This document shows, in pieces, positions 1 through 64,000 of a DNA stretch of 64,000 nucleotides. Positions within the stretch are counted from its first letter, which is position 1. Each line of letters begins with the position of its first letter. The position numbers and the translations under genes are program-made. Under the pieces are notes generated by a model. It did no database searches, was not told the origin of the DNA, and saw only the letters and a list, made by a program, of their open reading frames with translations. This DNA is from Candidatus Bathyarchaeota archaeon (GTDB lineage: Archaea > Thermoproteota > Bathyarchaeia > Bathyarchaeales > Bathycorpusculaceae): the NCBI GenBank assembly GCA_963739305.1, contig CAVTZU010000017.1:1-64000 (forward strand). The letters are read 5' to 3'.

Positions 1-5
1 ATAAC

Positions 6-722
6 GTGGCTGTAAAAGACCTGACACTGTCCGTATTACCAGGTGAAGTTCATGGTCTTCTCGGTCCGAACGGGTCAGGCAAAAGCACGACTATGAAAAT
101 GGTCATGAGTATAGTCAAGCCTGATTATGGCAAGATCAGCCTCAGCGGCGTAGATGTGTTGCGGCAACCCATCGAGGCGAAGAGACTCGTGGGTTACGTT
201 CCAGAATTGCCATATCTTTATGAATACCTAACGGCTTCGGAATACTTGGACTTCGTAGGCACAGCGTATGGCATCGACCTAAAGATTAGACGAGAGAGGG
301 TTGATGAGCTGCTTAAGGCGCTGCAGATGAACGAGCACGTGAATGAGATTATGAGTGGCTTCTCTCAAGGAATGAAGCAAAAAATAGCAATTACGGCGGC
401 TCTGCTTCACCGTCCACGTGCCCTCATATTGGATGAAGCGTTGAACGGTTTAGATCCTAGATCCGCCAAGATCGTCAAGGATATCCTTCAGCGCTTAGCC
501 GGCGAAGGCGTCTCAATTCTCTTTAGTACCCACGTTCTCGAAATTGCAGCGGCCATGTGCAGCAGGATTACTATCATGAATGAGGGAAGAATCATTGCCG
601 AGGGAACGGTGCAGGAGCTGAGGTCAAAGGCTGGGATGCCGGGTTCAACGTTGGAGGATACTTTCCTGAAGCTTACCGGCAGTGAGGACACAGAGAAGAT
701 TGTTGAGGCATTGAAGCTTTGA
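6..722 (+). CDS. ABC transporter ATP-binding protein (5' end probably outside window)
   Basis: Walker A GPNGSGKS, signature FSQGMKQK, Walker B LILDE, H-loop STH. Confidence 0.93.
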   Translation: MAVKDLTLSVLPGEVHGLLGPNGSGKSTTMKMVMSIVKPDYGKISLSGVDVLRQPIEAKRLVGYVPELPYLYEYLTASEYLDFVGTAYGIDLKIRRERVDELLKALQMNEHVNEIMSGFSQGMKQKIAITAALLHRPRALILDEALNGLDPRSAKIVKDILQRLAGEGVSILFSTHVLEIAAAMCSRITIMNEGRIIAEGTVQELRSKAGMPGSTLEDTFLKLTGSEDTEKIVEALKL

Positions 723-2359
723 ACTGGTCAACGGTCAAAAGCCTCGCAACTGTTCTCTTCAAATCATATTTCAGAGCGAGCCGTTATGGGCGTAGGAGTT
801 TCCTTTCAAATCCAGTCGTAATAGTTGCCATAGATATTGTTCTTTTCGCGGTTCCGTTCGGGTTTCTAGTGTATGCTCTTCCTTTGGTTCCGGCTGATTT
901 AATGAATTCGTTTCGACCGGTCGCAGTTCAGTCCCTCATTGTGCTGCCGCTCATTCTCACTTCGGCGGTTATTTTGGCGGGGATATTGTTTGAGCTTGGG
1001 CAGACGGGCGGTCTTGCTTCGAGCGAAGCGGTGAATTGGCTTCCAGTGTCTCCCATAGAATATGTTGTGGCGTCAAGCGTTTCGATGGAGCTCACCTATT
1101 CGCCTTTTTTGTTTATTGGTCTGGGGGTCACCGTACCGCTCGCTCTGAACTTCGGTGAGTCTTCGGTTGTTTCCTTTTTCATTTTGATTTCTGTCATGGC
1201 TTATGTTTGGGGAGCAGTGATAGTGGAGGCGTTGAGATCCGTGATGAACCGTATCTCCACCACGCTTTACAAGAAGAGCGGAAGACTCGGCGTCATATTA
1301 CGCATAGCCCTCGTCGTCGTTTTGTTAGTCGCGGTGCAAATAGCGTTTAACCCATACATCCTTTACACGGCCTTTTCAGGCATAGTGGCGGGCGTCAGCT
1401 TGGCTTGGTTCTTGCCCGTAATCTGGCCTTCAGTCGCCATCGTTTCCTTCCTGACTCCGGATATGGCTAGAGCGACCATTTTTGCCCTGCTTTCTCTCTT
1501 TTTCACGTTCTTGATTTTTGAAGCTGCAACTCGACTTAGAGCCAAGTATTGGTCTCCCATACCCGTCACCATTACCTTATCCACGTCAACCGTCTATGTC
1601 CCTCAAGGAAAGTCGTTTTTGTGGCTTGACTCAGTCGCGTTCGCAGTGGTCTCCAAAGAATTGAGATCCCTCGCGAGACGGAGGGAAATGGCAAGGTTCT
1701 TGGCCATACCCGTGGTGCTTGTAGTGGCCTCTTTGCTCCCAGTGTTGACAAGTCGCGCGAATCCAGGGGAAGCTTTGTCGGGCGTGAGTCTGGTGCTTCT
1801 GGCTGAAACATCGCTTATTCTGCCTATGATGCTTTCTTCAATTAGTATAGGACAGGAGGGAAACTCGATCGCTAACATCTATATGCTTCCCATCTCGGCT
1901 GACGAATTGGTTCTCGGAAAGCTTTTTCTCCCATGGATTTTTTCAGGTGCAGGCATCGTGGCAATCGCTTTGCTCATGCAGTTCTTGGCTCCTGTTACGG
2001 CGGGGCAGTTCTTGGCCACTTTGGTTGCTGCGGCCTTCAATATAATAACACAGGGTTATGTGGGGCTTGGTGCAGGCTCACGATATCCCAGCTTCAACGT
2101 TGGACCAAGAGCAAGATACCTTACGTTTACAGGATTCATAGTGGCCTTCGTTTTGGGAGGGTTGGCGACGGTGGCGATTCTAACTCCTTTGATTTTGTAC
2201 GAAGGCATGGGGTTATTAACTGGGTTGGGAGGCGGAGCAACTGGATCAGTATTGTTGACAATTATATTGACATTGGCAATTGGAACATTGCTTCTTGTTT
2301 TGATGCACCACTATTGCATGCGAGGTGTAAAGAAACTTCTTTCTAGTATGGAAGCGTAG
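719..2359 (+). CDS. ABC exporter permease-like polytopic membrane protein
   Basis: Many hydrophobic helices in two halves; 4-bp overlap with the ATPase gene. Confidence 0.75.
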   Translation: MNWSTVKSLATVLFKSYFRASRYGRRSFLSNPVVIVAIDIVLFAVPFGFLVYALPLVPADLMNSFRPVAVQSLIVLPLILTSAVILAGILFELGQTGGLASSEAVNWLPVSPIEYVVASSVSMELTYSPFLFIGLGVTVPLALNFGESSVVSFFILISVMAYVWGAVIVEALRSVMNRISTTLYKKSGRLGVILRIALVVVLLVAVQIAFNPYILYTAFSGIVAGVSLAWFLPVIWPSVAIVSFLTPDMARATIFALLSLFFTFLIFEAATRLRAKYWSPIPVTITLSTSTVYVPQGKSFLWLDSVAFAVVSKELRSLARRREMARFLAIPVVLVVASLLPVLTSRANPGEALSGVSLVLLAETSLILPMMLSSISIGQEGNSIANIYMLPISADELVLGKLFLPWIFSGAGIVAIALLMQFLAPVTAGQFLATLVAAAFNIITQGYVGLGAGSRYPSFNVGPRARYLTFTGFIVAFVLGGLATVAILTPLILYEGMGLLTGLGGGATGSVLLTIILTLAIGTLLLVLMHHYCMRGVKKLLSSMEA

Positions 2360-2435
2360 TTTTCGATTCCTCTTGTGCGCGCATTTCTTCATGACTATCT
2401 AGTTAAACTAGGCATTTCCACTCAGATAGATTTCA

Positions 2436-2443
2436 GCGCGCGC
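2436..2443. repeat. Alternating (GC)n junction palindrome
   Basis: GCGCGCGC inside perfect palindrome TCAGCGCGCGCTGA; intergenic; a 6-mer also at 2377-2382. Confidence 0.8.
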
Positions 2444-2460
2444 TGAGGGAATGGCGTTGC

Positions 2461-2664
2461 TTATAGCGAGCGCGTGTGCGCGTGTCTTTCTGAATGCAAT
2501 TGTCCACCCGTTGCCCAATTGCTCTTTGGCGCTTCATAAATGACGATCTCGACTGCTTCCTTGGGAACTCCTAAATCTTCAAACACTTTAGTTATCCCTT
2601 CGACTGTTTTCTTCTTGTTCTCAGGGCTCATGCCCTCCCAAACAGAAACTTGAACTATTGGCAT
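2461..2664 (-). CDS. 4-oxalocrotonate tautomerase family protein
   Basis: N-terminal M-P (catalytic Pro1), 67 aa, C-terminal NWATGG motif. Confidence 0.9.
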   Translation of the reverse strand: MPIVQVSVWEGMSPENKKKTVEGITKVFEDLGVPKEAVEIVIYEAPKSNWATGGQLHSERHAHTRSL

Positions 2665-2712
2665 TTCATTTTTCCTTCAAATAACACTGCTATTTCGCCT
2701 AATTAATATAGT

Positions 2713-2721
2713 GCGCGCGCG
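2713..2721. repeat. Alternating (GC)n junction motif
   Basis: GCGCGCGCG directly abutting the integrase remnant. Confidence 0.8.
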
Positions 2722-2955
2722 AAGGCGACGATAGAGTACCACAGGACGAAGGATATTCTCTATGTGATGAGGTTATTGGGACACAAAAGCATAGCCAATA
2801 CGTTAATCTACACGCAGTTAGTGGAGTTTGAAGACGACGACAAATATTGCACTGAAGTCGCCAATAATGTTCAGGACGCCAGAAAACTTCTGGAAACTGG
2901 GTTCGAGTACGTCTGTAGTCATGGGGATGAGATGCTATTCAAAAAACGAAAATAG
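2722..2955 (+). pseudogene. Tyrosine recombinase/integrase C-terminal remnant
   Basis: In-frame KATIEYHRTKDILYVMRLLGHKSIANTLIYTQL contains box II LLGH and the catalytic Tyr; the upstream R and HxxR parts are missing. Confidence 0.85.
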
Positions 2956-2962
2956 GGTTGAT

Positions 2963-2971
2963 CGCGCGCGC
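2963..2971. repeat. Alternating (GC)n junction motif
   Basis: CGCGCGCGC 7 bp after the integrase remnant stop codon. Confidence 0.8.
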
Positions 2972-3033
2972 TTTTACATTTGACATTCTATTATGATTCA
3001 TAATGTAGTCTTCAATACTCTTCTTACCTAATT

Positions 3034-5850
3034 TTGAAGCGGGCCAAAACACTAAAATCCATTTTCAGGCCATTCAATTCTTGGAAGGCGAGTCCATTGA
3101 AACTTGGTTTGCCCACTAAGCCAGCCTTGGTGGGTAGGGATTCGGAAATTGAGCAGCTTATACAGCATCTAGATTCTGCTTTGCATGGAAAAGGAACCAC
3201 AGTTTTTATTCATGGGGAAGCAGGCGTTGGAAAGACGGGATTGGTCAACGAGTTTCTGGCCCTTGCAAAGAAAATGGGGGCGGAGGTTCTCTGCGGTTGG
3301 TGCTTAAGCGAGGCAGCCATCCCTTACTTTCCTTTCACAGAAGCCTTCAACACGTATATGTCAACAACGAGCGACGCGAAAGCAAAATCCAATGTGACAA
3401 AGCAGCTAGGAATCACAGGATGGTTGAAAGGAGGAAGTTTGACAAAAGAGTCCATGACGCTGGGAATCACTGGATGGTTAAGAGGAATCGAGTTGACAGA
3501 AAAGTCCGAGACACAAGGACTCTTTTCAACTCCTGAAATAGAGAGGGACAAAACATTTGAAGCCGTAGCAAAAGCTCTTCTTCAGTTGTCTACACAAAAA
3601 CCTCTAGTCCTTTTCTTGGATGACCTACACTGGGCAGACCACCTGAGCCTAGCGCTAATTCATTACGTGTCCAGAAAATGTAGAAACTCTCGACTTCTAA
3701 TAATCGGAACATATAGACCAGAAGAAACAGTTCCAACCGAAAAGAAAAAGCTCCATCCCCTCGAAGAAACAATGTTTTCCATGAGCCGGGAAGACCTGCT
3801 AATCAAGATGGAGCTGAAAAGTCTAAAGCGCAATGAACTATCAGAGCTTGTAACATCCATATTTCACGCTTCCGTCGGTGAAGAGTTTGTGGAAAGGCTC
3901 TACAAAGAGACAGAAGGAAACCCCCTGTTTGCGCTCGAAACGCTCAACCTTCTTATTGAAGAGGGTTTTCTCTCGGAAAATGAAGGCCAATGGATACTTA
4001 CAACTCCAACGGAGAAATTAGGAATCCCATCAAAGATCCATGAAGTCATTACTCGAAGAATAGCGAGATTAGAACGCGAAGAACGAAGACTGCTCGAGCT
4101 AGCTGCTGTCAACGGCCATTCTTTTGACCCAAATATCTTGAGTAAAACTTTGGCAACGGACATAACTAGCGTCCTGCAGACGCTGGTTGAAATCGAGAAG
4201 ATGCATAGACTGATACGTTCTGAAGACTCAAAATTCGAGTTCACGCATCACAAAATAAGAGAAGTGATCTATTGGAATTTGCCAAGCGAATTGAGAAGGA
4301 TATACCATCTCAAGACCGCAAATTGCCTCGAGCAGGTTCTTACCGAAAAAACCTCAGATGGTTACCTTGCTGAGATCGCCCATCACTACATTGAGGGGAA
4401 GGCTCCTGAAAAAGCATTTCATTACCTTGTTAAGCTTGGAGAAAAGAGTGTAAACACCTACGCAAGCGTGCAAGCAGTTGAGTACCTAGACAAGGCTTTA
4501 GAAACTGCGCAAAAAATACCCAGTCTCGCTACAGACATAAATCTTGCCAAAATCCGCAAACAACGCGGCATAGCTTGGCTGCAACAAGATGAAAAGGCAA
4601 AAGCCCGAAAAGAATTCAATTTGTTGCTGCAAAATGCAAAGGCTATCAATGACGAATCAATGATCGCAGAAGCGCACTATTACTTGGGCATTGCTTATGA
4701 GGCATATTTCGGAGAAACGGAAGACGCTATGGAACATCTCACTACGGCAGTGGAAATGATTCGGAAGACAGGCAACAAACCTTTGGAAGCCAGAAGTTTG
4801 GGAGCGATTGGCACTACACTTATGTGGGGTCTGGATACTATGGACGAAGGCCACATGCGGCTCGAAGAATCTACTATAATAGCCAGAGAGATAGGTGACA
4901 AAGCGCTCGAGGCAGACAAGATGTGCGATCTCGGATTGTACTACAACTGGAAAGGCGAATTTAATCGAGCCAAAGAAAACGTTAACAAGGCGCTTGCACT
5001 AAATGAAGAAGTTGGGAGCATCCCAATAGAAACATTCGGATTATTAGTTTCTAGCATGGTCCTCGCTGGTAATGGAGACTACAACGAGGCAATCTCAACT
5101 GGACAGAAATGTCTCCAACTTGCCCGAGATTGTGGAAGCTGGTCTACCGTTTCAATGGTCCTTAATACCCTCGGTTGGATTTATCATGACTTGTCAGACA
5201 TCGAACTTGCCGTAAGATACAACAACGAAGCAATAGAAAATGCTGGAGAACACGGAAAAAGCAGGGCTAGTGGTGCAGTGCCCATGTCTTTGCTAAACTT
5301 AGGAATGGACTATCTATACAAAAATGACTATGAGAAAACAGAAAAATACTTCAAAGAAGTAATCAACCAGTATCAGCAACATCGGCTAGGCTGGTGGCGC
5401 ATCGAGACCCGCATGCTCTTGGGTCGTGGAGAAATATCGCTTGCCAAAGGCGACTACACACAGGCATTGAAATTCGCCGAAGACTCTTTGACCATATCCA
5501 AAAAAGCAGACGCTAAGAAGTACATCGCAAAGGGTTTGAAGCTGAAAGCTGAAATCTTGTCAATAACGGGCAACGCTAAGAAAGCAATCGGGTTAATGCA
5601 GAACGCTTTAAAATTGGTGCAAGAACTGGGCAACCCACCCCTACTTTGGCAAACCCATTACAGCCTCGGTGCTTTACTCGAAGAACACGGGAAACAACAA
5701 GAAGCCAATAAACACTATGCTGAAGCAATACTCCTCATAGAAGAGACAGCATCAAAACTCAAAGACACGTCTCATAAGAACACTCTGTTAATTGCTCTGC
5801 AGACCATGGCAATACATGACGCTTATGCCAGAACAAAACCAACACCATAA
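3034..5850 (+). CDS. STAND-class (AAA_16/MalT-like) NTPase with C-terminal TPR repeats
   Basis: LVGRD, Walker A GEAGVGKT, Walker B LFLDDLHWAD, GNPLF, FTHHKIRE, then helical TPR-like repeats; start codon uncertain. Confidence 0.88.
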   Translation: MKRAKTLKSIFRPFNSWKASPLKLGLPTKPALVGRDSEIEQLIQHLDSALHGKGTTVFIHGEAGVGKTGLVNEFLALAKKMGAEVLCGWCLSEAAIPYFPFTEAFNTYMSTTSDAKAKSNVTKQLGITGWLKGGSLTKESMTLGITGWLRGIELTEKSETQGLFSTPEIERDKTFEAVAKALLQLSTQKPLVLFLDDLHWADHLSLALIHYVSRKCRNSRLLIIGTYRPEETVPTEKKKLHPLEETMFSMSREDLLIKMELKSLKRNELSELVTSIFHASVGEEFVERLYKETEGNPLFALETLNLLIEEGFLSENEGQWILTTPTEKLGIPSKIHEVITRRIARLEREERRLLELAAVNGHSFDPNILSKTLATDITSVLQTLVEIEKMHRLIRSEDSKFEFTHHKIREVIYWNLPSELRRIYHLKTANCLEQVLTEKTSDGYLAEIAHHYIEGKAPEKAFHYLVKLGEKSVNTYASVQAVEYLDKALETAQKIPSLATDINLAKIRKQRGIAWLQQDEKAKARKEFNLLLQNAKAINDESMIAEAHYYLGIAYEAYFGETEDAMEHLTTAVEMIRKTGNKPLEARSLGAIGTTLMWGLDTMDEGHMRLEESTIIAREIGDKALEADKMCDLGLYYNWKGEFNRAKENVNKALALNEEVGSIPIETFGLLVSSMVLAGNGDYNEAISTGQKCLQLARDCGSWSTVSMVLNTLGWIYHDLSDIELAVRYNNEAIENAGEHGKSRASGAVPMSLLNLGMDYLYKNDYEKTEKYFKEVINQYQQHRLGWWRIETRMLLGRGEISLAKGDYTQALKFAEDSLTISKKADAKKYIAKGLKLKAEILSITGNAKKAIGLMQNALKLVQELGNPPLLWQTHYSLGALLEEHGKQQEANKHYAEAILLIEETASKLKDTSHKNTLLIALQTMAIHDAYARTKPTP
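3406..3507 (+). repeat. Intragenic diverged tandem duplication (54-bp period)
   Basis: LGITGWLKGGSLTKES / LGITGWLRGIELTEKS, similar at DNA level. Confidence 0.85.
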
Positions 5851-5851
5851 T

Positions 5852-5859
5852 GCGCGCGC
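5852..5859. repeat. Alternating (GC)n junction motif
   Basis: GCGCGCGC one base after the STAND gene stop codon; a 6-mer follows at 6342-6347. Confidence 0.8.
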
Positions 5860-6402
5860 TTTCCTTTTTCATGGTATAGTTTGCAGGATTGCCATCAGAA
5901 TAGGACATTAGATTTATTAGTGGTACTGTCGGAGCATGCCAGTTATAGCGAACTGGTTTGACGGTAGGCCGAACACGTTAGTGTCAAGTGACCGGAATAC
6001 ATTGATACAGAGAAAAAAAGGAGAGTTGCGGGTGATGTCTCCATTAGCCTAGGATTCAACTGTCATCCCTGGCTTTTTGGCATATATCCCCGGTCAGTGG
6101 TCGAACCACAGGTCTCTGCATGAACCATGATATCAGCATTCAAACATTCCTACAGGGTTGGGCGGTTGGATTATTTCCTCGCACCCGCTGAAATCGGCTT
6201 GACTTTTTCCCATGGTCTTTTGAATATGAAGAGTTTTGTCGTGCAGAGGGCTTATGAAGTCGCATCGTTGGGGCTGAGGATTGACGAGCAAATCGTCTTC
6301 AAGGAGATTGCCAAGGTTTCATAGGAAATAACGAGTCGTTTGCGCGCTAGGCTGCGCAGAAGAGAATGTTTTAATTTGTTCATCCCCTTCTTAATCGTCT
6401 GT

Positions 6403-7194
6403 ATGGAGCAAGCAGGTTTCAGCGAAGAGCCGAGACGTCAGCCAATCCGGCGAAGCTTCATAGTCGTTCTATGGATCTGTCTGCTCTTGTTCTCGTCCTT
6501 CGTAATCGTATTGCTAGCACAAACCTTCTTGAGACCGCCGATACGTGAGAACATATCAAGTTCAGACTGGAGCGGATACGTTGTTTTCTCAGATTCAGTG
6601 AACCCTGCGCCTGTGATAAGAAACGTCAGCGCGTCTTGGATCGTTCCGACAGTGTCAGTCTCTCGAAGAGACACATACTCGGATGTGTGGATAGGCGTCG
6701 GAGGGCAATTTGACAATTCCCTCATTCAAACCGGAACCGAGCAGGACTCAGAAAACGGCAAACCTGTGTATCTAGCATGGTACGAGCTTCTGCCCGACTA
6801 CTCAATTACGATAGTGGCAGTGAACGTGTCAGCGGGAGACACGATGACAGCTTCAATAAGTCTGCTAGATGCTGGAACCAACGAATGGCTTGTCGAAATC
6901 GCTGACGCCACGAATGGGCAGAGCTTCAGTCAGAGCTTCGTCTATGTTTCATCTCGACTCTCTGCCGAATGGATTGTCGAGAGGCCCACTGTCAACGATG
7001 CCCTGACCACGCTGGCAGACTTCGGGAGCGTAACTTTCACTGACATCAAAGTTTCAACAGATTCCGTTTCTGGAACCGCAGCAGATTTTCCATTTTCTCA
7101 GGTCACGATGTATGATCGTCAGAACAATCAGCTTGTCACCGTGTCTCAGCTAGCTTCACGTGGAACAACTTTCAACGTGGCCTACTTGCCTTGA
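6403..7194 (+). CDS. Membrane-anchored G1 family glutamic peptidase (peptidase A4/eqolisin-like)
   Basis: N-terminal TM helix; SSDWSGY, WIGVGG, LIQTGT (catalytic Q), AWYE, SAEWIVERP (catalytic E). Confidence 0.88.
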   Translation: MEQAGFSEEPRRQPIRRSFIVVLWICLLLFSSFVIVLLAQTFLRPPIRENISSSDWSGYVVFSDSVNPAPVIRNVSASWIVPTVSVSRRDTYSDVWIGVGGQFDNSLIQTGTEQDSENGKPVYLAWYELLPDYSITIVAVNVSAGDTMTASISLLDAGTNEWLVEIADATNGQSFSQSFVYVSSRLSAEWIVERPTVNDALTTLADFGSVTFTDIKVSTDSVSGTAADFPFSQVTMYDRQNNQLVTVSQLASRGTTFNVAYLP

Positions 7195-7566
7195 GTGCGT
7201 TAAGGGGCGACGTTGGCATCTAGAACGTGTGCAGAGAAATTTGAAGGGGAGAAGGAGTGCATCCGCAGACCCGAGGGAGAAAGGAGAAAATGAAGCGGGG
7301 AAAATAAATGTGTTTTGCGGCTTTGCACTCCTTGTCTTTCTTGTAGTGTCCCACTCATTCATTAGATTTGGTTTGTAACACCTGAGCGTGCATTTGATAA
7401 GTTCTTGAGCAGCCACGTAGAAGACATTGCCCAAAGACTGAAAAAAGGGGTTATGGCATAGATTAGGGTCGACGAATACCGCAAGCCAACACAATGAATC
7501 GTCATACTTCTGCCGTAAAGCTCGGGTTCGAAAAAGCTAAAAGGTGCTCGGGCAACGTGTAATCTC

Positions 7567-8640
7567 ATGAAATATTCTTTTAAAATAGGGTCAGTTTGGG
7601 GAATTCCCATTGAATTGCACCTGACCTTCATTCTTCTAATAATCGGGGTTCTCGTCCTTTCTTACCCTCAGTTTTACCTTTTTGTCCTTGTTTTGTTTCT
7701 ATTCATCTTCGTCGTTCTCCATGAACTGGCGCATTCGGTCGTTGCGCGTCATTACAGAATTCAGGTGCGGAAGATAGTTCTTTACCCCATAGGCGGGGCT
7801 TCTGAGATTGAGGAGATATTTGATAACCCACGCGTAGAGTGGCGAGTTGCTATTGCTGGGCCTTTGACCAGCTTTGCGATTGGCGGTTCTCTTCTTGCTA
7901 TTTCCAGAATTTTCGTCGTGGAAGTGCCGAGAACGGCTCTCGGGTCGTCTCTCTCTACCGTTGGAAGCCTCGCGCTCGATCTTGGACTGTTGAACTTGTT
8001 GCTTGGGGCATTCAACTTGATCCCTGCTTTTCCGATGGATGGAGGCAGAGTTTTCAGGGCTTTTCTGGCGGAACACATGAATTTCTCCGATGCGACGAAA
8101 TATGCAGCTTTCTTGGGAAGGTTGTTTGGGATAGTCATGGCCATTGTCGGGTTTATCTTTCCGAGTTACTTTTTGTTGATCGTCGTAGGGATTTTCGTCT
8201 ACATAGGCGCTACCGAAGAAGCCGAATCGACTATCGTGTCAACAACGTTGGCGAGAGTGAGAGTCAGAGATGTTATGTCTTCCGAGGCGGCGACGGTTAC
8301 TCTTGATGAAACTCTTGACGAGGCTTTGGAGACGATGTTTAAGGCACGATACCACGATGCCTTGGTGGAGAAGGATAGTGAGTTGTTGGGAATCGTGACC
8401 TGGGATGAGATAATGAAGGTTAAGAAAGAGCAGAGAAGCCTGATGATGATTGAGCAGCTTCCTCTGATTCAGGCTTCTGTTCTGGTTGACGATGCTGTTC
8501 TTGAGGCGCACAAGGTGATGCTCAAACAGAGAATAGACTTGGTTCCAGTGGTTGAGAAGGACAATCCGCGAAAGATCCTTGGCGTTCTGACGAGCGAAGG
8601 AGTTGCCCTTGCATACGAGAAAGCGAAAACGCTCCGATGA
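7567..8640 (+). CDS. Site-2 protease (M50) with CBS domains
   Basis: HELAH, AIAGP, FNLIPAFPMDGG; C-terminal CBS pair. Confidence 0.93.
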   Translation: MKYSFKIGSVWGIPIELHLTFILLIIGVLVLSYPQFYLFVLVLFLFIFVVLHELAHSVVARHYRIQVRKIVLYPIGGASEIEEIFDNPRVEWRVAIAGPLTSFAIGGSLLAISRIFVVEVPRTALGSSLSTVGSLALDLGLLNLLLGAFNLIPAFPMDGGRVFRAFLAEHMNFSDATKYAAFLGRLFGIVMAIVGFIFPSYFLLIVVGIFVYIGATEEAESTIVSTTLARVRVRDVMSSEAATVTLDETLDEALETMFKARYHDALVEKDSELLGIVTWDEIMKVKKEQRSLMMIEQLPLIQASVLVDDAVLEAHKVMLKQRIDLVPVVEKDNPRKILGVLTSEGVALAYEKAKTLR

Positions 8641-8669
8641 CTTCAAACTGTAGAGTCGGTGTCGTATTA

Positions 8670-8678
8670 GCGCGCGCG
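8670..8678. repeat. Alternating (GC)n junction motif
   Basis: GCGCGCGCG, intergenic, just before a TTAAATA TATA-like box. Confidence 0.8.
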
Positions 8679-8739
8679 AGATTAAATAGTTCGAAACAAG
8701 TATCCGTACAGTGACTGTTGAAATGAACATTGAGAGACG

Positions 8740-9204
8740 ATGAATTTGGAGAGCATTGTCGGAGTCCTAAAGGGACTGAAAGGTAGAACAGCAGACATGA
8801 TCTATGACTTGTTCTTCACGGAAAGAAGAGTGATAGCCGCAATCGTGCTTCACCCGTCAGACTTTGCCGACCAATATGGCAAGCTAGATCCTACAACTCT
8901 AGTGGTGGGAGGTTACTTCAAACAGAGAGAAATCAAGGTTCGATCCCTACAGCTGATGGATGAAAGGAGATCAGCCTTCGAAGGCAAGACGGCGGATGAG
9001 ATCGCTGCTTCACACAAGAACAACGCAGAGATCGAATATGAAAACGTCACTTCGGTCCGAATCAAGAAAGGTATCTTAGGAACGTCTCTAGAATTTGTAG
9101 TTCAAAATCCTCCTGGCAAGAAGATAAACTTTTCACTTGACGGAAATGAAGTGGACGAAGCCGAAGGATTGATGAAGAAGGTTCTTTCAGACAAGGCGAG
9201 ATGA
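8740..9204 (+). CDS. Hypothetical protein (possibly PH-like fold)
   Basis: Clean ORF; YDLFFTERRVI and IEYENVTSVRIKKG are reminiscent of PH-like domains. Confidence 0.65.
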   Translation: MNLESIVGVLKGLKGRTADMIYDLFFTERRVIAAIVLHPSDFADQYGKLDPTTLVVGGYFKQREIKVRSLQLMDERRSAFEGKTADEIAASHKNNAEIEYENVTSVRIKKGILGTSLEFVVQNPPGKKINFSLDGNEVDEAEGLMKKVLSDKAR

Positions 9205-9453
9205 TTCTTTTCAGGACGGGGTGCGGTCTACCCCTGAAACTTTTGTAACGTTTTTTGTAATGTTGCCTGGTACCTCATTTGTTCTTTGAACAGTTTTCGG
9301 TCCATGGTGAACGAAGTTTCTGCTCACGATGTGGAGTTTTTCTCTTACAAAATGGTTTTGATGTGGTCTTTGGGGCGTTCGAAATGTTTTTTTGCGTCTT
9401 TCAGTTTATGCGTTGGTGAGCGCGTGGGACATGGTTGTAACGGGGATAACAGG

Positions 9454-10170
9454 ATGAGTCGGAGTTTAGGGTTCTCGGCGTTGTTTGTTTTCTCTATTTT
9501 GACAATTTCCTTTTTCGGTTCATATGGATGTTGGTTTGCGGGAGCAAACGCTAGTGTTAGTGGGCTTCCTCCGATGAATTTGGCAGTTGTCGGGGTCAAT
9601 GGCACCGAGGTTGTCGTGTTGAATGAAACTGGTATCGCATCGTTGCCTTCTTATTCGGGTTGTGGCGGTTATGAGAACCAAATCGGGTTGGTGAAGGAGT
9701 ATGGCAACTATACGGGTGTGTCTTTGTGGACTCTTTGTAGCTTGGTTGGGGGGTTGACGAACACGAGTGTTGTGAAGGTGACGGCAGCGGATAACTACAC
9801 GATGAACTTCACGTATGCTCAGGTTCAAGGCGAATTTTTAGCCTATGACATAGCAACTGGGCTACCGACAAATCACACTCTACCATTCGTGCCGATCATT
9901 GCGTACTATCTCAACGGTTCCAACATTCCTTCAGCTGAAGGTCCACTCAGACTGGCCATAGTTAGTCCCGAAGGATACGCGACACCATCGGCTTACTGGG
10001 TAAAAGAGGCGATTCGGATTGAGATCATCGAAACCAGCGTCCCAGAGTATCCTCTCGCGGCCTTTCTGCTATCATTTCTGTTGACGTCTTTGGCGACGAT
10101 GTTGAGCTTGAAGGTTCGTGGCATTGGGCGACGAACCTCTTGTCTTCCTGCGCATTCTTGGAAAAAGTAG
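9454..10170 (+). CDS. Secreted/surface protein with molybdopterin-oxidoreductase-like domain and VPEYP+TM C-terminal anchor
   Basis: Signal-like N-terminus; YTGVSL, TAADNY, IIAYYLNG, GPLRL, WVK motifs; PEF-CTERM-like tail. Confidence 0.7.
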   Translation: MSRSLGFSALFVFSILTISFFGSYGCWFAGANASVSGLPPMNLAVVGVNGTEVVVLNETGIASLPSYSGCGGYENQIGLVKEYGNYTGVSLWTLCSLVGGLTNTSVVKVTAADNYTMNFTYAQVQGEFLAYDIATGLPTNHTLPFVPIIAYYLNGSNIPSAEGPLRLAIVSPEGYATPSAYWVKEAIRIEIIETSVPEYPLAAFLLSFLLTSLATMLSLKVRGIGRRTSCLPAHSWKK

Positions 10171-10245
10171 TTTCTAATGGGTTTCAGAACACGTTTTCTT
10201 GCGAGCCTTCTTTTTGCTGTTATTTCCGCGAAAGGTCTTTTTGTG

Positions 10246-10800
10246 CTATTTGCCTATCATTACTTCTGTTGCTTTTATGATCGCTTCTACGGTGTCACCG
10301 ACTTTGATGTTCAAGTCTTCAACTGCTTCCGTTGATATGAGTGCCGTCACAACAGCTGGCACGGTTATCTCAACTTTGACCTTTGCGGTTATGCTGTCTT
10401 TTTGCACGGCCGTGACTTTGCCTTTCAATCGGTTTCTCGCGCTAATTTTCACTCCTTTCACCTCCAAATGTCTCTTGTTTGACAAGACTTGGCTCAAGCC
10501 GTTTTCGACCAGCTCGTATTTGTTCAGGAGGCTGGTTCCAAGTTTCGTTAGCCTTGCTCCCCCGCCGCCTGATTTGCCGCCTTTGAACGTTTCCAAGACC
10601 GGATTGCCCAGTGTTCTTTCTATGTTTTTTGCGTAGCCCCAGACGTAGCGGTAGGACATGCCGAGCTCTTGTGCAGCCTTCGAGATTGAACTGTGCTTTT
10701 GAATGCTCATTAGGATTTCTGCTCCGCCTTCGCCGAGAATCGGTTTCCCTTTGTATTCTAGCCAGACTTTGAATGAGGTTTTGAGCTTGTCTTCGGACAT
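10246..10800 (-). CDS. modE: ModE-family Mo/W-responsive regulator (HTH + TOBE)
   Basis: SISKAAQELGMSYRYVW, GGKSGGGARLT, C-terminal SARNRLKG mop/TOBE domain. Confidence 0.9.
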   Translation of the reverse strand: MSEDKLKTSFKVWLEYKGKPILGEGGAEILMSIQKHSSISKAAQELGMSYRYVWGYAKNIERTLGNPVLETFKGGKSGGGGARLTKLGTSLLNKYELVENGLSQVLSNKRHLEVKGVKISARNRLKGKVTAVQKDSITAKVKVEITVPAVVTALISTEAVEDLNIKVGDTVEAIIKATEVMIGK

Positions 10801-10824
10801 TGGTTTCAGTTGTGTCGCGGAAGC

Positions 10825-10862
10825 TTTATATGTTTACTCAATATGTATGACGAAACATAACG
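10825..10862 (+). promoter_or_regulatory. TATA box and putative ModE operator of the tup operon
   Basis: TTTATA at 10825-10830; imperfect palindrome CAATATGT-N8-ACATAACG (10839-10862) abutting the tupA start; resembles ModE boxes. Confidence 0.6.
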
Positions 10863-11858
10863 GTGAAAAGAATGAAAGCATGGCAAAAAATACTGTCAGC
10901 AGCCGTCATAGCGACAATCATAGTTATTTTGGGTACAATGGCTTACTTCCAATTTTCTCCAACAACACATCTAAGAATATCAACCACAACCAGTCTGTAC
11001 GACACCGGACTGCTAGACCAAATAAAAACCCAATATGAATCAAACCACAAAGTCTCGCTTGACATAATTGCCCAGGGAACTGGACTGGCACTCGCAAGCG
11101 CAGGAGCTGGGGACGCAGACGTTGTTCTAGTTCATGCGCCATCATCCGAATATCCTTACTTAGCCAATGGCACATTAGTGTGCAGAAAGATCATTGCCTA
11201 CAATTACTTCGCCATAGTTGGACCAAGCTCTGACCCAGCTAAAATTACCGGCAAAAACGCGGCAGAAGCGTTGAAAAGTATACTAGCATATGGGCGAAAC
11301 CAGACAAGTGGAACAATAGTGTGGGCGTCACGAGGAGACAATTCTGGCACCTTCACAAAAGAGGTCAGCTTGTGGAAGTCAGCAGGCTACAATCAGTCAA
11401 AAATCTCCACAGAATCTTGGTACGCTAGCACGGGCTCAGGTATGGCTCAAACGCTTTCAGTAGCAAACCAAAAAGATGCATACACACTTACGGACTTAGG
11501 CACCTACCTTTCATTGTCGCATGGTGGTACGATCACGCTTGCGCCTCTAATTTCTGGCTCCGACTATTCATTACTTAACGTCTACAGCATTTATGCAGTA
11601 AATCCGCAGAAAATCAGCAACGTCAGTTTCACTGAAGCCATAGACTTCATAAAATGGATGATATCCGATACGGGTCAACAAACCATAAGCAACTTTGGAA
11701 CAGGCAACTATTCACAAAGCCTGTTCTACGGTGCGGTTCAACCTCTCAAGAACAATAGTCCACAGCCAGACGTTTCATGGATTAAGACTTACGCCTTCTT
11801 CAACAGCACAGAATGTCCCACACAATATCAGGACGACCATTCGGAGCTATACCCCTAG
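10863..11858 (+). CDS. tupA: Tungstate ABC transporter substrate-binding protein
   Basis: TTTS motif (STTTSLYDTGLLD), GTG, VHAP, SRGDNSGT; N-terminal anchor. Confidence 0.9.
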   Translation: MKRMKAWQKILSAAVIATIIVILGTMAYFQFSPTTHLRISTTTSLYDTGLLDQIKTQYESNHKVSLDIIAQGTGLALASAGAGDADVVLVHAPSSEYPYLANGTLVCRKIIAYNYFAIVGPSSDPAKITGKNAAEALKSILAYGRNQTSGTIVWASRGDNSGTFTKEVSLWKSAGYNQSKISTESWYASTGSGMAQTLSVANQKDAYTLTDLGTYLSLSHGGTITLAPLISGSDYSLLNVYSIYAVNPQKISNVSFTEAIDFIKWMISDTGQQTISNFGTGNYSQSLFYGAVQPLKNNSPQPDVSWIKTYAFFNSTECPTQYQDDHSELYP

Positions 11859-11869
11859 GAACAAAATGC

Positions 11870-12589
11870 ATGAACGAAATATTGGACGGCATTATTCGCG
11901 CTTTACAAATGATCTTCACAGGTGACCCCACTGTGTGGGGAGTGGTCTTGCGTTCCCTCTTTTTCTCAGGAGTAGCAACCATACTTGCGGTGCTTTGGGC
12001 AACACCAATCGCGATGTTGATAAGCTTGAAAGATTTTCGCGGCAAATCAATAATAAAGAGTTTCTTCAATGCCATGATAGGAATGCCCACTGTAGCATTG
12101 GGTTTGATACTTTTCTTATTTTTCACGAAGGCAGGTCCATTAGGGTTTCTTGGGTTGCTTTTCACACCTGGCGCCGTTATCTTGGGTGAGGCTGTGCTTG
12201 TGACCCCGTTGATAGTTAGCATTGCGACAAACGCCATTGAAGCTGTGGACCCAGAAATGTTGAATCTCGCGAGGACTCTGGGAGCTTCGGAATCTCAAGC
12301 TTCGATCGCTGTTTTGAAGGAAGCATTCAACGGGATCATCTTTTCTAACGTTGCCGGATTCAACAGAGCCATCGCAGAACTGGGTGTTGCTTTGATGGTC
12401 GGTGGAAACATAGCGGGGTTAACTGATGTTCTAACAACTGACATTTCAAAGTTCACGTCACGGGGAGACTTCGCTATCGCAATAGCGCTTGCAGTCATTC
12501 TTCTCGTAATAGTCTTTGGAATAAACCTAATAATCATAATAGCTAGGAACCCAAAGGTTCTCCTAACTCTAGGCAGGATGCCTCAATAA
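11870..12589 (+). CDS. tupB: Tungstate ABC transporter permease
   Basis: Hydrophobic; GPLGFLGLLFTP, ARTLGAS, MVGGNI; operon context. Confidence 0.9.
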   Translation: MNEILDGIIRALQMIFTGDPTVWGVVLRSLFFSGVATILAVLWATPIAMLISLKDFRGKSIIKSFFNAMIGMPTVALGLILFLFFTKAGPLGFLGLLFTPGAVILGEAVLVTPLIVSIATNAIEAVDPEMLNLARTLGASESQASIAVLKEAFNGIIFSNVAGFNRAIAELGVALMVGGNIAGLTDVLTTDISKFTSRGDFAIAIALAVILLVIVFGINLIIIIARNPKVLLTLGRMPQ

Positions 12590-12624
12590 GTACGAATCAG
12601 AGATTAAGATGGTCGCAAACCTAA

Positions 12625-13686
12625 ATGACGTCGATTGCCGAGTTGGAGAATCTGACCCTACTCTTCGGGAAAAGAGTCGTCCTTGATGATATCACGCTCC
12701 AGATTGAAGAAGGTCAAATATTAGGCTTGTTGGGGCCAAACGGTTCAGGAAAAACCACTCTGTTGAAAGTCTTAGCGTTTCTTCTTAGACCCACAAAGGG
12801 CAAGATCATTTTTCAACGCGAAGAAGTTGGTAATAAAAATCTGGAGCGCCTGAGGCTACAGAGCGCGCTAGTTCACCAGAGAACGCTTCTTTTTAGCACT
12901 TCAGTGTTTAACAATGTCGCTTACGGTTTGAGGATGCGGAAAATTCCAAAGGTCATGATTGAACAACAAGTAAAAGACGCTTTGAAGCTTGTGAAGTTGG
13001 AGGGTTTCGAGAATCGCAGTGCAAAGAAGCTTTCAGGAGGAGAACAGCAGCGGTTGGCTTTGGCCAGGGCTTTGGTACTTAAGACCAAGCTTCTTCTTTT
13101 GGATGAGCCTACGGCTAACTTGGATCCGAAAAATGCTTCGATTATTGAGGACATAATCGTTGCCGCTAATAGGGAACTGAAGACAACAATTGTGATGGCT
13201 ACTCACAACATGTTGGCAGCTAAAACATTGCCAAACAGAATAGCTCTGATAGACAATGGACACATAACCGAAGTAGAGTCGGCGGAGAACATTTTTAGAA
13301 GGCTTTCGAGAAACCTGGCAAGCTTTGCTGCAGTTGAAAATACCTTTAAGGGAACTGCAAGATTAACCGATGCTGGGATGGCAATCGTCGATATTGGGAA
13401 TGGTACTCAGATAGAAACTACCTTCAATAAGCAAGGTTCCGTTTCCATTTTCATCAGTCCTCAGGAAATAATTCTCTCCAAAAAGCCCCTAGAATCCAGC
13501 GCTAGAAACGTGCTTAAAGGAAAAATAACTCAAATTTCAGATTTGGATTCTGTTGTAAAGCTTACTGTTGATGTGGGGAAACCTTTTGTGGTTCAGATAA
13601 CGAAGCGGTCTTTCGGTGATATGTCACTTAATTTGGGAACTGAGGTTTTTACAACTTTTAAGGCATCAAGTGTTCAAGAAATCTAA
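12625..13686 (+). CDS. tupC: Tungstate ABC transporter ATPase with TOBE domain
   Basis: GPNGSGKT, LSGGEQQR, LLLDEP, SSARN TOBE domain. Confidence 0.88.
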   Translation: MTSIAELENLTLLFGKRVVLDDITLQIEEGQILGLLGPNGSGKTTLLKVLAFLLRPTKGKIIFQREEVGNKNLERLRLQSALVHQRTLLFSTSVFNNVAYGLRMRKIPKVMIEQQVKDALKLVKLEGFENRSAKKLSGGEQQRLALARALVLKTKLLLLDEPTANLDPKNASIIEDIIVAANRELKTTIVMATHNMLAAKTLPNRIALIDNGHITEVESAENIFRRLSRNLASFAAVENTFKGTARLTDAGMAIVDIGNGTQIETTFNKQGSVSIFISPQEIILSKKPLESSARNVLKGKITQISDLDSVVKLTVDVGKPFVVQITKRSFGDMSLNLGTEVFTTFKASSVQEI

Positions 13687-13735
13687 GCGGTTTTCTTGCC
13701 TCATTTCAGTTTCAGAAATTATGGCTAAGGGAACA

Positions 13736-13745
13736 GCGCGCGCGC
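13736..13745. repeat. Alternating (GC)n junction motif
   Basis: AGCGCGCGCGCT palindrome, intergenic. Confidence 0.8.
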
Positions 13746-13872
13746 TAAACTTCCCACCTGATCTTTCACCGTAAATTGTCGTTTTAGATGTTTATCTTCT
13801 ATCATGGAAATCTTGGTGGACTGTTTTTATACGAGCTTGAAGTATCCATCAGGGAGAACAAGGCAGTACCCA

Positions 13873-14508
13873 ATGACACTCATCATAGATGATGCGGGTA
13901 GCGGCGACCTGCTTTTCGGCGTGGTTATAGCTGCATTTCGTGATGAGACCCAAGAATTCAGATATGATCTTATAGGCGTGGAATTTTTCCAGTCCAGCCG
14001 TTTCTACCAAAAAGAGTATCTATTCCAATCCTCAAGAATTGTGTCCCAACTAATCGTTGGATTGAAAATCAAGTCAAGAGAAGAAATCCACATTTGCAAG
14101 AGCTACATCTTTGATGAAGCTGTAGACGATTTGCGAAGGACCTACGGTGATGACCGAGTTCACAGAGTTGAAGTGACTGGTGAACCACAGAGACTTGCAG
14201 AAATAGCTTACCTCGACGAGATAAGAAACTTGGGTTATGAACCCATAGTCGATCGAGAAGACAAAAGGGCACAAAGCTTCTTCCACATGATGCGTTGGTT
14301 GGAAGAAAATCCAGAAAGGCTGAGATACGCCAAGACTGGTTGGCCACGCCTGTCAAGATACCGTCTATTCAAATCCTATGATCAGAGCAATATGTACAGT
14401 GCAGTCTGCACTGATTGCGGGAATAAATGCGAAGTTCCATTCAAGCCTGACCAAAATAGGCCAGTTTACTGCCAGGCATGTTGGACAACACGGAGACCCT
14501 CTCGATAG
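13873..14508 (+). CDS. Hypothetical protein, RNase H-like N-terminus fused to a CxxC-x17-CxxC zinc-binding domain
   Basis: IIDDAGSGDLLFGVVI resembles the RNase HII DEAGRG motif; C-terminal CTDC-GNKCEVPFKPDQNRPVY-CQAC. Confidence 0.7.
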   Translation: MTLIIDDAGSGDLLFGVVIAAFRDETQEFRYDLIGVEFFQSSRFYQKEYLFQSSRIVSQLIVGLKIKSREEIHICKSYIFDEAVDDLRRTYGDDRVHRVEVTGEPQRLAEIAYLDEIRNLGYEPIVDREDKRAQSFFHMMRWLEENPERLRYAKTGWPRLSRYRLFKSYDQSNMYSAVCTDCGNKCEVPFKPDQNRPVYCQACWTTRRPSR

Positions 14509-14850
14509 ACACATCAGCTGAGGATTAAGGGATCATACAAGGAATCCTTGGCATACGCCCCTAGATACGACCCGACCTTTCTCTGTTGATGGTTTTCTAG
14601 CTGGGAAAAAAGTTTCCGCTCAAACAGATCGAATTTCCTTTTCCCAGTTAACGCTTTCGTTCCTACTGACTTTTAAGTGAGAGAAAAAAGGGGATTGTGC
14701 GGGAGATATCTCCATTGAGACCACCTAAGGCTTTAGTTGATAGCACGTGGAGACACAGACCTCTACCGCCACTGACACAACCCCATTTTTCTATCTTCCA
14801 GTGGAATAGAAGTGCTTTCTTCTGTAGGCTACGACTGCCAGTAGTGTTGT

Positions 14851-14859
14851 CGCGCGCGC
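14851..14859. repeat. Alternating (GC)n junction motif
   Basis: CGCGCGCGC 14 bp past the stop of the next (minus-strand) gene. Confidence 0.8.
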
Positions 14860-14873
14860 TTCGTATTTCATGC

Positions 14874-15203
14874 CTATTCCTTCCTAGCCCGCGCCGCACC
14901 AAGTTGCTTAAAAAGCTCCTCCTTCAATTCTCGTTCAACAGAAACTGAAGATCCCAAGTCAATGACTAAAATCGCCAAGACGACACTCCTGACGTATTTT
15001 CTTATTGTCTTCCATTCATCTGCTTCAATGGGTCTTGGAGCCATGATAAACTCTCTGACTTTTGGCAAGAGATGTTTAGGAACTGGAATACGTTTTCGAC
15101 ATTCATGTTCTCTTGATTCCAGTTCTACCTTATCTTCACCATAGTGAATTATCACATCAAGGCGAATGCTTAGAGCTCTGCGTATTACATCGGACTCATT
15201 CAT
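14874..15203 (-). CDS. Hypothetical protein (single-gene module between GC motifs)
   Basis: Protein-like charged composition; fills the segment between two (GC)n motifs. Confidence 0.55.
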   Translation of the reverse strand: MNESDVIRRALSIRLDVIIHYGEDKVELESREHECRKRIPVPKHLLPKVREFIMAPRPIEADEWKTIRKYVRSVVLAILVIDLGSSVSVERELKEELFKQLGAARARKE

Positions 15204-15236
15204 ACCTTTGAAGACTCTCCATGGTAAACACATAAA

Positions 15237-15245
15237 GCGCGCGCG
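15237..15245. repeat. Alternating (GC)n junction motif
   Basis: GCGCGCGCG; GCGCGATAAA occurs at both 15241 and 15269. Confidence 0.8.
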
Positions 15246-15347
15246 ATAAAGTTTTATCCCCCTTTTTTGCGCGATAAACTTTACAAGCTTGTCCCTGATT
15301 CAGGGAGCGTTGCAGAGGCGATAGTCATCGACGGGCGCGAATTTCTA

Positions 15348-15902
15348 ATGACGGGAGCACTTCAGGTAGTCAAGACACTGAGGCTTTACAGATTTCTGAG
15401 CATCCTTAGTACTGAGCATCAATTCAGTGACTATTTCAGGGGTTTTGAAAAAGTTGAGGCTGTTCGCAGAATTTTCGGCGACAGGACTGAGCAGGTGCTT
15501 CACGGTTTGAAAGTTGAGTTCCTTTGGGCAGGAGGCTACATGGGAGTTAACAGCGCAAACGGGCATCTTATGGCAAATCCCAATTACTTGAACAAAGGGG
15601 ACAAAACAGACATCTACCTAGACATAATTCACGAACTCGTCCACGTGAAGCAGTTCATGGAGGGAAAAGACTTGTTTGACACTCATCACAGTTACACTGA
15701 GAGATCAACCGAGATAGAAGCCTACCGATATGCTGTTGAGGAAGCTAGAAGATTGGGTCTTAGTGACGCAAGAATATGCGAGTATCTCAAAACCGAGTGG
15801 ATGAGTGAAAAGGAGTTGAATCAGCTCGCATCTACTGTTAATGTTCACTGCAAACAAGTACAGAACATGCAAAAACAGGGCATCAGCAAACCAGATTCTT
15901 AG
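15348..15902 (+). CDS. Hypothetical HExxH zinc-metallopeptidase-like protein (start uncertain)
   Basis: IIHELVHVKQ followed by EIEAY. Confidence 0.7.
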   Translation: MTGALQVVKTLRLYRFLSILSTEHQFSDYFRGFEKVEAVRRIFGDRTEQVLHGLKVEFLWAGGYMGVNSANGHLMANPNYLNKGDKTDIYLDIIHELVHVKQFMEGKDLFDTHHSYTERSTEIEAYRYAVEEARRLGLSDARICEYLKTEWMSEKELNQLASTVNVHCKQVQNMQKQGISKPDS

Positions 15903-16127
15903 CTCATTTTCAATTACGGGATTTTGCCTGCAAAGCGTGGATGATAAGAAGACGCGATGAGCTATGAACGCATTATCGGGGGTAATCACATTAGCTACTA
16001 CCGTAGACCAAAGAGATATGGAAGCCTGAAGGCATAAGAGAAAGTATACCACCTAAACGCCGAGTTCATTCACCTAAGGCTTTATAAAGGGTATTTAAGC
16101 ACTTGAGTAATAAGAAGAGGGTGCCGG

Positions 16128-16688
16128 ATGCCCAAGAGCAAGGCCATCATAAAAATCGAAAACGTCGTTGCCTCTGCCACGCTCAATCAAAAGGTTGACT
16201 TGAACGCCGTGGTGAAAAGCTATCCGGGAGTCGAATACCGTCCGGAACAGTTCCCCGGCCTAGTTTACAGGCTCAAAAGGCCGAAGACTGCTACGTTGAT
16301 TTTTAATTCTGGGAAAATGGTCTGCACGGGCGCAAAATCTGAAAAAGAATCCCGTAGAGCCGTTATGAAAGTCGTGAAAGAGCTCAAGAAAGGCGGCATA
16401 ATAATCATAAGCAAGCCTGAACTGAAGATACAGAACATCGTTGCCTCAGCAAGCCTCGGAGGAATGATAGACCTCGAGAAAGCCGCCTACACGCTTGGAA
16501 AAACGATGTACGAACCCGAACAGTTTCCAGGCCTGATCTACAGGATGGACGTGCCTAAAGTTGTTATACTCTTGTTCGCGAGCGGGAAGCTCGTGTGCAC
16601 CGGAGCAAAGAAAGAACAGGACGTTTTCGACGCGGTTCACAAGCTCCACAAGATTCTGGAAGAGCAAGAACTAATATTCTATGAATAG
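16128..16688 (+). CDS. tbp: TATA-box binding protein
   Basis: Two repeats of NVVAS/NIVAS...YxPEQFPGL...GKxVCTGAK. Confidence 0.98.
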   Translation: MPKSKAIIKIENVVASATLNQKVDLNAVVKSYPGVEYRPEQFPGLVYRLKRPKTATLIFNSGKMVCTGAKSEKESRRAVMKVVKELKKGGIIIISKPELKIQNIVASASLGGMIDLEKAAYTLGKTMYEPEQFPGLIYRMDVPKVVILLFASGKLVCTGAKKEQDVFDAVHKLHKILEEQELIFYE

Positions 16689-16702
16689 ACTCTTGTCTTT
16701 TT

Positions 16703-17333
16703 CTATCTCTTCTTAACCTGCTTCAGAATCGTTTTCAACTGTTCCTCGTCGATCGAGCCCAAGCTCATGCATAGTTTTAACGACCTCCGTGATGTTGAGC
16801 AATGCATGAAGCTTGATACCGTTCTTTTCCAGCTTTTCTTTTCCGCCTTCCTGCCGATCTATCAGCACAACCGCATCGGTGACCACTCCGCCTTCAGCCG
16901 TTATCGCCTTCGCAGTTTTCAGCAACGAAAGTCCGGCCGTGACCAGGTCGTCGATGAGCAGCACTCGGTTTCCAGGAGCGATCACGCCTTCAATTCTCCT
17001 TTCCCTTCCATGGAGGCGAGCTCCCTTCCGAACGTACAGAAACGGTTTCTTAAGATTAAACGAGATAATGGATGCAAAGGGAATCCCCGCGACTGGGATA
17101 CCGGCTATCCTGTCGATTTCTTCCAACCCGACCTCAGTCTTTATGAACTTCACATAGAAATCGCAGATTTTCTCAAAGGCATCTGGAAAGCTCGGCACGA
17201 TTCTTAAGTCAATGTAGTAGGGGCTGAGCTTTCCACTGGTCAGTTTGAACGCACCAAACTTCAGGGCTCCGATGTGGTCCAGGACCTTGCAGGTCTCGAT
17301 TTTTATGTCTTCAGTCTTCTTTCCTGAGGGCAA
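16703..17333 (-). CDS. pyrE: Orotate phosphoribosyltransferase (apparent +1 frameshift near 16760 in the C-terminus)
   Basis: FKLTSGKLSPYYIDLR, PRPP motif LLIDDLVTAG; alternative frame gives IDEEQLKTILKQVKKR*. Confidence 0.92.
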
Positions 17334-17336
17334 GTG

Positions 17337-18029
17337 TCATGCCTTCTTCGAAACTTGGTAGATCTTGCCGGTTTCAGGTATCAAACAGGTCATTCTGGGC
17401 AGTTCTTTCTTCAGGAGTTCAGCGAATCGCTTCTGATCGGCGGCTGAACCTGTGTGATAGGGCACCGCAACCTTCGGCTTCGTCAGTCTAGCAATGTCAA
17501 CGCCGGCCTCAGGCGACGCGCCCGGCGCGATACCGACGGTGCAGAAGACCATATCCAACTTTTCCCTTTCGCCAACGTCCACCATCTCAGGAAATGGCAG
17601 ACTATCCGCAGTGTGAAAAACGTTTACGCCATCCTCGCTGGAAATCAAATAAGTCACTGGCGTGGAGGCAGGCGGATGATTACTCTTCTCAACCTTCAAC
17701 TTAACTTCGCCGACCGAAACCTCTGAACCAGGCTGAACTTCCTGAAGCTTCTCCGCGGGAATCGCATTCTTCAACCTTTTTGCCGAAGTCGGATCAGCTA
17801 TTACTGTACATTGAGTAAGTTTGTGAAGCTCAGCTATGAGAGGCTGGTCCAGGTGGTCGTAGTGTTCATGAGTCACCAGAATCACGTCAATCGTCTTGAA
17901 GTCACGAGGCTTCACGTCTACAGGATCTATGACCAACGTCTTCGACGGGGTTTTGATAGTCACTCCAGAGTACTTGTTGAACCACACGAAAAAGATCTCA
18001 TTCTTTGACGGAGTCCTACTAATCGACAT
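17337..18029 (-). CDS. Metallo-beta-lactamase fold hydrolase
   Basis: VIDP, THEHYDH, HTADS, PYH. Confidence 0.88.
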   Translation of the reverse strand: MSISRTPSKNEIFFVWFNKYSGVTIKTPSKTLVIDPVDVKPRDFKTIDVILVTHEHYDHLDQPLIAELHKLTQCTVIADPTSAKRLKNAIPAEKLQEVQPGSEVSVGEVKLKVEKSNHPPASTPVTYLISSEDGVNVFHTADSLPFPEMVDVGEREKLDMVFCTVGIAPGASPEAGVDIARLTKPKVAVPYHTGSAADQKRFAELLKKELPRMTCLIPETGKIYQVSKKA

Positions 18030-18159
18030 GCTTGATTCCTCGATTTTGATAATTAGCAGCCTTGAGTCTTAAGAACTTATGCACGCGTGGCAGTGACGGC
18101 AAAGTAATTATGCCTTCTACCCCTATACTTCACAATTCTTACACAGGCGGTGCAGACAT

Positions 18160-19564
18160 TTGAAGGATTTCGAAGAGACAATCGGACTCGAGAAACTTCT
18201 GAACAGAGCGCTCAAGAATGGCGCCTCCTATGCAGATGTCCGCTTTCAATCATACGAAAGCGAACTGATATCGGTCGAGAACAAGACCTTAGACAGCTAT
18301 TCCGCTAGAAAACTCAGCGGCTTCGGAATAAGAGTACTAGTGAACGGAGGCGTAGGGTTCGCATCGTCAAGCAACCTCAGCCCAGCAAGCACCAAGAAAA
18401 CTCTGGAGGATGCAGTTAAAGCGGCCAAAGCCGTCAAAAATCTGAACGCATCACTGGCAGAAGTGAAAATCAACAAGACCGACGTTAACTCAACGGCAAA
18501 AATCGACCCCTTCAACGTGCCGCCCGAAGAAAAAGTCTCTATAGCTCTTGACGCGAACAAGGCAGCCTGGAATGATGACAGGATCAAGAACACCTCAACT
18601 CGGCTCGGGATGACTAAGGATTACAGATGGTTCGCTTCTTCCGACGGTTCCATGAACAACCGTTCGAACGACAATGGTGGGTCTTATGCACGTGAGCGTT
18701 GCCCAAGTCAACGGGCTCATGGAGTGGGTTCCAGACTCTGAATCTATGTGCGCAGGGTTCGAATTCATCAAATCCACCGACTGGAACAACTTCACCAAGG
18801 GCATATCGCAGCTCGCCTTAGAAGCTGTCCACTCAAAGACTCCTCCTCCGGGAACTTATCCGGTCGTCGTTGACCCTGACATCGTCGGAGTTCTTCTCCA
18901 TGAAGCGTTTGGACACGCCTCAGAGGGCGATCTGGTAACATCCGGAGAGTCGGTGTTGAACAACAGAATCGGTTCCCGCTTGGCGCCCGAATCCGTCACA
19001 ATTACTGATGAAGGAGTCATCGAAGGAGGATTCTACTATCCCTACGATGACGAAGGCGTCAAGAAGGAGAAAACCGTCGTGGTCGAAAAAGGCGTTCTCA
19101 AAAGCTTCATTCACGATCGGGAATCTGCGTCAAAACTCGCTGGCAAGCCAACTGGCAACGGACGTGCTCAAGATTTCGAGAATCTCCCGATAGTGAGACA
19201 GACCAACTATGTTATGCAGCCAGACACGTGCGAATTTGAAGAGTTAGTCGAGGAAATTGATACCGGTGTGTACGTTCGAGGGAAAGGCTCGACTGGCGGG
19301 GAGGTAGAGGTGGGTATGGGAACTTTCACGTTCGGGGTAGGACCATCCCGAATGATAAGAAAGGGTGAACTCGCAGAAACAGTCAGAGGGGTGGTCATAA
19401 GCGGCTCGATTCTTGACACTTTGAAAACTGTTGATGCCGTTGGAAAGGACCGCACAGTCAAGACGAGCGTGTTCGGCGGCTGCGGAAAGAGCGCTCAGAG
19501 AGCAACTGTAGGGTTTGGCGGTCCTCATATCAGGGTTCAAAGAATGACAGTCGGAGGAAGGTGA
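18160..19564 (+). CDS. tldD: TldD metalloprotease (split by +1 frameshift near 18655)
   Basis: YADVR, GFGIRV, HEAFGH, YDDEG, TGNGRAQ, CGK motifs across two overlapping ORFs. Confidence 0.9.
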
Positions 19565-20904
19565 TCATGATGCGATTGGCAGAAACGGCGATAGATAAGG
19601 CTTTGAAGTTGAAGGCAAACGAGGCGGAAGCTTACGTTCAAAAAACAAAGATGACCATGATAGAATATGCGGAACAGGTTGAAACCTTCAAAACCGTTGA
19701 ATCCATCGGCATGGGACTAAGAGTGGCATTGGGAAAACGGACTGCGATGTACTCAACGTCGGTCTTGAACGAAAAAGAAGCCATCGAAGCGGCAGAAAAG
19801 GCAGTCAAAATCGCCAAAGTCGCACCTGAAGACCCTTATTGGAAACACTTCAACCAAAAATTCGGAAAGACCCATGTGGAAGGAACCTATGACGCAAAAG
19901 TCGAGAAAATCGAGCATGAAGAGATCGTTGACACTCTTCTAACCTCGATTTCACTCCTCAAGAAGCGAGACTCGCGCGTCAAACCGACTCGGGGAATTCT
20001 GGCTCTCGCCACTTCAACTGTAGCGGTTGCAAACAGCAACAACGAACAAAATGAGGGAAAACAGACCGGCGTAAGCGTGCAGTTCACAGCCAAAATTGCA
20101 GAATCTGGAATGGAAAGCACCGGTAACGAACATCAAGAAGGCAGGTTCTGGAAGGAAATCGATTTCGATAACATGGCTATAAGCGCCGCAGACAAGGCCG
20201 TCAAGTTTCTTAAAGCCAGATCCATGAAGGGCGGAAAAATGCAAATCATTCTCAAGAACCAGATATTCGCAAATCTACTCGGAATTTTCATCGGCCCCGC
20301 AGTGAGCGCAGACTGGGTTCAAAAAGGAAGATCCCCGCTAGCAGGTAAGCTCGGAACCAACATAGCATCCGAAAACGTGACAATCACCGATGATGGAACC
20401 CTTCGCAGCGGCTGGGGAACTAGTTCCTTTGACGATGAAGGATATCCAACCCAGAGAAACTCAATTATTGAAAAGGGTACGCTCCAAAATTACATCTACG
20501 ACACGTACACAGCTCTGAAAGCCAACACCAAATCGACGGGAAACGCTCAACGACCAGGATACTGGCTTAAACCGCAGCCGTCTCCAAGCAACCTCGTTTT
20601 CAAGAACGGCGACGAAAAACCAGAGGAAATGATAAAGGACATGAAGAGCGGTATCTACGTAGACACAACGATAGGCGAGTGGCTCTCGAACCCCGTCAGT
20701 GGGAACCTGAACGCCACGATAACTCACGGATACCTCGTAGAGAAAGGCGAACTAGCCGAACCAGTCAAAGGCCTCGTTATTTCTGGAAACTTCTTCGACC
20801 TGCTTAAAAAAGGAGTAAAAAGCATCGGTAACGATCTGAAAAACAGCGGCGAGGACTATTCTCCAACAGTCGAGCTTGCTGGTTTAACCGTTGCTGGCGA
20901 ATGA
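19561..20904 (+). CDS. pmbA: PmbA/TldE family protein
   Basis: FDDEG, STGNA, no HExxxH; coupled to tldD. Confidence 0.9.
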   Translation: MIMMRLAETAIDKALKLKANEAEAYVQKTKMTMIEYAEQVETFKTVESIGMGLRVALGKRTAMYSTSVLNEKEAIEAAEKAVKIAKVAPEDPYWKHFNQKFGKTHVEGTYDAKVEKIEHEEIVDTLLTSISLLKKRDSRVKPTRGILALATSTVAVANSNNEQNEGKQTGVSVQFTAKIAESGMESTGNEHQEGRFWKEIDFDNMAISAADKAVKFLKARSMKGGKMQIILKNQIFANLLGIFIGPAVSADWVQKGRSPLAGKLGTNIASENVTITDDGTLRSGWGTSSFDDEGYPTQRNSIIEKGTLQNYIYDTYTALKANTKSTGNAQRPGYWLKPQPSPSNLVFKNGDEKPEEMIKDMKSGIYVDTTIGEWLSNPVSGNLNATITHGYLVEKGELAEPVKGLVISGNFFDLLKKGVKSIGNDLKNSGEDYSPTVELAGLTVAGE

Positions 20905-21041
20905 ACACAGCAGATACTAATCCTCTTCGCAAGTTATGCTTTGACCGCAACTATGAAGCGCTGTTGCATTGACGGGATATTTCGATTTCTAGACAAGGCT
21001 TAATAATTCTGGCCAAGTGTTCAGTACTCGAGTGATTGTGC

Positions 21042-22360
21042 ATGGTTGACGCATGGATGCCTTATGGAAAATCCGACGTTTGCGTCAGGGTTCCAACGCG
21101 TAATTTTCTCGGAACGATTGAGCCGAAGGAGAAAACGAGGTGTGGCAGATGCGCGCGCTGAGATTGAAAAGGCTTTGAAGGAACCCCTTGGCTCCAGGAG
21201 ACTTTCTGAGTTTGCCAAGTCTGAAAACAAAACGGTAATACTCGTGGACGACGCAACCAGACCTGCACCGAGCGGCCTGATGGTTGCACCGATCCTCGAC
21301 GAGCTGACCGCGGCGGGAATTAAGGATGAAAACATAACCGTGATTTTCGCTTGCGGGACGCACAGGGCTGTTACGCATGACGAAGCGGTAAGGCTCCTGG
21401 GTGAGGCCATCGTCGACCGCATAAAAACGATCAGTCACGACTCCAAAGCACAAGACCTCGTAGAGATCGGAACCACTCATAAGTCAGGAACAAAGGTGCT
21501 CTTGAACAAAGCCTTCATGGATGCAGACCTGAGAATCGTGACTGGAGACGTTTGCCTTCACTATTTTGCAGGGTACGGCGGCGGCAGAAAGAGCATAGTG
21601 CCAGGAATAGCGGGTTTAGAAACGGTGAAGCACAATCACGGGTTGCTTCTGGATGCACGTGCAAGAGGCTGGCGTTCTCAGCGATAATCCTGTTCATGAA
21701 GACATGGTTGAAGCCGTGAAGATGGTGAGGGTAGACTTTGCTTTGAACGTTGTCCTCAACAGCAGACATGAGATCGTCAAGGCTTTGGCCGGCGACATGG
21801 ATCACGTGTTCTTCGAAGGGGTGAAGCTCGTCGACGAGATGTGCCGTGTCCAAGTGGACCGCAGGGCAGACATCGTAGTCGCGAGTCCAGGCGGAAACCC
21901 GGCGGACATCAATCTTTTCCAAGCTTACAAGGCTGTGGACAACGCTCTGGAAGTTGTTAAGCGGGGCGGCGTCATCATCCTTGTCGCAGAACTGCCAGAG
22001 GGTCATGGCAATCAAGACTTCTACGATTGGATGGTCAAGTACGGCGACTTGAGAATTGTCGAAAGGGAAGTGAAACGCAATTTTCTGATCGGCGGATCCA
22101 AAGCGTATTATTTCTTGAAAGCTCTTCAAAAGGCGCAGATAATCCTGGTCTCCTCCATGCCAGATTATTACGCCGCGTCCGTTTTCAAGCTGAAGACTGC
22201 AAGAGCTGTTAATGACGCTTTGAACCAAGCTTTCAACATTACCGGAAAAAACGCACGAGTATGGACGATGCCTTACGCAAGCTACACTCTTCCTGAAGTG
22301 AAAGTAGCTACAGAGGAGGGACCACAAGACGAAAGTGTTGAAGCCTCCCAGGCTCAATGA
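21042..22360 (+). CDS. larA: LarA-family nickel-pincer lactate racemase-like protein (two +1 frameshifts near 21135 and 21667)
   Basis: N-terminus MVDAWMPYGK; DDATRP, ACGTHR, HYFAGYGGGRKSIVPG, DINLFQAYK. Confidence 0.85.
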
Positions 22361-23294
22361 CGGCGACACCATAGGGGTAATAGCGCCTTCCTATCCAGTC
22401 CTTCAGTTCCAGAAGACTTACGACCAAGGTATCGCGAACCTGAAAGCATTCGGGTTCAAAGTGAAGGAAGGCAAAACCGTAAGGCTCACGCACAGAGGTT
22501 ACATGGCAGGAACGGGCTTTCAGAGAGCTGAAGACATCAACAACATGTTTGCTGACGAAGAAGTGAAAGCAATCGTATGCGCTATGGGCGGACAAGTTGC
22601 AATAAAGACCCTGCGCTACTTGGATTATGACCTGATAAAAGCCAACCCGAAGATATTCTCAGGAATGAGCGACATCACAACGTTCCACGTTGCATTCTTG
22701 GCGAAGACAGGACTCAGCGGGCTTCACCAAACGGACGTTATATTCGGGTTCGGAGCAGACATGGAAAGCCCAGAGGCGAAGTATGAAGTGGACCTCTTCT
22801 TCAAAGTCACCAAATTCCCAAGGCCACTGGGGCTGCTGCCGAAGTTTACAAAGTGGGAAACCTGGAGGGCAGGCAAATCCGAGGGCAGACTTTTCGGCGG
22901 AAACATACCCTCTCTTCAGACGCTGCTCGGAACTCCCTATTTTCCAGAGCTAAACGAGAAAATAATCTTTTTCTGGGAATGTATGACGAAACCTCTTGAT
23001 AAGATAGATCAGGATCTAACTCAATTCAGAGAGATCGGCCTGTTCGACAAGACAGTGGGCATGTTGATCGGCAAAATCAGAGGAGAAGATCCGAATCAAC
23101 CTGGCAAAGTGAAAGACATATCAAGTGACGCTAAAGAAGTGATCCTAGAAATAACCGAGGAGTACGGTTTCCCAATAATTGGAAACATGGATTTTGGTCA
23201 CTACACACCCAACATGCCGTTGCCTATGTGGTTGAAGGCAAGTTTGGACACTGAAGGGGAAAGGCTGTCGATAAACGAATCATACGTGAAATGA
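22335..23294 (+). CDS. S66 family LD-carboxypeptidase-like peptidase
   Basis: GDTIGVIAPS, GMSDIT, GGNI, FWE, DFGH. Confidence 0.9.
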   Translation: MLKPPRLNDGDTIGVIAPSYPVLQFQKTYDQGIANLKAFGFKVKEGKTVRLTHRGYMAGTGFQRAEDINNMFADEEVKAIVCAMGGQVAIKTLRYLDYDLIKANPKIFSGMSDITTFHVAFLAKTGLSGLHQTDVIFGFGADMESPEAKYEVDLFFKVTKFPRPLGLLPKFTKWETWRAGKSEGRLFGGNIPSLQTLLGTPYFPELNEKIIFFWECMTKPLDKIDQDLTQFREIGLFDKTVGMLIGKIRGEDPNQPGKVKDISSDAKEVILEITEEYGFPIIGNMDFGHYTPNMPLPMWLKASLDTEGERLSINESYVK

Positions 23295-23364
23295 TCACAC
23301 TCTTAGAAAAACGTTTAAGCCACCTCGAAGTCTAGGCTTTGAAGTCAACGGGAGAAAAAAAGAA

Positions 23365-23856
23365 TTGCAGGACACCTACACGCTTCGAAAGTTCACGATG
23401 AACGATTTGCCAAGCGTCACGCAGATAAACATGACATGCCTTCCAGAAAACTACACCGACATCTTCTTCGCGGATCTCTTTCGGCGTTACCCGGAGACTT
23501 TCATCGTCGCGGAACAAGACCGGAAAATAGCAGGGTACATAATGTGCCGCATCGAGATGGGGTTATCGAACCTTGGATTGAGCGGCGTCGTCAAAAAGGG
23601 CCACGTGGTTTCTGTGGCCGTTATGCCTGAAGACAGACGCAGAGGTATAGGCGAGGCGCTGGTGACTAGTGCAATGTATGGCATGCGAGGATATGGCGCA
23701 AGGCAGTGTTACTTGGAAGTCAGAGTTACTAATCAGGAAGCAATCGCTCTGTACAAGAAGCTGGGTTTTGATGTTACGCGCACGATACACAGTTACTACG
23801 CAGACGGCGAAGACGCTTTTGTGATGAGCAAAAGTCTACAGCCCAAGGACAAGTGA
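23365..23856 (+). CDS. RimI/Ard1-type N-terminal acetyltransferase
   Basis: LPENY, GHVVSVAV, RRRGIG, YLEVRVTN, YYADGEDA. Confidence 0.92.
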   Translation: MQDTYTLRKFTMNDLPSVTQINMTCLPENYTDIFFADLFRRYPETFIVAEQDRKIAGYIMCRIEMGLSNLGLSGVVKKGHVVSVAVMPEDRRRGIGEALVTSAMYGMRGYGARQCYLEVRVTNQEAIALYKKLGFDVTRTIHSYYADGEDAFVMSKSLQPKDK

Positions 23857-23864
23857 GGATAAGT

Positions 23865-24317
23865 CTAAATGCTCGTGAGTTCGAGCCTTTCACTCGCGAA
23901 GCTTATTGCCTGCATGATGGATCTTGCCAGCCCTAACAGCCCCAGCAGCATTATGACGATCAGAAACGCACGAACATCTATGATCAAGTTTACGTTTCCT
24001 GAAGTGATGTTAAGGATTCCACTGTTCAATGAAGCAATGAGATAGGCGATTACGAACAAGGCCTTTGCTCCGTTGAAAAAATGCTGAAGGATTGTTCCTG
24101 CGGTCACGTCGCTCACGACCATCAGCACAACGTACACTACTGTGAAAGTTGTTATGATTTCTTGGAGACCAGGAATCAAGATTGAGGCTGGTGCCAGGAA
24201 CCGCATTAGAAACACGTAGATCACAGATACGATGATGACTTTTAGCGTGATTTTCAGTGCCCTGAGTATGTATTTCCGAATCTTATGTTTAACGTCTGAG
24301 TCTTGTCTAGCTTCCAA
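23865..24317 (-). CDS. Hypothetical membrane protein
   Basis: About four hydrophobic helices; last gene of a three-gene minus-strand run. Confidence 0.7.
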   Translation of the reverse strand: MEARQDSDVKHKIRKYILRALKITLKVIIVSVIYVFLMRFLAPASILIPGLQEIITTFTVVYVVLMVVSDVTAGTILQHFFNGAKALFVIAYLIASLNSGILNITSGNVNLIIDVRAFLIVIMLLGLLGLARSIMQAISFASERLELTSI

Positions 24318-25086
24318 AGTCGATCACCACTGGACCGTACTTGAAAAATTGGGTTTCGAAGAAAACCTCCAGATGAATGCTCTGCGTTGTCTGAATCGGT
24401 ACATAAAACTCTAGCTTCATTTTACAGGGCGAATTCTGAGTCGCGTTCAAGTCAACTTGGCAGCTGCTGACGAAGTTGGGGGCGCTGCTCGAAATGCGTG
24501 CGTTCAATGTTCCAGTAATGTTGAAGAACGCATGATTCTCAAAACTCACGGGGACGACAACGCGCAGGTGGCTTGCATTGTAGATGGAGTTTTCAGGCGT
24601 GCCGAACGCTAGGTTGCTGAGGGGTGCACCCCACGGCACATCAAGGAATGAAGAAGCTTTGACCGGCACAACTTCCGCGGCGCTCATGCTTACGTTCTCG
24701 TTGACGCTCAACGTGGAGTCATTGAACAGAAGGTCCAAGTCACTTTGCAAGAGTCCTGTGACGTTCAGTTTCATGGTGTGCGTTGTGTTTACTGCCTGAC
24801 CGTGAAGGACGATAGGTATCAAAGTGGATCCCCAGGCGACTTCTGAGCCGTTCCTGTTGAAAACATCAGTAGTAAGGTTGAGGTTTGCGATGTTGTACAG
24901 ACCAGTGTTCATAACGTACACGGGAAACGAAAGCAGAAGGCCATTGTCTGGTGTTGTGGTGACTTCTGGTGCGCCGAGGTTGAACTGTATGTCCTGCATC
25001 AAGTACATTGCTGAGACCGCGAAGATGATAAGAAAGATCCAGACGACGGAGGTGGCTATGCCTATGATTCGGATCGGTAACCTCAT
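24307..25086 (-). CDS. Hypothetical membrane-anchored beta-rich protein
   Basis: N-terminal TM helix, many NxS/T sequons. Confidence 0.7.
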   Translation of the reverse strand: MRLPIRIIGIATSVVWIFLIIFAVSAMYLMQDIQFNLGAPEVTTTPDNGLLLSFPVYVMNTGLYNIANLNLTTDVFNRNGSEVAWGSTLIPIVLHGQAVNTTHTMKLNVTGLLQSDLDLLFNDSTLSVNENVSMSAAEVVPVKASSFLDVPWGAPLSNLAFGTPENSIYNASHLRVVVPVSFENHAFFNITGTLNARISSSAPNFVSSCQVDLNATQNSPCKMKLEFYVPIQTTQSIHLEVFFETQFFKYGPVVIDFGS

Positions 25087-25132
25087 AATTTTGTCCTCTT
25101 CCGACGCGAATGCGTGTTAATTGTGGAAGCTG

Positions 25133-25690
25133 CTACTGGTTTTCTTTCTTCTGTTGTTGAGCTTGCTCTGGCTTCTGTTGTGTCGGTGACACTGTCTCCG
25201 GGTTTAGGATGATGATCTGCGGTTCGTAAGGTTTGGTTTCTTTCGGTTTCGGTTCCTCTGGTTTTGTTATTTCTGGTTTTCCTTCGGACGGCTTGGCTTC
25301 TGGCTTCTTGGTTTCGGGTTCTGGTTTCTGCGCTTTTTTCGGTTCCTCTTTCTTGGTTTCGGTTTGCTCTTTTTCAGCGGTCGTTTTTGGTGCGAGTTCT
25401 TCTGGAACCACGGTTGTTTGACGGGCTTGAGAAAGAATGGTTACTCCTCTTATCGTTAGAATCGAGCCGACCCATCCCATTATGCCGAGGTACATCACGT
25501 GGATGCTCGTGGCGATGAGTGGCGCGAGTGCGTCTCCGAAAGTTCGAGTAAGGTCGCTGGACGTGATTATTGACAAGCTCTGCGTGAGGAAGCCGTATGC
25601 GCTGGCGAAAGTGAATACAAGTAGCGCTACTCCTACTATCAGTACTACGGTACCAGATAGAGTTATCCTGTCTCTAAGGGTCTTGAGCAT
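25133..25690 (-). CDS. Hypothetical membrane protein with P/E/K-rich tail
   Basis: Two TM helices, low-complexity KPE repeats. Confidence 0.7.
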   Translation of the reverse strand: MLKTLRDRITLSGTVVLIVGVALLVFTFASAYGFLTQSLSIITSSDLTRTFGDALAPLIATSIHVMYLGIMGWVGSILTIRGVTILSQARQTTVVPEELAPKTTAEKEQTETKKEEPKKAQKPEPETKKPEAKPSEGKPEITKPEEPKPKETKPYEPQIIILNPETVSPTQQKPEQAQQQKKENQ

Positions 25691-25827
25691 TCTTTTTCCC
25701 TGTGTTTTAGTCGGGTCAAGAGAATATTAAATCTTCCTATACAATAAATCTTACGTTGAATACTTATCTGCAAAACTAATCCTGAAAAGAATAATGGGGT
25801 GGAAAAAGGCGGTTGAAAATTTTGAAA

Positions 25828-26433
25828 CTATGGCGTAATGCCAAGTTTCTCGTATATCTTCTGCCTCTTCTCTTCAACGGTTTTTTGGATGTCCGTGAAC
25901 AGGTTGTTTCCGTGTGAATCTATGGCAATCGTCAAGGGGCCGAACTCCTCAACGTCGAACACCCACATCGCTTCGGGCATACCGAGGTCATACCATTCCA
26001 CGCTCTTGACGTTTTTTATCGCTTTTGCAGCCAGAACAGCAGCTCCGCCAGTGAACGCTCCATACACGGCTCCGTACTTTGCCATCGCGTCAGTAGTCTT
26101 CTTTCCCATACCGCCTTTTCCTATTACTACACGCACTTTGAAGTCTTTGATGAACTCATCTTCAAAAATGTCCATACGAGTGCTTGTCGTCGGTCCAGCC
26201 GCGATTGCAATCCATTTGTCTCCTTGCTTTGCCACAACAGGTCCGCAGTGAAAGACAGCTAATCCTTCGAGGTTCAGAGGCAACGCTTTGCCGTCCTTGA
26301 AGTATTCAATTGCCCTCCTGTGGGCTTGGTCTCTCGCGGTTACGACGGTGCCAGTCACGTAGAGGACATCGTTCACTTTGAGCTTGCGTATCTGCTCTTC
26401 CGAGATCGGTGTTTTGAGTTTGAACACAGTCAT
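25828..26433 (-). CDS. Fumarate hydratase class I / tartrate dehydratase beta subunit
   Basis: TARDQAH, GPTTSTRM, GKGGM, GMPEA, DSHG. Confidence 0.93.
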   Translation of the reverse strand: MTVFKLKTPISEEQIRKLKVNDVLYVTGTVVTARDQAHRRAIEYFKDGKALPLNLEGLAVFHCGPVVAKQGDKWIAIAAGPTTSTRMDIFEDEFIKDFKVRVVIGKGGMGKKTTDAMAKYGAVYGAFTGGAAVLAAKAIKNVKSVEWYDLGMPEAMWVFDVEEFGPLTIAIDSHGNNLFTDIQKTVEEKRQKIYEKLGITP

Positions 26434-26444
26434 GTCTTCTCACC

Positions 26445-27329
26445 TCACCATTCCAGCTTATGCGTCAAATACTCGACTGATCCGTCTCCACTGATTCTTG
26501 CTGTTGATCGCCTAGAAGCCCAGCAGTTGAAAGCGACAGCCACGGGGAAAGATGCTGGATGCCTGTGCGCATAATCCACGTGAACTCCGAGGATCGTTGT
26601 CTTTCCTCCAAGTCCCATGGGGCCAATCCCAGTCATGTTTGCGGCTTCAAGTATTTCCTTCTCGAGCTTAGCGATTTCAGGATCTGAGTTATGCTCCGTG
26701 AGCGGTTTGAGCAAAGCTTTTTTCGCCAGTTTCATTGATACGTCGGCTCCGCCTCCCATAGCGACACCCAAGATGTTTGGTGGGCATGGTTGGGCGCCAG
26801 CTTTTATTACAGCGTCAACGACGAATTTCTTGAGCCCCTTTATTCCCTCGCCTGGGACGACCATGCCGCCGACACACACGTTTTCTGAGCCTCCTCCCTT
26901 CGTCATCACGGTCAACTCCAAAGCGTCTCCCGGAACGATTTCCCAGTTAAGCACCGGTATGTATCGTCCCGTGTTGTCTCCGCTGTTCTTTCCCGTGAAC
27001 GGATCAACGGCGTTAGGTCGAAGCGGGACCTCCTTCGTCGCTCTTTTAACTGCGTTGACTAGAGCAGCTTCGACTTTGTCGAGGTTCTTCGCCTTGGCGC
27101 CTGCCTTGATGTAGAATATTATCGTGCCCGTATCTTGGCACACAGGCGCCTTGTATTTTTCAGCCAGGTCAATGTTGTCCAATATGGCTTTCAACTGAGT
27201 TTTTCCTGTGTCACTGGTTTCGTCAGCGTAAGCTTTTTTCAGTGCTTGCTTGACATCGTCTGGCAGATAGATAACAGCCTGCTTCAGAATGTTAAACGCA
27301 ACGTTTTCTACGATCTTCTCTGTTTCCAA
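26445..27329 (-). CDS. Fumarate hydratase class I / tartrate dehydratase alpha subunit
   Basis: CQDTG, KGGGSEN, CPP, GIGPMGLGG, HPAS. Confidence 0.93.
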   Translation of the reverse strand: METEKIVENVAFNILKQAVIYLPDDVKQALKKAYADETSDTGKTQLKAILDNIDLAEKYKAPVCQDTGTIIFYIKAGAKAKNLDKVEAALVNAVKRATKEVPLRPNAVDPFTGKNSGDNTGRYIPVLNWEIVPGDALELTVMTKGGGSENVCVGGMVVPGEGIKGLKKFVVDAVIKAGAQPCPPNILGVAMGGGADVSMKLAKKALLKPLTEHNSDPEIAKLEKEILEAANMTGIGPMGLGGKTTILGVHVDYAHRHPASFPVAVAFNCWASRRSTARISGDGSVEYLTHKLEW

Positions 27330-27511
27330 AGGTTTCTACCTCTTTTGAATGGTCTATGAAAAAGTCGTATACTTATGTTTTCTCTCCAGAGTCAACTAAT
27401 TCGGCTTTCACTTTAACTTATCTCTCCGTAGAGGAAAGACTGTTCTGCTTCGCGTGTTTTAAATATAGCTTTTCCATCTGTTCTATGAAATGTGGAAGGA
27501 GAGAAGGGATC

Positions 27512-28537
27512 ATGACTTCCGAGGAGCAAGAAAAAGAACAGGAGAACGTTGAACCTCCGGCAAAACTAAAATATGAACTTCTAGAGGATCTACCCGGAGT
27601 TGGACCTGCAACCGCGCAGAAAATGCGCGAAATGGGTTTTCACACGATTGAGGCACTCGCCATGGCGACTGCTCGCGAACTGGAACCCGCTGGCATAAGC
27701 GAGAAGAAAGCTCTCTCCATAATCGAGATCGCTCGACAAAACATAAGCATCTCATTCATCAGAGCAGATGAACTGCTGAGGATGAGAAAGAACGTTCTCC
27801 GCCTGAGCAGTGGAAGCAAGGTCATAGACAGGTTGCTTGACGGTGGAATAGAAACGCAGACGATCACCGAGTTCTACGGTGAGTACGGAAGTGGGAAAAG
27901 CCAAATCTGTCACCAACTGTGCGTGAACGTTCAGCTTCCCCCTGAACGTGGTGGGCTCAACGGCTCAGCCTTGTACGTTGACACAGAAAACACGTTCCGC
28001 ACTGAACGCATAGTCTCCATGTCCAAGCACTTGGGGCTTGATCCAGAGGAGGTTGTTAAGAACATAATCTACGCTGAAGCTTACACTTCAGACCATCAGA
28101 TGTTCCTGCTCGACAACGCTGATGAAATCATCAAGGCGAACAACGTGAAACTGATAATCGTGGACTCGTTGACCGCACACTTCAGAAGCGAGTACCTCGG
28201 GCGAGAGATGCTGGCTCCCCGGCAGCAGAAGCTGAACAAGCACATGCACAGGCTCATCGGCTTAGCACGGGCATTCAACGCCGTCGCAGTCGTGACGAAT
28301 CAGGTTATGGCTAAACCTGACGTGTTTTTCGGAGATGCCGTTCACCCCATCGGAGGCCACATAGTGGGGCACACGAGTCACACTCGCCTCTACCTGAGGA
28401 GAGCAGCACACGGGCCTGTGCGCATAGCAAGGCTTGTTTCAAGTCCTTATTTGCCAGAGGGCGAGGAAATCTTTAAAATAACAGGGAACGGAATAGAGGA
28501 TGCTTCTGAAGACGAGAAGAAGCCTCGTGGTCGCTGA
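27512..28537 (+). CDS. radA: DNA repair and recombination protein RadA
   Basis: HhH LPGVGP, GEYGSGKSQ, DTENTFR, RQQKLNKH, PIGGHIVGH. Confidence 0.97.
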   Translation: MTSEEQEKEQENVEPPAKLKYELLEDLPGVGPATAQKMREMGFHTIEALAMATARELEPAGISEKKALSIIEIARQNISISFIRADELLRMRKNVLRLSSGSKVIDRLLDGGIETQTITEFYGEYGSGKSQICHQLCVNVQLPPERGGLNGSALYVDTENTFRTERIVSMSKHLGLDPEEVVKNIIYAEAYTSDHQMFLLDNADEIIKANNVKLIIVDSLTAHFRSEYLGREMLAPRQQKLNKHMHRLIGLARAFNAVAVVTNQVMAKPDVFFGDAVHPIGGHIVGHTSHTRLYLRRAAHGPVRIARLVSSPYLPEGEEIFKITGNGIEDASEDEKKPRGR

Positions 28538-28539
28538 AC

Positions 28540-29004
28540 ATGCCTATTCCATTCGCTCTGGTAACTCGGTTCTTTCAATTACTAGTGAATAGGCAGTTCA
28601 CTGAAGCGGAGCGGGAGCTGGAGAGACTCAAGCAGAAGATGCAGAAGACGGAGTGGAACCGAGGGTACTTCAGGGCTCTCTTCGGCATGTTCCTGTCCAG
28701 AAAGGCGAACGGTGACTCGTACGCTCTCTTCTCACAGATGGATCTGAATGATAAGCCCGCCCTCAACAGTTACAGAAGAGAATTTCAGGAACATGTTAGA
28801 AGCAGGCTTCATGGCGACTTTGACCGGGGATTCTTCTCGGCTTGGGCCGATTGTATGCGCGTTCTTACTAGGATTTCGGTTCCAAACAGCGTCTCTGCGT
28901 CATCCTCTCAAGACACTGGAAGCATGGAGGAAAAACTCGATTTGTCGAAATCTGAGGATAATCAGACAACAATAGAGGGCTACCTCAAGGAACAAGCCGA
29001 CTAG
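28540..29004 (+). CDS. Hypothetical protein downstream of radA
   Basis: Clean ORF 2 bp after radA; repeated RGY/RGF helical motifs. Confidence 0.7.
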   Translation: MPIPFALVTRFFQLLVNRQFTEAERELERLKQKMQKTEWNRGYFRALFGMFLSRKANGDSYALFSQMDLNDKPALNSYRREFQEHVRSRLHGDFDRGFFSAWADCMRVLTRISVPNSVSASSSQDTGSMEEKLDLSKSEDNQTTIEGYLKEQAD

Positions 29005-29303
29005 GACACGTATAGCCAGGTGTAAAAAAGAACGTAGAAAACTATCCACGCAAGAAAGTGGATTCCGATTCCTGTCGTGAAAAGCTTCTGAACCTTGGCC
29101 ACTTTGTCCTTGAACCTGATTTTGAGGATGTAGTAGGAGAGGACATAGACTATGATCGACAAGGACACGCTGTTAAACAGGACTCCGTAGTCCAAAGCTG
29201 ATCGTGGGGCACCGTAGACAATTAACACGTAGCTGATGCTCAGAATTGCGGCTAGTACGCCTGTCAGGAACCTCAGATAATAAACCGTTTCAAGGGGTCT
29301 CAT
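29001..29303 (-). CDS. Small 3-TM protein, EMC6/Rab5ip-like
   Basis: YYLR...G..A N-terminal helix; LFTTGIG..FLAWIVFY C-terminal helix. Confidence 0.55.
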   Translation of the reverse strand: MRPLETVYYLRFLTGVLAAILSISYVLIVYGAPRSALDYGVLFNSVSLSIIVYVLSYYILKIRFKDKVAKVQKLFTTGIGIHFLAWIVFYVLFYTWLYVS

Positions 29304-29813
29304 GGTTCTGCAGCGCCTTTCCAACTATAATTTGAAACCAGATTTAAAGTTGCCTATAATTGAACGAGCTTTCAAGGGCACAGTCAATCTGAAATTCTTG
29401 AGAGTTCTTCCTTACAGAAATGATCTGCCTATCGGGAAATACGACTTGATCAAGGCAAAGCCCGAGAAACCATGGGGTGTTCTAAACGATTCCGTGCAAA
29501 ACTGTCCCGACGGACTGGTCCTGGAGAAGACATGGGCAGGCTTGTAACGGTCTACTCATATCGAAGCAGGTACAAAGGTTTGCTCGCTTCGACCTTTCTC
29601 TGTTTCTTCGACGCGTTCTTCATTACGCAGCTGGGCTTACCTGGAACAGTTGCATCGACAGTGTTCAACCTTCATTACCCCGCCCTTTGAAAAGGTTCTT
29701 GGCACATATCTGATTTATGAAGCCCAAATCAATATTCCTGATGCGCCTCGAAGAAACTCAGTGCCACTTCTCAATCACAACTGAGTGTCTATTTATAGTG
29801 TGCAACGCGAATA

Positions 29814-31892
29814 TTGTCTCACGTGGTCAGGTTGCCCGGCAAGGAATTCACAAGCTTCGATGTTGCAGCCATAGTCCGAGAACTCAAAGCTCAGGTTCTC
29901 GCTGCCTTCGTGAGCAACATCTACCAGCTGGACTCGAAGATGGTTTTGTTGAAACTGCACAAGACCGATAGGCCCGCAACCTGGCTGGTACTTGAAGCTG
30001 GAAGACGCATCAACCTGACGGCTTACACCTCCGAGAAGCCCTCGAAACCGCCCGCTTTCTGCATGGCCCTCAGGAAACACCTCCGCAACGCTCGATTGCT
30101 GGATATTGACCAGTACGAGTTCGAACGGGTGCTTGTCTTATCCTTCAAAACTGAAGGAGGCAACATGAAACTAATCTTGGAGCTCTTCGGCGAAGGAAAC
30201 ATCATCCTCGTAAGCGAAAGCGGCCAGATCTCCCAAGCGCTGGTTTACAAGCGGATGCGCGACAGAAACGTCATCCATGGGGAACGCTTCATCTTTGCAC
30301 CTTCGAGCGGCAAGAATCCTCTCAAGGTGGAGAAAGAAACCTTCAGGATAAGCCTGCAATCTCTAGGCAGCGTCGAGGTCGTTCGCGGACTTGCCCGTTT
30401 TCTAAGCATCGGCGGAATGTACGCAGAAGAGGCTCTGATGCGAGCCCATGTTGAGAAGACTAGGCCTTGTGAGCAATTGAGTGAACAAGAAATAGACGCA
30501 GTTCACGAGAGCTTATGGAGCCTGTTGTCCCAAGTGATGAATGGACCTCTCGAACCCTGCATCGTCCTGGATGAATGTGAAAGGCTTGTCGATGTCGTAC
30601 CTTTAAAGCTGTTACGCTACAACACAGAAGCGTACAAGATCCAGACTTACGATACCTTCAATGAAACGTTAGACGTGTTCTACTCGAAGGTTTCGGTCCT
30701 TGAACAGGCTGCCGAGGACGTGAAAGTTGACAAGCTGAAGGCTGAAGTCGAAAGACTTGGAAGAATCATTGCTGACCAGCAGAACGTCGTGACCAGCGGT
30801 CGTTCCCAAGCGGAACATCAAAAACGCCTAGGAGATGCTGTCTATGCACACTTCAGCGAACTTCAAACAGTGCTTGAAAAATTCATACTGAAAGGGAAAA
30901 ACAGCAAAGAACTGAACGACGAAAATGCTCATGTCCTCGCCGAGAAGCAGAAAGGCGTTGTTCCATGGACATTGTTTGAATCGTTTGACAGAAACGAGTA
31001 TGCAGTCAAATTCTGCATAGAAGACTTGCATTTCACGCTAAGTCTACAAAAAACGCCTATTGAAAGCGCCGCCGCATTCTATGAGCAGGGCAAGCGTGCA
31101 AGGCAAAAAATGGAGGGTGCTCAAGCTGCCTTGAACGATTCACTGAAGAGACTTGGAGAGGTTCAAGCAAAAATAAATCAGAAACAACAGGCGGCGCTGG
31201 CAAAACCCGCAGAGGCCATCGAGCAACTTGAGAAGCGCAAGATCAAGCACAAAGAATGGTACGAGAAGTTCAGGTCCTTCGTATCCTCCGACGGCTTTCT
31301 CGTCGTAGCTGGCAAAGACGCCGTCACAAACGAGGTTTTGATCAAAAAGTACACTGACCCTGAAGATGTTGTTTTTCATGCTGACATCGTCGGTGCCCCG
31401 TTTGTCGTGATCAAAACGTCGGGCAAAAAACCTACTGAACAAAGTCTTCGTGAAGCTGGCGAATTTGCTGCCGCCTTTTCAAGGGCGTGGCGTGAAGGCT
31501 TCGCGAGCGTTGACGTCTACTGGGTCAGACCTGAGCAGCTCAGCAAAGGCGGCCCATCTGGCGAATCCGTGGGGCATGGCGCCTTCGTGGTTCGAGGCGA
31601 AAGAAATTGGATGCGTGGAGTCACTCTAAAGGTTGCGGTCGGCGTTATATTCGATCAGGAAACCGGAAATGCGAAAATCTGCGGAGGACCGGTTGAGGCG
31701 GTGAAGGCAAAGACCGCGATTAGCACGGTGATTGTGCCAGGAGATCTGGAAGCAAGGGAATTGATCAAACGTGTCCTGAAGAGTCTGAGTGAGAAGGTCC
31801 CGAAAGAAAAGCGTGAAGCAATCTTTGCTCAGTCATTGGAATCAATCAGGGAATTTGTTCCCTTCTCAAAAGGCACAGTGATGAAAACCTGA
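29814..31892 (+). CDS. rqcH: NEMF/RqcH ribosome quality-control protein (NFACT)
   Basis: FCMALRKHL, ELFGEGN, WYEKFR, GKDAVTNE, FHADIVGAP. Confidence 0.93.
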   Translation: MSHVVRLPGKEFTSFDVAAIVRELKAQVLAAFVSNIYQLDSKMVLLKLHKTDRPATWLVLEAGRRINLTAYTSEKPSKPPAFCMALRKHLRNARLLDIDQYEFERVLVLSFKTEGGNMKLILELFGEGNIILVSESGQISQALVYKRMRDRNVIHGERFIFAPSSGKNPLKVEKETFRISLQSLGSVEVVRGLARFLSIGGMYAEEALMRAHVEKTRPCEQLSEQEIDAVHESLWSLLSQVMNGPLEPCIVLDECERLVDVVPLKLLRYNTEAYKIQTYDTFNETLDVFYSKVSVLEQAAEDVKVDKLKAEVERLGRIIADQQNVVTSGRSQAEHQKRLGDAVYAHFSELQTVLEKFILKGKNSKELNDENAHVLAEKQKGVVPWTLFESFDRNEYAVKFCIEDLHFTLSLQKTPIESAAAFYEQGKRARQKMEGAQAALNDSLKRLGEVQAKINQKQQAALAKPAEAIEQLEKRKIKHKEWYEKFRSFVSSDGFLVVAGKDAVTNEVLIKKYTDPEDVVFHADIVGAPFVVIKTSGKKPTEQSLREAGEFAAAFSRAWREGFASVDVYWVRPEQLSKGGPSGESVGHGAFVVRGERNWMRGVTLKVAVGVIFDQETGNAKICGGPVEAVKAKTAISTVIVPGDLEARELIKRVLKSLSEKVPKEKREAIFAQSLESIREFVPFSKGTVMKT

Positions 31893-31908
31893 CTTATTGA
31901 ATGTTGGC

Positions 31909-31952
31909 ATTGGGCTTTGACGCCTTGTAGCTTACCCTGATTTCTCCTCCAG
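31909..31952 (-). other. 3' arm of the 16S pre-rRNA processing stem
   Basis: ATTGGGCTTTGACG (31909-31922) is the exact reverse complement of 33559-33572. Confidence 0.8.
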
Positions 31953-31978
31953 CCGATTATGCGTGGCTGTCTTTACTT

Positions 31979-33472
<1,494 letters not shown>

Positions 33473-33531
33473 TTGCTCCACTTGATCACAACCAGACATT
33501 CGTTCATCGAATGTACAAACCGCAAATCCGA

Positions 33532-33572
33532 CTGGATTTGGAGGGGATAAACCACATTCGTCAAAGCCCAAT
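33532..33572 (-). other. 5' arm of the 16S processing stem with bulge-helix-bulge-like motif
   Basis: Pairs with 31909-31952; central CUCC/GGAG 4-bp helix with AAA bulges on both strands. Confidence 0.7.
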
Positions 33573-33741
33573 TCAGACCTAACGAAGTTAACGTGTCAGG
33601 TCCACATTCATGTCTCCGCAACTGGAGGCCACATCCTCATTCCATATGGCGACTTTGCGCCGTTAAGGTTGGATTTGAGCCGCCGCCATGAAAATTGCGG
33701 AGCTTACTAATTGCCAAAATGACATGAGGGCAGTCGTGCAG

Positions 33742-33754
33742 ATATAAACGTTTC
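33742..33754 (-). promoter_or_regulatory. BRE/TATA promoter of the 16S rRNA gene
   Basis: Minus strand GAAACG-TTTATAT about 270 bp upstream of mature 16S. Confidence 0.6.
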
Positions 33755-33784
33755 TTTCTTGCCCTACGTATTGTGTTTGCCTTA

Positions 33785-34540
33785 TCAACAGTCTTCAACT
33801 AACGCAAGAATTTCTTTCAAGCTTTTGACAACGTTGTCAGGAACAGCTTCTTCTTGGGCTTCTGGTAGTTCGTACGAAAGCGGCGTCGAACCTTTCGGTG
33901 GGGGCGGTCTCTTGATGAGGACAGTCTTTAATCCAACGGCATTCGCGCCTTTGATGTCGATTCCCGGCGTGTCCCCGACGAAAATGGCTTCATGAGGCTT
34001 CAGACCTAGAGTTTCTAGCGCTTTCTCGAATATTTCAGGGCTGGGTTTACGCTTGTTTATAGCGCCTGAGATGACAATCACGTCAAAGTAATTGTCCAAG
34101 TGGAACTTCTCAAAGATCTTTGGAACGCATTCGGGTATGGAAAGGTTGGAAACTATGCCTAGCTTGTACTTGCCTTGCAGCTGTTTCAACACGTACTCAG
34201 CGTCTTCGTCTGGTCTTGTGTACGTGATAAACTCCTTGCAGAAAGCGTCTGAGGCTTCCTGAACTGTGGGATGGGAAGCTTCTAGTTCGTATCCGAGTTT
34301 CTGAAGCGTTTTTGAAACTCTTATGTTGAAATGTGGATCTTCGAGGGTCCTGTTTGTCTCTTCGTACAGTTTGTCACGGACTTCGAAGTAGGCTCGAACA
34401 AACTCTTCGAAAGTAACGTTGATTTCGTTTTTTACAAGGGAATCGTGAAGTTTTTTCAAGGAAGGCATGTAAAAGGCATCTTCATTCTCAAGCAGCACGA
34501 GCGTGTTGAAGAGGTCGAAAAGAACTGCTTTCACTTGCAT
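33785..34540 (-). CDS. HAD-superfamily hydrolase
   Basis: FDLFNTL, IVSN, KP, FVGDT..DI. Confidence 0.9.
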   Translation of the reverse strand: MQVKAVLFDLFNTLVLLENEDAFYMPSLKKLHDSLVKNEINVTFEEFVRAYFEVRDKLYEETNRTLEDPHFNIRVSKTLQKLGYELEASHPTVQEASDAFCKEFITYTRPDEDAEYVLKQLQGKYKLGIVSNLSIPECVPKIFEKFHLDNYFDVIVISGAINKRKPSPEIFEKALETLGLKPHEAIFVGDTPGIDIKGANAVGLKTVLIKRPPPPKGSTPLSYELPEAQEEAVPDNVVKSLKEILALVEDC

Positions 34541-34728
34541 TTCAGGAACCTTCACTTTAAGAGTTTCACGTTGTGGATAAAAAGAGTTGTCGAAGACCAC
34601 GTGCGTCTGCAACGCAGCTATCGTGGTAGTTGGCTAACACTTACAAGTTAGCTTTTTTGGTTGTTTTCCGTGTAACATTTTACCGTGAAGCTTATATGAT
34701 GTATTGCGACATGATATATTGATCCGCT

Positions 34729-34839
34729 ATGAAACCCTTCCCGAAAAGTGAAGAAATTCGTTGGCAAGTATTGAAAGCCATGATTGACGAATTTCCTACA
34801 CTCAAAGAAAAGGCGAAAGAATACCTCAAAGTGCAATAA
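34729..34839 (+). CDS. Unannotated 36-aa small protein
   Basis: MKPFPKSEEIRWQVLKAMIDEFPTLKEKAKEYLKVQ; TTATAT about 30 bp upstream; amphipathic helical pattern. Confidence 0.55.
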   Translation: MKPFPKSEEIRWQVLKAMIDEFPTLKEKAKEYLKVQ

Positions 34840-34919
34840 TCGATCAACTAGGTTGAACCTGTGCCTAACCTAATTGAACTCTTCGTCCAAGATTCTTAAG
34901 AAAAGTCGGGAGGTAGGGT

Positions 34920-35273
34920 CTAGATCATGTTCTGGTTTTTCCTGAGAAGGTGTGGAGGAGGAATTCTGATTCCATTCTTGCAGTTGCTGTCTTCATCATT
35001 CCTGAGCAGTTCATTGATTCCGCGGTAACGCTGCAGAAAATCCAATCCTTTTTCAGTTGCCCTGTACATCTCTCTATCATTCATCAGCACCTTTTCCAAC
35101 AGGTTGATTTGCAACATGAACCTCAAATAGTCGTTCAGTTGCGTGAAGCTCAAGTTAGCCCGGTACATTATCTGCGTCTTCAAGGATCCATCCCTGGCGA
35201 TCTCCAAAATCTCCGAAACAATGTAGAGCTTGTCCCTTCTCTTCGAAGTCGGATTTGAACCCCATGGATTCAT
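34920..35273 (-). CDS. Winged-helix transcriptional regulator
   Basis: RRDKLYIVSEIL...KTQIMYRANLSF..LNDYL...YRATEKG. Confidence 0.88.
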   Translation of the reverse strand: MNPWGSNPTSKRRDKLYIVSEILEIARDGSLKTQIMYRANLSFTQLNDYLRFMLQINLLEKVLMNDREMYRATEKGLDFLQRYRGINELLRNDEDSNCKNGIRIPPPHLLRKNQNMI

Positions 35274-35450
35274 TTTCTATATTCCTCTTTTAGAAGTGTT
35301 TTCTGTAATAGAACGAGGCTCACGTTTTCTTAAGCAGTGTTTCGACCATGAAGCTATGTCGAGAATTGAAATATTCTCTAGAACAAACCTCTAGAAGTGA
35401 ACAAGACTCTGCGTAGACCTTATTTTCAACGAATGACAGAATTCAATGCG

Positions 35451-35989
35451 GTGACCTTTACGCTCGTGGGACTGATGTCTGATACGACACGATAATCTTC
35501 CGTTGATTGATAAAGCAGTCAAGAAGCTCAATCAGATGGACGTTGAATTGGTTCTTCATGCAGGGGACTACGTGGCGGGATTTGTTGTTCCGAGGTTGAA
35601 GGAAGTGAAATGCTAGACTCATCGGTGTTTTCGGCAACAACGATGGCGACCGTGAACTGCTCAGGAGAAGATTCGGTGAATATCCGAATCTGGAGTTGCG
35701 CGGTAACTTTGCAGAAATCGCGGCTAAAGGTTACAAGATCGCACTGTTGCACGGAAGCGACGAAGAGCTTATGGAGTCATTGATCGCAGGTGGAAACTAT
35801 GATTTTGTCGTTCATGGGCACACGCACACTGCAGAAACGTACCGAAAGGCCAAGACTCTGGTCGTGAATCCAGGTGAGGTTTGCGGTTATCTGACGGGCA
35901 GGGCAACTGTCGCCTTGCTTGACACGAACAAACGGCAAGCTAAAATCGTGGAACTCAATAGTCATTTCAGAAAGAGTCCAAACGAGTGA
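35451..35989 (+). CDS. YfcE/MJ0936-family metallophosphoesterase (two +1 frameshifts near 35487 and 35610)
   Basis: Reconstructed SDTHDN, HAGD, GNNDGD, HGHTH, NPGE motifs. Confidence 0.85.
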
Positions 35990-36884
35990 AGAAGAACCTG
36001 TCGCCGTAAGTTCTTGCAAATGAAGCATGTTCATTGAGCGGCTTGAACATCATCACTGCGTAGCCTCTTCTTAGGGTCATGTAGCCACGTGACCCGTAGA
36101 CCTCTAGTAATTCTGAGTCTAAGACTGCTCTGTCGTAGACTGGTCCTCTCGTTTGTTTTTCGATGATGTCCAAAAATTTGCACTTCTGTTCTTGATTTAG
36201 TGCGACGAGTTCTCTTATCCACGTTCCAGTCTTTTCGTTTCTGAATATCACGTATCCTTTCTCATCGATTATGCAGTGTTTTGTTTTTATTCCTTCGATC
36301 TTCTTGAGCATCTTGAGGTATGCTCTGTCTCTGACGACAAGGCCAGTTCTTTCCTTGACAAATTGGTCGTAGATTTTAAGTATCTCATCAGGGTTGAACA
36401 CTGTAAATGTCTCTTTTCTCGATCTTTTTGTTCTATTCTCACGGAATGCTTTGTAGGCCGTAGGGTACTCGACGAGATCCGAGTAGCCTAGGTGCAGATA
36501 GAGCGAATGAGCAATTAGTGAAGGGCTTGTCGACAAGAGGGAAAACCTGTAGTGTTTTTCGCTGAAGTGTTCATGTGCTTTTTTCATCAGAGTAGTACAA
36601 ACGCCTTTTCTTGTGCAACCAGGGAGTGTTGCCACACCATATAATCCGCCCACGTGTTCTATGTTTCCATTCACCGTTCGCGTTTTCAATTCCATCACCC
36701 CTACGTGTCCGATTATCCTATCGTTATCGACCGCGCAGAAACTCACAGGCCCGTTCTTTACTCTAGGGTCTATTTTGATGAAGTCGTCGAATTGTTTTTG
36801 GTTGAAAACCCAGTTGAAAGCGTGATCCAGGAGCGGTACCAGTCCGTTCTTCGATTCTAGTTCCCTGTAGGTTTGTATCTTCAT
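35967..36884 (-). CDS. GNAT acetyltransferase (Eis-like)
   Basis: GVATLPGCTRKG acetyl-CoA motif, LYLHLGY. Confidence 0.8.
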   Translation of the reverse strand: MKIQTYRELESKNGLVPLLDHAFNWVFNQKQFDDFIKIDPRVKNGPVSFCAVDNDRIIGHVGVMELKTRTVNGNIEHVGGLYGVATLPGCTRKGVCTTLMKKAHEHFSEKHYRFSLLSTSPSLIAHSLYLHLGYSDLVEYPTAYKAFRENRTKRSRKETFTVFNPDEILKIYDQFVKERTGLVVRDRAYLKMLKKIEGIKTKHCIIDEKGYVIFRNEKTGTWIRELVALNQEQKCKFLDIIEKQTRGPVYDRAVLDSELLEVYGSRGYMTLRRGYAVMMFKPLNEHASFARTYGDRFFFTRLDSF

Positions 36885-36973
36885 TTCTGAATGTCCCTTT
36901 CATTCGTGAAGGCTTGTTCAATAAAAGGATTGACTTTCGGAAAGGTTCTTAATGGTTATTCGTGGGGTTTTTC

Positions 36974-37903
36974 TCAGTTCTTGTTGAAAGGCTCTCTTCT
37001 CTGGTTTGCTAACCTGAACAGTCCTGCCAACTGCTCATCACTCGCTCCGTTTCTGAGCGGTGTCACGAAGTCTATTAGGTTATCGTTCCTCATTAAGCAC
37101 GGCTTCAGTTTTCCATCGCTCGTTATGCGTAAGCGACTACAGTGAAGACAGAATTCTGTATTCTCCATCGGACGCACGAGTTCTATTGAAACGTTGGGCA
37201 GATGGTACACATGTCGGTTTTGCATGTAGTGTCGTGTTTCGATTTTCACGGCCTTTTCCTTCAGGATTTCTCCGAACCTGTCCAGAGGCTCATGGTTTGC
37301 TTCGTAGAAACAATCGTTCATGTTGATCGGTTCAAGCTCTATGAGTTGAAGGATGGTTCCGGTTTCTGCAGCAAACTCGATCATCTCAGGGACAGAGGAG
37401 ACGTTTATGCCTCGTAAGAGAAGCATGTTGAGTTTCACTGGCGATAGGCCGCCTGCGACAGCAGCCCTTACTCCTTTGACAGTGTCTTGCACGTTTCCGC
37501 CCGTCAGCTTGTGAAAGCTTTCTTTGTTCAGTGTTGGAAGGCTTATGTTCACTCGTTTCAGTCCGCTTTCATGCAGCTCATGGGCCAGAGGTTCCAAGAG
37601 TGTTCCGTTCGTCGTCATCGAGACGTCCGTCAAGCCCGGAATATACGCGACTTTTCCAACGATATCGACAATGTCCCTTCGCATCAAGGGTTCTCCACCC
37701 GTGATCTTAATTCCCTTTACTCCCAGCTTCACTGCAATTCTCACAATTCGGACGATTTCATCAACGGTCATTTCGTCATTGATGTGTTCAGCTTGTTTTT
37801 CTTCCCCTTCGCCATGACAGAAATAGCATCGTAGATTGCATTTCCTTGTAATCGCCACCCGAAGATTGAGGAGCGGTCTGCCACAATTGTCCGTAAGAAC
37901 CAT
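36974..37903 (-). CDS. moaA: GTP 3',8-cyclase
   Basis: CNLRCYFC, TGGEP, C-terminal CLHCSRLR...KPC. Confidence 0.95.
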   Translation of the reverse strand: MVLTDNCGRPLLNLRVAITRKCNLRCYFCHGEGEEKQAEHINDEMTVDEIVRIVRIAVKLGVKGIKITGGEPLMRRDIVDIVGKVAYIPGLTDVSMTTNGTLLEPLAHELHESGLKRVNISLPTLNKESFHKLTGGNVQDTVKGVRAAVAGGLSPVKLNMLLLRGINVSSVPEMIEFAAETGTILQLIELEPINMNDCFYEANHEPLDRFGEILKEKAVKIETRHYMQNRHVYHLPNVSIELVRPMENTEFCLHCSRLRITSDGKLKPCLMRNDNLIDFVTPLRNGASDEQLAGLFRLANQRREPFNKN

Positions 37904-38029
37904 CGTTATTCCCGAGCGTGCCTAACGGTGAAAATTGCGTCCTGTAGTATAAAAACTTGTTTAGCATCTGCAGACAATTCCTGCAATGGGTCGACAAACC
38001 TAAGTGTCTGCCCGTTGATTGTACTTTTG

Positions 38030-38395
38030 GTGAACTCGGTGATAGAGATCTTTGTCCGCTCGTTCGCGCCTTATATGGACGTTGAAACCTGCAAAGACAT
38101 GTCTCAGCATCCTTTCTGTGCACCGGAATCGGCTGAAGGCTTAATCAGTGGGGCTCTCTCCAAGTTCAAAGGACGCGTGTTTCCAGAAGCCGATTCAACC
38201 ATTCTGGAACACGTGCTGCAATTAATGGGCAAAACAAACGAGTCTGTCAAGATATATGATCTATCCCGCGTGACTGACAGTTTGAGAGCGATAAGGCGTG
38301 GAATCAGAAGTACCCCTGTCGCAATAATCAACAAAGAGAAATATGAGAGTCTGGAAGAAATCCTGAGGGCTATTTCCAATCTCAAACAGTCTTAA
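38030..38395 (+). CDS. Hypothetical thioredoxin-like protein, paralog 1
   Basis: Aligns by eye with 38469-38831; RGIRSTPVAIIN cis-Pro-like motif. Confidence 0.7.
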   Translation: MNSVIEIFVRSFAPYMDVETCKDMSQHPFCAPESAEGLISGALSKFKGRVFPEADSTILEHVLQLMGKTNESVKIYDLSRVTDSLRAIRRGIRSTPVAIINKEKYESLEEILRAISNLKQS

Positions 38396-38468
38396 GGCAG
38401 ACCGTAGAGACTTTGTCATGGCAACAGGCTTAAGCGTTGATAGATGAAAGTATCTATGGGGGATCCCT

Positions 38469-38831
38469 GTGGTTTCATCTTTGATAGAAGTTTTCGTATG
38501 TTCCTACGAGAAAGACATTGATTACGGTCACTATCGAGAAATGTCGCTTCACTGGGAGTGCGGTCTAGCTCAATGGGCTTACGGGGAGCTTGCTGCACAG
38601 TTCAAAGGTCGTATACTGCCAGAGAACGATGTGACCGCTCTACGACACGTTTTTGAGCTGGCGAAAAAAGAGAATAGGCAAGTGAAGGTATATGACACCT
38701 CGCGCATGGGCGACAAAGTCCGGGCAATGAAACGTGGAGTGTTGAAGACGCCCGCTGCAATCATAAATGGGCAACGATATGAGGGTTCAGACGAGATTTT
38801 GCAAGCACTTGCACTTGAACAGCATCCTTGA
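38469..38831 (+). CDS. Hypothetical thioredoxin-like protein, paralog 2
   Basis: FKGRILPE, VKVYD, RGVLKTPAAIING shared with paralog 1. Confidence 0.75.
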   Translation: MVSSLIEVFVCSYEKDIDYGHYREMSLHWECGLAQWAYGELAAQFKGRILPENDVTALRHVFELAKKENRQVKVYDTSRMGDKVRAMKRGVLKTPAAIINGQRYEGSDEILQALALEQHP

Positions 38832-38835
38832 TCCT

Positions 38836-39366
38836 TCATTCGCGTGCATGTTTCACGACGTGCCGAGTTTCAGGCAAAATCAGCTCTTTCATGCACAGTC
38901 TTGCAGCGTTGGGTGAGCCTGGAAGACAGAAAATCGCCTTGCCTTTTGCCACTCCTGCCAGTGCACGAGACATCATTGCCGCGGATCCAATTTCGTCGAA
39001 GCTCAGGCGGCGGAAAATCTCGCCAAATCCCGGCAACACTTTTTCGAGCAAAGGCGAGATTGTCTCGATTGTTACGTCTGAGGCCGCAATTCCAGTGCCG
39101 CCTACGAATATCATCGCGTCTACCGCAGGCGAGCTCAATGCTTGTTTCAGACTCTTTGTGATTAGGTCACTGTCGTCTGGTATAAGGTCTCTCATGGCAA
39201 CTTTGTTTCCAGCTTGTGTGAGAAAAGTCTCGATGAGGTCTCCAGAAATGTCTTCAACTTTTTCTCCCATCTTGGACTGGTTGTATCGAGACGTGCTACA
39301 CGTAAAAACTGCAAATCTGAGTTTCGATGGCGCTTGGGACTTGTGTTTCTTCGAAGTTTCGCTCAT
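38836..39366 (-). CDS. moaB: MoaB/MogA molybdopterin adenylyltransferase
   Basis: STSR, DISG, GGTG...DVTIE, LPGFGEIFR, SRA, LPGS. Confidence 0.92.
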   Translation of the reverse strand: MSETSKKHKSQAPSKLRFAVFTCSTSRYNQSKMGEKVEDISGDLIETFLTQAGNKVAMRDLIPDDSDLITKSLKQALSSPAVDAMIFVGGTGIAASDVTIETISPLLEKVLPGFGEIFRRLSFDEIGSAAMMSRALAGVAKGKAIFCLPGSPNAARLCMKELILPETRHVVKHARE

Positions 39367-39821
39367 TTACCATGGTCCTTCTTACTGCCTTTTTTGATTT
39401 TCTTCGCGACACGGATACTTCCAATCTCTGTGGATGGGTACTGACCTTTCTCGTCTTTTTCGTATTGTTTGACCATGTCCCAAATGGTCAGGAGAGCTGT
39501 GGCCGTTGCAGTCAAGGCTTCCATTTCGACTCCAGTTGAGGCTCTTGTTTTGACTTTTGCTGTGGCCCTGATAGTGGTCGGGTTTTCTATTTTCACTTTG
39601 ACTTCAACGTTCGTCAACGGCAGTGGGTGGCAGAGAGGGATTAGATTGCTCGTATTCTTCGCAGCGAGGATTCCTGCTATTTTGGCCGTGTGAACTGGGT
39701 CTCCTTTGGCTATTCTTCCTTCCTTGATCATTGCTGTGGTTTTGGCTTTGAGTTTGATTGTTCCTGTTGCGGTTGCTTCGCGGAAAATTTCAGGTTTTTC
39801 AGACACGTCAACCATCGACAT
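39363..39821 (-). CDS. moaC: Cyclic pyranopterin monophosphate synthase
   Basis: MVDVSEK, LIPLCHP, TGVEMEAL, WDMVK. Confidence 0.96.
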   Translation of the reverse strand: MSMVDVSEKPEIFREATATGTIKLKAKTTAMIKEGRIAKGDPVHTAKIAGILAAKNTSNLIPLCHPLPLTNVEVKVKIENPTTIRATAKVKTRASTGVEMEALTATATALLTIWDMVKQYEKDEKGQYPSTEIGSIRVAKKIKKGSKKDHGK

Positions 39822-39836
39822 TTCTGGTTGCCTCTC

Positions 39837-40109
39837 TCATTTGATATTATGGCGTTCCCACACTTCTATTAGATTTTGTACGGCCTTGGCTTTTGCTGAC
39901 TGTTCGTTGTACCTGTACAGCCGAATTCTGCCGAACACCTTGTGCTGGAGTATTCCCTCGTCCTCTAAGATCTTAAGGTGTTTGCTTGCTGAAACATAGT
40001 TGATTTTGAGTCTTCTTGCCAGTTCGGAAGCGTTGAGTTCACCCACATTGAAAAGCGTTTTTAGGATTTTCATTCGGAGCTTTGAAGAAAAAACGTCTTC
40101 GATGTTCAC
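39837..40109 (-). CDS. ArsR-like winged-helix protein
   Basis: FSSKLRMKIL...LNASELARRL...HLKILEDEGIL. Confidence 0.85.
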   Translation of the reverse strand: MNIEDVFSSKLRMKILKTLFNVGELNASELARRLKINYVSASKHLKILEDEGILQHKVFGRIRLYRYNEQSAKAKAVQNLIEVWERHNIK

Positions 40110-41296
40110 GTTTTATCAGACTCCTCGTCGAGCAAAGCTCTCAACGCCTTCTCAAGTTCTTCTGCCGGGATTCGCGGCAGAGAGATGTCTGTTGACCTGC
40201 CACGTGAACCCGTGCCTGAAACCTCCGTCTCCACTATTCCAAGGTTCGAGAAGTCCTTGAGATACTTCCAAAGTTGTGTGTGACTGTTTGGCGACTCATC
40301 AAATTCTTCACAGGCAACAGCGTATGCTCTTTCAGCTTCCGCGAGGGAGACGGTGGCTTTTTGGTTCTCTTTAAAGAGTCTAGCTATGGATAGCAGGAAC
40401 AATTTCTCGTGGAGGCCAAAGGTTGTCAGATCGCTTTTCTTCACGGCTGGAACGATGCTTGACGCTGCTTTTCGAACGCAGTCAGGTATGACTGTGTTCG
40501 AGTCTTCGGCGTCTGCGTATTTGCCCGCGCGCCACAACAGCTCGATTCCGAAACGGGCGTTTCCCCCCTCAGAATAGGCTAGTTCAGAGACTAGTCCCAC
40601 GGTTCCTTCAGGCACTGTCAGCGGTTTGAATGCTAAGCTGATTCTGTCGTTAAGGATGTCAGTCAGTTCTTTCCTAGAGTACTTTTGCAGGTTTATAATG
40701 TTAGACTGTAGGGTGCTTCTCGTGCTGACGTCAAGCTTTCCAAGCATTTCAGGTCCCCGCAGTATGCATATGAGCGATAACCGTTGGGGTTTGTTCTCCC
40801 TCATTTCCTGCAGTCGCGTGAGCTTGTAAACGGCTTCGGGTCCCTCTTTCTCTATAAGGCTGTCGAACTCGTCTAGACCAAGGATCGTGTGGGTTTTTTC
40901 GTCGTCTAACACTTGCACGAGGGTGTGCAAGAGTTCTTCAGCGGAGTACCCGCGTTTCGGGAAGTTAGGATGAAAGACTGAGACGACGTGTTGAAGAATG
41001 AAGAAGAGGCTTCCCCTGTATTCTCGACAGTTTACGTGCACGTAGCGCAGTCTTATGCCACGGATACTGGCTTCGTGAGCGATTTCCAGTCCAAATCTTT
41101 GCGACAGGGCGGTTTTTCCCGTGCCCACGTCACCTGTTATCAAGACTCGTTGCGCCATCTTCTCTGGCGCTTGCAGGGCGAAGCTGAAGAATTCTTTGAG
41201 AAGACGTAGGTGGTGTTCTCTGTGAGGAAGTCGACTGGGTACGTAATTTATGTCGAGCTTCGTCTCGTCTTTGAACACGCTCTGTCGCAGCGTCAA
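40106..41296 (-). CDS. cdc6: Orc1/Cdc6 replication initiator
   Basis: YVPSRLPHRE, GDVGTGKT, VNCR, LDEFD, GNAR, C-terminal wHTH with GRST. Confidence 0.94.
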   Translation of the reverse strand: MTLRQSVFKDETKLDINYVPSRLPHREHHLRLLKEFFSFALQAPEKMAQRVLITGDVGTGKTALSQRFGLEIAHEASIRGIRLRYVHVNCREYRGSLFFILQHVVSVFHPNFPKRGYSAEELLHTLVQVLDDEKTHTILGLDEFDSLIEKEGPEAVYKLTRLQEMRENKPQRLSLICILRGPEMLGKLDVSTRSTLQSNIINLQKYSRKELTDILNDRISLAFKPLTVPEGTVGLVSELAYSEGGNARFGIELLWRAGKYADAEDSNTVIPDCVRKAASSIVPAVKKSDLTTFGLHEKLFLLSIARLFKENQKATVSLAEAERAYAVACEEFDESPNSHTQLWKYLKDFSNLGIVETEVSGTGSRGRSTDISLPRIPAEELEKALRALLDEESDKT

Positions 41297-41414
41297 TCAG
41301 TCTGCCTCAGACTAACTATGCGCGAACCTTTGTTATCTCTTTCCCTTTGGAAAGCGGCAGAGCTGGTTTGGAAAACAAAAGCCTAATAAGTCGACTGATC
41401 AATGTGTTAACAAA

Positions 41415-42011
41415 ATGATTCCAAAATATTTCTTCCTAACAAAGGGCACCGGTAAACACAAGGAACAGCTGCAATCGTTTGAATTGGCATTGAGGGACGC
41501 TGGAATACAGCACTGTAACATAGTTAGCGTGTCAAGCATAATTCCGCCAGGCTGCAAAATGATCTCGAGAGAGCGCGGCTTGAAGATGATAAGACCCGGC
41601 GAAATAACATTCATCGTCATCGCCAGAAACTCGACAAACGAACCCCACAGGCTAGTGGCATCATCCATTGGCGTTGCGATTCCAACAGGCAAAAACAACT
41701 ATGGTTATCTTTCGGAGCATCACAATTTCGGTCAGCCCGATGACAAGGCTGGAGACTATGCAGAAGACCTCGCTGCGACTATGCTTGCCACGACTATGGG
41801 AATTCAGTTTGATCCTGAGACTGACTGGCACGAAAAAGAGCAGCTTTTCAAAACTAGTGGTATGATCATCAAGACAACTAACATGACGCAGACAGCCACA
41901 GGTGACAAAGGTGGTTTGTGGACGACAACCGTCGCCGCGGCAGTTTTCGTCCGAGGAACGGACGACGAAAGTCTTGAGGAAACTCAAAGATTGACGAAGC
42001 ACCGGTCTTAA
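41415..42011 (+). CDS. pdaD: Pyruvoyl-dependent arginine decarboxylase
   Basis: [23 protein letters not shown] cleavage motif, YGYLSEH. Confidence 0.92.
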
Positions 42012-42136
42012 GCCTTCCACATCACTTTTTCTTTCCTTTGATAATCACTCAATGAGAGACGTGGCGCTGCTTCGCAGGATTGGAGACAGGCACATTGTCG
42101 CGGTTCAGGCCTCTCCAAAACAATATTAATCAATAG

Positions 42137-42850
<714 letters not shown>

Positions 42851-42866
42851 ACGAGATGGATAATCG

Positions 42867-43748
42867 TTGAAAGTGGAACCCGAATGTGCCGCTTGCATTC
42901 TCAGCAGAGGAGCAGCTGAAGTCAAGGAAGCGACGACCAATCCTGCGTTACGTTACAGAGCGATCTGTGACCTCCTACGACTGCTCGCCAAGGAGTTTCG
43001 TCCAACAGCTGTTGCTGCAGATTTGGGAACGAAAAGGGATCGCGTAATAAGACGAGTTACAGGCAGCGTTGACCCCTACAAGAGGAGCAAGAAGATAAGC
43101 AATGAAAAAGCTTTGAAATTATTGCCCTACGCAAGGAAATTGGTCGAAGAGGGCTATGCACAAGAGGACCGTTTCAAGCGAGCCTGTCTGGTTGCTATGG
43201 TAGGCAACCTCATCGAGTTTGACATTCCTGGACACAGAGCATCATTCAGCAGTTTGAGAAAGAGTTTCAGAGAAGCATCGAAAGATTTAGTCATAAACGA
43301 CACTAACAGGGCCTATGAGCTTGCCAAAAAAGCACACACCGTGCTGTATTTGGCAGACAACGCCGGCGAAATCGTTTTTGACACGCTACTGGTGGAGCAG
43401 CTCAGAAACATGGGAGTTACGGTCGTGGTAGCCGTCAAAGGAGGGCCTGTTATCAATGACGCTACTCTTGAGGATGCCGAAGTTTCAGGAATGACAAAGA
43501 TTGCAGACAAGATTATAACTACAGGAACGGACGCTGTTGGGTTTGCGGCAAAGGAGGTTTCCCAAGAATTTATCGACGCGTATGATTCAGCAGATCTGGT
43601 TATCGCTAAAGGAATGGGTTATGCGGAAACTCTGACGGAACACAAGCTGAAGAAACCGCACCTCCTGCTTCTTAGAACAAAATGCGAGCCCGTCGCGAAT
43701 TATTTCGCGGCCCCAAGAGAAAAGAACGTTGCGAAGCTGATGCCTTGA
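42867..43748 (+). CDS. ARMT1-like/DUF89 damage-control phosphatase
   Basis: ECAAC, DPY, DNAGEIVFD, INDAT, AKGMG. Confidence 0.9.
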   Translation: MKVEPECAACILSRGAAEVKEATTNPALRYRAICDLLRLLAKEFRPTAVAADLGTKRDRVIRRVTGSVDPYKRSKKISNEKALKLLPYARKLVEEGYAQEDRFKRACLVAMVGNLIEFDIPGHRASFSSLRKSFREASKDLVINDTNRAYELAKKAHTVLYLADNAGEIVFDTLLVEQLRNMGVTVVVAVKGGPVINDATLEDAEVSGMTKIADKIITTGTDAVGFAAKEVSQEFIDAYDSADLVIAKGMGYAETLTEHKLKKPHLLLLRTKCEPVANYFAAPREKNVAKLMP

Positions 43749-43762
43749 GGCCGCTGCCAACA

Positions 43763-45842
43763 ATGAGTCAAGATCGGACGGTTTTTGCCGAACTTGACAC
43801 TGCACTTCAAAAAGAGTGGCTTGCAACGAACGGGTTAGGTGGCTACGCATCTTCTACGATTTTGGGCATTAACACGCGAAAGTATCATGGGCTTCTCGTG
43901 GCAGCGCTTCGTCCACCGAAAGCTCGAAGAGTGTTATTGACAAAGTTGGATGAGGAAATAACCACGAAAGACACGGTCTCGCAGCTAGGGGCCAACGAGT
44001 TCAGGGACGTTTTCTTTCCTGAGGGACACCGTTTCTTAGAGGAGTTTTCGGTTTCACCATTCCCAACCTTCAAGTATTCGGCAGCCGGTGTGGAAGTCCA
44101 GAAGAAAGTCTTCATGCCTCACGAAAAGAATTCTATCGTTGCATTGTACGACGTGTCGAATCATCGCGACGATGAAGTCACGATATGCGTTTTTCCCATG
44201 GTAAACGGCCGAGGTTTTCACGACGTCACTGACAGGAGTGTCTGTCCAGAACCTAATCAGAGACAGCACGATGACGTCATCAGCATAGCTTTCAGGAATC
44301 CTCAGTCGAGTCTGCTTATGAAGATGACAGGGAGTCGATATTTCGCCACGGGCCACTGGATTGAGAAGGTCTATCTTCGCGAGGAAGCTCGCCGTGGGGA
44401 AAGCTGTTTCGACGATTGTTATCAACCTGGATACTTTGAGGTTCATGTGAGAGCAGAAGAGAGCACAAGTTTCGGGTTTGTTGCTGTCGCCGAGGAGGAC
44501 ATGGACTCGGCGGAAAAGGAGCTGATGGACTTTTCTTCATCAATTGTTGGGCTTAAGCAACTGCATGATGAGACAAAAGAACGGGAAAGCGGATTGCTTT
44601 CAGGATTTTTTGATTCACATGAAGGACTATCGCGGGAGAACTTTCTTGAATGGATTGTTTTGGCGAGCGATTCTTTTGTGGTGATCAAGGGGAAGAAGCG
44701 AAGGAAGGTCCGTGATTGCAGGTTACCATTGGTTTGGTCCATGGGGGAGAGACACCTTCGTTTCTCTTCCCGGGTTGACATTGGTCACTGAAAAGTTCGA
44801 GGCTGCAAGAGCCATTTTTGTCGATTTTGCTGGGTTCTGTCTAGATGGACTGGTTCCAAATTTCATTCCGGATGAAAATGAGAAGGCAGCTTACAACACT
44901 GTTGATGCCACACTTTGGTACATAAACGCCGTGCTTCAATACCTAAAATACACGGGTGATTTCGAGTTCGTCAAAAAACAACTGTGGGACGTCCTGAAAT
45001 TCATGATTGAAAAACACGTTGATGGCACACTTTTTGATATTCATGTTGACGATGATGGGCTTCTCGCGCATGGTCCACAGCTGACTTGGGTGGACTCGTC
45101 GGTTGGCGGCAAACCAGTCTTTCCTAGAGCAGGTAAGGCTGTCGAGATTCAGGCCCTGTGGTACAACGCTTTGAAGACGATGGAGCTATTAGGACATAAG
45201 TTCAGAGAAGACGCACTTGCCGAAGGCTATTCTCTAATGGCTGAGAAGGCTCGCAAGAATTTTGTCGAAGAGTTTTGGATTGGTGAAAAAGGTTTTCTGT
45301 GTGACGTTGTGAATGGACAGGAGCGAGACACTTCTTTGAGACCGAACCAGATTCTTGCCGTCTCGATGGACTTCAGCATGCTTGACAAAACCAAGAGCAT
45401 GAGAATCGTGGACGTAGTTCAAAGCGAGCTTCTCACTTGCGTTGGTCTCAGAACGCTTGCGAAGAATGATCCACGGTACATCGGAACCTATTCTGGCGAT
45501 AGGGCAAGCCGAGACAGGGCGTACCACAGTGGAACGGTTTGGCCCTGGCTTCTCGGTCCATTCACAACGGCGTTTCTCAAGACCAAGGGATACGTAAAGC
45601 CTCAACGTGACTACGCGTTTGAGAATTTTCTATATCCTTTCTGGACAAAACAGATCTACACAGCAGGACTTGGATCTTTGAGCGAGATCTATGATGGTGA
45701 CCCGCCTCACGCGCCGAGAGGCTGCATCTCTCAGGCATGGAGCGTCGCAGAACCGCTCAGGGCTTATGTGGAAGACGTTTCCTTTTTCAGGCCAAAGCAC
45801 GAGCAGGAATTACTGCAGTTTTCAAGACCCAGCTTTTCTTAG
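43763..45842 (+). CDS. Glycogen debranching enzyme / amylo-alpha-1,6-glucosidase (+1 frameshift near 44708)
   Basis: EWLATNGLGGYAS, RKYHGLL, IAGYHWFGPWGRDT, LRPNQ, YHSGTVWPW, QAWS. Confidence 0.92.
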
Positions 45843-46862
45843 GCTTTCGGCCGCTGTCTCCGGCGTCATCGTGTTGATGTACATCCCCGTGCTCTTTTCG
45901 AATCCTGCCCAGATTGCTAGTCTTGGATAGACTTCGAGGTGCCAGTGGTACCAATCAGACGATTCTCTATCTGTGGTCAGGTGAAAACCGTAGTTGTACG
46001 GTGGATCGTTGACCAAACATTTCAACCTGCCGAGGCATTCTTTGAGTGTTTCTGCAAAGCTCTTAACTTCGCATTCTTGCATTTGGAGCAGTGACGTTTG
46101 GTGAGTCCTTGGGAATACCCAGAATTCCATGGGATTCACACTCGCGAAAGGCGTAAAGACAGCGAACTTCGAGTTCTTCAAAACCAGACGCGGGCCTTTT
46201 GTTTCTTTTTCAATGATGTCGCAGAAGATGCACTTTCTCTTCTGTTCCCAGAATCTCTTTGCCGCATCCATTTCTTCTTGAGGGATTCTGGGCACTAGGG
46301 GCGTGGCGATTATCTGACTGTGTGCGTGCGACATTGAGGCTCCTGCTTCAAGCCCATGATTGCGGAAGATCGAGACGTAACGCACGTAAGGCTGCGCAGC
46401 GAGTTCGCGAAGCCTGTCAACGTAAGCGTTGATTACATGAACCAGCTGCGGAAGTCGGGCGACCGCGGGGTTTTCGTCATGTATTGGTGATTCGACGAGC
46501 ACCTCGTGGTGACCAACCGCTGGGAGAAGGCTGCGCTCCTTGTTTTCTGCGATATCAGGTTTGTCCTGTGGCGGACAGAGTGCAGGGTAAAGGTTTGGAA
46601 CAACCCGGATCAGCCAGTTCTTGTGCCGTGAGTTGCCTAGATCATGTGTCTTTCGTATTCCATTCTTTGATTTCAAGTATAACAGTACAGCCGGCGGAGT
46701 CATGTGTTCATTGCCTGGACACATTGGGCAATCCTTGGACTTTGCTTGTTGCGTTGGTTGTTTTGCGAAGTCGGTGGGTCTCCTACTGCGGGCCGTCGCG
46801 ATCACAACCCAACGGTTGAGCAGGTAGTCTTTTCGGAGTTCGTTGAAAGTCATCGTTATCAC
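45822..46862 (-). CDS. galT: Galactose-1-phosphate uridylyltransferase family protein
   Basis: ELRKD, CPMCPGNE, GASMSHAHSQ (HxHxQ), HWHLE. Confidence 0.9.
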   Translation of the reverse strand: MITMTFNELRKDYLLNRWVVIATARSRRPTDFAKQPTQQAKSKDCPMCPGNEHMTPPAVLLYLKSKNGIRKTHDLGNSRHKNWLIRVVPNLYPALCPPQDKPDIAENKERSLLPAVGHHEVLVESPIHDENPAVARLPQLVHVINAYVDRLRELAAQPYVRYVSIFRNHGLEAGASMSHAHSQIIATPLVPRIPQEEMDAAKRFWEQKRKCIFCDIIEKETKGPRLVLKNSKFAVFTPFASVNPMEFWVFPRTHQTSLLQMQECEVKSFAETLKECLGRLKCLVNDPPYNYGFHLTTDRESSDWYHWHLEVYPRLAIWAGFEKSTGMYINTMTPETAAESLRKAGS

Positions 46863-46991
46863 TTAAACAAACATTAGAATACTCGCCGTGAGCATTTAGG
46901 ATTTTCCGAGGTTACTCGCGTCTATTTTGGATTCTGTGGATATTCTCACTCGGATTTTCCTTTCTTCTTTCACGAGATTTCATTGAGAATC

Positions 46992-47307
46992 GCGGTGGAT
47001 CACAGGAGATCGACGCCCAGAATCCGCTGAACCCTCATACCCCACACTCGTACCCGCGCCCCCTTGAGCGCTGAACGTCCAGACTTAGGTTGCTCCCTCC
47101 CGGGCCTGGCCAAGTTCGCCTGGTCAACATCAAAGACAGCTTCCCTACGAAAGCCGCCTAACGACCGCCAGCCCCAAGGGACGGGTAGTCTTCGCTTCGG
47201 ATATGAAGGCGTCAGCAGCCTTAAGCGCCTCAGCCCCAGCTTTCGGCCCGTCGTATAGAGGGTTTACGGTACAGGGGACCCCTACCCCCCCGCCTAAGAC
47301 CCACCGC
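46992..47307 (-). ncRNA. ffs: Signal recognition particle (7S) RNA
   Basis: Minus strand helix 8 GCCAGGCCC-GGGA-GGGAGCAACC; Alu-like 5' domain; terminal GCGGTGG/CCACCGC pairing; 316 nt. Confidence 0.92.
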
Positions 47308-47511
47308 AAAGCATTGTGAAGCCTTCCACAACTATAAAACTTTGCCTTGAATCAAACTGAGCTTAGAGCGTTATCTTAGCTCTTTAGGAGGTTTTTCACG
47401 ACTCACGTACGGAACTGAATAGGACAAATTCTACATGTGACAAAAAAGTCAGACTTTTATCCTTGAATCCCTATGTTCTGAAATTCCATAGGAAATCGGC
47501 GAGTTGCTCTG

Positions 47512-48672
47512 ATGGAAAAACGCGTGTGGATGATCTACACTACGCACATGTTCGTAGAGATCTACCTGTTCATACAAGTAGCGATGATTCCTGTTCTCGT
47601 GCGTGAATTTAATCTGAGCCTTTTTGAAGCTTCGTTGATCGCAACGGTTCCAAGCATAGCTGGGCTCTTGATGAACATTCCTTCAGGTTTCCTTGCGGAT
47701 CGTCTCAGCACAAACCAAATGCTGTTTGCCAGCATGATCATAGAAGGAGTTTCAGCCTTAGTGGTTAGCCAAACAACCAGTTTCTGGATGCTCGTGGTGG
47801 GCGTATCGTGCATGAAGGTTGGCTCTCCCATCTACCACGTGTCAGGTCTCAGTCGAATAAGCAGGATCGTCAAGCCTGAACAGCTCAGCAGATCCGTTGG
47901 ATTTCACAATGCTATGGGAAGTCTGGGCTCGACTGCAGGTCTCGTCAGCCTAACCATCTTCTTGTCGACAACAGGGTGGAGGTGGACCTACCTGGTCTGG
48001 TCCTTTCCGATTATCGCGTGGGGATTCATCCTACTAATGTCTTCACAGCTTAAGATCAAACAGCCCCGAATCCGGACGAACGGTTCATACAGAAGGTTCT
48101 CCAAACTCGTTTTGGTACTTTCCCCTGCACTCTTGGTTTTTCTGGCGGTGATTGGGATAAGGGAAGTTGGCGCCACGGGAATTTCCACCTTCATGACCAC
48201 GTATTTCGTTGATGTTAGAAACCTTTCCGAACCAACGGCTAGTCTCATCTTTGGACTGGGCCCCGCAGTGGGGATAGTCGGTTCCCTTCTAGGAGGTTAC
48301 CTTGGGGAGAGACACGGGGCAAACAAAGCGTTGAGCTGGGTCATCGTCGGCTGTTCGATCACGCTTCTGGCGTTGTCAATGAGTTGGCAAGTCTATCTTC
48401 TTTCCTTCTTCTATCTAGCTTACGCGCTTATCAACAACGCGTTGTGGTCGCCCATGAACACGATAATTGCGCGCATTACTCCAGAAACGGACAGAGGATT
48501 GAGCTACAGCTTCTATTTCTTCACAGAAGGCTTCATGGATTCGTTTGCCCCTTCAATCGCCGCTGGAGTCATTGTGCTCTCGAGTTTTTGGAACATCTTT
48601 CCATTTACAATAGCCCTGTTCATCCTAAGCCTCGTCGTGCTTCAATTTCTTCCCCGTTTTGAACGAAAATAA
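47512..48672 (+). CDS. MFS transporter
   Basis: About 12 TM helices; GFLADRL and GGYLGERHG loop motifs. Confidence 0.9.
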   Translation: MEKRVWMIYTTHMFVEIYLFIQVAMIPVLVREFNLSLFEASLIATVPSIAGLLMNIPSGFLADRLSTNQMLFASMIIEGVSALVVSQTTSFWMLVVGVSCMKVGSPIYHVSGLSRISRIVKPEQLSRSVGFHNAMGSLGSTAGLVSLTIFLSTTGWRWTYLVWSFPIIAWGFILLMSSQLKIKQPRIRTNGSYRRFSKLVLVLSPALLVFLAVIGIREVGATGISTFMTTYFVDVRNLSEPTASLIFGLGPAVGIVGSLLGGYLGERHGANKALSWVIVGCSITLLALSMSWQVYLLSFFYLAYALINNALWSPMNTIIARITPETDRGLSYSFYFFTEGFMDSFAPSIAAGVIVLSSFWNIFPFTIALFILSLVVLQFLPRFERK

Positions 48673-48794
48673 AGAATCTTTCTCGTCCACTCGAAGTCAC
48701 TCTATGCAAAAAGTCGTTGACACGAGATAGCGGCACGGTGAGGCTTTTATGCATAAGAACACCATAAGCAAAAGGCAAGGCTTGAGGGAATTCT

Positions 48795-49757
48795 TTGAAG
48801 AACATTGGCATAGTGACAAGTGGCGGAGATGCCCCGGGCATGAACGCAACCATTCGAGCTGTGACGCGCATTGCCTATTCGAGAAATCTTCGTGTAATCG
48901 GTTTTGAGAGAGGATGGGAGGGTCTTATAAACGATGTTTTCAGGCCTTTGACACCCAGATCTGTAGGTGGAATCATCCAGCTTGGAGGGACGATCCTGCA
49001 CACTTCGAGGTGTCTCGAGTTCAGAACGCCTGAAGGTGTCAAGAAAGCTGCTGATACTCTTACATCAAAGAAAGTTGATGGGCTTGTGGTCATTGGAGGA
49101 AACGGTTCTTTTGAAGGAGCTCTGTCTTTGTCAAAGGAAACAGACGCGTCATTAGTGGGCGTGCCTGCGTCTATCGACAATGACATTTATGGTGCGGATG
49201 AAACCGTTGGCTTTGACACGGCGTTAAACACGGGTGTTGGTGAAATTGACAAGATTCGCGACACGGCTATTTCTCATGAGAGAGTTTTCATAGTCGAGGT
49301 CATGGGAAGGGCGCGAGGCTTTCTTGCAACTGCAGTAGGGCTCACGGTCGGCGCGGAGATTATATTGGTTCCAGAAGTGAAGGTTGAGGTAGGGAAAATA
49401 GTGCAAAGACTCGAGGAGAACAAGGCGAAAGGAAAGAGATCAGGGATAATTGTTGCTGCAGAAGGGATCGGAGATACGCGTCAGCTCGCGGAGCAAATTG
49501 AGAAAGAGGCAGAGACCGAGGTAAGACTGAGCGTGCTAGGCTATGCCCAAAGAGGAGGCAGTCCGACAGGCAGGAGCCGCCTCTTGGCCAACCTTTTTGC
49601 CGACAAGGCGATTGATACCCTTGTGAAAGGTGAAGGAAACAGAGTAGTCGGCTTGCACAACGGCAGTATAGAAAGTATCGATCTCGAAAAATCATGCAAG
49701 ACGGAGAAACCGCTCGATTCTTATCTGCTGCAATTGGCTTCTGTATTGTCGTCTTGA
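48795..49757 (+). CDS. pfkA: PfkA-family 6-phosphofructokinase, ATP-type signature
   Basis: TSGGDAPGMN, GGNGS, PASIDND, EVMGR. Confidence 0.9.
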   Translation: MKNIGIVTSGGDAPGMNATIRAVTRIAYSRNLRVIGFERGWEGLINDVFRPLTPRSVGGIIQLGGTILHTSRCLEFRTPEGVKKAADTLTSKKVDGLVVIGGNGSFEGALSLSKETDASLVGVPASIDNDIYGADETVGFDTALNTGVGEIDKIRDTAISHERVFIVEVMGRARGFLATAVGLTVGAEIILVPEVKVEVGKIVQRLEENKAKGKRSGIIVAAEGIGDTRQLAEQIEKEAETEVRLSVLGYAQRGGSPTGRSRLLANLFADKAIDTLVKGEGNRVVGLHNGSIESIDLEKSCKTEKPLDSYLLQLASVLSS

Positions 49758-49774
49758 GCTTGACCTAATCGTGG

Positions 49775-50818
49775 CTAGCCAAAGAAGATCGTTGCCAAGT
49801 CGTAGAGTTCCAGGTCTACTGTCTTCCGTTTGCCAATAACTTCGGCAAGTGGGACGGAGACTATCTTGTTGCCTTTGATAGCGACCATGCGGTCAAACTT
49901 CCCAGCATGGACGAGTTCTATTGCCGCTACTCCGAATCTGGTTGCGAGTATTCGGTCAAAGGCTGTTGGAGACCCGCCGCGCTGAAGATGACCCAGCACG
50001 ACTACACGCGTCTCGATTCCCATGCACTTTTCGATCTCTTTGCCAAGATAGTATCCAATGCCTCCGAGACGGATATGTCCAAACTCGTCGAGGCTTTCGC
50101 TGTAAACGATCTCGACTCCGCCCTGAGGCTTAGCTCCTTCGGCAACCACGATCAGGCTGAAGTTCCTTCCTCTTTTCTGTCTCTGCCTAATGGATTCGCA
50201 AACTTCATCAATGTCAAAGGGTTTTTCAGGGACCAGTATTACGTCAGCGCCGCCTGCCAAACCCGCCTCAAGAGCAATCCAACCTGTGTATCGGCCCATG
50301 ACCTCAAGGATTATGACTCTGTGATGCGTCTCCGCCGTCGTGTGAAGCCTATCCAAGGCTTCTGTGGCGATCCCGACCGCGGTCATGAACCCAAAAGTGT
50401 AGTCGGTTCCGGCCAGGTCGTTGTCGATGGTTTTTGGGACGCCGACGCATTTGAGTCCGTATTCAGCCATTTTGTGGCCTACTCCTAACGTGTCGTCGCC
50501 GCCGATGACCACGACAGCATCGATGCCCGCTTTCTTGAGGTTCTTGATGATTGTTTCAGGTCCTTTTTCTTTCTTGAACGGGTTTGTCCTAGAAGTGCCA
50601 AGAATGGATCCTCCTCTCGGAAGAAGCCCTGAAGCTGCCTTCAAATCCAAGGTTTCACGCGAGGAATCTAGAAGGCCATTCCAGCCGTCTCTTATGCCGA
50701 TGATTTCGTACCCGTAATTTTGTATGCCCTTTTTCAATATCGCTCTTATCACGGCGTTTATTCCTGGAGCATCTCCGCCTCCAGTCAAGATACCGACTTT
50801 CATCTTTTTACCTTTCAA
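49775..50818 (-). CDS. PfkA-family phosphofructokinase, PPi-type signature
   Basis: TGGGDAPG, GGDDT, PKTIDND, EVMGR, LGHLQRGG. Confidence 0.88.
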   Translation of the reverse strand: MKGKKMKVGILTGGGDAPGINAVIRAILKKGIQNYGYEIIGIRDGWNGLLDSSRETLDLKAASGLLPRGGSILGTSRTNPFKKEKGPETIIKNLKKAGIDAVVVIGGDDTLGVGHKMAEYGLKCVGVPKTIDNDLAGTDYTFGFMTAVGIATEALDRLHTTAETHHRVIILEVMGRYTGWIALEAGLAGGADVILVPEKPFDIDEVCESIRQRQKRGRNFSLIVVAEGAKPQGGVEIVYSESLDEFGHIRLGGIGYYLGKEIEKCMGIETRVVVLGHLQRGGSPTAFDRILATRFGVAAIELVHAGKFDRMVAIKGNKIVSVPLAEVIGKRKTVDLELYDLATIFFG

Positions 50819-50999
50819 CTTTCACCAAAACTCCTGAGTTAACACATTTTGTTCCTGATGACGTCTCCTGCGATTCGTTCGGCAAACCGAACCTATTCGT
50901 GCTTCTTGGATTGATTATTCAACGAGAACGGTATAAATGGTTTACATCTGTTTTAAAGCTGTATAGCGCAATACCACTTGAGAGGAACGTGAATAAACA

Positions 51000-51890
51000 T
51001 TGAGAACCGTGTCAAGCGATAAAGCGATTTTCAGTTTCAGTGTTAAGCACAAGCCAGTTGTCCGCGTCAGAGTAAATGAACTCATTGTTCTTAAGACCGA
51101 AGACGCTTTTGGCGGGCAAATAAAGAGTGACAAGGATTCCGTTGAAACGCTCGACTGGTCCAAGGTTGATGGGGCCACCGGTCCAATATTCATCGAAAAC
51201 GCTGAACCAGGCGACACTCTGGTCGTGGACATCATGAGCATCAAAATCCCTTCCAAAGGAGTTATAGTTACGGTTCCGAAACAGGGAATTCTGGCGGAAA
51301 AAAGGGTCAAGCCCTTGACTAAGATAATCAAGATACACAAAGATCACGTCGAATTTAACAAGGTCAAGCTTAAAACCAGTCCAATGATTGGAACCATCGG
51401 CGTGACTCCTAAGAGCGAAATACCCTGCGGCTCGCTTGGCAGGCACGGCGGGAACATGGATGTCAAAGAGCTGACTGCTGGAACCAGACTGTATCTCCCT
51501 GTTCTTGTCGAAGGCGCATTGTTTGGTGCTGGCGACGTTCATGTTGTACAAGCAGATGGTGAGCTCTGCGTGTCTGCGGTTGAAGTGGCCAGCGAAATAT
51601 CTCTGAAGTTTTCACTGATTAAGGGAAAGCATCCTGAGTGGCCGATACTGGAGACGAAAGATTCATACGCTTTCTTAGCTTGCGACGAGACATTGGACGC
51701 GGCTGCAAGAAACGCTACTCTGGTTGCAGTTGAGGCTTTGATGCGTGAATATGGTTGGTGCTTTGAGGAAGCCTACATGTTTGGCAGCTTGCAGGTTGAT
51801 CTTAGGATAAATCAGGTCGTGGACCCGAAGAAGGGTGTTCGAGCCGTGATTTCTAAGGATCATTTGAGACTGGCTAGTATGCTTGTCTAG
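51000..51890 (+). CDS. Acetamidase/formamidase family protein
   Basis: TGPIFIENAEPGD, PMIGTIG, HGGNMD, GDVH..QADGE. Confidence 0.92.
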   Translation: MRTVSSDKAIFSFSVKHKPVVRVRVNELIVLKTEDAFGGQIKSDKDSVETLDWSKVDGATGPIFIENAEPGDTLVVDIMSIKIPSKGVIVTVPKQGILAEKRVKPLTKIIKIHKDHVEFNKVKLKTSPMIGTIGVTPKSEIPCGSLGRHGGNMDVKELTAGTRLYLPVLVEGALFGAGDVHVVQADGELCVSAVEVASEISLKFSLIKGKHPEWPILETKDSYAFLACDETLDAAARNATLVAVEALMREYGWCFEEAYMFGSLQVDLRINQVVDPKKGVRAVISKDHLRLASMLV

Positions 51891-51960
51891 CACTGCATGT
51901 GTTTCTGCGAGAAAGGCTTTAAGTTTGTGAAATGATTAGTTTCCAGCAGAGGAGTTAGTT

Positions 51961-52179
51961 TTGACCTGTTATTTCAGACATCTGAAGGATGTTTTTGCGA
52001 AGGCTGGCATAGAAGTGACGAAGGAGAACAAACGAGACCTTGACAAGATTATCCATAAAATCATGCGGGTCGAATACAAGAATTGCCCTGACACGTGGAA
52101 AGAAGTGAAAAAGAAGCTTGCAGAAGATGAAGCGGGTTTCGTCTCAAAACTGAAGGCTGAATGGAAGGGGCACGCGTGA
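51961..52179 (+). CDS. Small hypothetical protein
   Basis: AGGAG ribosome-binding site upstream; MTCYFRHL...KNCPDTWKEVK. Confidence 0.75.
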   Translation: MTCYFRHLKDVFAKAGIEVTKENKRDLDKIIHKIMRVEYKNCPDTWKEVKKKLAEDEAGFVSKLKAEWKGHA

Positions 52180-52234
52180 CTTCTAATTCTCAAGAAAAAG
52201 GCAAGATTTCAAAGCAAGAATCTCATCGTTAGAT

Positions 52235-52372
52235 CTACTTCTTCTTGACCTTTTTCATCGGAGCTTCGCAGCACATCAGCTCACAGGTTGGTTCGCATCC
52301 ACAGGGTTCGTCAATGACCACGACGAGACCGCATTCTTCACATTTGTAGGATTCACCCTTTTTCTTAGCCAT
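52235..52372 (-). CDS. Unannotated 45-aa Cys-rich protein (desulforedoxin-like with extra Cys)
   Basis: MAKKKGESYKCEECGLVVVIDEPCGCEPTCELMCCEAPMKKVKKK; GGAGGTGA SD and TATATA upstream. Confidence 0.85.
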   Translation of the reverse strand: MAKKKGESYKCEECGLVVVIDEPCGCEPTCELMCCEAPMKKVKKK

Positions 52373-52487
52373 TCTAACTCACCTCCAGCTACTCTGCCAC
52401 ATTGTTTCGTGCTTTCTTAGGGATATATAACTATTCAACTGCATACCATGGTTACTGAGAAAACTTTTCCGTGCGCGCTGGACTCGA

Positions 52488-52588
52488 AGAAAAAACGGAA
52501 GGAATAGGTGGTTGGCTGAGGGCCTGGTCAACATGGGTTTTGAGTGTTCCGGGCTCTAAAACACCCTACCCCCCGGTCTTTTTTTCTT
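52488..52588. other. Predicted multibranch stem-loop element
   Basis: Outer AAGAAAAAA..CGG / CCG..TTTTTTCTT pairing encloses two inner hairpins; folded by eye. Confidence 0.45.
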
Positions 52589-52778
52589 GCAGAGTACTGC
52601 GGATGGAGATTTTGTTAGGGCGGTGGCTGATTCTTGTCGTGGTTTCCGTTTGAATTTGCATGTTGAAGTGTGACGGAACAGATAGATTCTTGTTGCATGG
52701 AGAGGCTGGGAATCTCAGATGCTGAAGATGCTGAATAACTCTGATGTAGCACATGCAAAATTGACTTCAATCGTGGAA

Positions 52779-52785
52779 GCGCGCG
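52779..52785. repeat. Alternating (GC)n junction motif
   Basis: GCGCGCG just upstream of the radical SAM operon promoter; a 6-mer at 52473-52478. Confidence 0.65.
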
Positions 52786-52853
52786 ATCTTCCTTGTCAAG
52801 GTTTGGTTCAAGGGGCAAAGTTAAATTCTAAGAGCCAGAAACACATAACGCCT

Positions 52854-53192
52854 ATGGACTTGAAAACAGCTTTGGGGGCTGCCGCAATTGCCGTTCTTCT
52901 GTTCTTCGGCATAATATTCGCATGGGCTTCGGTCTATGCAATAACACGACTATACGTTGCCGCAGCGCTGTTCGTTGTTGCGTTTGTTATCGCTTTCTTC
53001 ATTTCGAGAAAGCCTAAGACTATAGTGCAGCAGTTCGAAGTGTCTGGTGAAATGAAAGCTGTCACAATCAAGTGTCCCAACTGTTCAGGATCAATTGACC
53101 CAAACAGCATCAAAATCGTCGATGGTGTTCCCTATGCGACGTGTCCGTATTGTGGGAACAGGTTCGAGGTGACCGAGGAACCCAAATGGTGA
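52854..53192 (+). CDS. Two-TM membrane protein with C-terminal zinc ribbon
   Basis: Two hydrophobic helices, CPNC...CPYC, ends EEPKW; TTAAAT about 30 bp upstream. Confidence 0.85.
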   Translation: MDLKTALGAAAIAVLLFFGIIFAWASVYAITRLYVAAALFVVAFVIAFFISRKPKTIVQQFEVSGEMKAVTIKCPNCSGSIDPNSIKIVDGVPYATCPYCGNRFEVTEEPKW

Positions 53193-54832
53193 AAAACCGT
53201 CTGCTCATTGCTTTTTTTGCAGTCGTCGCTGTTTCTCTGATGCTTACAAATTGCGTGTCCGCGCAGCGTGCTTATCATTTTGATCAAGAGTGGGTGAAGA
53301 TCTGGATCAACGCGGATGGAAGTATCGACCTGTTCTACAACATAAGCATAACTTTGGATTCTGGGGACAACATAAATTTCGTCACCGTGGGGCAGCCCCA
53401 GGGTGATTTCACGAATGGAACAGCCATCGACCAGTATGGAAACGTCCTGTCAACATCAGACGCGAGTTCAGGAAGCGATTACAAGGTTCAGGTTAACCTC
53501 GCCAACCCATTGATGGCTGGACAAACAGTTTGGTTCACGGTCACCACGAACGTTGCAAACATGATCTATGAAGACAATGAAACTAACGTCGGCATGTTAT
53601 TCATACCCACTTGGTGGACGCAAGCAACGGTGACTGACCTTCGTGTTTCAATCGTCCTACCTCTTGGAGTGGCTAGCAGCCAAATTGGCACTTCAGTCAA
53701 CTGGGACAACTTGCTCACCGAGCCTGACGGGCGATTGGCGGTATTCTGGGAAAGACAGAACCTTAGTCAGGGCCAGAAGTACGAGTTTGGAGTTTCTTTC
53801 CCCAAAGGATTTGTGAGCAAGTACGGGCAGAAGGCCACGCCCCTTGTTGCATTCTTCAGGGACTACGGTCCTGGGCTTCTGGGGGTTGGAGTTTTCGTCG
53901 CCTTCGTTGGAATCGTCGCGCGATTTGTTCGGAAGAAAGGTTACCAGTTGCCGAAGATCAGCATGGAAACTCTCGGAGCGCGACGCGGCTTGACAGCGGT
54001 GGAGGCTTCCTATCTCATAGGCATGAAGCCTCCGATGGTTGTGACGGAGATTCTGTACAGTCTGCTTCAGAAGAGGGCGGTCTGGGTAGAGGGAACTAAA
54101 CCGTCTATCAAACTGAGAATCATGGATCAATTCAAGAACAAGAAAGGAACCTCGGATGTTCCTCTTCGGTACTACGAGATCGATTTCCTCGGTGCTCTTA
54201 AAGAAAATGGTGCGCTTGATGAGGAGAAGCTTGCCAAGACAGTAATGTACCTAAGAGATTCCGTGGAGGAAAAGATGCGTGGTTATGAGAGGGCCGGTAC
54301 GATCGAATATTATAAGCAGATCGCCGGGAAGGCTTGGACGCAGGTTGAACAGGCAGGGACCCCTGAATTGGCTTCGAACGCCTACGACGAACAACTGCTG
54401 TGGCTGTTTCTGGACCCCAACTATAAGGCAAGGACCGACACGGCTTTTCGGGACAGAGTTTTTCAGCCCAGCCCCCTCTGGTTCTGGTACTGGTACGGCT
54501 ACCAAAACTACTTCTCGCACCCGACTTATCAGCCGAACATAGGAACGCCAAGTCAATCCGGCAAGCCACCCACGATTCCAGGAGCAGATTTTGCGAACAA
54601 CGTTGCCTCCGCAGTTGAGAACACGTCGAACTCAATAGTGGTCAATCTTGAGAAATTCGCTAATTCAATATTGCCGTTTTCACCTGGCAAAGCTTCACAG
54701 TCACCAGCTCATAGTAACGCAGACTGCGTGTGTGCATGTGCTGCCTGCGCCTGTGCCTGTGCATGCGTCTCTTGTGCGTGTGCCTGCGCAGGCGGCGGAG
54801 TCGGGATTAAAGGGGATGGTTTGAAAAGATGA
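53186..54832 (+). CDS. Membrane-anchored protein (DUF2207-like N-terminal domain) with C-terminal CxCxC-rich tail; candidate radical SAM substrate
   Basis: Signal peptide, WINADGSIDLFYNI beta domain, TM helix followed by RKK, tail CVCACAACACACACVSCACACAGGG. Confidence 0.85.
   Translation: MVKNRLLIAFFAVVAVSLMLTNCVSAQRAYHFDQEWVKIWINADGSIDLFYNISITLDSGDNINFVTVGQPQGDFTNGTAIDQYGNVLSTSDASSGSDYKVQVNLANPLMAGQTVWFTVTTNVANMIYEDNETNVGMLFIPTWWTQATVTDLRVSIVLPLGVASSQIGTSVNWDNLLTEPDGRLAVFWERQNLSQGQKYEFGVSFPKGFVSKYGQKATPLVAFFRDYGPGLLGVGVFVAFVGIVARFVRKKGYQLPKISMETLGARRGLTAVEASYLIGMKPPMVVTEILYSLLQKRAVWVEGTKPSIKLRIMDQFKNKKGTSDVPLRYYEIDFLGALKENGALDEEKLAKTVMYLRDSVEEKMRGYERAGTIEYYKQIAGKAWTQVEQAGTPELASNAYDEQLLWLFLDPNYKARTDTAFRDRVFQPSPLWFWYWYGYQNYFSHPTYQPNIGTPSQSGKPPTIPGADFANNVASAVENTSNSIVVNLEKFANSILPFSPGKASQSPAHSNADCVCACAACACACACVSCACACAGGGVGIKGDGLKR
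54725..54799 (+). repeat. Cys-Ala repeat coding segment (10 Cys in 21 aa, then GGG)
   Basis: Read directly; mixed synonymous codons. Confidence 0.92.
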
Positions 54833-56172
54833 GTCTCTTTAACAGGATCTTCCGGCCCCCAAGAATTCCACAAGGTCGATACACCTATCGTGGGAAAGGT
54901 AACCTGGCAGGGTTGGCGTTGCAGCTTCGCGTTGAGCCTAACGGTGAAAGCATTTTGGTGATAAACGCTGACCGAGTGCTGTTTCTCAATGAATCCGCAA
55001 CAGCATATGCCTACTATTACGTGCACGGGTTCACGTCGGAACAGATACTGAAGAAGATACGCCGAACTTACAGGGTCAACGCGAAGACAGCGAAGGAGCA
55101 CTACGAGAAACTTATCTACACGATCAATACTTTGGCGCACACCGAAAAAGTCTGTCCCATTTCTTATCTCGATGTGAAAACAGTGGAACCTTTCACTCAA
55201 CAGCTTTCTGCACCTCTTCGCATGGACTTAGCTCTCACTTTCAGATGTCAGAACGACTGCGTTCACTGCTATGCGGGTGGACCGCATGAGACCGAGGAAT
55301 TGACCACCGAGCAATGGAAACACGTTATCGACCGAATGCACGAAATCGGCGTGTTCATTCTCACGTTCACGGGGGGTGAACCGACTCTTCGAGATGACCT
55401 GCCTGAACTATTGATGTATGCACAGAAGAAAGGTGCGGTGGCCGGACTCGTTACGAACGGCAGGAAATTGAGCGATAAACGCTACGTTGACAAGCTTGAA
55501 AAGTCTGGCCTAGATTTTGTGCAGGTCACATTGGAGTCCCATAAATCTAAGATTCATGACCAAATGACCGCTGCCGAAGGAAGTTGGAAAGAGACTGTTG
55601 CCGGAATCACCAACGCTGTCCTTTCGAAGATCTACGTGACAACCAACACGACGCTCAGCAAGTACAACGCGCCAGAATTCTTGGACACGATTGATTTCAT
55701 CAAGGCCTTGGGAGTTGATGGTTTCGGATGCAACAGCTTGATCTACTCAGGAAAAGCAAGTGAAGTTGATGAAGAATTCGCGCTGCCGCTTGAAGCGTTG
55801 AACGAACTTCTTCCCAAGATCCGCGACAAAGCCAACCAGGTCGGGCTCAAGTTTCTATGGTATACGCCCACTCAATACTGCCGCTTCAATCCTGTAAAAC
55901 TTGGGTTAGGCGTTAAGTCCTGCACAGCCGCAAACGTCAGCATGTGCATTGCGCCCAATGGCGATGTGTACCCGTGTCAAAGCTACTTCGAGAGCCTCGG
56001 CAACGTATTCAAGGATGATTGGCAGAAGATCTGGAACAGTCCACTCGCAAAGAAGCTTAGGAACAGAGAGTGGGTGGAGCCAAAATGCAAAGATTGTCCT
56101 GAACTGCAGATCTGCGGTGGAGGCTGCCCGTTAGAGCTGAACAAAAAAGATTACGTCTGCCTCGAAACCTAG
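54829..56172 (+). CDS. Radical SAM/SPASM enzyme with N-terminal PqqD-like RiPP recognition element
   Basis: CQNDCVHC, TGGEP, SPASM CTAA..CIAPNGDVYPC..CKDC..CGGGCP..C; N-terminal LRVE..ILVIN..LFLNESA then three helices. Confidence 0.92.
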   Translation: MSLFNRIFRPPRIPQGRYTYRGKGNLAGLALQLRVEPNGESILVINADRVLFLNESATAYAYYYVHGFTSEQILKKIRRTYRVNAKTAKEHYEKLIYTINTLAHTEKVCPISYLDVKTVEPFTQQLSAPLRMDLALTFRCQNDCVHCYAGGPHETEELTTEQWKHVIDRMHEIGVFILTFTGGEPTLRDDLPELLMYAQKKGAVAGLVTNGRKLSDKRYVDKLEKSGLDFVQVTLESHKSKIHDQMTAAEGSWKETVAGITNAVLSKIYVTTNTTLSKYNAPEFLDTIDFIKALGVDGFGCNSLIYSGKASEVDEEFALPLEALNELLPKIRDKANQVGLKFLWYTPTQYCRFNPVKLGLGVKSCTAANVSMCIAPNGDVYPCQSYFESLGNVFKDDWQKIWNSPLAKKLRNREWVEPKCKDCPELQICGGGCPLELNKKDYVCLET

Positions 56173-56456
56173 CCTCCGCACCTTTTCCTCGTCGTTTTCA
56201 CAGTTTTTGCGTAAGAACGTGTCAGTTTCCTTTTCTGCGCGTGATTCAGTTTCTTGATTCTTTTCTCCCTTTTCATCGCCTCTGACCTGGAACTGAATTC
56301 CTCGACGTAAACAAGACCCTTCGGCTTATGCATCTTCGTGAATCTTGCACCGTTCCCGTTGACGTGCGTTCTGAAGCGTGATCTCACGTTTTTCGTGTAT
56401 CCAGTGTAGAAGTTGTCTCCTTCGCAGAGTATGATGTAGACGAAGTAAGGGGTCAT
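56169..56456 (-). CDS. GIY-YIG nuclease family protein (UPF0213-like)
   Basis: YFVYII..FYTGYT..R...H..G.GARFT..EAMKRE. Confidence 0.9.
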   Translation of the reverse strand: MTPYFVYIILCEGDNFYTGYTKNVRSRFRTHVNGNGARFTKMHKPKGLVYVEEFSSRSEAMKREKRIKKLNHAQKRKLTRSYAKTVKTTRKRCGG

Positions 56457-56747
56457 CTGTTGTATTCGCTTCTAACGGTTATCTCGCGTTCATTTTCTTT
56501 TTCAAAGTTAATAAAACTAGTTTCAAAAACGTTGGCAAAATTTATAAGAAATCCTGAATTAAAGATTCCGATTTCTCTTCAACCTAGATATGGGCTCTAA
56601 CAGACTTAAACATTATGGAGGACAGTTCTATCCCTATGTTCATGCCAAAATCCTCTTTTTAGAGCCTCCAGTCTCAGTAACAAAGCAAATTTCAAACCAA
56701 AAGGTGGAGATTTCTCCCGAAATGTCGCCTTGACTCGCCGTTTAAGG

Positions 56748-56754
56748 GCGCGCG
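56748..56754. repeat. Alternating (GC)n junction motif
   Basis: GCGCGCG 9 bp past the stop of the next minus-strand gene. Confidence 0.65.
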
Positions 56755-56763
56755 TACACGTGT

Positions 56764-57189
56764 TTAAGGAAATCTGAATAGTGGAGGAGTATATTCGTAA
56801 CCGAGACTTTGGCGCGTCCGATCGTCTATAGTAACAGCATAAAAATGTACATAATCCAGCAGGTAGAGGACACTACCACCGCCCCATTCTCCAGTTGAAT
56901 TTGTCAAGCGTGCTTCATAGATAAACTGAGTTTCATTCTGGCAGTGAATGGTTATTTGAGGAGGCAAAAACATGAAATCACGAAATCCAAAGAAGTCGCG
57001 TGCAGAAATGACTCTGAAACCCTCTTTCTCTAACGTATCCTTGAAGCTAGCGATGCTTGCAAACCAAGATACAAATGACCAACAAACGTATCCTGCAAAA
57101 ACGACAATAATTATCACAAGCACTTTGAACTTCCTGGATTTGGTTTTGAGGTGCCAAGAAAATAATGCGTGTGAGGACTGAATTGCCAT
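56764..57189 (-). CDS. Hypothetical membrane-anchored protein (single-gene module)
   Basis: One N-terminal TM helix; fills the segment between two GC motifs. Confidence 0.6.
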   Translation of the reverse strand: MAIQSSHALFSWHLKTKSRKFKVLVIIIVVFAGYVCWSFVSWFASIASFKDTLEKEGFRVISARDFFGFRDFMFLPPQITIHCQNETQFIYEARLTNSTGEWGGGSVLYLLDYVHFYAVTIDDRTRQSLGYEYTPPLFRFP

Positions 57190-57276
57190 AGTAAATCAAG
57201 GTTGAGAAGCAATAGTTAACTTTGTTGGGTTTGGGTTTTGGATAAAACTTTACCCCACAGACTTGGGATGTATGCT

Positions 57277-57284
57277 GCGCGCGC
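57277..57284. repeat. Alternating (GC)n junction motif
   Basis: GCGCGCGC, intergenic. Confidence 0.8.
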
Positions 57285-57337
57285 CTCCCAAAAGACCATT
57301 GGGTTTATTGTCTTTCAAGGAATTGCAAGAAAAAGTG

Positions 57338-57426
57338 TTTGGAACAGCTTTGGAACACTATTTTGGAACAAAATAATGGCCTTTGACGATGTTTTCACTA
57401 ATGCGCGCGCTACAAAGTTTGGAACA
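57338..57426 (+). repeat. Four copies of TTTGGAACA (putative operator repeats)
   Basis: Exact copies at 57338, 57349, 57362 and 57418; the last abuts TTATTTAA. Confidence 0.75.
57403..57410. repeat. Alternating (GC)n junction motif
   Basis: GCGCGCGC upstream of the ABC operon promoter. Confidence 0.8.
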
Positions 57427-57489
57427 TTATTTAAGGAAAATTGGCTATCTACCAAGATATCACACCGTCTAAGCCAAGGAGTAACTACC

Positions 57490-58410
57490 TTGATAGAAAC
57501 TGATAGCCTAACCAAAAAATTTGGAGACCTGACAGCGGTAGACAACCTCACCCTACAAGTTAATGATGGTGAAGTTTTCGGTTTCCTAGGACCAAACGGT
57601 GCAGGAAAAACCACCACCATAAGGATGCTTTGCTGTTTAATATCAAAAACTAGTGGGAACGCAAACATAGGCGGCTATGACATAGGAAAAAAGGAAGACT
57701 CAATTAAAATCCGCAAAATCATCGGTTTAGTTCCTGACAACGTCGGACTATCTGAACACCTAAGCGCTTATGATAACCTGGATTTCTACGGAAAAATATA
57801 CGATTGCACAGATACTGAAAGAAAACGGAGCATTAAGCGTTTCCTAGAAATGCTGGGGCTGTGGGAAAAGAGGAATGTTTTAGCTGGTACCTTTTCGAAA
57901 GGTATGAAGCAGAAACTAGCCATTGCCCGTGCACTTATCCATGACCCACAAATACTGTTCATGGATGAGCCAACAGCCAACTTAGATCCTGAGTCTGCCA
58001 AGACAGTTAGGGAGTTTATTCTTGATTTAAAAAAGCAAAAGAAAACCATTTTCTTAAACACCCACAACCTCGATGAGGCCCAGAGGATATGTGATAAAAT
58101 AGCTATTCTGAACACGAAGCTTCGGGCAATAGGCACTCCTGATGAACTTGAACGATCTGTTCATGGCAGAAGCACAGTTATCACATTGGAGCAAGTCAAC
58201 GATGCCGTTTTAAACTCTTTAAAGAAGTTGTCGCTTAGAAACCTCACTGTTGACGGCAACAAGGTAACGTTTGATGTGGTGGATCCTGATAAAGAGAATT
58301 CGCCAGTTGTAGAATCCCTCGTGCTGGCTGGCGGTCACGTGCGGGCCATTAACGTTGTGGGTTCGACTTTGGAAGATACCTATTTGAAGCTTGTGAGGGA
58401 GTCCGCATGA
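57490..58410 (+). CDS. ABC transporter ATP-binding protein
   Basis: GPNGAGKT, FSKGMKQK, FMDEP; probable TTG start after AAGGAG. Confidence 0.92.
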   Translation: MIETDSLTKKFGDLTAVDNLTLQVNDGEVFGFLGPNGAGKTTTIRMLCCLISKTSGNANIGGYDIGKKEDSIKIRKIIGLVPDNVGLSEHLSAYDNLDFYGKIYDCTDTERKRSIKRFLEMLGLWEKRNVLAGTFSKGMKQKLAIARALIHDPQILFMDEPTANLDPESAKTVREFILDLKKQKKTIFLNTHNLDEAQRICDKIAILNTKLRAIGTPDELERSVHGRSTVITLEQVNDAVLNSLKKLSLRNLTVDGNKVTFDVVDPDKENSPVVESLVLAGGHVRAINVVGSTLEDTYLKLVRESA

Positions 58411-59147
58411 GATTGTCAAAAGCATGGCTTGTTGCCTCAAGAGATTTTAAAATATTTAGGCATCAGAAAAATATTCTGTACTCAATCATCGTTTTTCCCA
58501 TTATAATTTCAGTTCTCTTTCCAGCCATACTAGAGTTTGCTGGACAACGAAACGCTGGGCTCCTCACAACTGCAAATCTTCCAAACCTATTAAATTCATT
58601 TTCATTCTTTATTGTCATTGGAGCGGCGTACATTCCATTAGGAATTGCTTCTTATAGCATAGTCGGCGAAAAAATTGAGAAGAGTTTAGAACCGCTCCTC
58701 GCTACTCCTCTTACTGACGGGGAGATTTTGCTTGGAAAAGCAATTGCTGCAGTGTTGCCAACTTTAGCTGCAATGTATGCTGGAGCGACAGTTTTTATGG
58801 TTGGCGTTGATGCAGTGACTTTCGGGAAGCTTGGCTATAATTATTTTCCAAATTGGACTTTTGGTGTTTTGCTGCTGATCCTAGTTCCCGTCGCTGTTGT
58901 TATGAGCGTGCTATACAGCGTTATTGTCTCATCGAGAGTTAATGACGTACGCAGCGCTAATGGTTCTGGGATACTAATTTTATTGCCATTGTTAGCAATT
59001 TATTTGGCTAGCGAAATACGCATAATAAGTCTAGACATAAGCGGGATTCTCATAATCTCAGGTATCCTTTTCGCGATTAATATCGCTCTTTATTTCGTAG
59101 GTACAGCAGCTTTTCAACGAGAGGAAATACTAACAAAGTGGAAGTAG
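58407..59147 (+). CDS. ABC-2 type permease
   Basis: SIVGEKIEKSLEPLLATP..EILLGK; about six TM helices. Confidence 0.9.
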   Translation: MRLSKAWLVASRDFKIFRHQKNILYSIIVFPIIISVLFPAILEFAGQRNAGLLTTANLPNLLNSFSFFIVIGAAYIPLGIASYSIVGEKIEKSLEPLLATPLTDGEILLGKAIAAVLPTLAAMYAGATVFMVGVDAVTFGKLGYNYFPNWTFGVLLLILVPVAVVMSVLYSVIVSSRVNDVRSANGSGILILLPLLAIYLASEIRIISLDISGILIISGILFAINIALYFVGTAAFQREEILTKWK

Positions 59148-59182
59148 CAAGATTGGAAGCGACGAGGGAGGAGGTGGGAAAA

Positions 59183-59392
59183 GTGGTGGACTGGAAAGAT
59201 TATTATCAAACAAACAAAGGGCGACTCCTTGGAATTGGGGGAATATTAATTGTTGTGGGCCTTGTCCTCTATTTTGCAAGAGGTCAAGAAGTTGCACTCG
59301 TATTACCCATCGTTGGGATTGTGTTGTTCATTGCAGGTGTTATTTATAAGCCGCGCAAGAAGAAAGAAAACATTACCAGCGACGCACCGTAG
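59183..59392 (+). CDS. Small two-TM membrane protein
   Basis: GGAGGTG SD; two hydrophobic helices, basic tail. Confidence 0.7.
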   Translation: MVDWKDYYQTNKGRLLGIGGILIVVGLVLYFARGQEVALVLPIVGIVLFIAGVIYKPRKKKENITSDAP

Positions 59393-59428
59393 GCAGGATT
59401 TCTCGACCGCTTGGATATCTGTCTACTA

Positions 59429-59438
59429 GCGCGCGCGC
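59429..59438. repeat. Alternating (GC)n junction motif
   Basis: Perfect palindrome TAGCGCGCGCGCTA between convergent modules. Confidence 0.8.
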
Positions 59439-59467
59439 TAAATAGTAAAACCTAGTATCATTAGACC

Positions 59468-60058
59468 CTAACCAGAATCCGCCTGCGTGCGCGCTATCTT
59501 TTTTCCAATTGAGAACGCTTGTCCTGTGCTTTTCCCAATTTTATGATATGTCATTTGTGCAGGATTCCAGATGATCGGTTTCACTTTTTCAATGTCCGGA
59601 AGGTTCTTTTCATTAAGCACAAAAGAATCAGCTTTGACATCCACGATTTCACCTATGAACTCTGTGTGTAGCCCAATTTTAACTATTTGAATAACCTTGC
59701 ACTCTATTATCAGAGGAAATTCTTTTACATAGGGTGCATCAACAAGATCGCTTTTCACAGGAGTAAGCCCTGTTGCTGAGAATTTATCCACCGTTTTCCC
59801 CGAAGCAATGCCAAAATAATCAGCCTCCTTGGTATAGGTTTCGGATGGAATACTCACTGTAAACGATTTCCGTTTCATAATATTTCTGTAGGTGTACGTG
59901 GCTTTTCTCAGAGATACATAGAGACATGGCGGTCGGGAACAACAAATTCCTCCCCAAGCAGCAGTCATAACATTTGGTTTTCCCTCTCGGTCATAGGTTC
60001 CTACAACCCAGACAGGTGTCGTGGGAACGATAGTCTCTGCACCCAAAGATTTTTTCAA
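59468..60058 (-). CDS. Flavin reductase family protein (flavoredoxin-like)
   Basis: [43 protein letters not shown]. Confidence 0.9.
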
Positions 60059-60085
60059 AAGAAACCTCCTCAACATTTTGTCCAA

Positions 60086-62008
60086 TCAACCAATCTCGGT
60101 TAGAGGTTTTGGCTTACTCAGCAACAGTAAAGCGGAATTGATTACCACCGATATGCATCCAGCTTCTGCAAGAACAACGGCTAAGACTGGATTCAAGATG
60201 CCAAAAGCCGCCAAACTCAATGCGACTATGTTCCAGATAAAGGCGTAAACTATGTTCCCCTTCATTCTGTTAAACGCCTTCCGACTCAGGCTAATCGCAT
60301 ATTCAACCTTTGTCAAGTCGTCTCCAAGCAGAGCCACGTCAGCAGTCTCAATCGCTACATCGCTGCCAGCCGCACCCATAGCAAACCCAACATCCGAATT
60401 GGCCAACGCAGGAGCATCATTCACACCGTCACCAACCATCGCAACAACATTGCCTTTTTTCAGCTCTCCAATAGTCGTAACTTTTTGTTCAGGTAAAAGC
60501 TCAGCATGGTACTCATCAACACCGACTTGCTCAGCGATAGATTTGGCAGTCTGCATGTTGTCGCCAGTTATCATAACAGTTTTGACTCCTAAACGCTTAA
60601 GCCTCAGTATAGCTTCCAAAGAGTTCTCCCTAACTGTGTCAGCCACAACAATGACGCCAATGACATTTTTGTCAAGTGCTACAGGAATAGCTGTTTTTCC
60701 CTCGCTCTCAACCCGATTCATCAATTGATTCGCTTCTTCTGAGATGTCCATTTCAATCATCTTTCTTCCAATTAGAATATGCTTGTTTCCGTAATGGGCG
60801 TCCACGCCGTGTCCTGGAATAGTTTTGAAGTCTGTGGGGTCAGGAATTTTCATACCCATCTCAGTTGCTTTAGCGATGATGGCTTTGGACAGGGGATGTT
60901 CCGAGAATTTCTCAGCAATTGCTGCATACTTGATTACGTCCACTTCAGAGTGATTACTGAAAGTTTTTATCTCAATAACTTTGGGTTCGCCGACGGTTAA
61001 TGTGCCAGTTTTGTCGAAGGCGACGAGCTTAACGTCTTTTAGCTTTTCGATGTGTGTGCCGCCCTTGATTATTATGCCGTTCATGCTAGCATTACCGATA
61101 GTACCAGCAACAGCGACGGGAACAGCTATTGAAAGGGCACAAGGGCATGCGACTAAGAGAACAGTCACGGTTCTAGCCAGTGCTACATCAAAACCAAGTG
61201 CGAAGTAACTGACAGCAAAGACAGAAGATGCTAAAACTGCCATGATTGGCAAGAAGTAAGTGGTAAATCGGTCTGCAACATTCTGTATAGGTGCTTTTTT
61301 CTCTTGAGCTTCTTCGACTAGTTGAATAAGGTGGGCAAGTGTAGTGTCCTCAGCGATTTTTTCAACTTTAATTTCTAAAGCTCCTTGTTCATTGAGTGTA
61401 CCAGCAAATGTGCGGTCCCCTACTGTCTTTTCTGCTGGAATTGATTCGCCAGTTATGGTTGCTTGGTTAACGGTGCTGTGCCCTGAAATCACTGTTCCGT
61501 CAACGGGTATTTTGTCGCCTGGCTTGACTAAGACGATTTCGCCCACCTTAACCTCGTCTATCGGTATTTCAACTTCTGAACCGTCTCGACGTGTGCGAGC
61601 TGTGGTGGGACTCATCTTTATGAGAGCCTCAAGCGCACCTCTTGTTCTATGAATGATGTAGTCTTCAAGGGTCATACCTGCGAGTATTATGAACGCAACT
61701 ATTGCTGATGCTGTAAGGTAACCAACTGCTTCTGCTGTGCCAGTTGCTGATGCTGAAGGCAGGACGAGACCAGCTACTACTGAAATGAATATGGCGATAG
61801 TTGCAAACAACTGGGCAGTGACATTTCCATGTCGCAGGGACCGAATGCCGTGCAAATAGATGCGGTAACCTAAGGCAACAGCGACCAAAGTCAAAGCAAT
61901 GCTAATTTCATGCGCATAAGCCACTTGAGTTCCAGATATTAGGGCGCCCGCTAAAGCGAATAGCCCAAGCAAAATTACCAGAATTACGCCTTTGACGTGT
62001 TCTCTCAT
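60086..62008 (-). CDS. P1B-type heavy-metal translocating ATPase
   Basis: TGES, CPC, DKTGT, SEHP, GDGVNDAP. Confidence 0.94.
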   Translation of the reverse strand: MREHVKGVILVILLGLFALAGALISGTQVAYAHEISIALTLVAVALGYRIYLHGIRSLRHGNVTAQLFATIAIFISVVAGLVLPSASATGTAEAVGYLTASAIVAFIILAGMTLEDYIIHRTRGALEALIKMSPTTARTRRDGSEVEIPIDEVKVGEIVLVKPGDKIPVDGTVISGHSTVNQATITGESIPAEKTVGDRTFAGTLNEQGALEIKVEKIAEDTTLAHLIQLVEEAQEKKAPIQNVADRFTTYFLPIMAVLASSVFAVSYFALGFDVALARTVTVLLVACPCALSIAVPVAVAGTIGNASMNGIIIKGGTHIEKLKDVKLVAFDKTGTLTVGEPKVIEIKTFSNHSEVDVIKYAAIAEKFSEHPLSKAIIAKATEMGMKIPDPTDFKTIPGHGVDAHYGNKHILIGRKMIEMDISEEANQLMNRVESEGKTAIPVALDKNVIGVIVVADTVRENSLEAILRLKRLGVKTVMITGDNMQTAKSIAEQVGVDEYHAELLPEQKVTTIGELKKGNVVAMVGDGVNDAPALANSDVGFAMGAAGSDVAIETADVALLGDDLTKVEYAISLSRKAFNRMKGNIVYAFIWNIVALSLAAFGILNPVLAVVLAEAGCISVVINSALLLLSKPKPLTEIG

Positions 62009-62262
62009 TGGATTTCCTCTCTGGACAATATCTCAACTTGGTAGCCAAGCTTTTCAATCCGTTCAGTGACCTTGGAGAGATTGATTTTTTGTGTGTCGTA
62101 TTCTATTTTGACCTTACCTGTTATCTCGTCAACTTTGACTCTTGAGATTCCATTCAATCTGGATAGTGCGTGTCGGAGGTTGTCTGCCTTGAAAGTTGAA
62201 CATGTGCTACATGCATTACAATCTTTTTTTGAAGCCTTCAGGATGACTTTCTCAATATTCAT
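62005..62262 (-). CDS. HMA-domain metallochaperone-like protein
   Basis: CNACSTC then an HMA-like fold (L.GI..VKVD...V.IEYD...IEKLGY). Confidence 0.8.
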   Translation of the reverse strand: MNIEKVILKASKKDCNACSTCSTFKADNLRHALSRLNGISRVKVDEITGKVKIEYDTQKINLSKVTERIEKLGYQVEILSREEIQ

Positions 62263-62348
62263 CGGCTCGCCAAAACCACGTATTCATATTCAAGAATTTA
62301 AATCTATTGTTATAATCCCATGATTCGCACACGTTATGCCTTTAAAAA

Positions 62349-62735
62349 TCAGAGGATTTCCAGTTTACGCATGCCTTCAAAAAGTTCAGGATTAGCTATG
62401 CTGTAGAAAACCCATTTTCCTTCTTTCCTATCCTTCACCAAGCCAACATTCTCAAGAATCCTCAGATGATGAGAAGCTGTAGGTTGAGTTAAATCAAGCG
62501 CAACCATGACTTCACAGACACACATCTCACGGTATGATAACAAGCCTAACATTCTTAGCCGAATGGAGTCTGCAAAAGCTTTGAAGACCTTGCTCTTGAC
62601 TTCACTCCTCTCCGAACTCATGCTTTTATTGGCTAGTTTCTTCAATTCACCGGCGTATTCTGAGGCAGCTTCGCGAGAGCAAATTCCTGATTCGGCTAAC
62701 CGTTGTAATCTCTCACTTATTCTTGATGTAGCCAT
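62349..62735 (-). CDS. ArsR/SmtB metalloregulator
   Basis: FKAFAD..RL..L, EMCVCE, SHHLRIL, GKWVFYS. Confidence 0.92.
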   Translation of the reverse strand: MATSRISERLQRLAESGICSREAASEYAGELKKLANKSMSSERSEVKSKVFKAFADSIRLRMLGLLSYREMCVCEVMVALDLTQPTASHHLRILENVGLVKDRKEGKWVFYSIANPELFEGMRKLEIL

Positions 62736-62806
62736 ATCTTTTCAGATAACGAGTAATAGCAACGCATTTAAATATGTTTTTTGTGCACCTTCGTTAAGGG
62801 ACCGAG

Positions 62807-63203
62807 TTGAAGCGAATACTTTTTGTTTGTGTTGAGAATGCTGGCAGAAGCCAGATGGCAGAGGCATTCGCCAACAAATATGGAAAAGACAGATTTATCG
62901 TTTCCAGCGCCGGCAATAAGCCAGCAGACAAAGTCAACCCCACAGTAGTGGAAGTCTTGAAAGAGAGGGGCATCGACATATCAATGAATAAACCAAAGCT
63001 ACTCACTTTCCAGATGACCCAAGACGCTGATTTGATCGTTACCATGGGCTGCAATGACAACGGAATCTGCCCAGGACCATTTTTCAAACCAACAATTGAG
63101 TGGAAACTTGAAGACCCAAAGGGAAAGCCTATAGAGAAGAGTAAGAGAAATCAGAGACGAAATTGAGAAGAAAGTCAAAGCACTTATTGAAGGGAAAAGC
63201 TGA
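62807..63203 (+). CDS. arsC: Arsenate reductase ArsC / LMW-PTP family (+1 frameshift near 63140)
   Basis: CVENAGRSQMAE, TMGC, CP, W.LEDP; alternative frame gives VREIRDEIEKKV. Confidence 0.88.
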
Positions 63204-63236
63204 AACAGGCACGCGTGCCCGACGCACGCGACTATT

Positions 63237-63944
63237 CTAGCTTATATGATGCCAACCGTATTCTTCATAAATCCTCTTACCCTTGTCGGACACAAGGAAG
63301 TGGATGAATTTCTCTGCAAGGGCTTTGTTCTTGGAGAAGGTAATGATCCCTATTGCCGTGCTTCTCTTCACTTGAAGGTCTTTCGGCAACTCTATTCTAT
63401 CCATAGTATCCATGTTCAAGTTCTTGAAGGCATCCCATCCCAGAATTGCATCTACGTTTTTCTTATTGACAAAAGACATCAATTCCCCGCATCCATCAGC
63501 ATAAGCAACGGTATTCTTTCTGATTTGCTCGGAGAATCCCGCTTTAGTGGCCAAATCATCCCACACTCCAGTCAAGCAACCACTTACAGAAACACCAACT
63601 CGCATTCCTTCTTTCGCCAAATCGGCAATTGATTTTATCTTCTTAGGATTTCCAGTTTGCACAAGAATAGCAGAGATTCTTGATCCAAGGCTTCTTCTTG
63701 TTTCTTTGAGAACTAATCCTTTCAATTGTGCATGGTCTAGTATATACTCTGAACCACACGTTAACAAGTCGCCATCTTTAGTTTCTGCGATTTCTTCAAT
63801 AAGATTTTCAGCTTTCCCGACAGTGAACTCAAATTCTGTTCCGAATTTTGTTGTGAACTCTTCTGCACATTTCTTTATTGGCGGTGCTACCGCACCAGCG
63901 GAATAAACATGGAGATGGTTTTGTTTCGGCATATTCTTTCCCAC
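63237..63944 (-). CDS. ModA-like oxyanion-binding protein without an evident signal peptide
   Basis: VYSAGA, GNPKKIKSIADLAK, DAILGW, FLVS..GKRIYEEYG. Confidence 0.8.
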   Translation of the reverse strand: MGKNMPKQNHLHVYSAGAVAPPIKKCAEEFTTKFGTEFEFTVGKAENLIEEIAETKDGDLLTCGSEYILDHAQLKGLVLKETRRSLGSRISAILVQTGNPKKIKSIADLAKEGMRVGVSVSGCLTGVWDDLATKAGFSEQIRKNTVAYADGCGELMSFVNKKNVDAILGWDAFKNLNMDTMDRIELPKDLQVKRSTAIGIITFSKNKALAEKFIHFLVSDKGKRIYEEYGWHHIS

Positions 63945-64000
63945 AGCAATTACCTATGTGAATATACTTACTTTTGCATTTCTTTGATCTTCTCTTCCAC

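Follow-up and report, generated by a model that had tools for sequence, protein, structure and literature searches.

In sediments and peat, Bathyarchaeia count among the most abundant of the uncultured archaea, and to our knowledge the routes by which they acquire and shuffle genes have not been established. The stretch of DNA analysed here (the window; 64,000 nucleotides) comes from a peat Bathyarchaeia metagenome-assembled genome (MAG; G000, 97% complete, contamination 7.8%) and carries towards its left end a series of short runs of alternating G and C. A sequence-only reading had proposed that these runs mark the junctions of accessory gene modules and are crossover cores or insertion scars of an integron-like cassette system, which raises the question of whether the word is a junction mark at all and, if it is, of what kind of system. 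The motif sits where optional gene blocks have been inserted, swapped or cut off and therefore looks like a joining point of gene shuffling. On balance we favour the view that GCGCGCGC is a hyper-abundant extragenic palindrome of a Bathyarchaeia lineage and a break-and-join point of its flexible genome.

Abundance and form of the motif

All of the runs to which the sequence-only reading had drawn attention are present, eight of 8 to 10 bp in the left cluster and two 6-mers at 2377 and 6342, and its total of 12 window runs of at least 8 bp, where about one was expected, was reproduced (the remaining four are at 21151, 57277, 57403 and 59429). GCGCGCGC has 14 overlapping matches in the window against 0.64 expected from 100 dinucleotide-preserving shuffles (maximum in any shuffle 3), and CGCGCGCG has 7 against 0.62. 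The earlier figure of 11 intergenic runs is less firm; all eight left-cluster runs do fall between called genes, but those at 57277 and 57403 lie inside a crude ORF call (57238-58410), so that the intergenic runs number 9 to 11 of the 12. The single run placed within a coding sequence of the core, at 21151, does belong to a genuine gene, since the reading frame around it aligns with motif-free orthologues in four related loci.

The excess extends to the whole genome. G000 contains 351 alternating-GC runs of at least 8 bp, 304 of them (87%) non-coding and 47 coding, in a genome with a non-coding share of 22% by our own crude gene calls, which were also used for G001, a complete genome of the same genus with 455 such runs. 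When counted against Markov models, GCGCGCGC has 359 matches in G000 versus 22-26 expected (orders 0-3), and 292 versus 3-12 in its non-coding DNA (orders 0-2). The 419 motif sites of G001 are scattered over the entire chromosome in many islets, and across a sample of the order motif richness is patchy: numerous genera in two families are rich, a third family is so only sporadically and another is poor. The phase of maximal runs is fixed (178 are GCGCGCGC and 24 CGCGCGCG) and A-GCGCGCGC-T is the usual form, with no conservation or composition signal in the flanks of G000 sites beyond 2-3 bp. At 207 of 327 sites in G000 and at 281 of 419 in G001 the palindrome does not reach past the 8-mer, and an extension of at least 3 bp is seen at only 14 and 7 sites, respectively. 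No Rfam family matched in the range of the finding, and GGAGAYRTCTCC, considered as a second genome-wide palindrome, was ruled out with only 5 copies in G000.

The motif is extragenic, lineage-specific and present in hundreds of copies, in all of which it is like REP/BIME elements. REP elements are hotspots of rearrangement and IS insertion; they are imperfect folding palindromes of 20-40 nt spread by a Y1 transposase (RAYT), whereas only 8-10 bp are conserved at the motif, its palindrome is not extended and G000 has no Y1_Tnp match. A defined 8-bp palindrome with an A/T flank preference is typical of a dimer site, and the motif might instead be a protein-binding boundary element, the site of a dimeric chromatin, insulator or silencing protein that accompanies acquired genes or is favoured beside them, in which case the coincidence with breakpoints would be secondary. 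We regard this as unlikely. Its occurrence in all three spacer types (0.49 per kb in tandem, 0.45 in divergent and 0.74 in convergent spacers), its avoidance of the 40 bp ahead of start codons and its frequency within 40 bp past stops are as such an element would have it, but no fixed distance to any promoter element was found and the flanks are bare past 2-3 bp. The two candidate binders tested, zf_Tbcl_2 and an orphan HEXXH-like family, both occur in motif-poor genera as well and are not specific to motif-rich genomes.

Anatomy of the left cluster

The tautomerase, STAND ATPase, protease, Mo/W and Zn-finger modules named by the sequence-only reading all have Pfam support. At the left edge a GCGCGC 6-mer (2377..2382) lies 18 bp past the stop of ORF 719-2359, and the first full run (GCGCGCGC, 2436..2443) is placed between convergent genes at a point to the left of which metagenome contigs differ, with a loose end at 2442. 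The tautomerase gene of module 1 (2461..2664, minus strand; PF01361, E 1.4e-10) is followed by GCGCGCGCG at 2713..2721, the exact 5' truncation point of an integrase fragment. What is left of this tyrosine recombinase (2764..2955, plus strand) are the C-terminal 63 residues; its identity as an integrase stub holds through 27 tblastn matches to the family in G000 and G001 and through an intact paralogue on contig C9 that matches PF00589, although the stub has no Pfam match of its own. Where the stub is cut, the C9 paralogue continues without a motif.

The next run (CGCGCGCGC, 2963..2971) is the left border of a replaceable cassette and the point up to which a 98% identical copy on contig C13 is homologous. 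Its cargo is a STAND ATPase with AAA_16 and TPR domains (3034..5850, plus strand; Pfam) and its right border is GCGCGCGC at 5852..5859, one base past the STAND stop codon; C13 holds a different cassette between the same two motifs, with two NosD/beta-helix genes in place of the ATPase. A multi-copy non-coding unit of ~180 bp (5852..6032) begins at the right-hand motif, and its first 65 bp are also found on C12, C20, C27 and at C17:64769. The protease module (6340..8640, plus strand) comprises a peptidase A4 (6340-7194) and an M50+CBS protein (7567-8640), both by Pfam, and is followed by GCGCGCGCG at 8670..8678, an assembly branch point given that C13 terminates exactly here. Beyond it the Mo/W block (8740..13686, plus strand) contains an ORF without assigned function, a weak molybdopterin-oxidoreductase match and ModA/B/C, together with a ModE-like regulator on the minus strand (10246-10800; Pfam).

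A population variant has its left break at the next run (GCGCGCGCGC, 13736..13745), with a loose end at 13745, and this run precedes a treble-clef zinc-finger gene (13804..14508, plus strand; Pfam). An integrase gene on the minus strand is cut off after four codons by CGCGCGCGC at 14851..14859, and the homologue of this gene on contig C30 is intact and motif-free. The motif-to-motif fragment that begins here (14860..15236, minus strand) consists of a 119-aa ORF (14874-15233) and the four integrase codons, is 91% identical to C30:2960-3339, and is closed by GCGCGCGCG at 15237..15245, with the promoter-like repeat TAAAGTTTTATCC directly after. An orphan gene of a multi-copy family (15267..15902, plus strand; weak HEXXH-type matches only) completes the cluster; the conserved core, syntenic with related loci from 16072, opens with the TBP promoter and the TBP gene (16072..16688, plus strand; gene at 16128-16688). 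A split tRNA considered at 14679-14735 / 16070-16100 was rejected, as ARAGORN reports no tRNA in the joined form of the relatives and the repeat is a promoter-like element.

Population data were read for the contig-covered parts of the window. Contigs from four peat runs have breaks at 2442, 5853/5861 and 13744/13745, the runs all belonging to one study in which the source sample may be included; three of the runs contain a joint from 13744 to 16071 that skips 13745-16070, and two contain a joint that goes back from 6032 to 5852. The depth of the STAND cassette is 11-17 versus ~20-65 in most flanking bins, about a third of that of its neighbours.

Accessory bias and breakpoints

Synteny was based on 1337 reciprocal best hits between G000 and G001, 'accessory' meaning without a reciprocal best hit in one other species (median amino-acid identity 74%). 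Motif-bearing spacers in G000 make up 10 of 754 syntenic spacers, 22 of 239 at synteny breaks, 90 of 666 with one accessory neighbour and 95 of 553 with two, or 10/754 conserved syntenic spacers versus 207/1458 others; the corresponding counts in G001 are 13/732, 39/238, 129/722 and 110/558. The bias towards accessory genes (Fisher p = 6e-28 in G000 and 1e-35 in G001) has the same direction in six of six spacer-length bins of both genomes and reaches p < 0.05 in ten of the twelve. Per kb the motif is ~4.5 times rarer in conserved syntenic than in other spacers, and among 1716 intergenic 8-mers none is as strongly depleted from syntenic spacers as the motif and the words that overlap it (ratio 4.5; median 1.01, 95th percentile 2.4). 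Equal frequency in core spacers is not what was found, which favours the motif as a mark of module junctions.

Intervals of 60-6000 bp from motif to motif number 220 in G000 and 298 in G001, with a median of 1.1-1.3 kb, and cover 16-21% of the genome. A reciprocal best hit exists for 34-38% of the genes inside them versus 59% genome-wide, and 38 of 86 and 42 of 105 multi-gene intervals are same-strand. Simple insertions of at least 1 kb between adjacent core orthologues have a junction motif in only 2/18 and 1/24 cases, so that the motif belongs to multi-gene variable islets and not to every insertion.

Homology between close variants breaks at the motif, in keeping with the junctions originally proposed. 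It is the top 8-mer at the ends of internal repeats of G000 (10 of 151 ends versus 0.35 expected), and 45 of 1139 repeat ends in G001 lie within 3 bp of it versus 0.25% of random positions. Between loci L001 and L009 (93-94% identical) six of seven non-core block ends are found no more than 3 bp from a run in one or both genomes, and a solo motif appears once as a ~10-bp indel. Contig C3 has a single motif, an empty site, at the place where C2 has a 4.2-kb insert flanked by two motifs, with cohesin/dockerin and SBP genes and no recombinase as cargo. Units that recur at unlinked loci of G001 (~300 bp at three loci, ~950 bp at two) are motif-bounded at both ends, except for the degenerate left end of one 300-bp copy, while their outer flanks mostly differ. 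The idea that modules are gained or lost at motifs is supported by C3/C2 and by the window and C13, but most repeat ends lie away from the motif (141/151 in G000 and 1094/1139 in G001).

Variant contig pairs, which may be strain haplotypes within one assembly (contamination 7.8%), show seven indels of at least 100 bp, only two of them motif-bounded; of the other five, three have promoter-like direct repeats at their borders, while a tRNA end bounds the fourth and an integrase stop codon the fifth. In aligned variant pairs totalling 101 kb, 19 motifs are plainly conserved, and a single substitution or a 1-bp indel separates the copies at 4 sites, one of which appears twice among five rows. Conservation of 19 of 24 internal sites between variants would suit the boundary element discussed above, but homology that ends at the base next to the motif is unlike a regulatory site, as is a motif that caps truncated genes. 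The intact homologues of these genes are motif-free, and the motif is therefore not only a pre-existing target; pure site-by-site crossover fails to explain motifs at gene truncation points.

The promoter-like direct repeats (17-27 bp, at 3 of 7 indels) indicate that short-repeat recombination is active in G000 and lend something to a passive explanation, in which a non-B (Z-DNA-prone), self-complementary and strongly pairing GC stretch of 8-10 bp is a fragile or microhomology site, prone to breakage and used by general end joining or short-homology recombination with no dedicated enzyme. G000 also encodes a complete Ku / LigD Prim-Pol / ligase-phosphoesterase operon. We nevertheless hold this explanation to be rather improbable, since a 14- to 100-fold excess with fixed phase and length goes unexplained unless repair makes the word, and since the motif beats every other 8-mer at repeat ends. 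Nor does Ku track motif richness: present in 9 of 31 relatives it appeared almost genus-specific, but across 201 genomes of the order it was found in 29, with Ku-positive G045, G070 and G035 having 6, 2 and 1 motif matches and Ku-negative G146, G180 and G212 having 262, 785 and 442. The idea that end joining by Ku/LigD creates the motif was rejected when the link vanished in this order-wide sample; despite the operon in G000, the motif differs from an expected NHEJ scar in that Ku is not co-distributed with it.

Candidate enzymes, related systems and a working model

What is observed comprises the excess of the motif, its preference for intergenic and accessory DNA, homology breaks that coincide with it to the base, and cassette pairs of the filled/empty, replacement and multi-locus kinds; we infer that the motif is a reaction site rather than a passenger, as well as every enzymatic detail given below. 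No enzyme for the motif was found among the candidate families searched in G000 and relatives. Serine recombinase, resolvase, TnpB, rve, Y1 (PF01797) and IS110 have 0 matches in G000, and DDE_Tnp_1 has only 2. Multi-copy families adjoining motifs were rejected as recombinases because they are ordinary cargo (NosD/beta-helix, dockerin, wHTH, GT4, ABC, Alba and radical SAM). Tyrosine-recombinase counts in motif-poor genera (G012, 11; G026, 10) reach the level of those in the genus, integrase genes systematically adjoining motifs were not found, and only 3-4 of 27 copies of the integrase-stub family have a run right after the stop codon. Cas1 or a casposase was likewise set aside, G000 having only two fragments. 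Cargo between motifs is unrelated and flanks are unconserved, which together with the two DDE_Tnp_1 matches in G000 distinguishes the motif from a MITE or insertion sequence.

The pdif (Xer) modules of Acinetobacter plasmids are genes bounded by a short recombination site and found in varied contexts, and the motif is like pdif in that copies of a short site bound modules in varied contexts. A pdif site has 28 bp, with two arms for XerC/XerD and a spacer, whereas nothing past 8-10 bp is conserved at the motif. Likeness to integron cassettes is also considerable: a recurring site bounds promoter-independent modules of one to a few genes, filled and empty states occur, and the same module is seen in different contexts. 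A true integron or CALIN, with IntI capture at attC/attI and the GC run as crossover core, would account for the cassette-like behaviour of C3/C2, the window and C13, and the multi-locus units of G001, and integrons do occur in Archaea (10.1101/2022.02.06.479319). We judge it highly improbable. The integron integrase model TIGR02249 has a best match of 34.9 bits in all of G000 against a cut-off of 265, its 11 weak matches all being ordinary tyrosine recombinases, and the motif has no attC-like extended imperfect palindrome, no single array and mixed gene orientation. Without IntI, structured attC, an attI-proximal array or co-orientation it departs from integrons as characterized in 10.1101/2022.02.06.479319, and the strict integron reading of G000 is refuted on three defining features. 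The filled and empty states and varied contexts show a cassette-like way of working, not integron membership, and in its strict sense the earlier term integron-like is dropped.

The HIP1-like alternative put forward alongside it comes closer in form. Copies of HIP1, a palindrome of cyanobacteria, have been reported to bound a deletion. HIP1 (GCGATCGC) is described as an 8-bp palindrome, rich in GC, that exceeds expectation 15- to 300-fold, is conserved both in and between ORFs and is of unsettled function (PMC5861425), and two further papers tie it to two methyltransferases (PMC4390886, PMC13756078). The motif is likewise an 8-bp, GC-rich, lineage-specific palindrome over-represented by one to two orders of magnitude (>15-fold), and a word maintained by methyltransferase or repair bias, or cut and religated by a restriction-modification system ('natural cloning'), has some appeal: cutting, filling in and ligating would leave a single motif where the site is empty and two where it is filled, and G000 has a gene for an N6/N4 methyltransferase fused to an Mrr-type nuclease. 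The distribution differs, however. Set against HIP1 as described in PMC5861425, the motif lies mostly (87%) in non-coding DNA, is depleted from conserved spacers and gathers at the borders of accessory genes. Among the methyltransferases searched, none was co-distributed with it: C5 methyltransferase (PF00145) has no match in G000 or G001, and the MTase-Mrr fusion, with near-full-length matches in only 3 of 200 other genomes (G186, G201, G166) and none with this query in G003, a member of the genus, or in G180, G212, G119 and G146, the genomes richest in the motif, is sporadic and was set aside as the motif enzyme. We consider an origin of this kind quite improbable.

The break-and-join reading that we favour can be put as a model. 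DNA between two motif copies would be an exchangeable module, which could be inserted at one copy (leaving one motif at the empty and two at the filled site), give way to other DNA between those two copies, and recur at unlinked loci with one copy at each end. A break or strand exchange would take place at the palindrome such that each DNA end keeps a full copy; ends would usually be joined to another motif-bearing end and sometimes to an unrelated break, leaving a motif at a truncated gene. Each insertion would add one copy and be selected against in conserved spacers and genes, which would keep copies scarce there and let them build up in accessory DNA. More tentatively, several Bathyarchaeia lineages may possess an undescribed cassette system in which the bare 8-bp GCGCGCGC is all that is needed in cis, a putative enzyme cuts or exchanges strands there with a full copy retained on each end, any DNA between two motifs is mobile, captures duplicate the site, stray joins cap truncated genes and about a fifth of the genome is held as cassettes. 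Our literature searches found no description of the motif.

A single 8-bp word delimits 16-21% of the two genomes and is a predictor of accessory-gene location, which makes it a simple sequence marker of the flexible genome in these MAGs. It also carries a warning for assemblers and binners, as contigs of these organisms tend to end at the motif. For the biology of these archaea it offers a concrete, testable recombination substrate, and an enzyme, should there be one, would be a recombinase or nuclease whose site is unusually small and fully defined, of interest for genome engineering.

Abundance and distribution of the motif

All alternating-GC runs reported by the sequence-only reading are present in the window where it placed them, and maximal runs of at least 8 bp number 12, as it had counted: eight at 2.4-15.3 kb, one at 21151 and three at 57.3-59.4 kb, the last forming a right-hand cluster (57277, 57403 and 59429). 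The run at 21151 is the coding one in the core; four related loci align to it in frame, with other codons at this position. The intergenic placement of the others stands except at 57277 and 57403, which lie inside a crude ORF call (57238-58410) and may be intergenic if this ORF is not real. The 8-bp palindrome GCGCGCGC (the motif) occurs 14 times in the 64-kb window with overlaps counted, against 0.64 expected and a maximum of 3 in dinucleotide-preserving shuffles, and CGCGCGCG seven times against 0.62 expected. The modules named in that reading are backed by Pfam. The integrase stub, a 63-codon ORF (2764-2955), corresponds to a tyrosine-recombinase C terminus. The window also contains TBP, an archaeal 16S rRNA gene (31979-33472, minus strand) and SRP RNA (46993-47306, minus strand), the latter two 13.5 kb apart; the window contains no 23S gene, and the rRNA genes are possibly unlinked. 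The region around TBP matches Bathyarchaeia MAGs, and the assembly has about five TBP paralogues with 72-76% DNA identity (window 16082-16687, C8:38125, C11:77949, C14:49538 and C15:100546; C-numbers denote its contigs).

Across the assembly (2.32 Mb, 36 contigs) the motif was seen 359 times versus 22-26 expected under Markov models of orders 0-3, extending the excess estimated for the window, and non-coding DNA holds 292 copies versus 3-12 expected (orders 0-2). There are 351 runs of at least 8 bp; our own crude gene calls place 304 of them in non-coding DNA, which makes up 22% of the genome. Run lengths have a non-monotonic profile, with 398, 150, 202, 96 and 48 runs of 6, 7, 8, 9 and 10 bp, respectively, and only five longer. 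Phase is fixed, as 178 maximal 8-mers are GCGCGCGC and 24 are CGCGCGCG. A is preferred to the left of the motif and T to the right, with no conservation further out, and as a rule the palindrome does not extend beyond the 8-mer. Density per kb is 0.49 in tandem, 0.45 in divergent and 0.74 in convergent spacers; the motif avoids the last 40 bp ahead of start codons and is frequent within 40 bp past stop codons.

Within the genus, each of the 10 other genomes contains the motif (29-464 matches), and eight genomes from other genera of the family have 0-14 matches. In an order-wide sample of 201 genomes, compared by raw counts whatever the genome G+C, motif richness is patchy and not genus-specific: two other families include many motif-rich genera (up to 785 matches) and one entire family is motif-poor. 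The ratio of GCGCGCGC to CGCGCGCG is about 2:1 in the assembly and the same in motif-rich genomes of this sample.

Association with accessory-gene borders

A congener with a complete chromosome of 2.35 Mb (G001; 455 runs of at least 8 bp) served for comparison; genes were called identically in both genomes, and 1337 reciprocal best hits were used (median amino-acid identity 74%). Syntenic spacers, those whose orthologous neighbours are adjacent in both genomes, hold the motif in 10/754 cases in the assembly and 13/732 in G001. The corresponding figures are 22/239 and 39/238 for spacers at synteny breaks, 90/666 and 129/722 for those with one accessory neighbour, and 95/553 and 110/558 for those with two. 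The contrast between syntenic and other spacers has the same direction in all six spacer-length bins of both genomes. The 1716 8-mers found 60 or more times in intergenic DNA were ranked by depletion from syntenic spacers. GCGCGCGC and overlapping words made up 11 of the 12 most depleted, with a ratio of 4.5 for GCGCGCGC (all words: median 1.01, 95th percentile 2.4). On the closed G001 chromosome the 419 motif sites are clustered (variance-to-mean ratio 2.9 per 20 kb; median spacing 1.8 kb versus 3.9 kb for random positions), and their density correlates negatively with core-gene fraction (Spearman -0.41). Instead of forming one array, the sites are spread over many islets. By the spacer contrast, length bins, word ranking and clustering, core intergenic regions therefore do not contain the motif as often as other spacers do, so the outcome named in the sequence-only reading as refuting its proposal did not occur. 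Nine Alba paralogues are encoded in the two genomes, six of them adjoining a motif (for example, L187, 9078-9365), an unusual chromatin-protein expansion inside the flexible genome.

Breakpoints were resolved to the base using second copies of contig ends within the assembly (95-99% identity) and two related loci, L001 and L009, which share 93-94% identity. The second copies are strain variants or duplications; since many contig ends overlap at this identity, the bin seems to hold at least two strains (contamination 7.8%). Overlapping ends include C13/C17 (C17 being the contig of the window), C2/C3/C6, C23/C35 and C7/C31, and several contigs stop at the motif. C3 contains an empty site, GTA[GCGCGCGC]TGGGCAG, for which C2 has the same flanks with 4.2 kb inserted between two motifs; this insert codes for two dockerin proteins, one a cohesin/dockerin and the other a solute-binding/dockerin protein, and for no recombinase. 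C13 is 98% identical to window 1-2970 and about 5875-8677 and terminates exactly at the motif equivalent to window 8670. The STAND ATPase of the window is enclosed by the motifs at 2963 and 5852; in C13 the matching motifs enclose two NosD/beta-helix genes. Upstream of TBP, L001 and L009 share the same blocks in differing order, and 6/7 non-core block ends are no more than 3 bp away from a run in one or both loci. These comparisons (C3/C2, window/C13 and L001/L009) bear out the proposal that module borders coincide with the motif. It is also the top-ranking 8-mer at internal repeat ends of the assembly (10/151 ends versus 0.35 expected), and in G001 45/1139 repeat ends fall within 3 bp of it, versus 0.25% of random positions. 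A one-gene unit of ~300 bp is found at three G001 loci and a ~950-bp unit at two, with mostly different outer flanks; motifs bound every end of both units except the degenerate left end of one 300-bp copy.

Truncated genes, motif-free junctions and population variants

Homology between the integrase stub and an intact C9 paralogue starts at the first base past the window motif at 2713-2721, which C9 lacks. Window 14860-15236 is 91% identical to C30:2960-3339, where a 119-codon ORF adjoins an intact integrase gene; in the window this integrase retains four codons and then ends at the motif at 14851-14859, and C30 lacks the motif at either end. Similarly, an L001 motif stands where the homologous L009 ORF continues uninterrupted, and in a spacer that is collinear apart from it, L001 has an indel of ~10 bp containing a motif. 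Motif presence at these truncated genes and this indel, and its absence from the homologues, suggests that a full copy can arrive or be made at junctions with motif-free DNA; such motif-capped genes do not fit simple site-by-site crossover.

Most rearrangements are without the motif. Only 2/7 indels between variant pairs are motif-bounded and three are bounded by promoter-like direct repeats, and insertions of at least 1 kb between adjacent core orthologues have a junction motif in 2/18 and 1/24 cases. The promoter-like repeat GGGTAAAGTTTTATCC and the related GATAAACTTTAC occur at window 15246-15290, C2:12159/12751, C8:6376/9042 and C3:5664-5701, and, as direct repeats, bound 591-bp and 2665-bp indels between variant contigs. 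Of the 93 spacer occurrences of AACTTTAC in the two genomes, none is in a syntenic spacer. This repeat looks like a second junction-associated element.

Contigs from four peat metagenome runs, all of one study possibly including the source sample, were aligned to window 1-17000. Loose contig ends occur at 2442, 5853/5861 and 13745, and three metagenomes contain a joint that links 13744, within the motif, with 16071, where the conserved core starts. Depth over the STAND cassette is 11-17 versus about 20-65 in most flanking bins. A word of 8-10 bp is probably too short to cause chimeric contig joins, judging by usual assembly word lengths. Two copies of CACCTAAGGCTTTA (14679-14735 and 16070-16100) flank a 1355-bp segment missing in population variants, and the joint lacking it (14714 to 16070) occurs in three metagenomes. 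All four metagenomes also have a loose end at 14714, just past the 12-bp palindrome GGAGATATCTCC, from which the sequence continues in many different ways.

Candidate enzymes, known systems and a proposed mechanism

Tyrosine recombinases (15 matches in the assembly, 12 above cut-off) were rejected as the motif enzyme, being equally numerous in motif-poor relatives and not systematically adjoining motifs. Resolvase, TnpB, rve, Y1 and IS110 gave no match in the assembly and DDE_Tnp_1 only two; no C5 methyltransferase was found. Cas1 is present only as two fragments (C18:9381-9596 and 15069-15263, locus L228), one with internal stop codons, which look like a decayed CRISPR-Cas locus. A complete operon of LigD-type primase-polymerase, Ku and ligase-3'-phosphoesterase fusion (C32, locus L223, 8049-11120) sits between alanyl- and leucyl-tRNA synthetase genes. 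In a set of 31 relatives this operon looked nearly genus-specific; in the order-wide sample Ku (29/201, 8 genera) does not follow the motif, and end joining was set aside. A single-chain N6/N4 DNA methyltransferase fused to an Mrr-type nuclease domain (C28, locus L226, 6050-7621) occurs sporadically; among the 200 other genomes sampled from the order, G186 alone has an 80%-identical copy.

In its working the motif is closest to systems in which a short site delimits cassettes or modules; to our knowledge, it is far smaller than the delimiting site of any of these. It differs from REP/RAYT in being too short and having no stem, and the assembly encodes no Y1 transposase. HIP1 is alike in form and is conserved inside ORFs (PMC5861425), whereas the motif avoids ORFs and conserved spacers. 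Against the defining features of integrons, as set out in an archaeal-integron preprint (10.1101/2022.02.06.479319), we found no IntI, attC-like fold, array or co-orientation. The earlier interpretation thus holds for accessory-module junctions and cassette-like behaviour and fails for membership of the integron family; the observation itself is confirmed and generalised beyond the window. Full-text literature on archaeal intergenic DNA and genome palindromes yielded no description of the motif, and that on Bathyarchaeota integrons/attC or Bathyarchaeia intergenic palindromes yielded none either, so as far as these searches reach the phenomenon is undescribed in print.

We propose break-and-join at the palindrome, in which each end would keep a full motif copy, possibly by a staggered cut then fill-in or by strand exchange within the word. 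Retention by each end would explain one motif at an empty site and two at a filled one, and break-and-join would account for replacement between fixed motifs and for multi-locus cassettes. An end joined to an unrelated break would leave a motif at a truncated gene. The cassette census fits this reading: motif-to-motif intervals of 60-6000 bp (220 in the assembly, 298 in G001) have a median of 1.1-1.3 kb and occupy 16-21% of the genome, a third containing no complete gene and about a third one. Their G+C is ~3 points lower, and 34-38% of the genes inside them have a reciprocal best hit, versus 59% overall. Under break-and-join, motif copy number would grow with each capture.

What the first reader, a model, noticed from the sequence alone, without database searches (positions are those of the whole stretch)
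52854..56172. Candidate new modification system: RRE-radical SAM-SPASM enzyme coupled to a membrane protein with a RiPP-like Cys-rich tail
Seen: three genes chained by overlapping stop/start codons (ATGGTGA at 53186-53192, ATGA at 54829-54832) behind one TATA-like box. They encode a 2-TM zinc-ribbon protein, a ~550-aa protein (signal peptide, beta-rich domain, TM helix plus RKK, tail CVCACAACACACACVSCACACAGGG) and a radical SAM enzyme with CxxxCxxC, a full SPASM Cys set and a PqqD-like N-terminal domain. Known: RRE+SPASM enzymes (PqqE, AlbA, CteB types) modify peptides, often making Cys-thioether crosslinks, and normally sit beside a short precursor gene. Inference: the operon has no short precursor, so the core peptide appears to be fused to the cytoplasmic end of a large membrane protein. 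That would give a membrane-tethered, enzymatically crosslinked or metallated tail, or a peptide released by proteolysis, in an archaeon.
Basis: partly seen in the sequence, partly recalled or inferred. Interest (0 to 1): 0.9.

Follow-up and report, generated by a model that had tools for sequence, protein, structure and literature searches.

The report
Radical-SAM enzyme for Cys-Ala protein tail
A conserved three-gene module pairs a peptide-modifying radical SAM enzyme with a full-size membrane protein whose cytoplasmic end is a nearly invariant cysteine-alanine repeat, which points to an undescribed modification made on a whole protein rather than on a small peptide.

Summary
Three translationally coupled genes (52854-56172, + strand) encode a 2-TM zinc-ribbon protein, a 548-aa single-pass membrane protein ending in CVCACAACACACACVSCACACAGGG, and a 447-aa radical SAM/SPASM enzyme with a PqqD-like N-terminal domain.

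The module is not a local oddity. In 61 related Bathyarchaeia genomes, the enzyme's ortholog occurs in exactly the 23 genomes that hold a strong match to the membrane protein, and is always adjacent to it. In 72 loci from at least ten bacterial and archaeal phyla, 67 keep the enzyme in the same cluster. Four of the other five have it elsewhere in the genome.

The tail is under strong protein-level selection: its codons are scrambled while its residues are invariant. AlphaFold2 predicts it as disordered. No short precursor, protease or exporter is conserved alongside.

The PqqD (RRE) domain passes Pfam in 37 of 57 orthologs, though not in the window's own protein.

No Pfam or NCBIfam model covers the pair, and no paper I could search describes it. 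The closest precedent is CrpC/CrpA (Sept 2026).

Most likely the enzyme modifies the tail in cis, perhaps with thioether crosslinks. The chemistry is untested. Earlier reports of this same scan describe the cassette in eight other genomes.

The parts
52814..52827 (+). BRE/TATA-like box GGCAAAGTTAAATT ahead of g1. It implies a leaderless or short-leader operon transcript.
   Evidence: Read. The same box lies about 27-31 nt before the g1 start in all 13 Bathyarchaeia loci shown. Its function as a promoter is inferred.
52854..53192 (+). g1: a 112-aa membrane protein with two TM helices, a cytoplasmic zinc ribbon (CPNC...CPYC) and an invariant C-terminal EEPKW. Its stop overlaps the g2 start (ATGGTGA).
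   Evidence: only sub-threshold zinc-ribbon hits. A homolog lies upstream of g2 in 58 of 72 cross-phylum loci. Alignment.
53186..54832 (+). g2: a 548-aa single-pass membrane protein. It has a signal-like helix, an extracytoplasmic beta-sandwich (res 29-206), a TM helix (219-248), a cytoplasmic winged-helix-like and helical domain, and a disordered Cys-Ala tail.
   Evidence: AF2 model, mean pLDDT 78.6. Foldseek: ribophorin I/Ost1 and the M1 aminopeptidase N-domain. No Pfam or NCBIfam family. 550 representatives at E<=0.001.
54581..54670 (+). Conserved amphipathic helices of g2 (res 466-495, PGADFANN..VENTSN.IV.NLEKFAN) just before the tail. This is the candidate leader-like docking segment for the RRE.
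   Evidence: Conserved columns in alignment A3. Helices 466-484 and 488-495. The docking role is inferred, not shown.
54725..54799 (+). Cys-Ala tail CVCACAACACACACVSCACACAGGG (res 514-538; ten Cys in a 3-4-3 pattern). This is the proposed substrate of g3.
   Evidence: Motif in 119 of 120 closest homologs. Invariant columns C521...A535. Scrambled synonymous codons. pLDDT below 50. It is the only such tail in the genome.
54829..56172 (+). g3: a 447-aa radical SAM/SPASM enzyme with a fused N-terminal PqqD-like (RRE) domain. Its start overlaps the g2 stop (ATGA).
   Evidence: It is the single ortholog in the genome: 900.6 bits to the ortholog profile against 110.8 for the next paralog.
54874..55140 (+). 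RRE/PqqD-like domain of g3 (res 16-104: four strands, then three helices).
   Evidence: AF2, block-mean pLDDT 70-91 over res 11-100. VIA alignment spans model 26..437 with SuiB 5..439 and 29..433 with SkfB 12..390. PqqD PF05402 in 37 of 57 orthologs. No hit for the window protein itself.
55246..55269 (+). CxxxCxxC radical SAM cluster motif (C140, C144, C147).
   Evidence: Invariant in 57 orthologs. Lies within the PF04055 match 136-291.
55921..56160 (+). SPASM domain with the seven-Cys motif (C365, C383, C420, C423, C429, C433, C444), plus C351 and C373 upstream.
   Evidence: PF13186 49.5 bits. Six of the seven are invariant in 57 orthologs; C444 is not.

Best explanation
The three genes are one conserved module, found in anaerobic bacteria and archaea alike.

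Proposed mechanism. The cytoplasmic radical SAM/SPASM enzyme (g3) uses its fused PqqD-like recognition domain to dock on the cytoplasmic C-terminal region of the membrane protein g2. The docking site is probably the conserved helices just before the tail. The enzyme then carries out radical chemistry on the disordered (Cys-Ala)n tail. The tail stays attached, so the product is a modified membrane protein and not a secreted peptide. The small zinc-ribbon membrane protein g1 is a frequent but dispensable accessory partner.

The most likely chemistry is a set of intramolecular thioether (Cys-S to carbon) crosslinks. Each would cost 2 Da and one free thiol, and together they would turn the floppy tail into a rigid structure that may bind metal or act in redox reactions.

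Shown: the genes and their coupling; the domains; co-inheritance and adjacency; selection on the tail.
Inferred: that the tail is the substrate; its cytoplasmic location (positive-inside rule); the docking site; the chemistry.

My odds are about 0.6 that g3 modifies the g2 tail at all, and about 0.35 that the modification is a thioether.
For: Coupling: start/stop overlaps behind one conserved BRE/TATA-like box.

Co-inheritance:
- Among 61 related genomes, the rSAM ortholog (E<=1e-40) is in 23. These are exactly the 23 with a strong g2 match, and the genes have adjoining coordinates.
- Among 72 loci from Chloroflexota, Bathyarchaeia, Methanomassiliicoccales, Heimdall-/Hodarchaeota, other Thermoproteota, Nanoarchaeia, Thermoplasmatota, Nitrospirales, Acidobacteriota, Aminicenantes, Hydrogenedentales, Sabulitectum and Clostridia, 61 have an intact rSAM ortholog directly downstream of g2.
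- A further 3 have it split into two ORFs, 1 has a frameshifted tail, and 2 have it upstream, giving 67 of 72.
- 4 of the other 5 encode the ortholog elsewhere in the genome.
- The g2-g3 pair persists where g1 is missing, as in the Heimdall, Thermoproteota and Clostridia loci.

Tail:
- It is nearly invariant, with scrambled codons.
- It is predicted disordered.
- It is unique in the genome.

Enzyme:
- It has the rSAM, SPASM and RRE architecture of peptide maturases. The best structural matches are SkfB, SuiB, CteB, PqqE and TigE.
- PqqD is found in 37 of 57 orthologs.

No alternative substrate gene is conserved. Neighbour clustering finds only g1, g2, the rSAM, its paralog and a methyltransferase. 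The nearby 45-aa Cys-rich ORF is confined to the same genus.

Precedent: CrpC (RRE-rSAM-SPASM) installs thioethers on the 28.8-kDa Cys-rich protein CrpA. I read the abstract, part 1 of the Results and the Discussion of PMC13692751.
Against: - No experiment, and no direct computational evidence of binding, links g3 to the tail.
- The window's own N-terminal domain does not reach Pfam PqqD.
- The tail lacks the C-x-x-D/E/Q/N-type acceptor motifs of CrpA and of ranthipeptides (motif quoted).
- A Cys-x-Cys repeat is also what a metal-thiolate binding site looks like (recalled from metallothioneins), so the tail could have a function without any modification.
- The catalytic domain scores highest against tetrapyrrole and cofactor enzymes, not sactisynthases: NirJ2 154 bits, AhbD 133, MftC 120.5 and PqqE 120, against AlbA 93 and SkfB 79. 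All are far below their cut-offs.
- g1 carries its own invariant C-terminal EEPKW, which could be a substrate.
- In three genomes the rSAM is unlinked from g2.
Confidence: 0.6

Rival explanations
1. The Cys-Ala tail is a functional metal- or iron-sulfur-binding element in its own right, like a metallothionein, and is not modified. The radical SAM enzyme would then have another substrate. The best candidate is the invariant C-terminal EEPKW of the zinc-ribbon protein g1, for example through a Lys-Trp crosslink as in streptide and WGK-type peptides. The RRE would serve only to hold the enzyme at this membrane complex.
For: - Alternating Cys-x-Cys places all thiols on one face of an extended strand (inference).
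- g1 ends in E[EA]PKW in all 21 sequences aligned from many phyla, including loci where g1 and g2 do not overlap.
- The window rSAM gives sub-threshold matches to the KxxxW maturase model (69.1 bits) and to WgkB (114.1 bits).
- All carriers named belong to lineages known as anaerobes (recalled), where free thiolates are stable.
Against: - g1 is missing near g2 and g3 in the Heimdall, Thermoproteota and Clostridia loci and in L045, while the g2-g3 pair persists. Counting truncated contigs, g1 is found in 58 of 72 loci against 67 of 72 for the rSAM.
- The matches to the Lys-Trp maturase models are far below their cut-offs of 500 and 650 bits.
- A pure metal-binding tail would not explain the strict co-inheritance with an RRE-bearing maturase.
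Confidence: 0.2
2. The tail is a true RiPP core. After modification it is cut off the membrane protein and released or exported as a free peptide, with the 500-residue body acting as a giant leader.
For: The segment order, conserved helices then a variable Pro/Ser/Gly-rich linker then the invariant tail, resembles leader, linker and core. An ABC transporter pair lies 1 kb downstream in the window, at 57238-59147.
Against: - No protease or exporter family is conserved across the 72 loci. The only ABC ATPase cluster found there is in 7 loci.
- The core is nearly invariant across two domains of life. This is unlike diversifying secreted RiPPs and more like the precursors of cofactors (recalled: PqqA, MftA).
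- The tail is cytoplasmic by the positive-inside rule (inference).
Confidence: 0.07
3. g3 is a membrane-lipid-modifying radical SAM/SPASM enzyme, like Tes/GDGT-MAS or the GMGT synthase Gms. g2 would merely tether it to the membrane.
For: - GDGT-MAS appears among the sequence and fold matches: 7tol E 4.6e-10 and Z 15.
- Gms is a SPASM enzyme of anaerobic archaea (passages of PMC11186832).
- Both partners of g3 are membrane proteins.
Against: - Gms has an N-terminal domain of six helices. g3 has a strand-plus-three-helix PqqD-like domain, which in known enzymes binds peptides.
- The 7tol sequence match covers only the rSAM core, residues 130-236.
- The module is commonest in Chloroflexota, which are bacteria.
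- This idea does not explain the invariant tail.
Confidence: 0.05

Closest known systems
CrpC/CrpA of Methanococcus voltae (NCBIfam TIGR04463 'rSAM_vs_C_rich'; PMC13692751, Sept 2026; I read the abstract, Results part 1 and the Discussion)
   Same: An RRE + radical SAM + SPASM enzyme encoded beside a full-size Cys-rich protein, whose C-terminal repeats it modifies. CrpC installs thioethers. The product is a modified protein, not a peptide. Both occur in an anaerobic archaeon.
   Different: g3 scores 35.6 bits against TIGR04463, whose cut-off is 525. CrpA is soluble, has about 10% Cys and carries ten 17-residue repeats with C-x-x-Q/D. g2 is a membrane protein with about 2% Cys, all in a 25-residue Cys-Ala tail with no such acceptor motif. 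The paper's screen required at least 5% Cys for proteins over 250 aa, so it would have missed g2.
RRE-dependent sacti- and ranthipeptide and streptide maturases (SkfB 6efn, CteB 5why, AlbA, SuiB 5v1t, PapB)
   Same: Same three-domain architecture and best structural matches: SkfB Z 17.1, SuiB Z 15.1, both with the N-terminal domain included. Several of them make Cys thioethers.
   Different: All curated models are far below cut-off: AlbA 93.4 against 850, SkfB 78.8 against 300, StsB 75.4 against 625. Their substrates are short leader-plus-core peptides that are cleaved and exported. Here no short precursor, protease or exporter is conserved.
Cofactor-forming SPASM enzymes PqqE (+PqqD, PqqA) and MftC (+MftB, MftA)
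   Same: These are among the highest-scoring curated models for the catalytic part: PqqE 119.9 and MftC 120.5 bits for the window protein, and PqqE 152.5 for the Heimdall ortholog. They use a PqqD-type recognition domain. They act on an invariant C-terminal motif of their precursor (recalled).
   Different: All are below cut-off (381 and 265 bits). Their precursors are small free peptides with Glu/Tyr or Val/Tyr rather than Cys-Ala repeats. No PQQ or mycofactocin accessory genes are present.
DUF2207 membrane proteins and ribophorin I/Ost1 (oligosaccharyltransferase subunit 1)
   Same: The extracytoplasmic beta-sandwich plus single TM helix of g2 matches human RPN1 and yeast Ost1 (Foldseek E 6.6e-11 to 1.6e-8). 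Database names and Atlas neighbours call relatives 'DUF2207 domain-containing'.
   Different: g2 itself has no Pfam DUF2207 hit at E<=0.1. One relative scores 23.9 bits against a cut-off of 24.4. TM-scores are low, about 0.27, because only one domain matches. Neither family is known to carry a Cys-Ala tail or an rSAM partner: a search for 'DUF2207' together with 'radical SAM' found 0 papers.

Membership tests
Radical SAM superfamily (PF04055) | CxxxCxxC cluster motif and a Pfam score above the gathering cut-off | tested here: met
   C140xxxC144xxC147 is invariant in 57 orthologs. 86.5 bits against a cut-off of 29.5.
SPASM domain (PF13186) | C-terminal seven-Cys motif CX9-15GX4C...CX2CX5CX3C...C (motif recalled) and a Pfam score above cut-off | tested here: met
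   49.5 bits against 21.5. C365...G378xxxxC383, C420xxC423x5C429x3C433 and C444 are present. The last Cys is not conserved in all orthologs.
RRE / PqqD-like domain (PF05402) | Pfam PqqD score above cut-off on the window's own protein | tested here: not met
   No PqqD hit for g3 at E<=0.1.
RRE / PqqD-like domain (PF05402) | Homology of the N-terminal domain to PqqD through orthologs, and a fold of a strand sheet followed by three helices | tested here: met
   37 of 57 orthologs hit PqqD at E<=0.01, best 4.4e-9. The Heimdall ortholog scores 26.5 bits against a cut-off of 23.4. The AF2 model has strands at 16-53 and helices at 55-104, with block-mean pLDDT 70-91 over res 11-100. The region aligns with the N-terminal domains of SuiB and SkfB.
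CrpC family, TIGR04463 (rSAM_vs_C_rich) | Score above the curated cut-off of 525 bits | tested here: not met
   35.6 bits, covering the rSAM core only.
Sactipeptide/ranthipeptide maturases (AlbA NF012164, SkfB TIGR04403, StsB NF045574) | Score above the curated cut-off | tested here: not met
   93.4 against 850, 78.8 against 300, 75.4 against 625.
PqqE (TIGR02109) / MftC (TIGR03962) | Score above the curated cut-off | tested here: not met
   119.9 against 381.35; 120.5 against 265.
Tetrapyrrole rSAM enzymes NirJ2 / AhbD / AhbC | Score above the curated cut-off; no N-terminal RRE | tested here: not met
   154 against 500, 132.8 against 500, 126 against 650. The matches start at residue 136-137, after the extra N-terminal domain.
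ACGX system rSAM (TIGR04340) | Score above the curated cut-off of 400 bits | tested here: not met
   81.6 bits.
Canonical RiPP pathway | A short precursor gene (leader + core) beside the maturase | tested here: not met
   There is no intergenic space within the operon. The only family conserved besides g1, the rSAM, its paralog and a methyltransferase is g2 itself. The 45-aa Cys-rich ORF at 52238-52372 is found only in same-genus loci.
Canonical RiPP pathway | A leader peptidase and/or exporter conserved in the cluster | tested here: not met
   No such family appears among the clusters shared by 14 or more of the 72 loci.
DUF2207 (PF09972) for g2 | Pfam score above the cut-off of 24.4 bits | tested here: inconclusive
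   No hit for g2. Relative P0319 scores 23.9 bits. Atlas neighbours include DUF2207 clusters at 0.93-0.98.
GMGT synthase Gms | An N-terminal domain of six helices ahead of the rSAM and SPASM domains | tested here: not met
   The g3 N-terminal domain has four strands plus three helices. The Gms description comes from passages of PMC11186832. No Gms sequence was compared.

The most novel reading that the evidence does not exclude
The module makes a protein-derived cofactor or structural element of a new kind. A radical SAM enzyme would convert an invariant (Cys-Ala)n tail, in cis on a ribophorin-I/DUF2207-like membrane protein, into a polycyclic thioether or heterocycle-containing redox- or metal-binding device on the cytoplasmic face of the membrane. 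The module is conserved across anaerobic Bacteria and Archaea, including Asgard lineages. This would be a widespread, housekeeping-type radical protein modification, not an antibiotic pathway.
Probability: 0.35. Interest if true: 0.9.

Novelty: new variant of a known kind. Interest (0 to 1): 0.8.

Why it matters
Radical SAM/SPASM maturases are known almost entirely from small secreted peptides. Enzymatic thioether or related radical modification of whole proteins has very few proven cases: QhpC, and CrpA since Sept 2026.

This module would add a case that is membrane-bound and invariant in sequence. It is spread over at least ten phyla of two domains, with 550 clusters at 50% identity. It falls outside every curated family model I could query.

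It is also directly testable: two proteins, one expected mass shift, and a cultured carrier. In addition, it gives a first functional handle on the large uncharacterised DUF2207-like family of membrane proteins.

Tried and rejected
- Co-folding. Complex prediction with g3 (alignment A1) and g2 residues 455-548 (alignment A3) scored 0.02 and 0.01 against a mark of 0.32: no answer.
- Expression. The look-up of sequencing runs listed 20 DNA-type holders and no RNA holder. The four with at least half of the sampled words are peat metagenomes of a single study.
- Literature.
  - 'radical SAM'/'SPASM'/'ACGX': 108 papers hold at least 2 of the terms, and none holds ACGX among the 15 listed.
  - 'DUF2207' + 'radical SAM': 0 papers.
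  - Tail motifs and 'Cys-Ala repeat': only DNA-sequence hits among the 15 listed, with 0 occurrences there of the protein-specific terms.
  - 'Bathyarchaeota' + 'SPASM': 3 lipid papers.
  - A five-term search on RRE, membrane protein and Cys-rich tail: 0 papers.
  - Supplements of PMC13692751, including its Supplemental Data set 1 of related clusters, were not opened and could list this family.
- Earlier findings by place and by sequence: nothing.
- A short precursor. The 45-aa desulforedoxin-like ORF at 52238-52372 (-) was rejected because it is present only in two same-genus loci.
- Assigning the chemistry from curated models. All 25 listed NCBIfam matches are far below cut-off and roughly equidistant. 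I built no phylogeny against characterised enzymes, because no reference sequences were available as session proteins.
- Counting auxiliary-cluster ligands to tell thioether from C-C chemistry. The region holds more Cys than needed (C351, C365, C373, C383), and the last Cys is not conserved, so the count decides nothing.
- VIA and Foldseek rows for viperin, MoaA, HydE and the like reflect only the shared rSAM core.

Full report
**1. What is in the window**

On the + strand, three ORFs follow each other with overlapping stop and start codons:
- g1, 52854-53192 (112 aa);
- g2, 53186-54832 (548 aa);
- g3, 54829-56172 (447 aa).

The overlaps are ATGGTGA at 53186-53192 and ATGA at 54829-54832.

A box GGCAAAGTTAAATT lies at 52814-52827, about 27 nt before the g1 start. 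The same box, at the same distance, is present in all 13 Bathyarchaeia loci shown. This fits an archaeal BRE/TATA element and a leaderless or short-leader operon transcript; that reading is an inference.

The organism is a member of the Bathyarchaeia. This follows from the source names of near-identical proteins and from the record titles.

**2. The three proteins**

*g1.* It has two hydrophobic helices and a zinc ribbon (CPNC...CPYC). It gives only sub-threshold zinc-ribbon matches in Pfam and NCBIfam. In an alignment of 21 homologs from many phyla, the C-terminus E[EA]PKW is invariant.

*g2.* It has no Pfam or NCBIfam family. Its AlphaFold2 model (36-row alignment, mean pLDDT 78.6) shows:
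- a signal-like helix (5-21);
- a beta-sandwich (29-206);
- a TM helix (219-248), followed by RFVRKKGY;
- a winged-helix-like unit and a helical bundle;
- two conserved amphipathic helices (466-495);
- a disordered end (497-548, pLDDT under 50).

That disordered end holds CVCACAACACACACVSCACACAGGG (res 514-538). By the positive-inside rule, the C-terminal half is cytoplasmic (inference).

Foldseek matches the outer domain plus TM helix to ribophorin I/Ost1 of eukaryotic oligosaccharyltransferase (E 6.6e-11 to 1.6e-8) and to the N-domain of M1 aminopeptidases. Atlas neighbours and some database names call relatives DUF2207 proteins. One relative misses the DUF2207 cut-off by 0.5 bit.

*g3.*
- It has C140xxxC144xxC147 and scores Radical_SAM 86.5 bits and SPASM 49.5 bits.
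- It has the seven-Cys SPASM pattern.
- No NCBIfam equivalog is reached. The best scores are NirJ2 154 against a cut-off of 500, AhbD 132.8/500, MftC 120.5/265, PqqE 119.9/381, AlbA 93.4/850 and SkfB 78.8/300. The CrpC family TIGR04463 scores 35.6/525.
- Residues 1-125 form an extra domain. In the AF2 model (mean pLDDT 63.5; the SPASM part is poor) it has four strands (16-53) and three helices (55-104), with block-mean pLDDT 70-91 over residues 11-100.
- Foldseek ranks SkfB, SuiB, BlsE, CteB, PqqE and TigE first.
- VIA-align spans model 29..433 with SkfB 12..390 (Z 17.1, 301 aligned, rmsd 4.6) and model 26..437 with SuiB 5..439 (Z 15.1, 333 aligned, rmsd 5.1). Both alignments include the N-terminal domains.
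- The window protein itself gives no PqqD hit at E<=0.1. However, 37 of 57 orthologs do at E<=0.01, best 4.4e-9. The Heimdall ortholog passes the gathering score, 26.5 against 23.4 bits.

**3. Is the tail real and selected?**

- Of the 120 closest g2 homologs, 119 carry C[VI]CAC..CAC.CACVSCACAC.
- An exhaustive HMMER search of 1.84 billion representatives finds 550 clusters at E<=0.001.
- Of the best 150 representatives, 113 end in a Cys-Ala tail. Of the 37 that do not, 30 are shorter than 480 aa, and 7 longer ones match mainly the N-terminal domain or run on past the tail position.
- Three tail types appear:
  - a ten-Cys type in Bathyarchaeia and other Thermoproteota;
  - ...CACACACAGCACACAGGGR-COOH in Chloroflexota and most other bacteria;
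  - CACACACACACAGGGR-COOH in Methanomassiliicoccales and Heimdallarchaeota.
- In 30 distinct ten-Cys tail-coding DNA stretches, Cys is TGC 154 times and TGT 146 times, and all four Ala codons are used, while the residues stay the same. Selection therefore acts on the peptide, not on a DNA repeat.
- The window's genome has one such tail and one rSAM ortholog: 900.6 bits to the ortholog profile, against 110.8 for the next paralog.

**4. Are enzyme and tail linked?**

*Related genomes.* Among 61 genomes related to the window's, g2 matches 25. The rSAM matches 23 at E<=1e-40. These 23 are the same genomes as the 23 strong g2 matches, and the coordinates adjoin in every case.

The two remaining g2-like hits are weak.
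- G013 (E 2.3e-4) is a ribophorin-like protein with a coiled-coil C-terminus and no Cys tail.
- G055 (E 1.1e-15) is a g2-like protein with a different tail built of C-H-S-A-type repeats.

Neither has the rSAM ortholog at E<=1e-40.

*Cross-phylum loci.* A scan of one genome per prokaryotic species gave 72 loci from at least ten phyla.
- 61 have an intact rSAM ortholog (at least 380 bits to the ortholog profile) directly after g2.
- 3 have it split into two ORFs.
- 1 has a frameshifted tail with the rSAM adjacent.
- 2 have the rSAM upstream.

That makes 67 of 72. Of the other five genomes, four encode the ortholog elsewhere (398-600 bits, 47-62% identity). The fifth locus ends 89 nt after g2, and no match was found in that genome.

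*Other neighbours.*
- g1 is found in 58 of 72 loci. It is not found beside g2 and g3 in the Heimdall, Thermoproteota and Clostridia loci examined. The Heimdall locus L089 has a different small zinc-ribbon ORF instead.
- All-against-all clustering of neighbours finds, besides these three, only two further families. One is a second rSAM-like paralog, about 386 aa with PqqD plus a partial rSAM domain, in Chloroflexota. The other is a class-I SAM methyltransferase in 36 loci (Chloroflexota, Methanomassiliicoccales, Heimdall/Hod, Thermoplasmatota, Sabulitectum). Neither is in the window.
- No protease or exporter is conserved.
- The 45-aa Cys-rich ORF at 52238-52372 (-) is desulforedoxin-like (21.2 bits against a cut-off of 23). 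It recurs only in two same-genus loci.

**5. Mechanism**

Best reading (0.6): g3 docks through its RRE on the cytoplasmic C-terminal region of g2 and modifies the disordered Cys-Ala tail, which stays on the protein.

The invariance of the tail across two domains of life argues for a structural, cofactor-like or metal- or redox-related product. It argues against a diversifying antibiotic. The absence of a conserved protease or exporter argues against release.

The chemistry cannot be read from sequence. Thioether crosslinks are my first choice (about 0.35) because of the precedent of Cys-directed SPASM enzymes and of CrpC/CrpA (PMC13692751: abstract, Results part 1 and Discussion read). Two points weigh against them:
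- the tail lacks the C-x-x-D/E/Q acceptors;
- the catalytic domain is at least as close to PqqE, MftC and NirJ-type enzymes as to sactisynthases.

Rivals:
- a metal-binding tail, with g1's EEPKW or something else as the substrate (0.2);
- a released RiPP (0.07);
- a lipid enzyme like Gms or Tes (0.05). Gms has a six-helix N-domain according to passages of PMC11186832.

**6. Comparison and novelty**

The module works like an RRE-dependent rSAM/SPASM maturase system. It is not a member of any curated family that I could test (see the membership table).

The nearest published case, CrpC/CrpA, is a different enzyme family with a soluble, repeat-rich substrate.

Five literature searches found no description of a Cys-Ala tail or of a DUF2207-rSAM pairing. 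Supplements of the CrpC paper were not opened.

Earlier AI reports of this same scan describe the same cassette in eight other genomes, with the same reading. They are not independent evidence, but they show that the cassette has already been noted within this project.

I rate it a new variant of a known kind.

**7. What this window adds**

- The Bathyarchaeial ten-Cys (3-4-3) tail variant, and its conserved promoter box.
- An exact 23-of-23 co-occurrence among relatives.
- The ribophorin-I/Ost1-like fold of the outer domain.
- The invariant EEPKW end of g1.
- A (C-H-S-A)n tail variant in a neighbouring family that lacks this rSAM ortholog.

**8. Limits**

- Nothing here shows binding or catalysis. 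The co-fold gave no answer, and no RNA data were found.
- Kin genomes are not independent samples.
- The 72 loci were found through the tail motif itself, so they cannot reveal rSAM orthologs that lack a tail protein. Only the search among the 61 relatives addresses that direction.

Noticed in passing
L099 (G055:C121) 1196-2989, - strand: A g2-like membrane protein (597 aa; 28% identity over res 232-535 of g2). It comes from another family of the same order. It ends in a different Cys repeat built of C-H-S-A / C-V-H-x-A units instead of Cys-Ala. No ortholog of the window's rSAM was found in that genome at E<=1e-40. A non-SPASM radical SAM gene lies convergent at 49-1104.
   Followed up: partly
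window 53270-53803 (g2 res 29-206) and TM 53840-53929: The extracytoplasmic domain plus TM helix of g2 gives its best structural matches to ribophorin I/Ost1 of the eukaryotic oligosaccharyltransferase. One relative is named 'oligosaccharyltransferase subunit 1' by NCBI. Heimdall- and Hodarchaeota carry the tailed version, which may bear on how 'ribophorin I homologs' in Asgard genomes are read.
   Followed up: partly
L021-L061 and others, e.g. L025:3817-4974 and L026:8747-9490: In Chloroflexota the cassette has two extra genes. One is a paralog of about 386 aa with a PqqD domain and only a partial radical SAM domain. The other is a class-I SAM methyltransferase. The methyltransferase is in 36 of 72 loci, including Methanomassiliicoccales, Heimdall-/Hodarchaeota and Thermoplasmatota. 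It is in none of the Bathyarchaeia loci (L038, L053, L055, L057, L059, L062, L066, L071, L072) and is not beside the cassette in the window.
   Followed up: partly
window 53175-53189 (g1 C-terminus): g1 homologs from bacteria and archaea all end in E[EA]PKW-COOH, even where g1 and g2 do not overlap. This is a second invariant C-terminal motif in the cassette. Its role is unknown; it may be an alternative substrate or a docking motif.
   Followed up: partly
window 52238-52372, - strand: A 45-aa ORF with nine Cys, desulforedoxin-like (Desulfoferrod_N 21.2 bits, cut-off 23), divergent from the operon. It recurs only in two same-genus loci (L004, L007), so it is not part of the conserved module.
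   Followed up: yes
window 51000-51890 (+), 56169-56456 (-), 57238-59147 (+): The flanking genes are an acetamidase/formamidase-family protein (PF03069, 138.8 bits), a GIY-YIG nuclease-domain protein (68.4 bits), and an ABC transporter ATPase plus permease pair. None is conserved with the cassette across phyla.
   Followed up: partly
L078 5854-7635 and 7707-9635: One Chloroflexia locus carries two tandem g2 paralogs. Both end in CACACAGCACACACAGGGR. The rSAM and g1 lie upstream rather than downstream.
   Followed up: no
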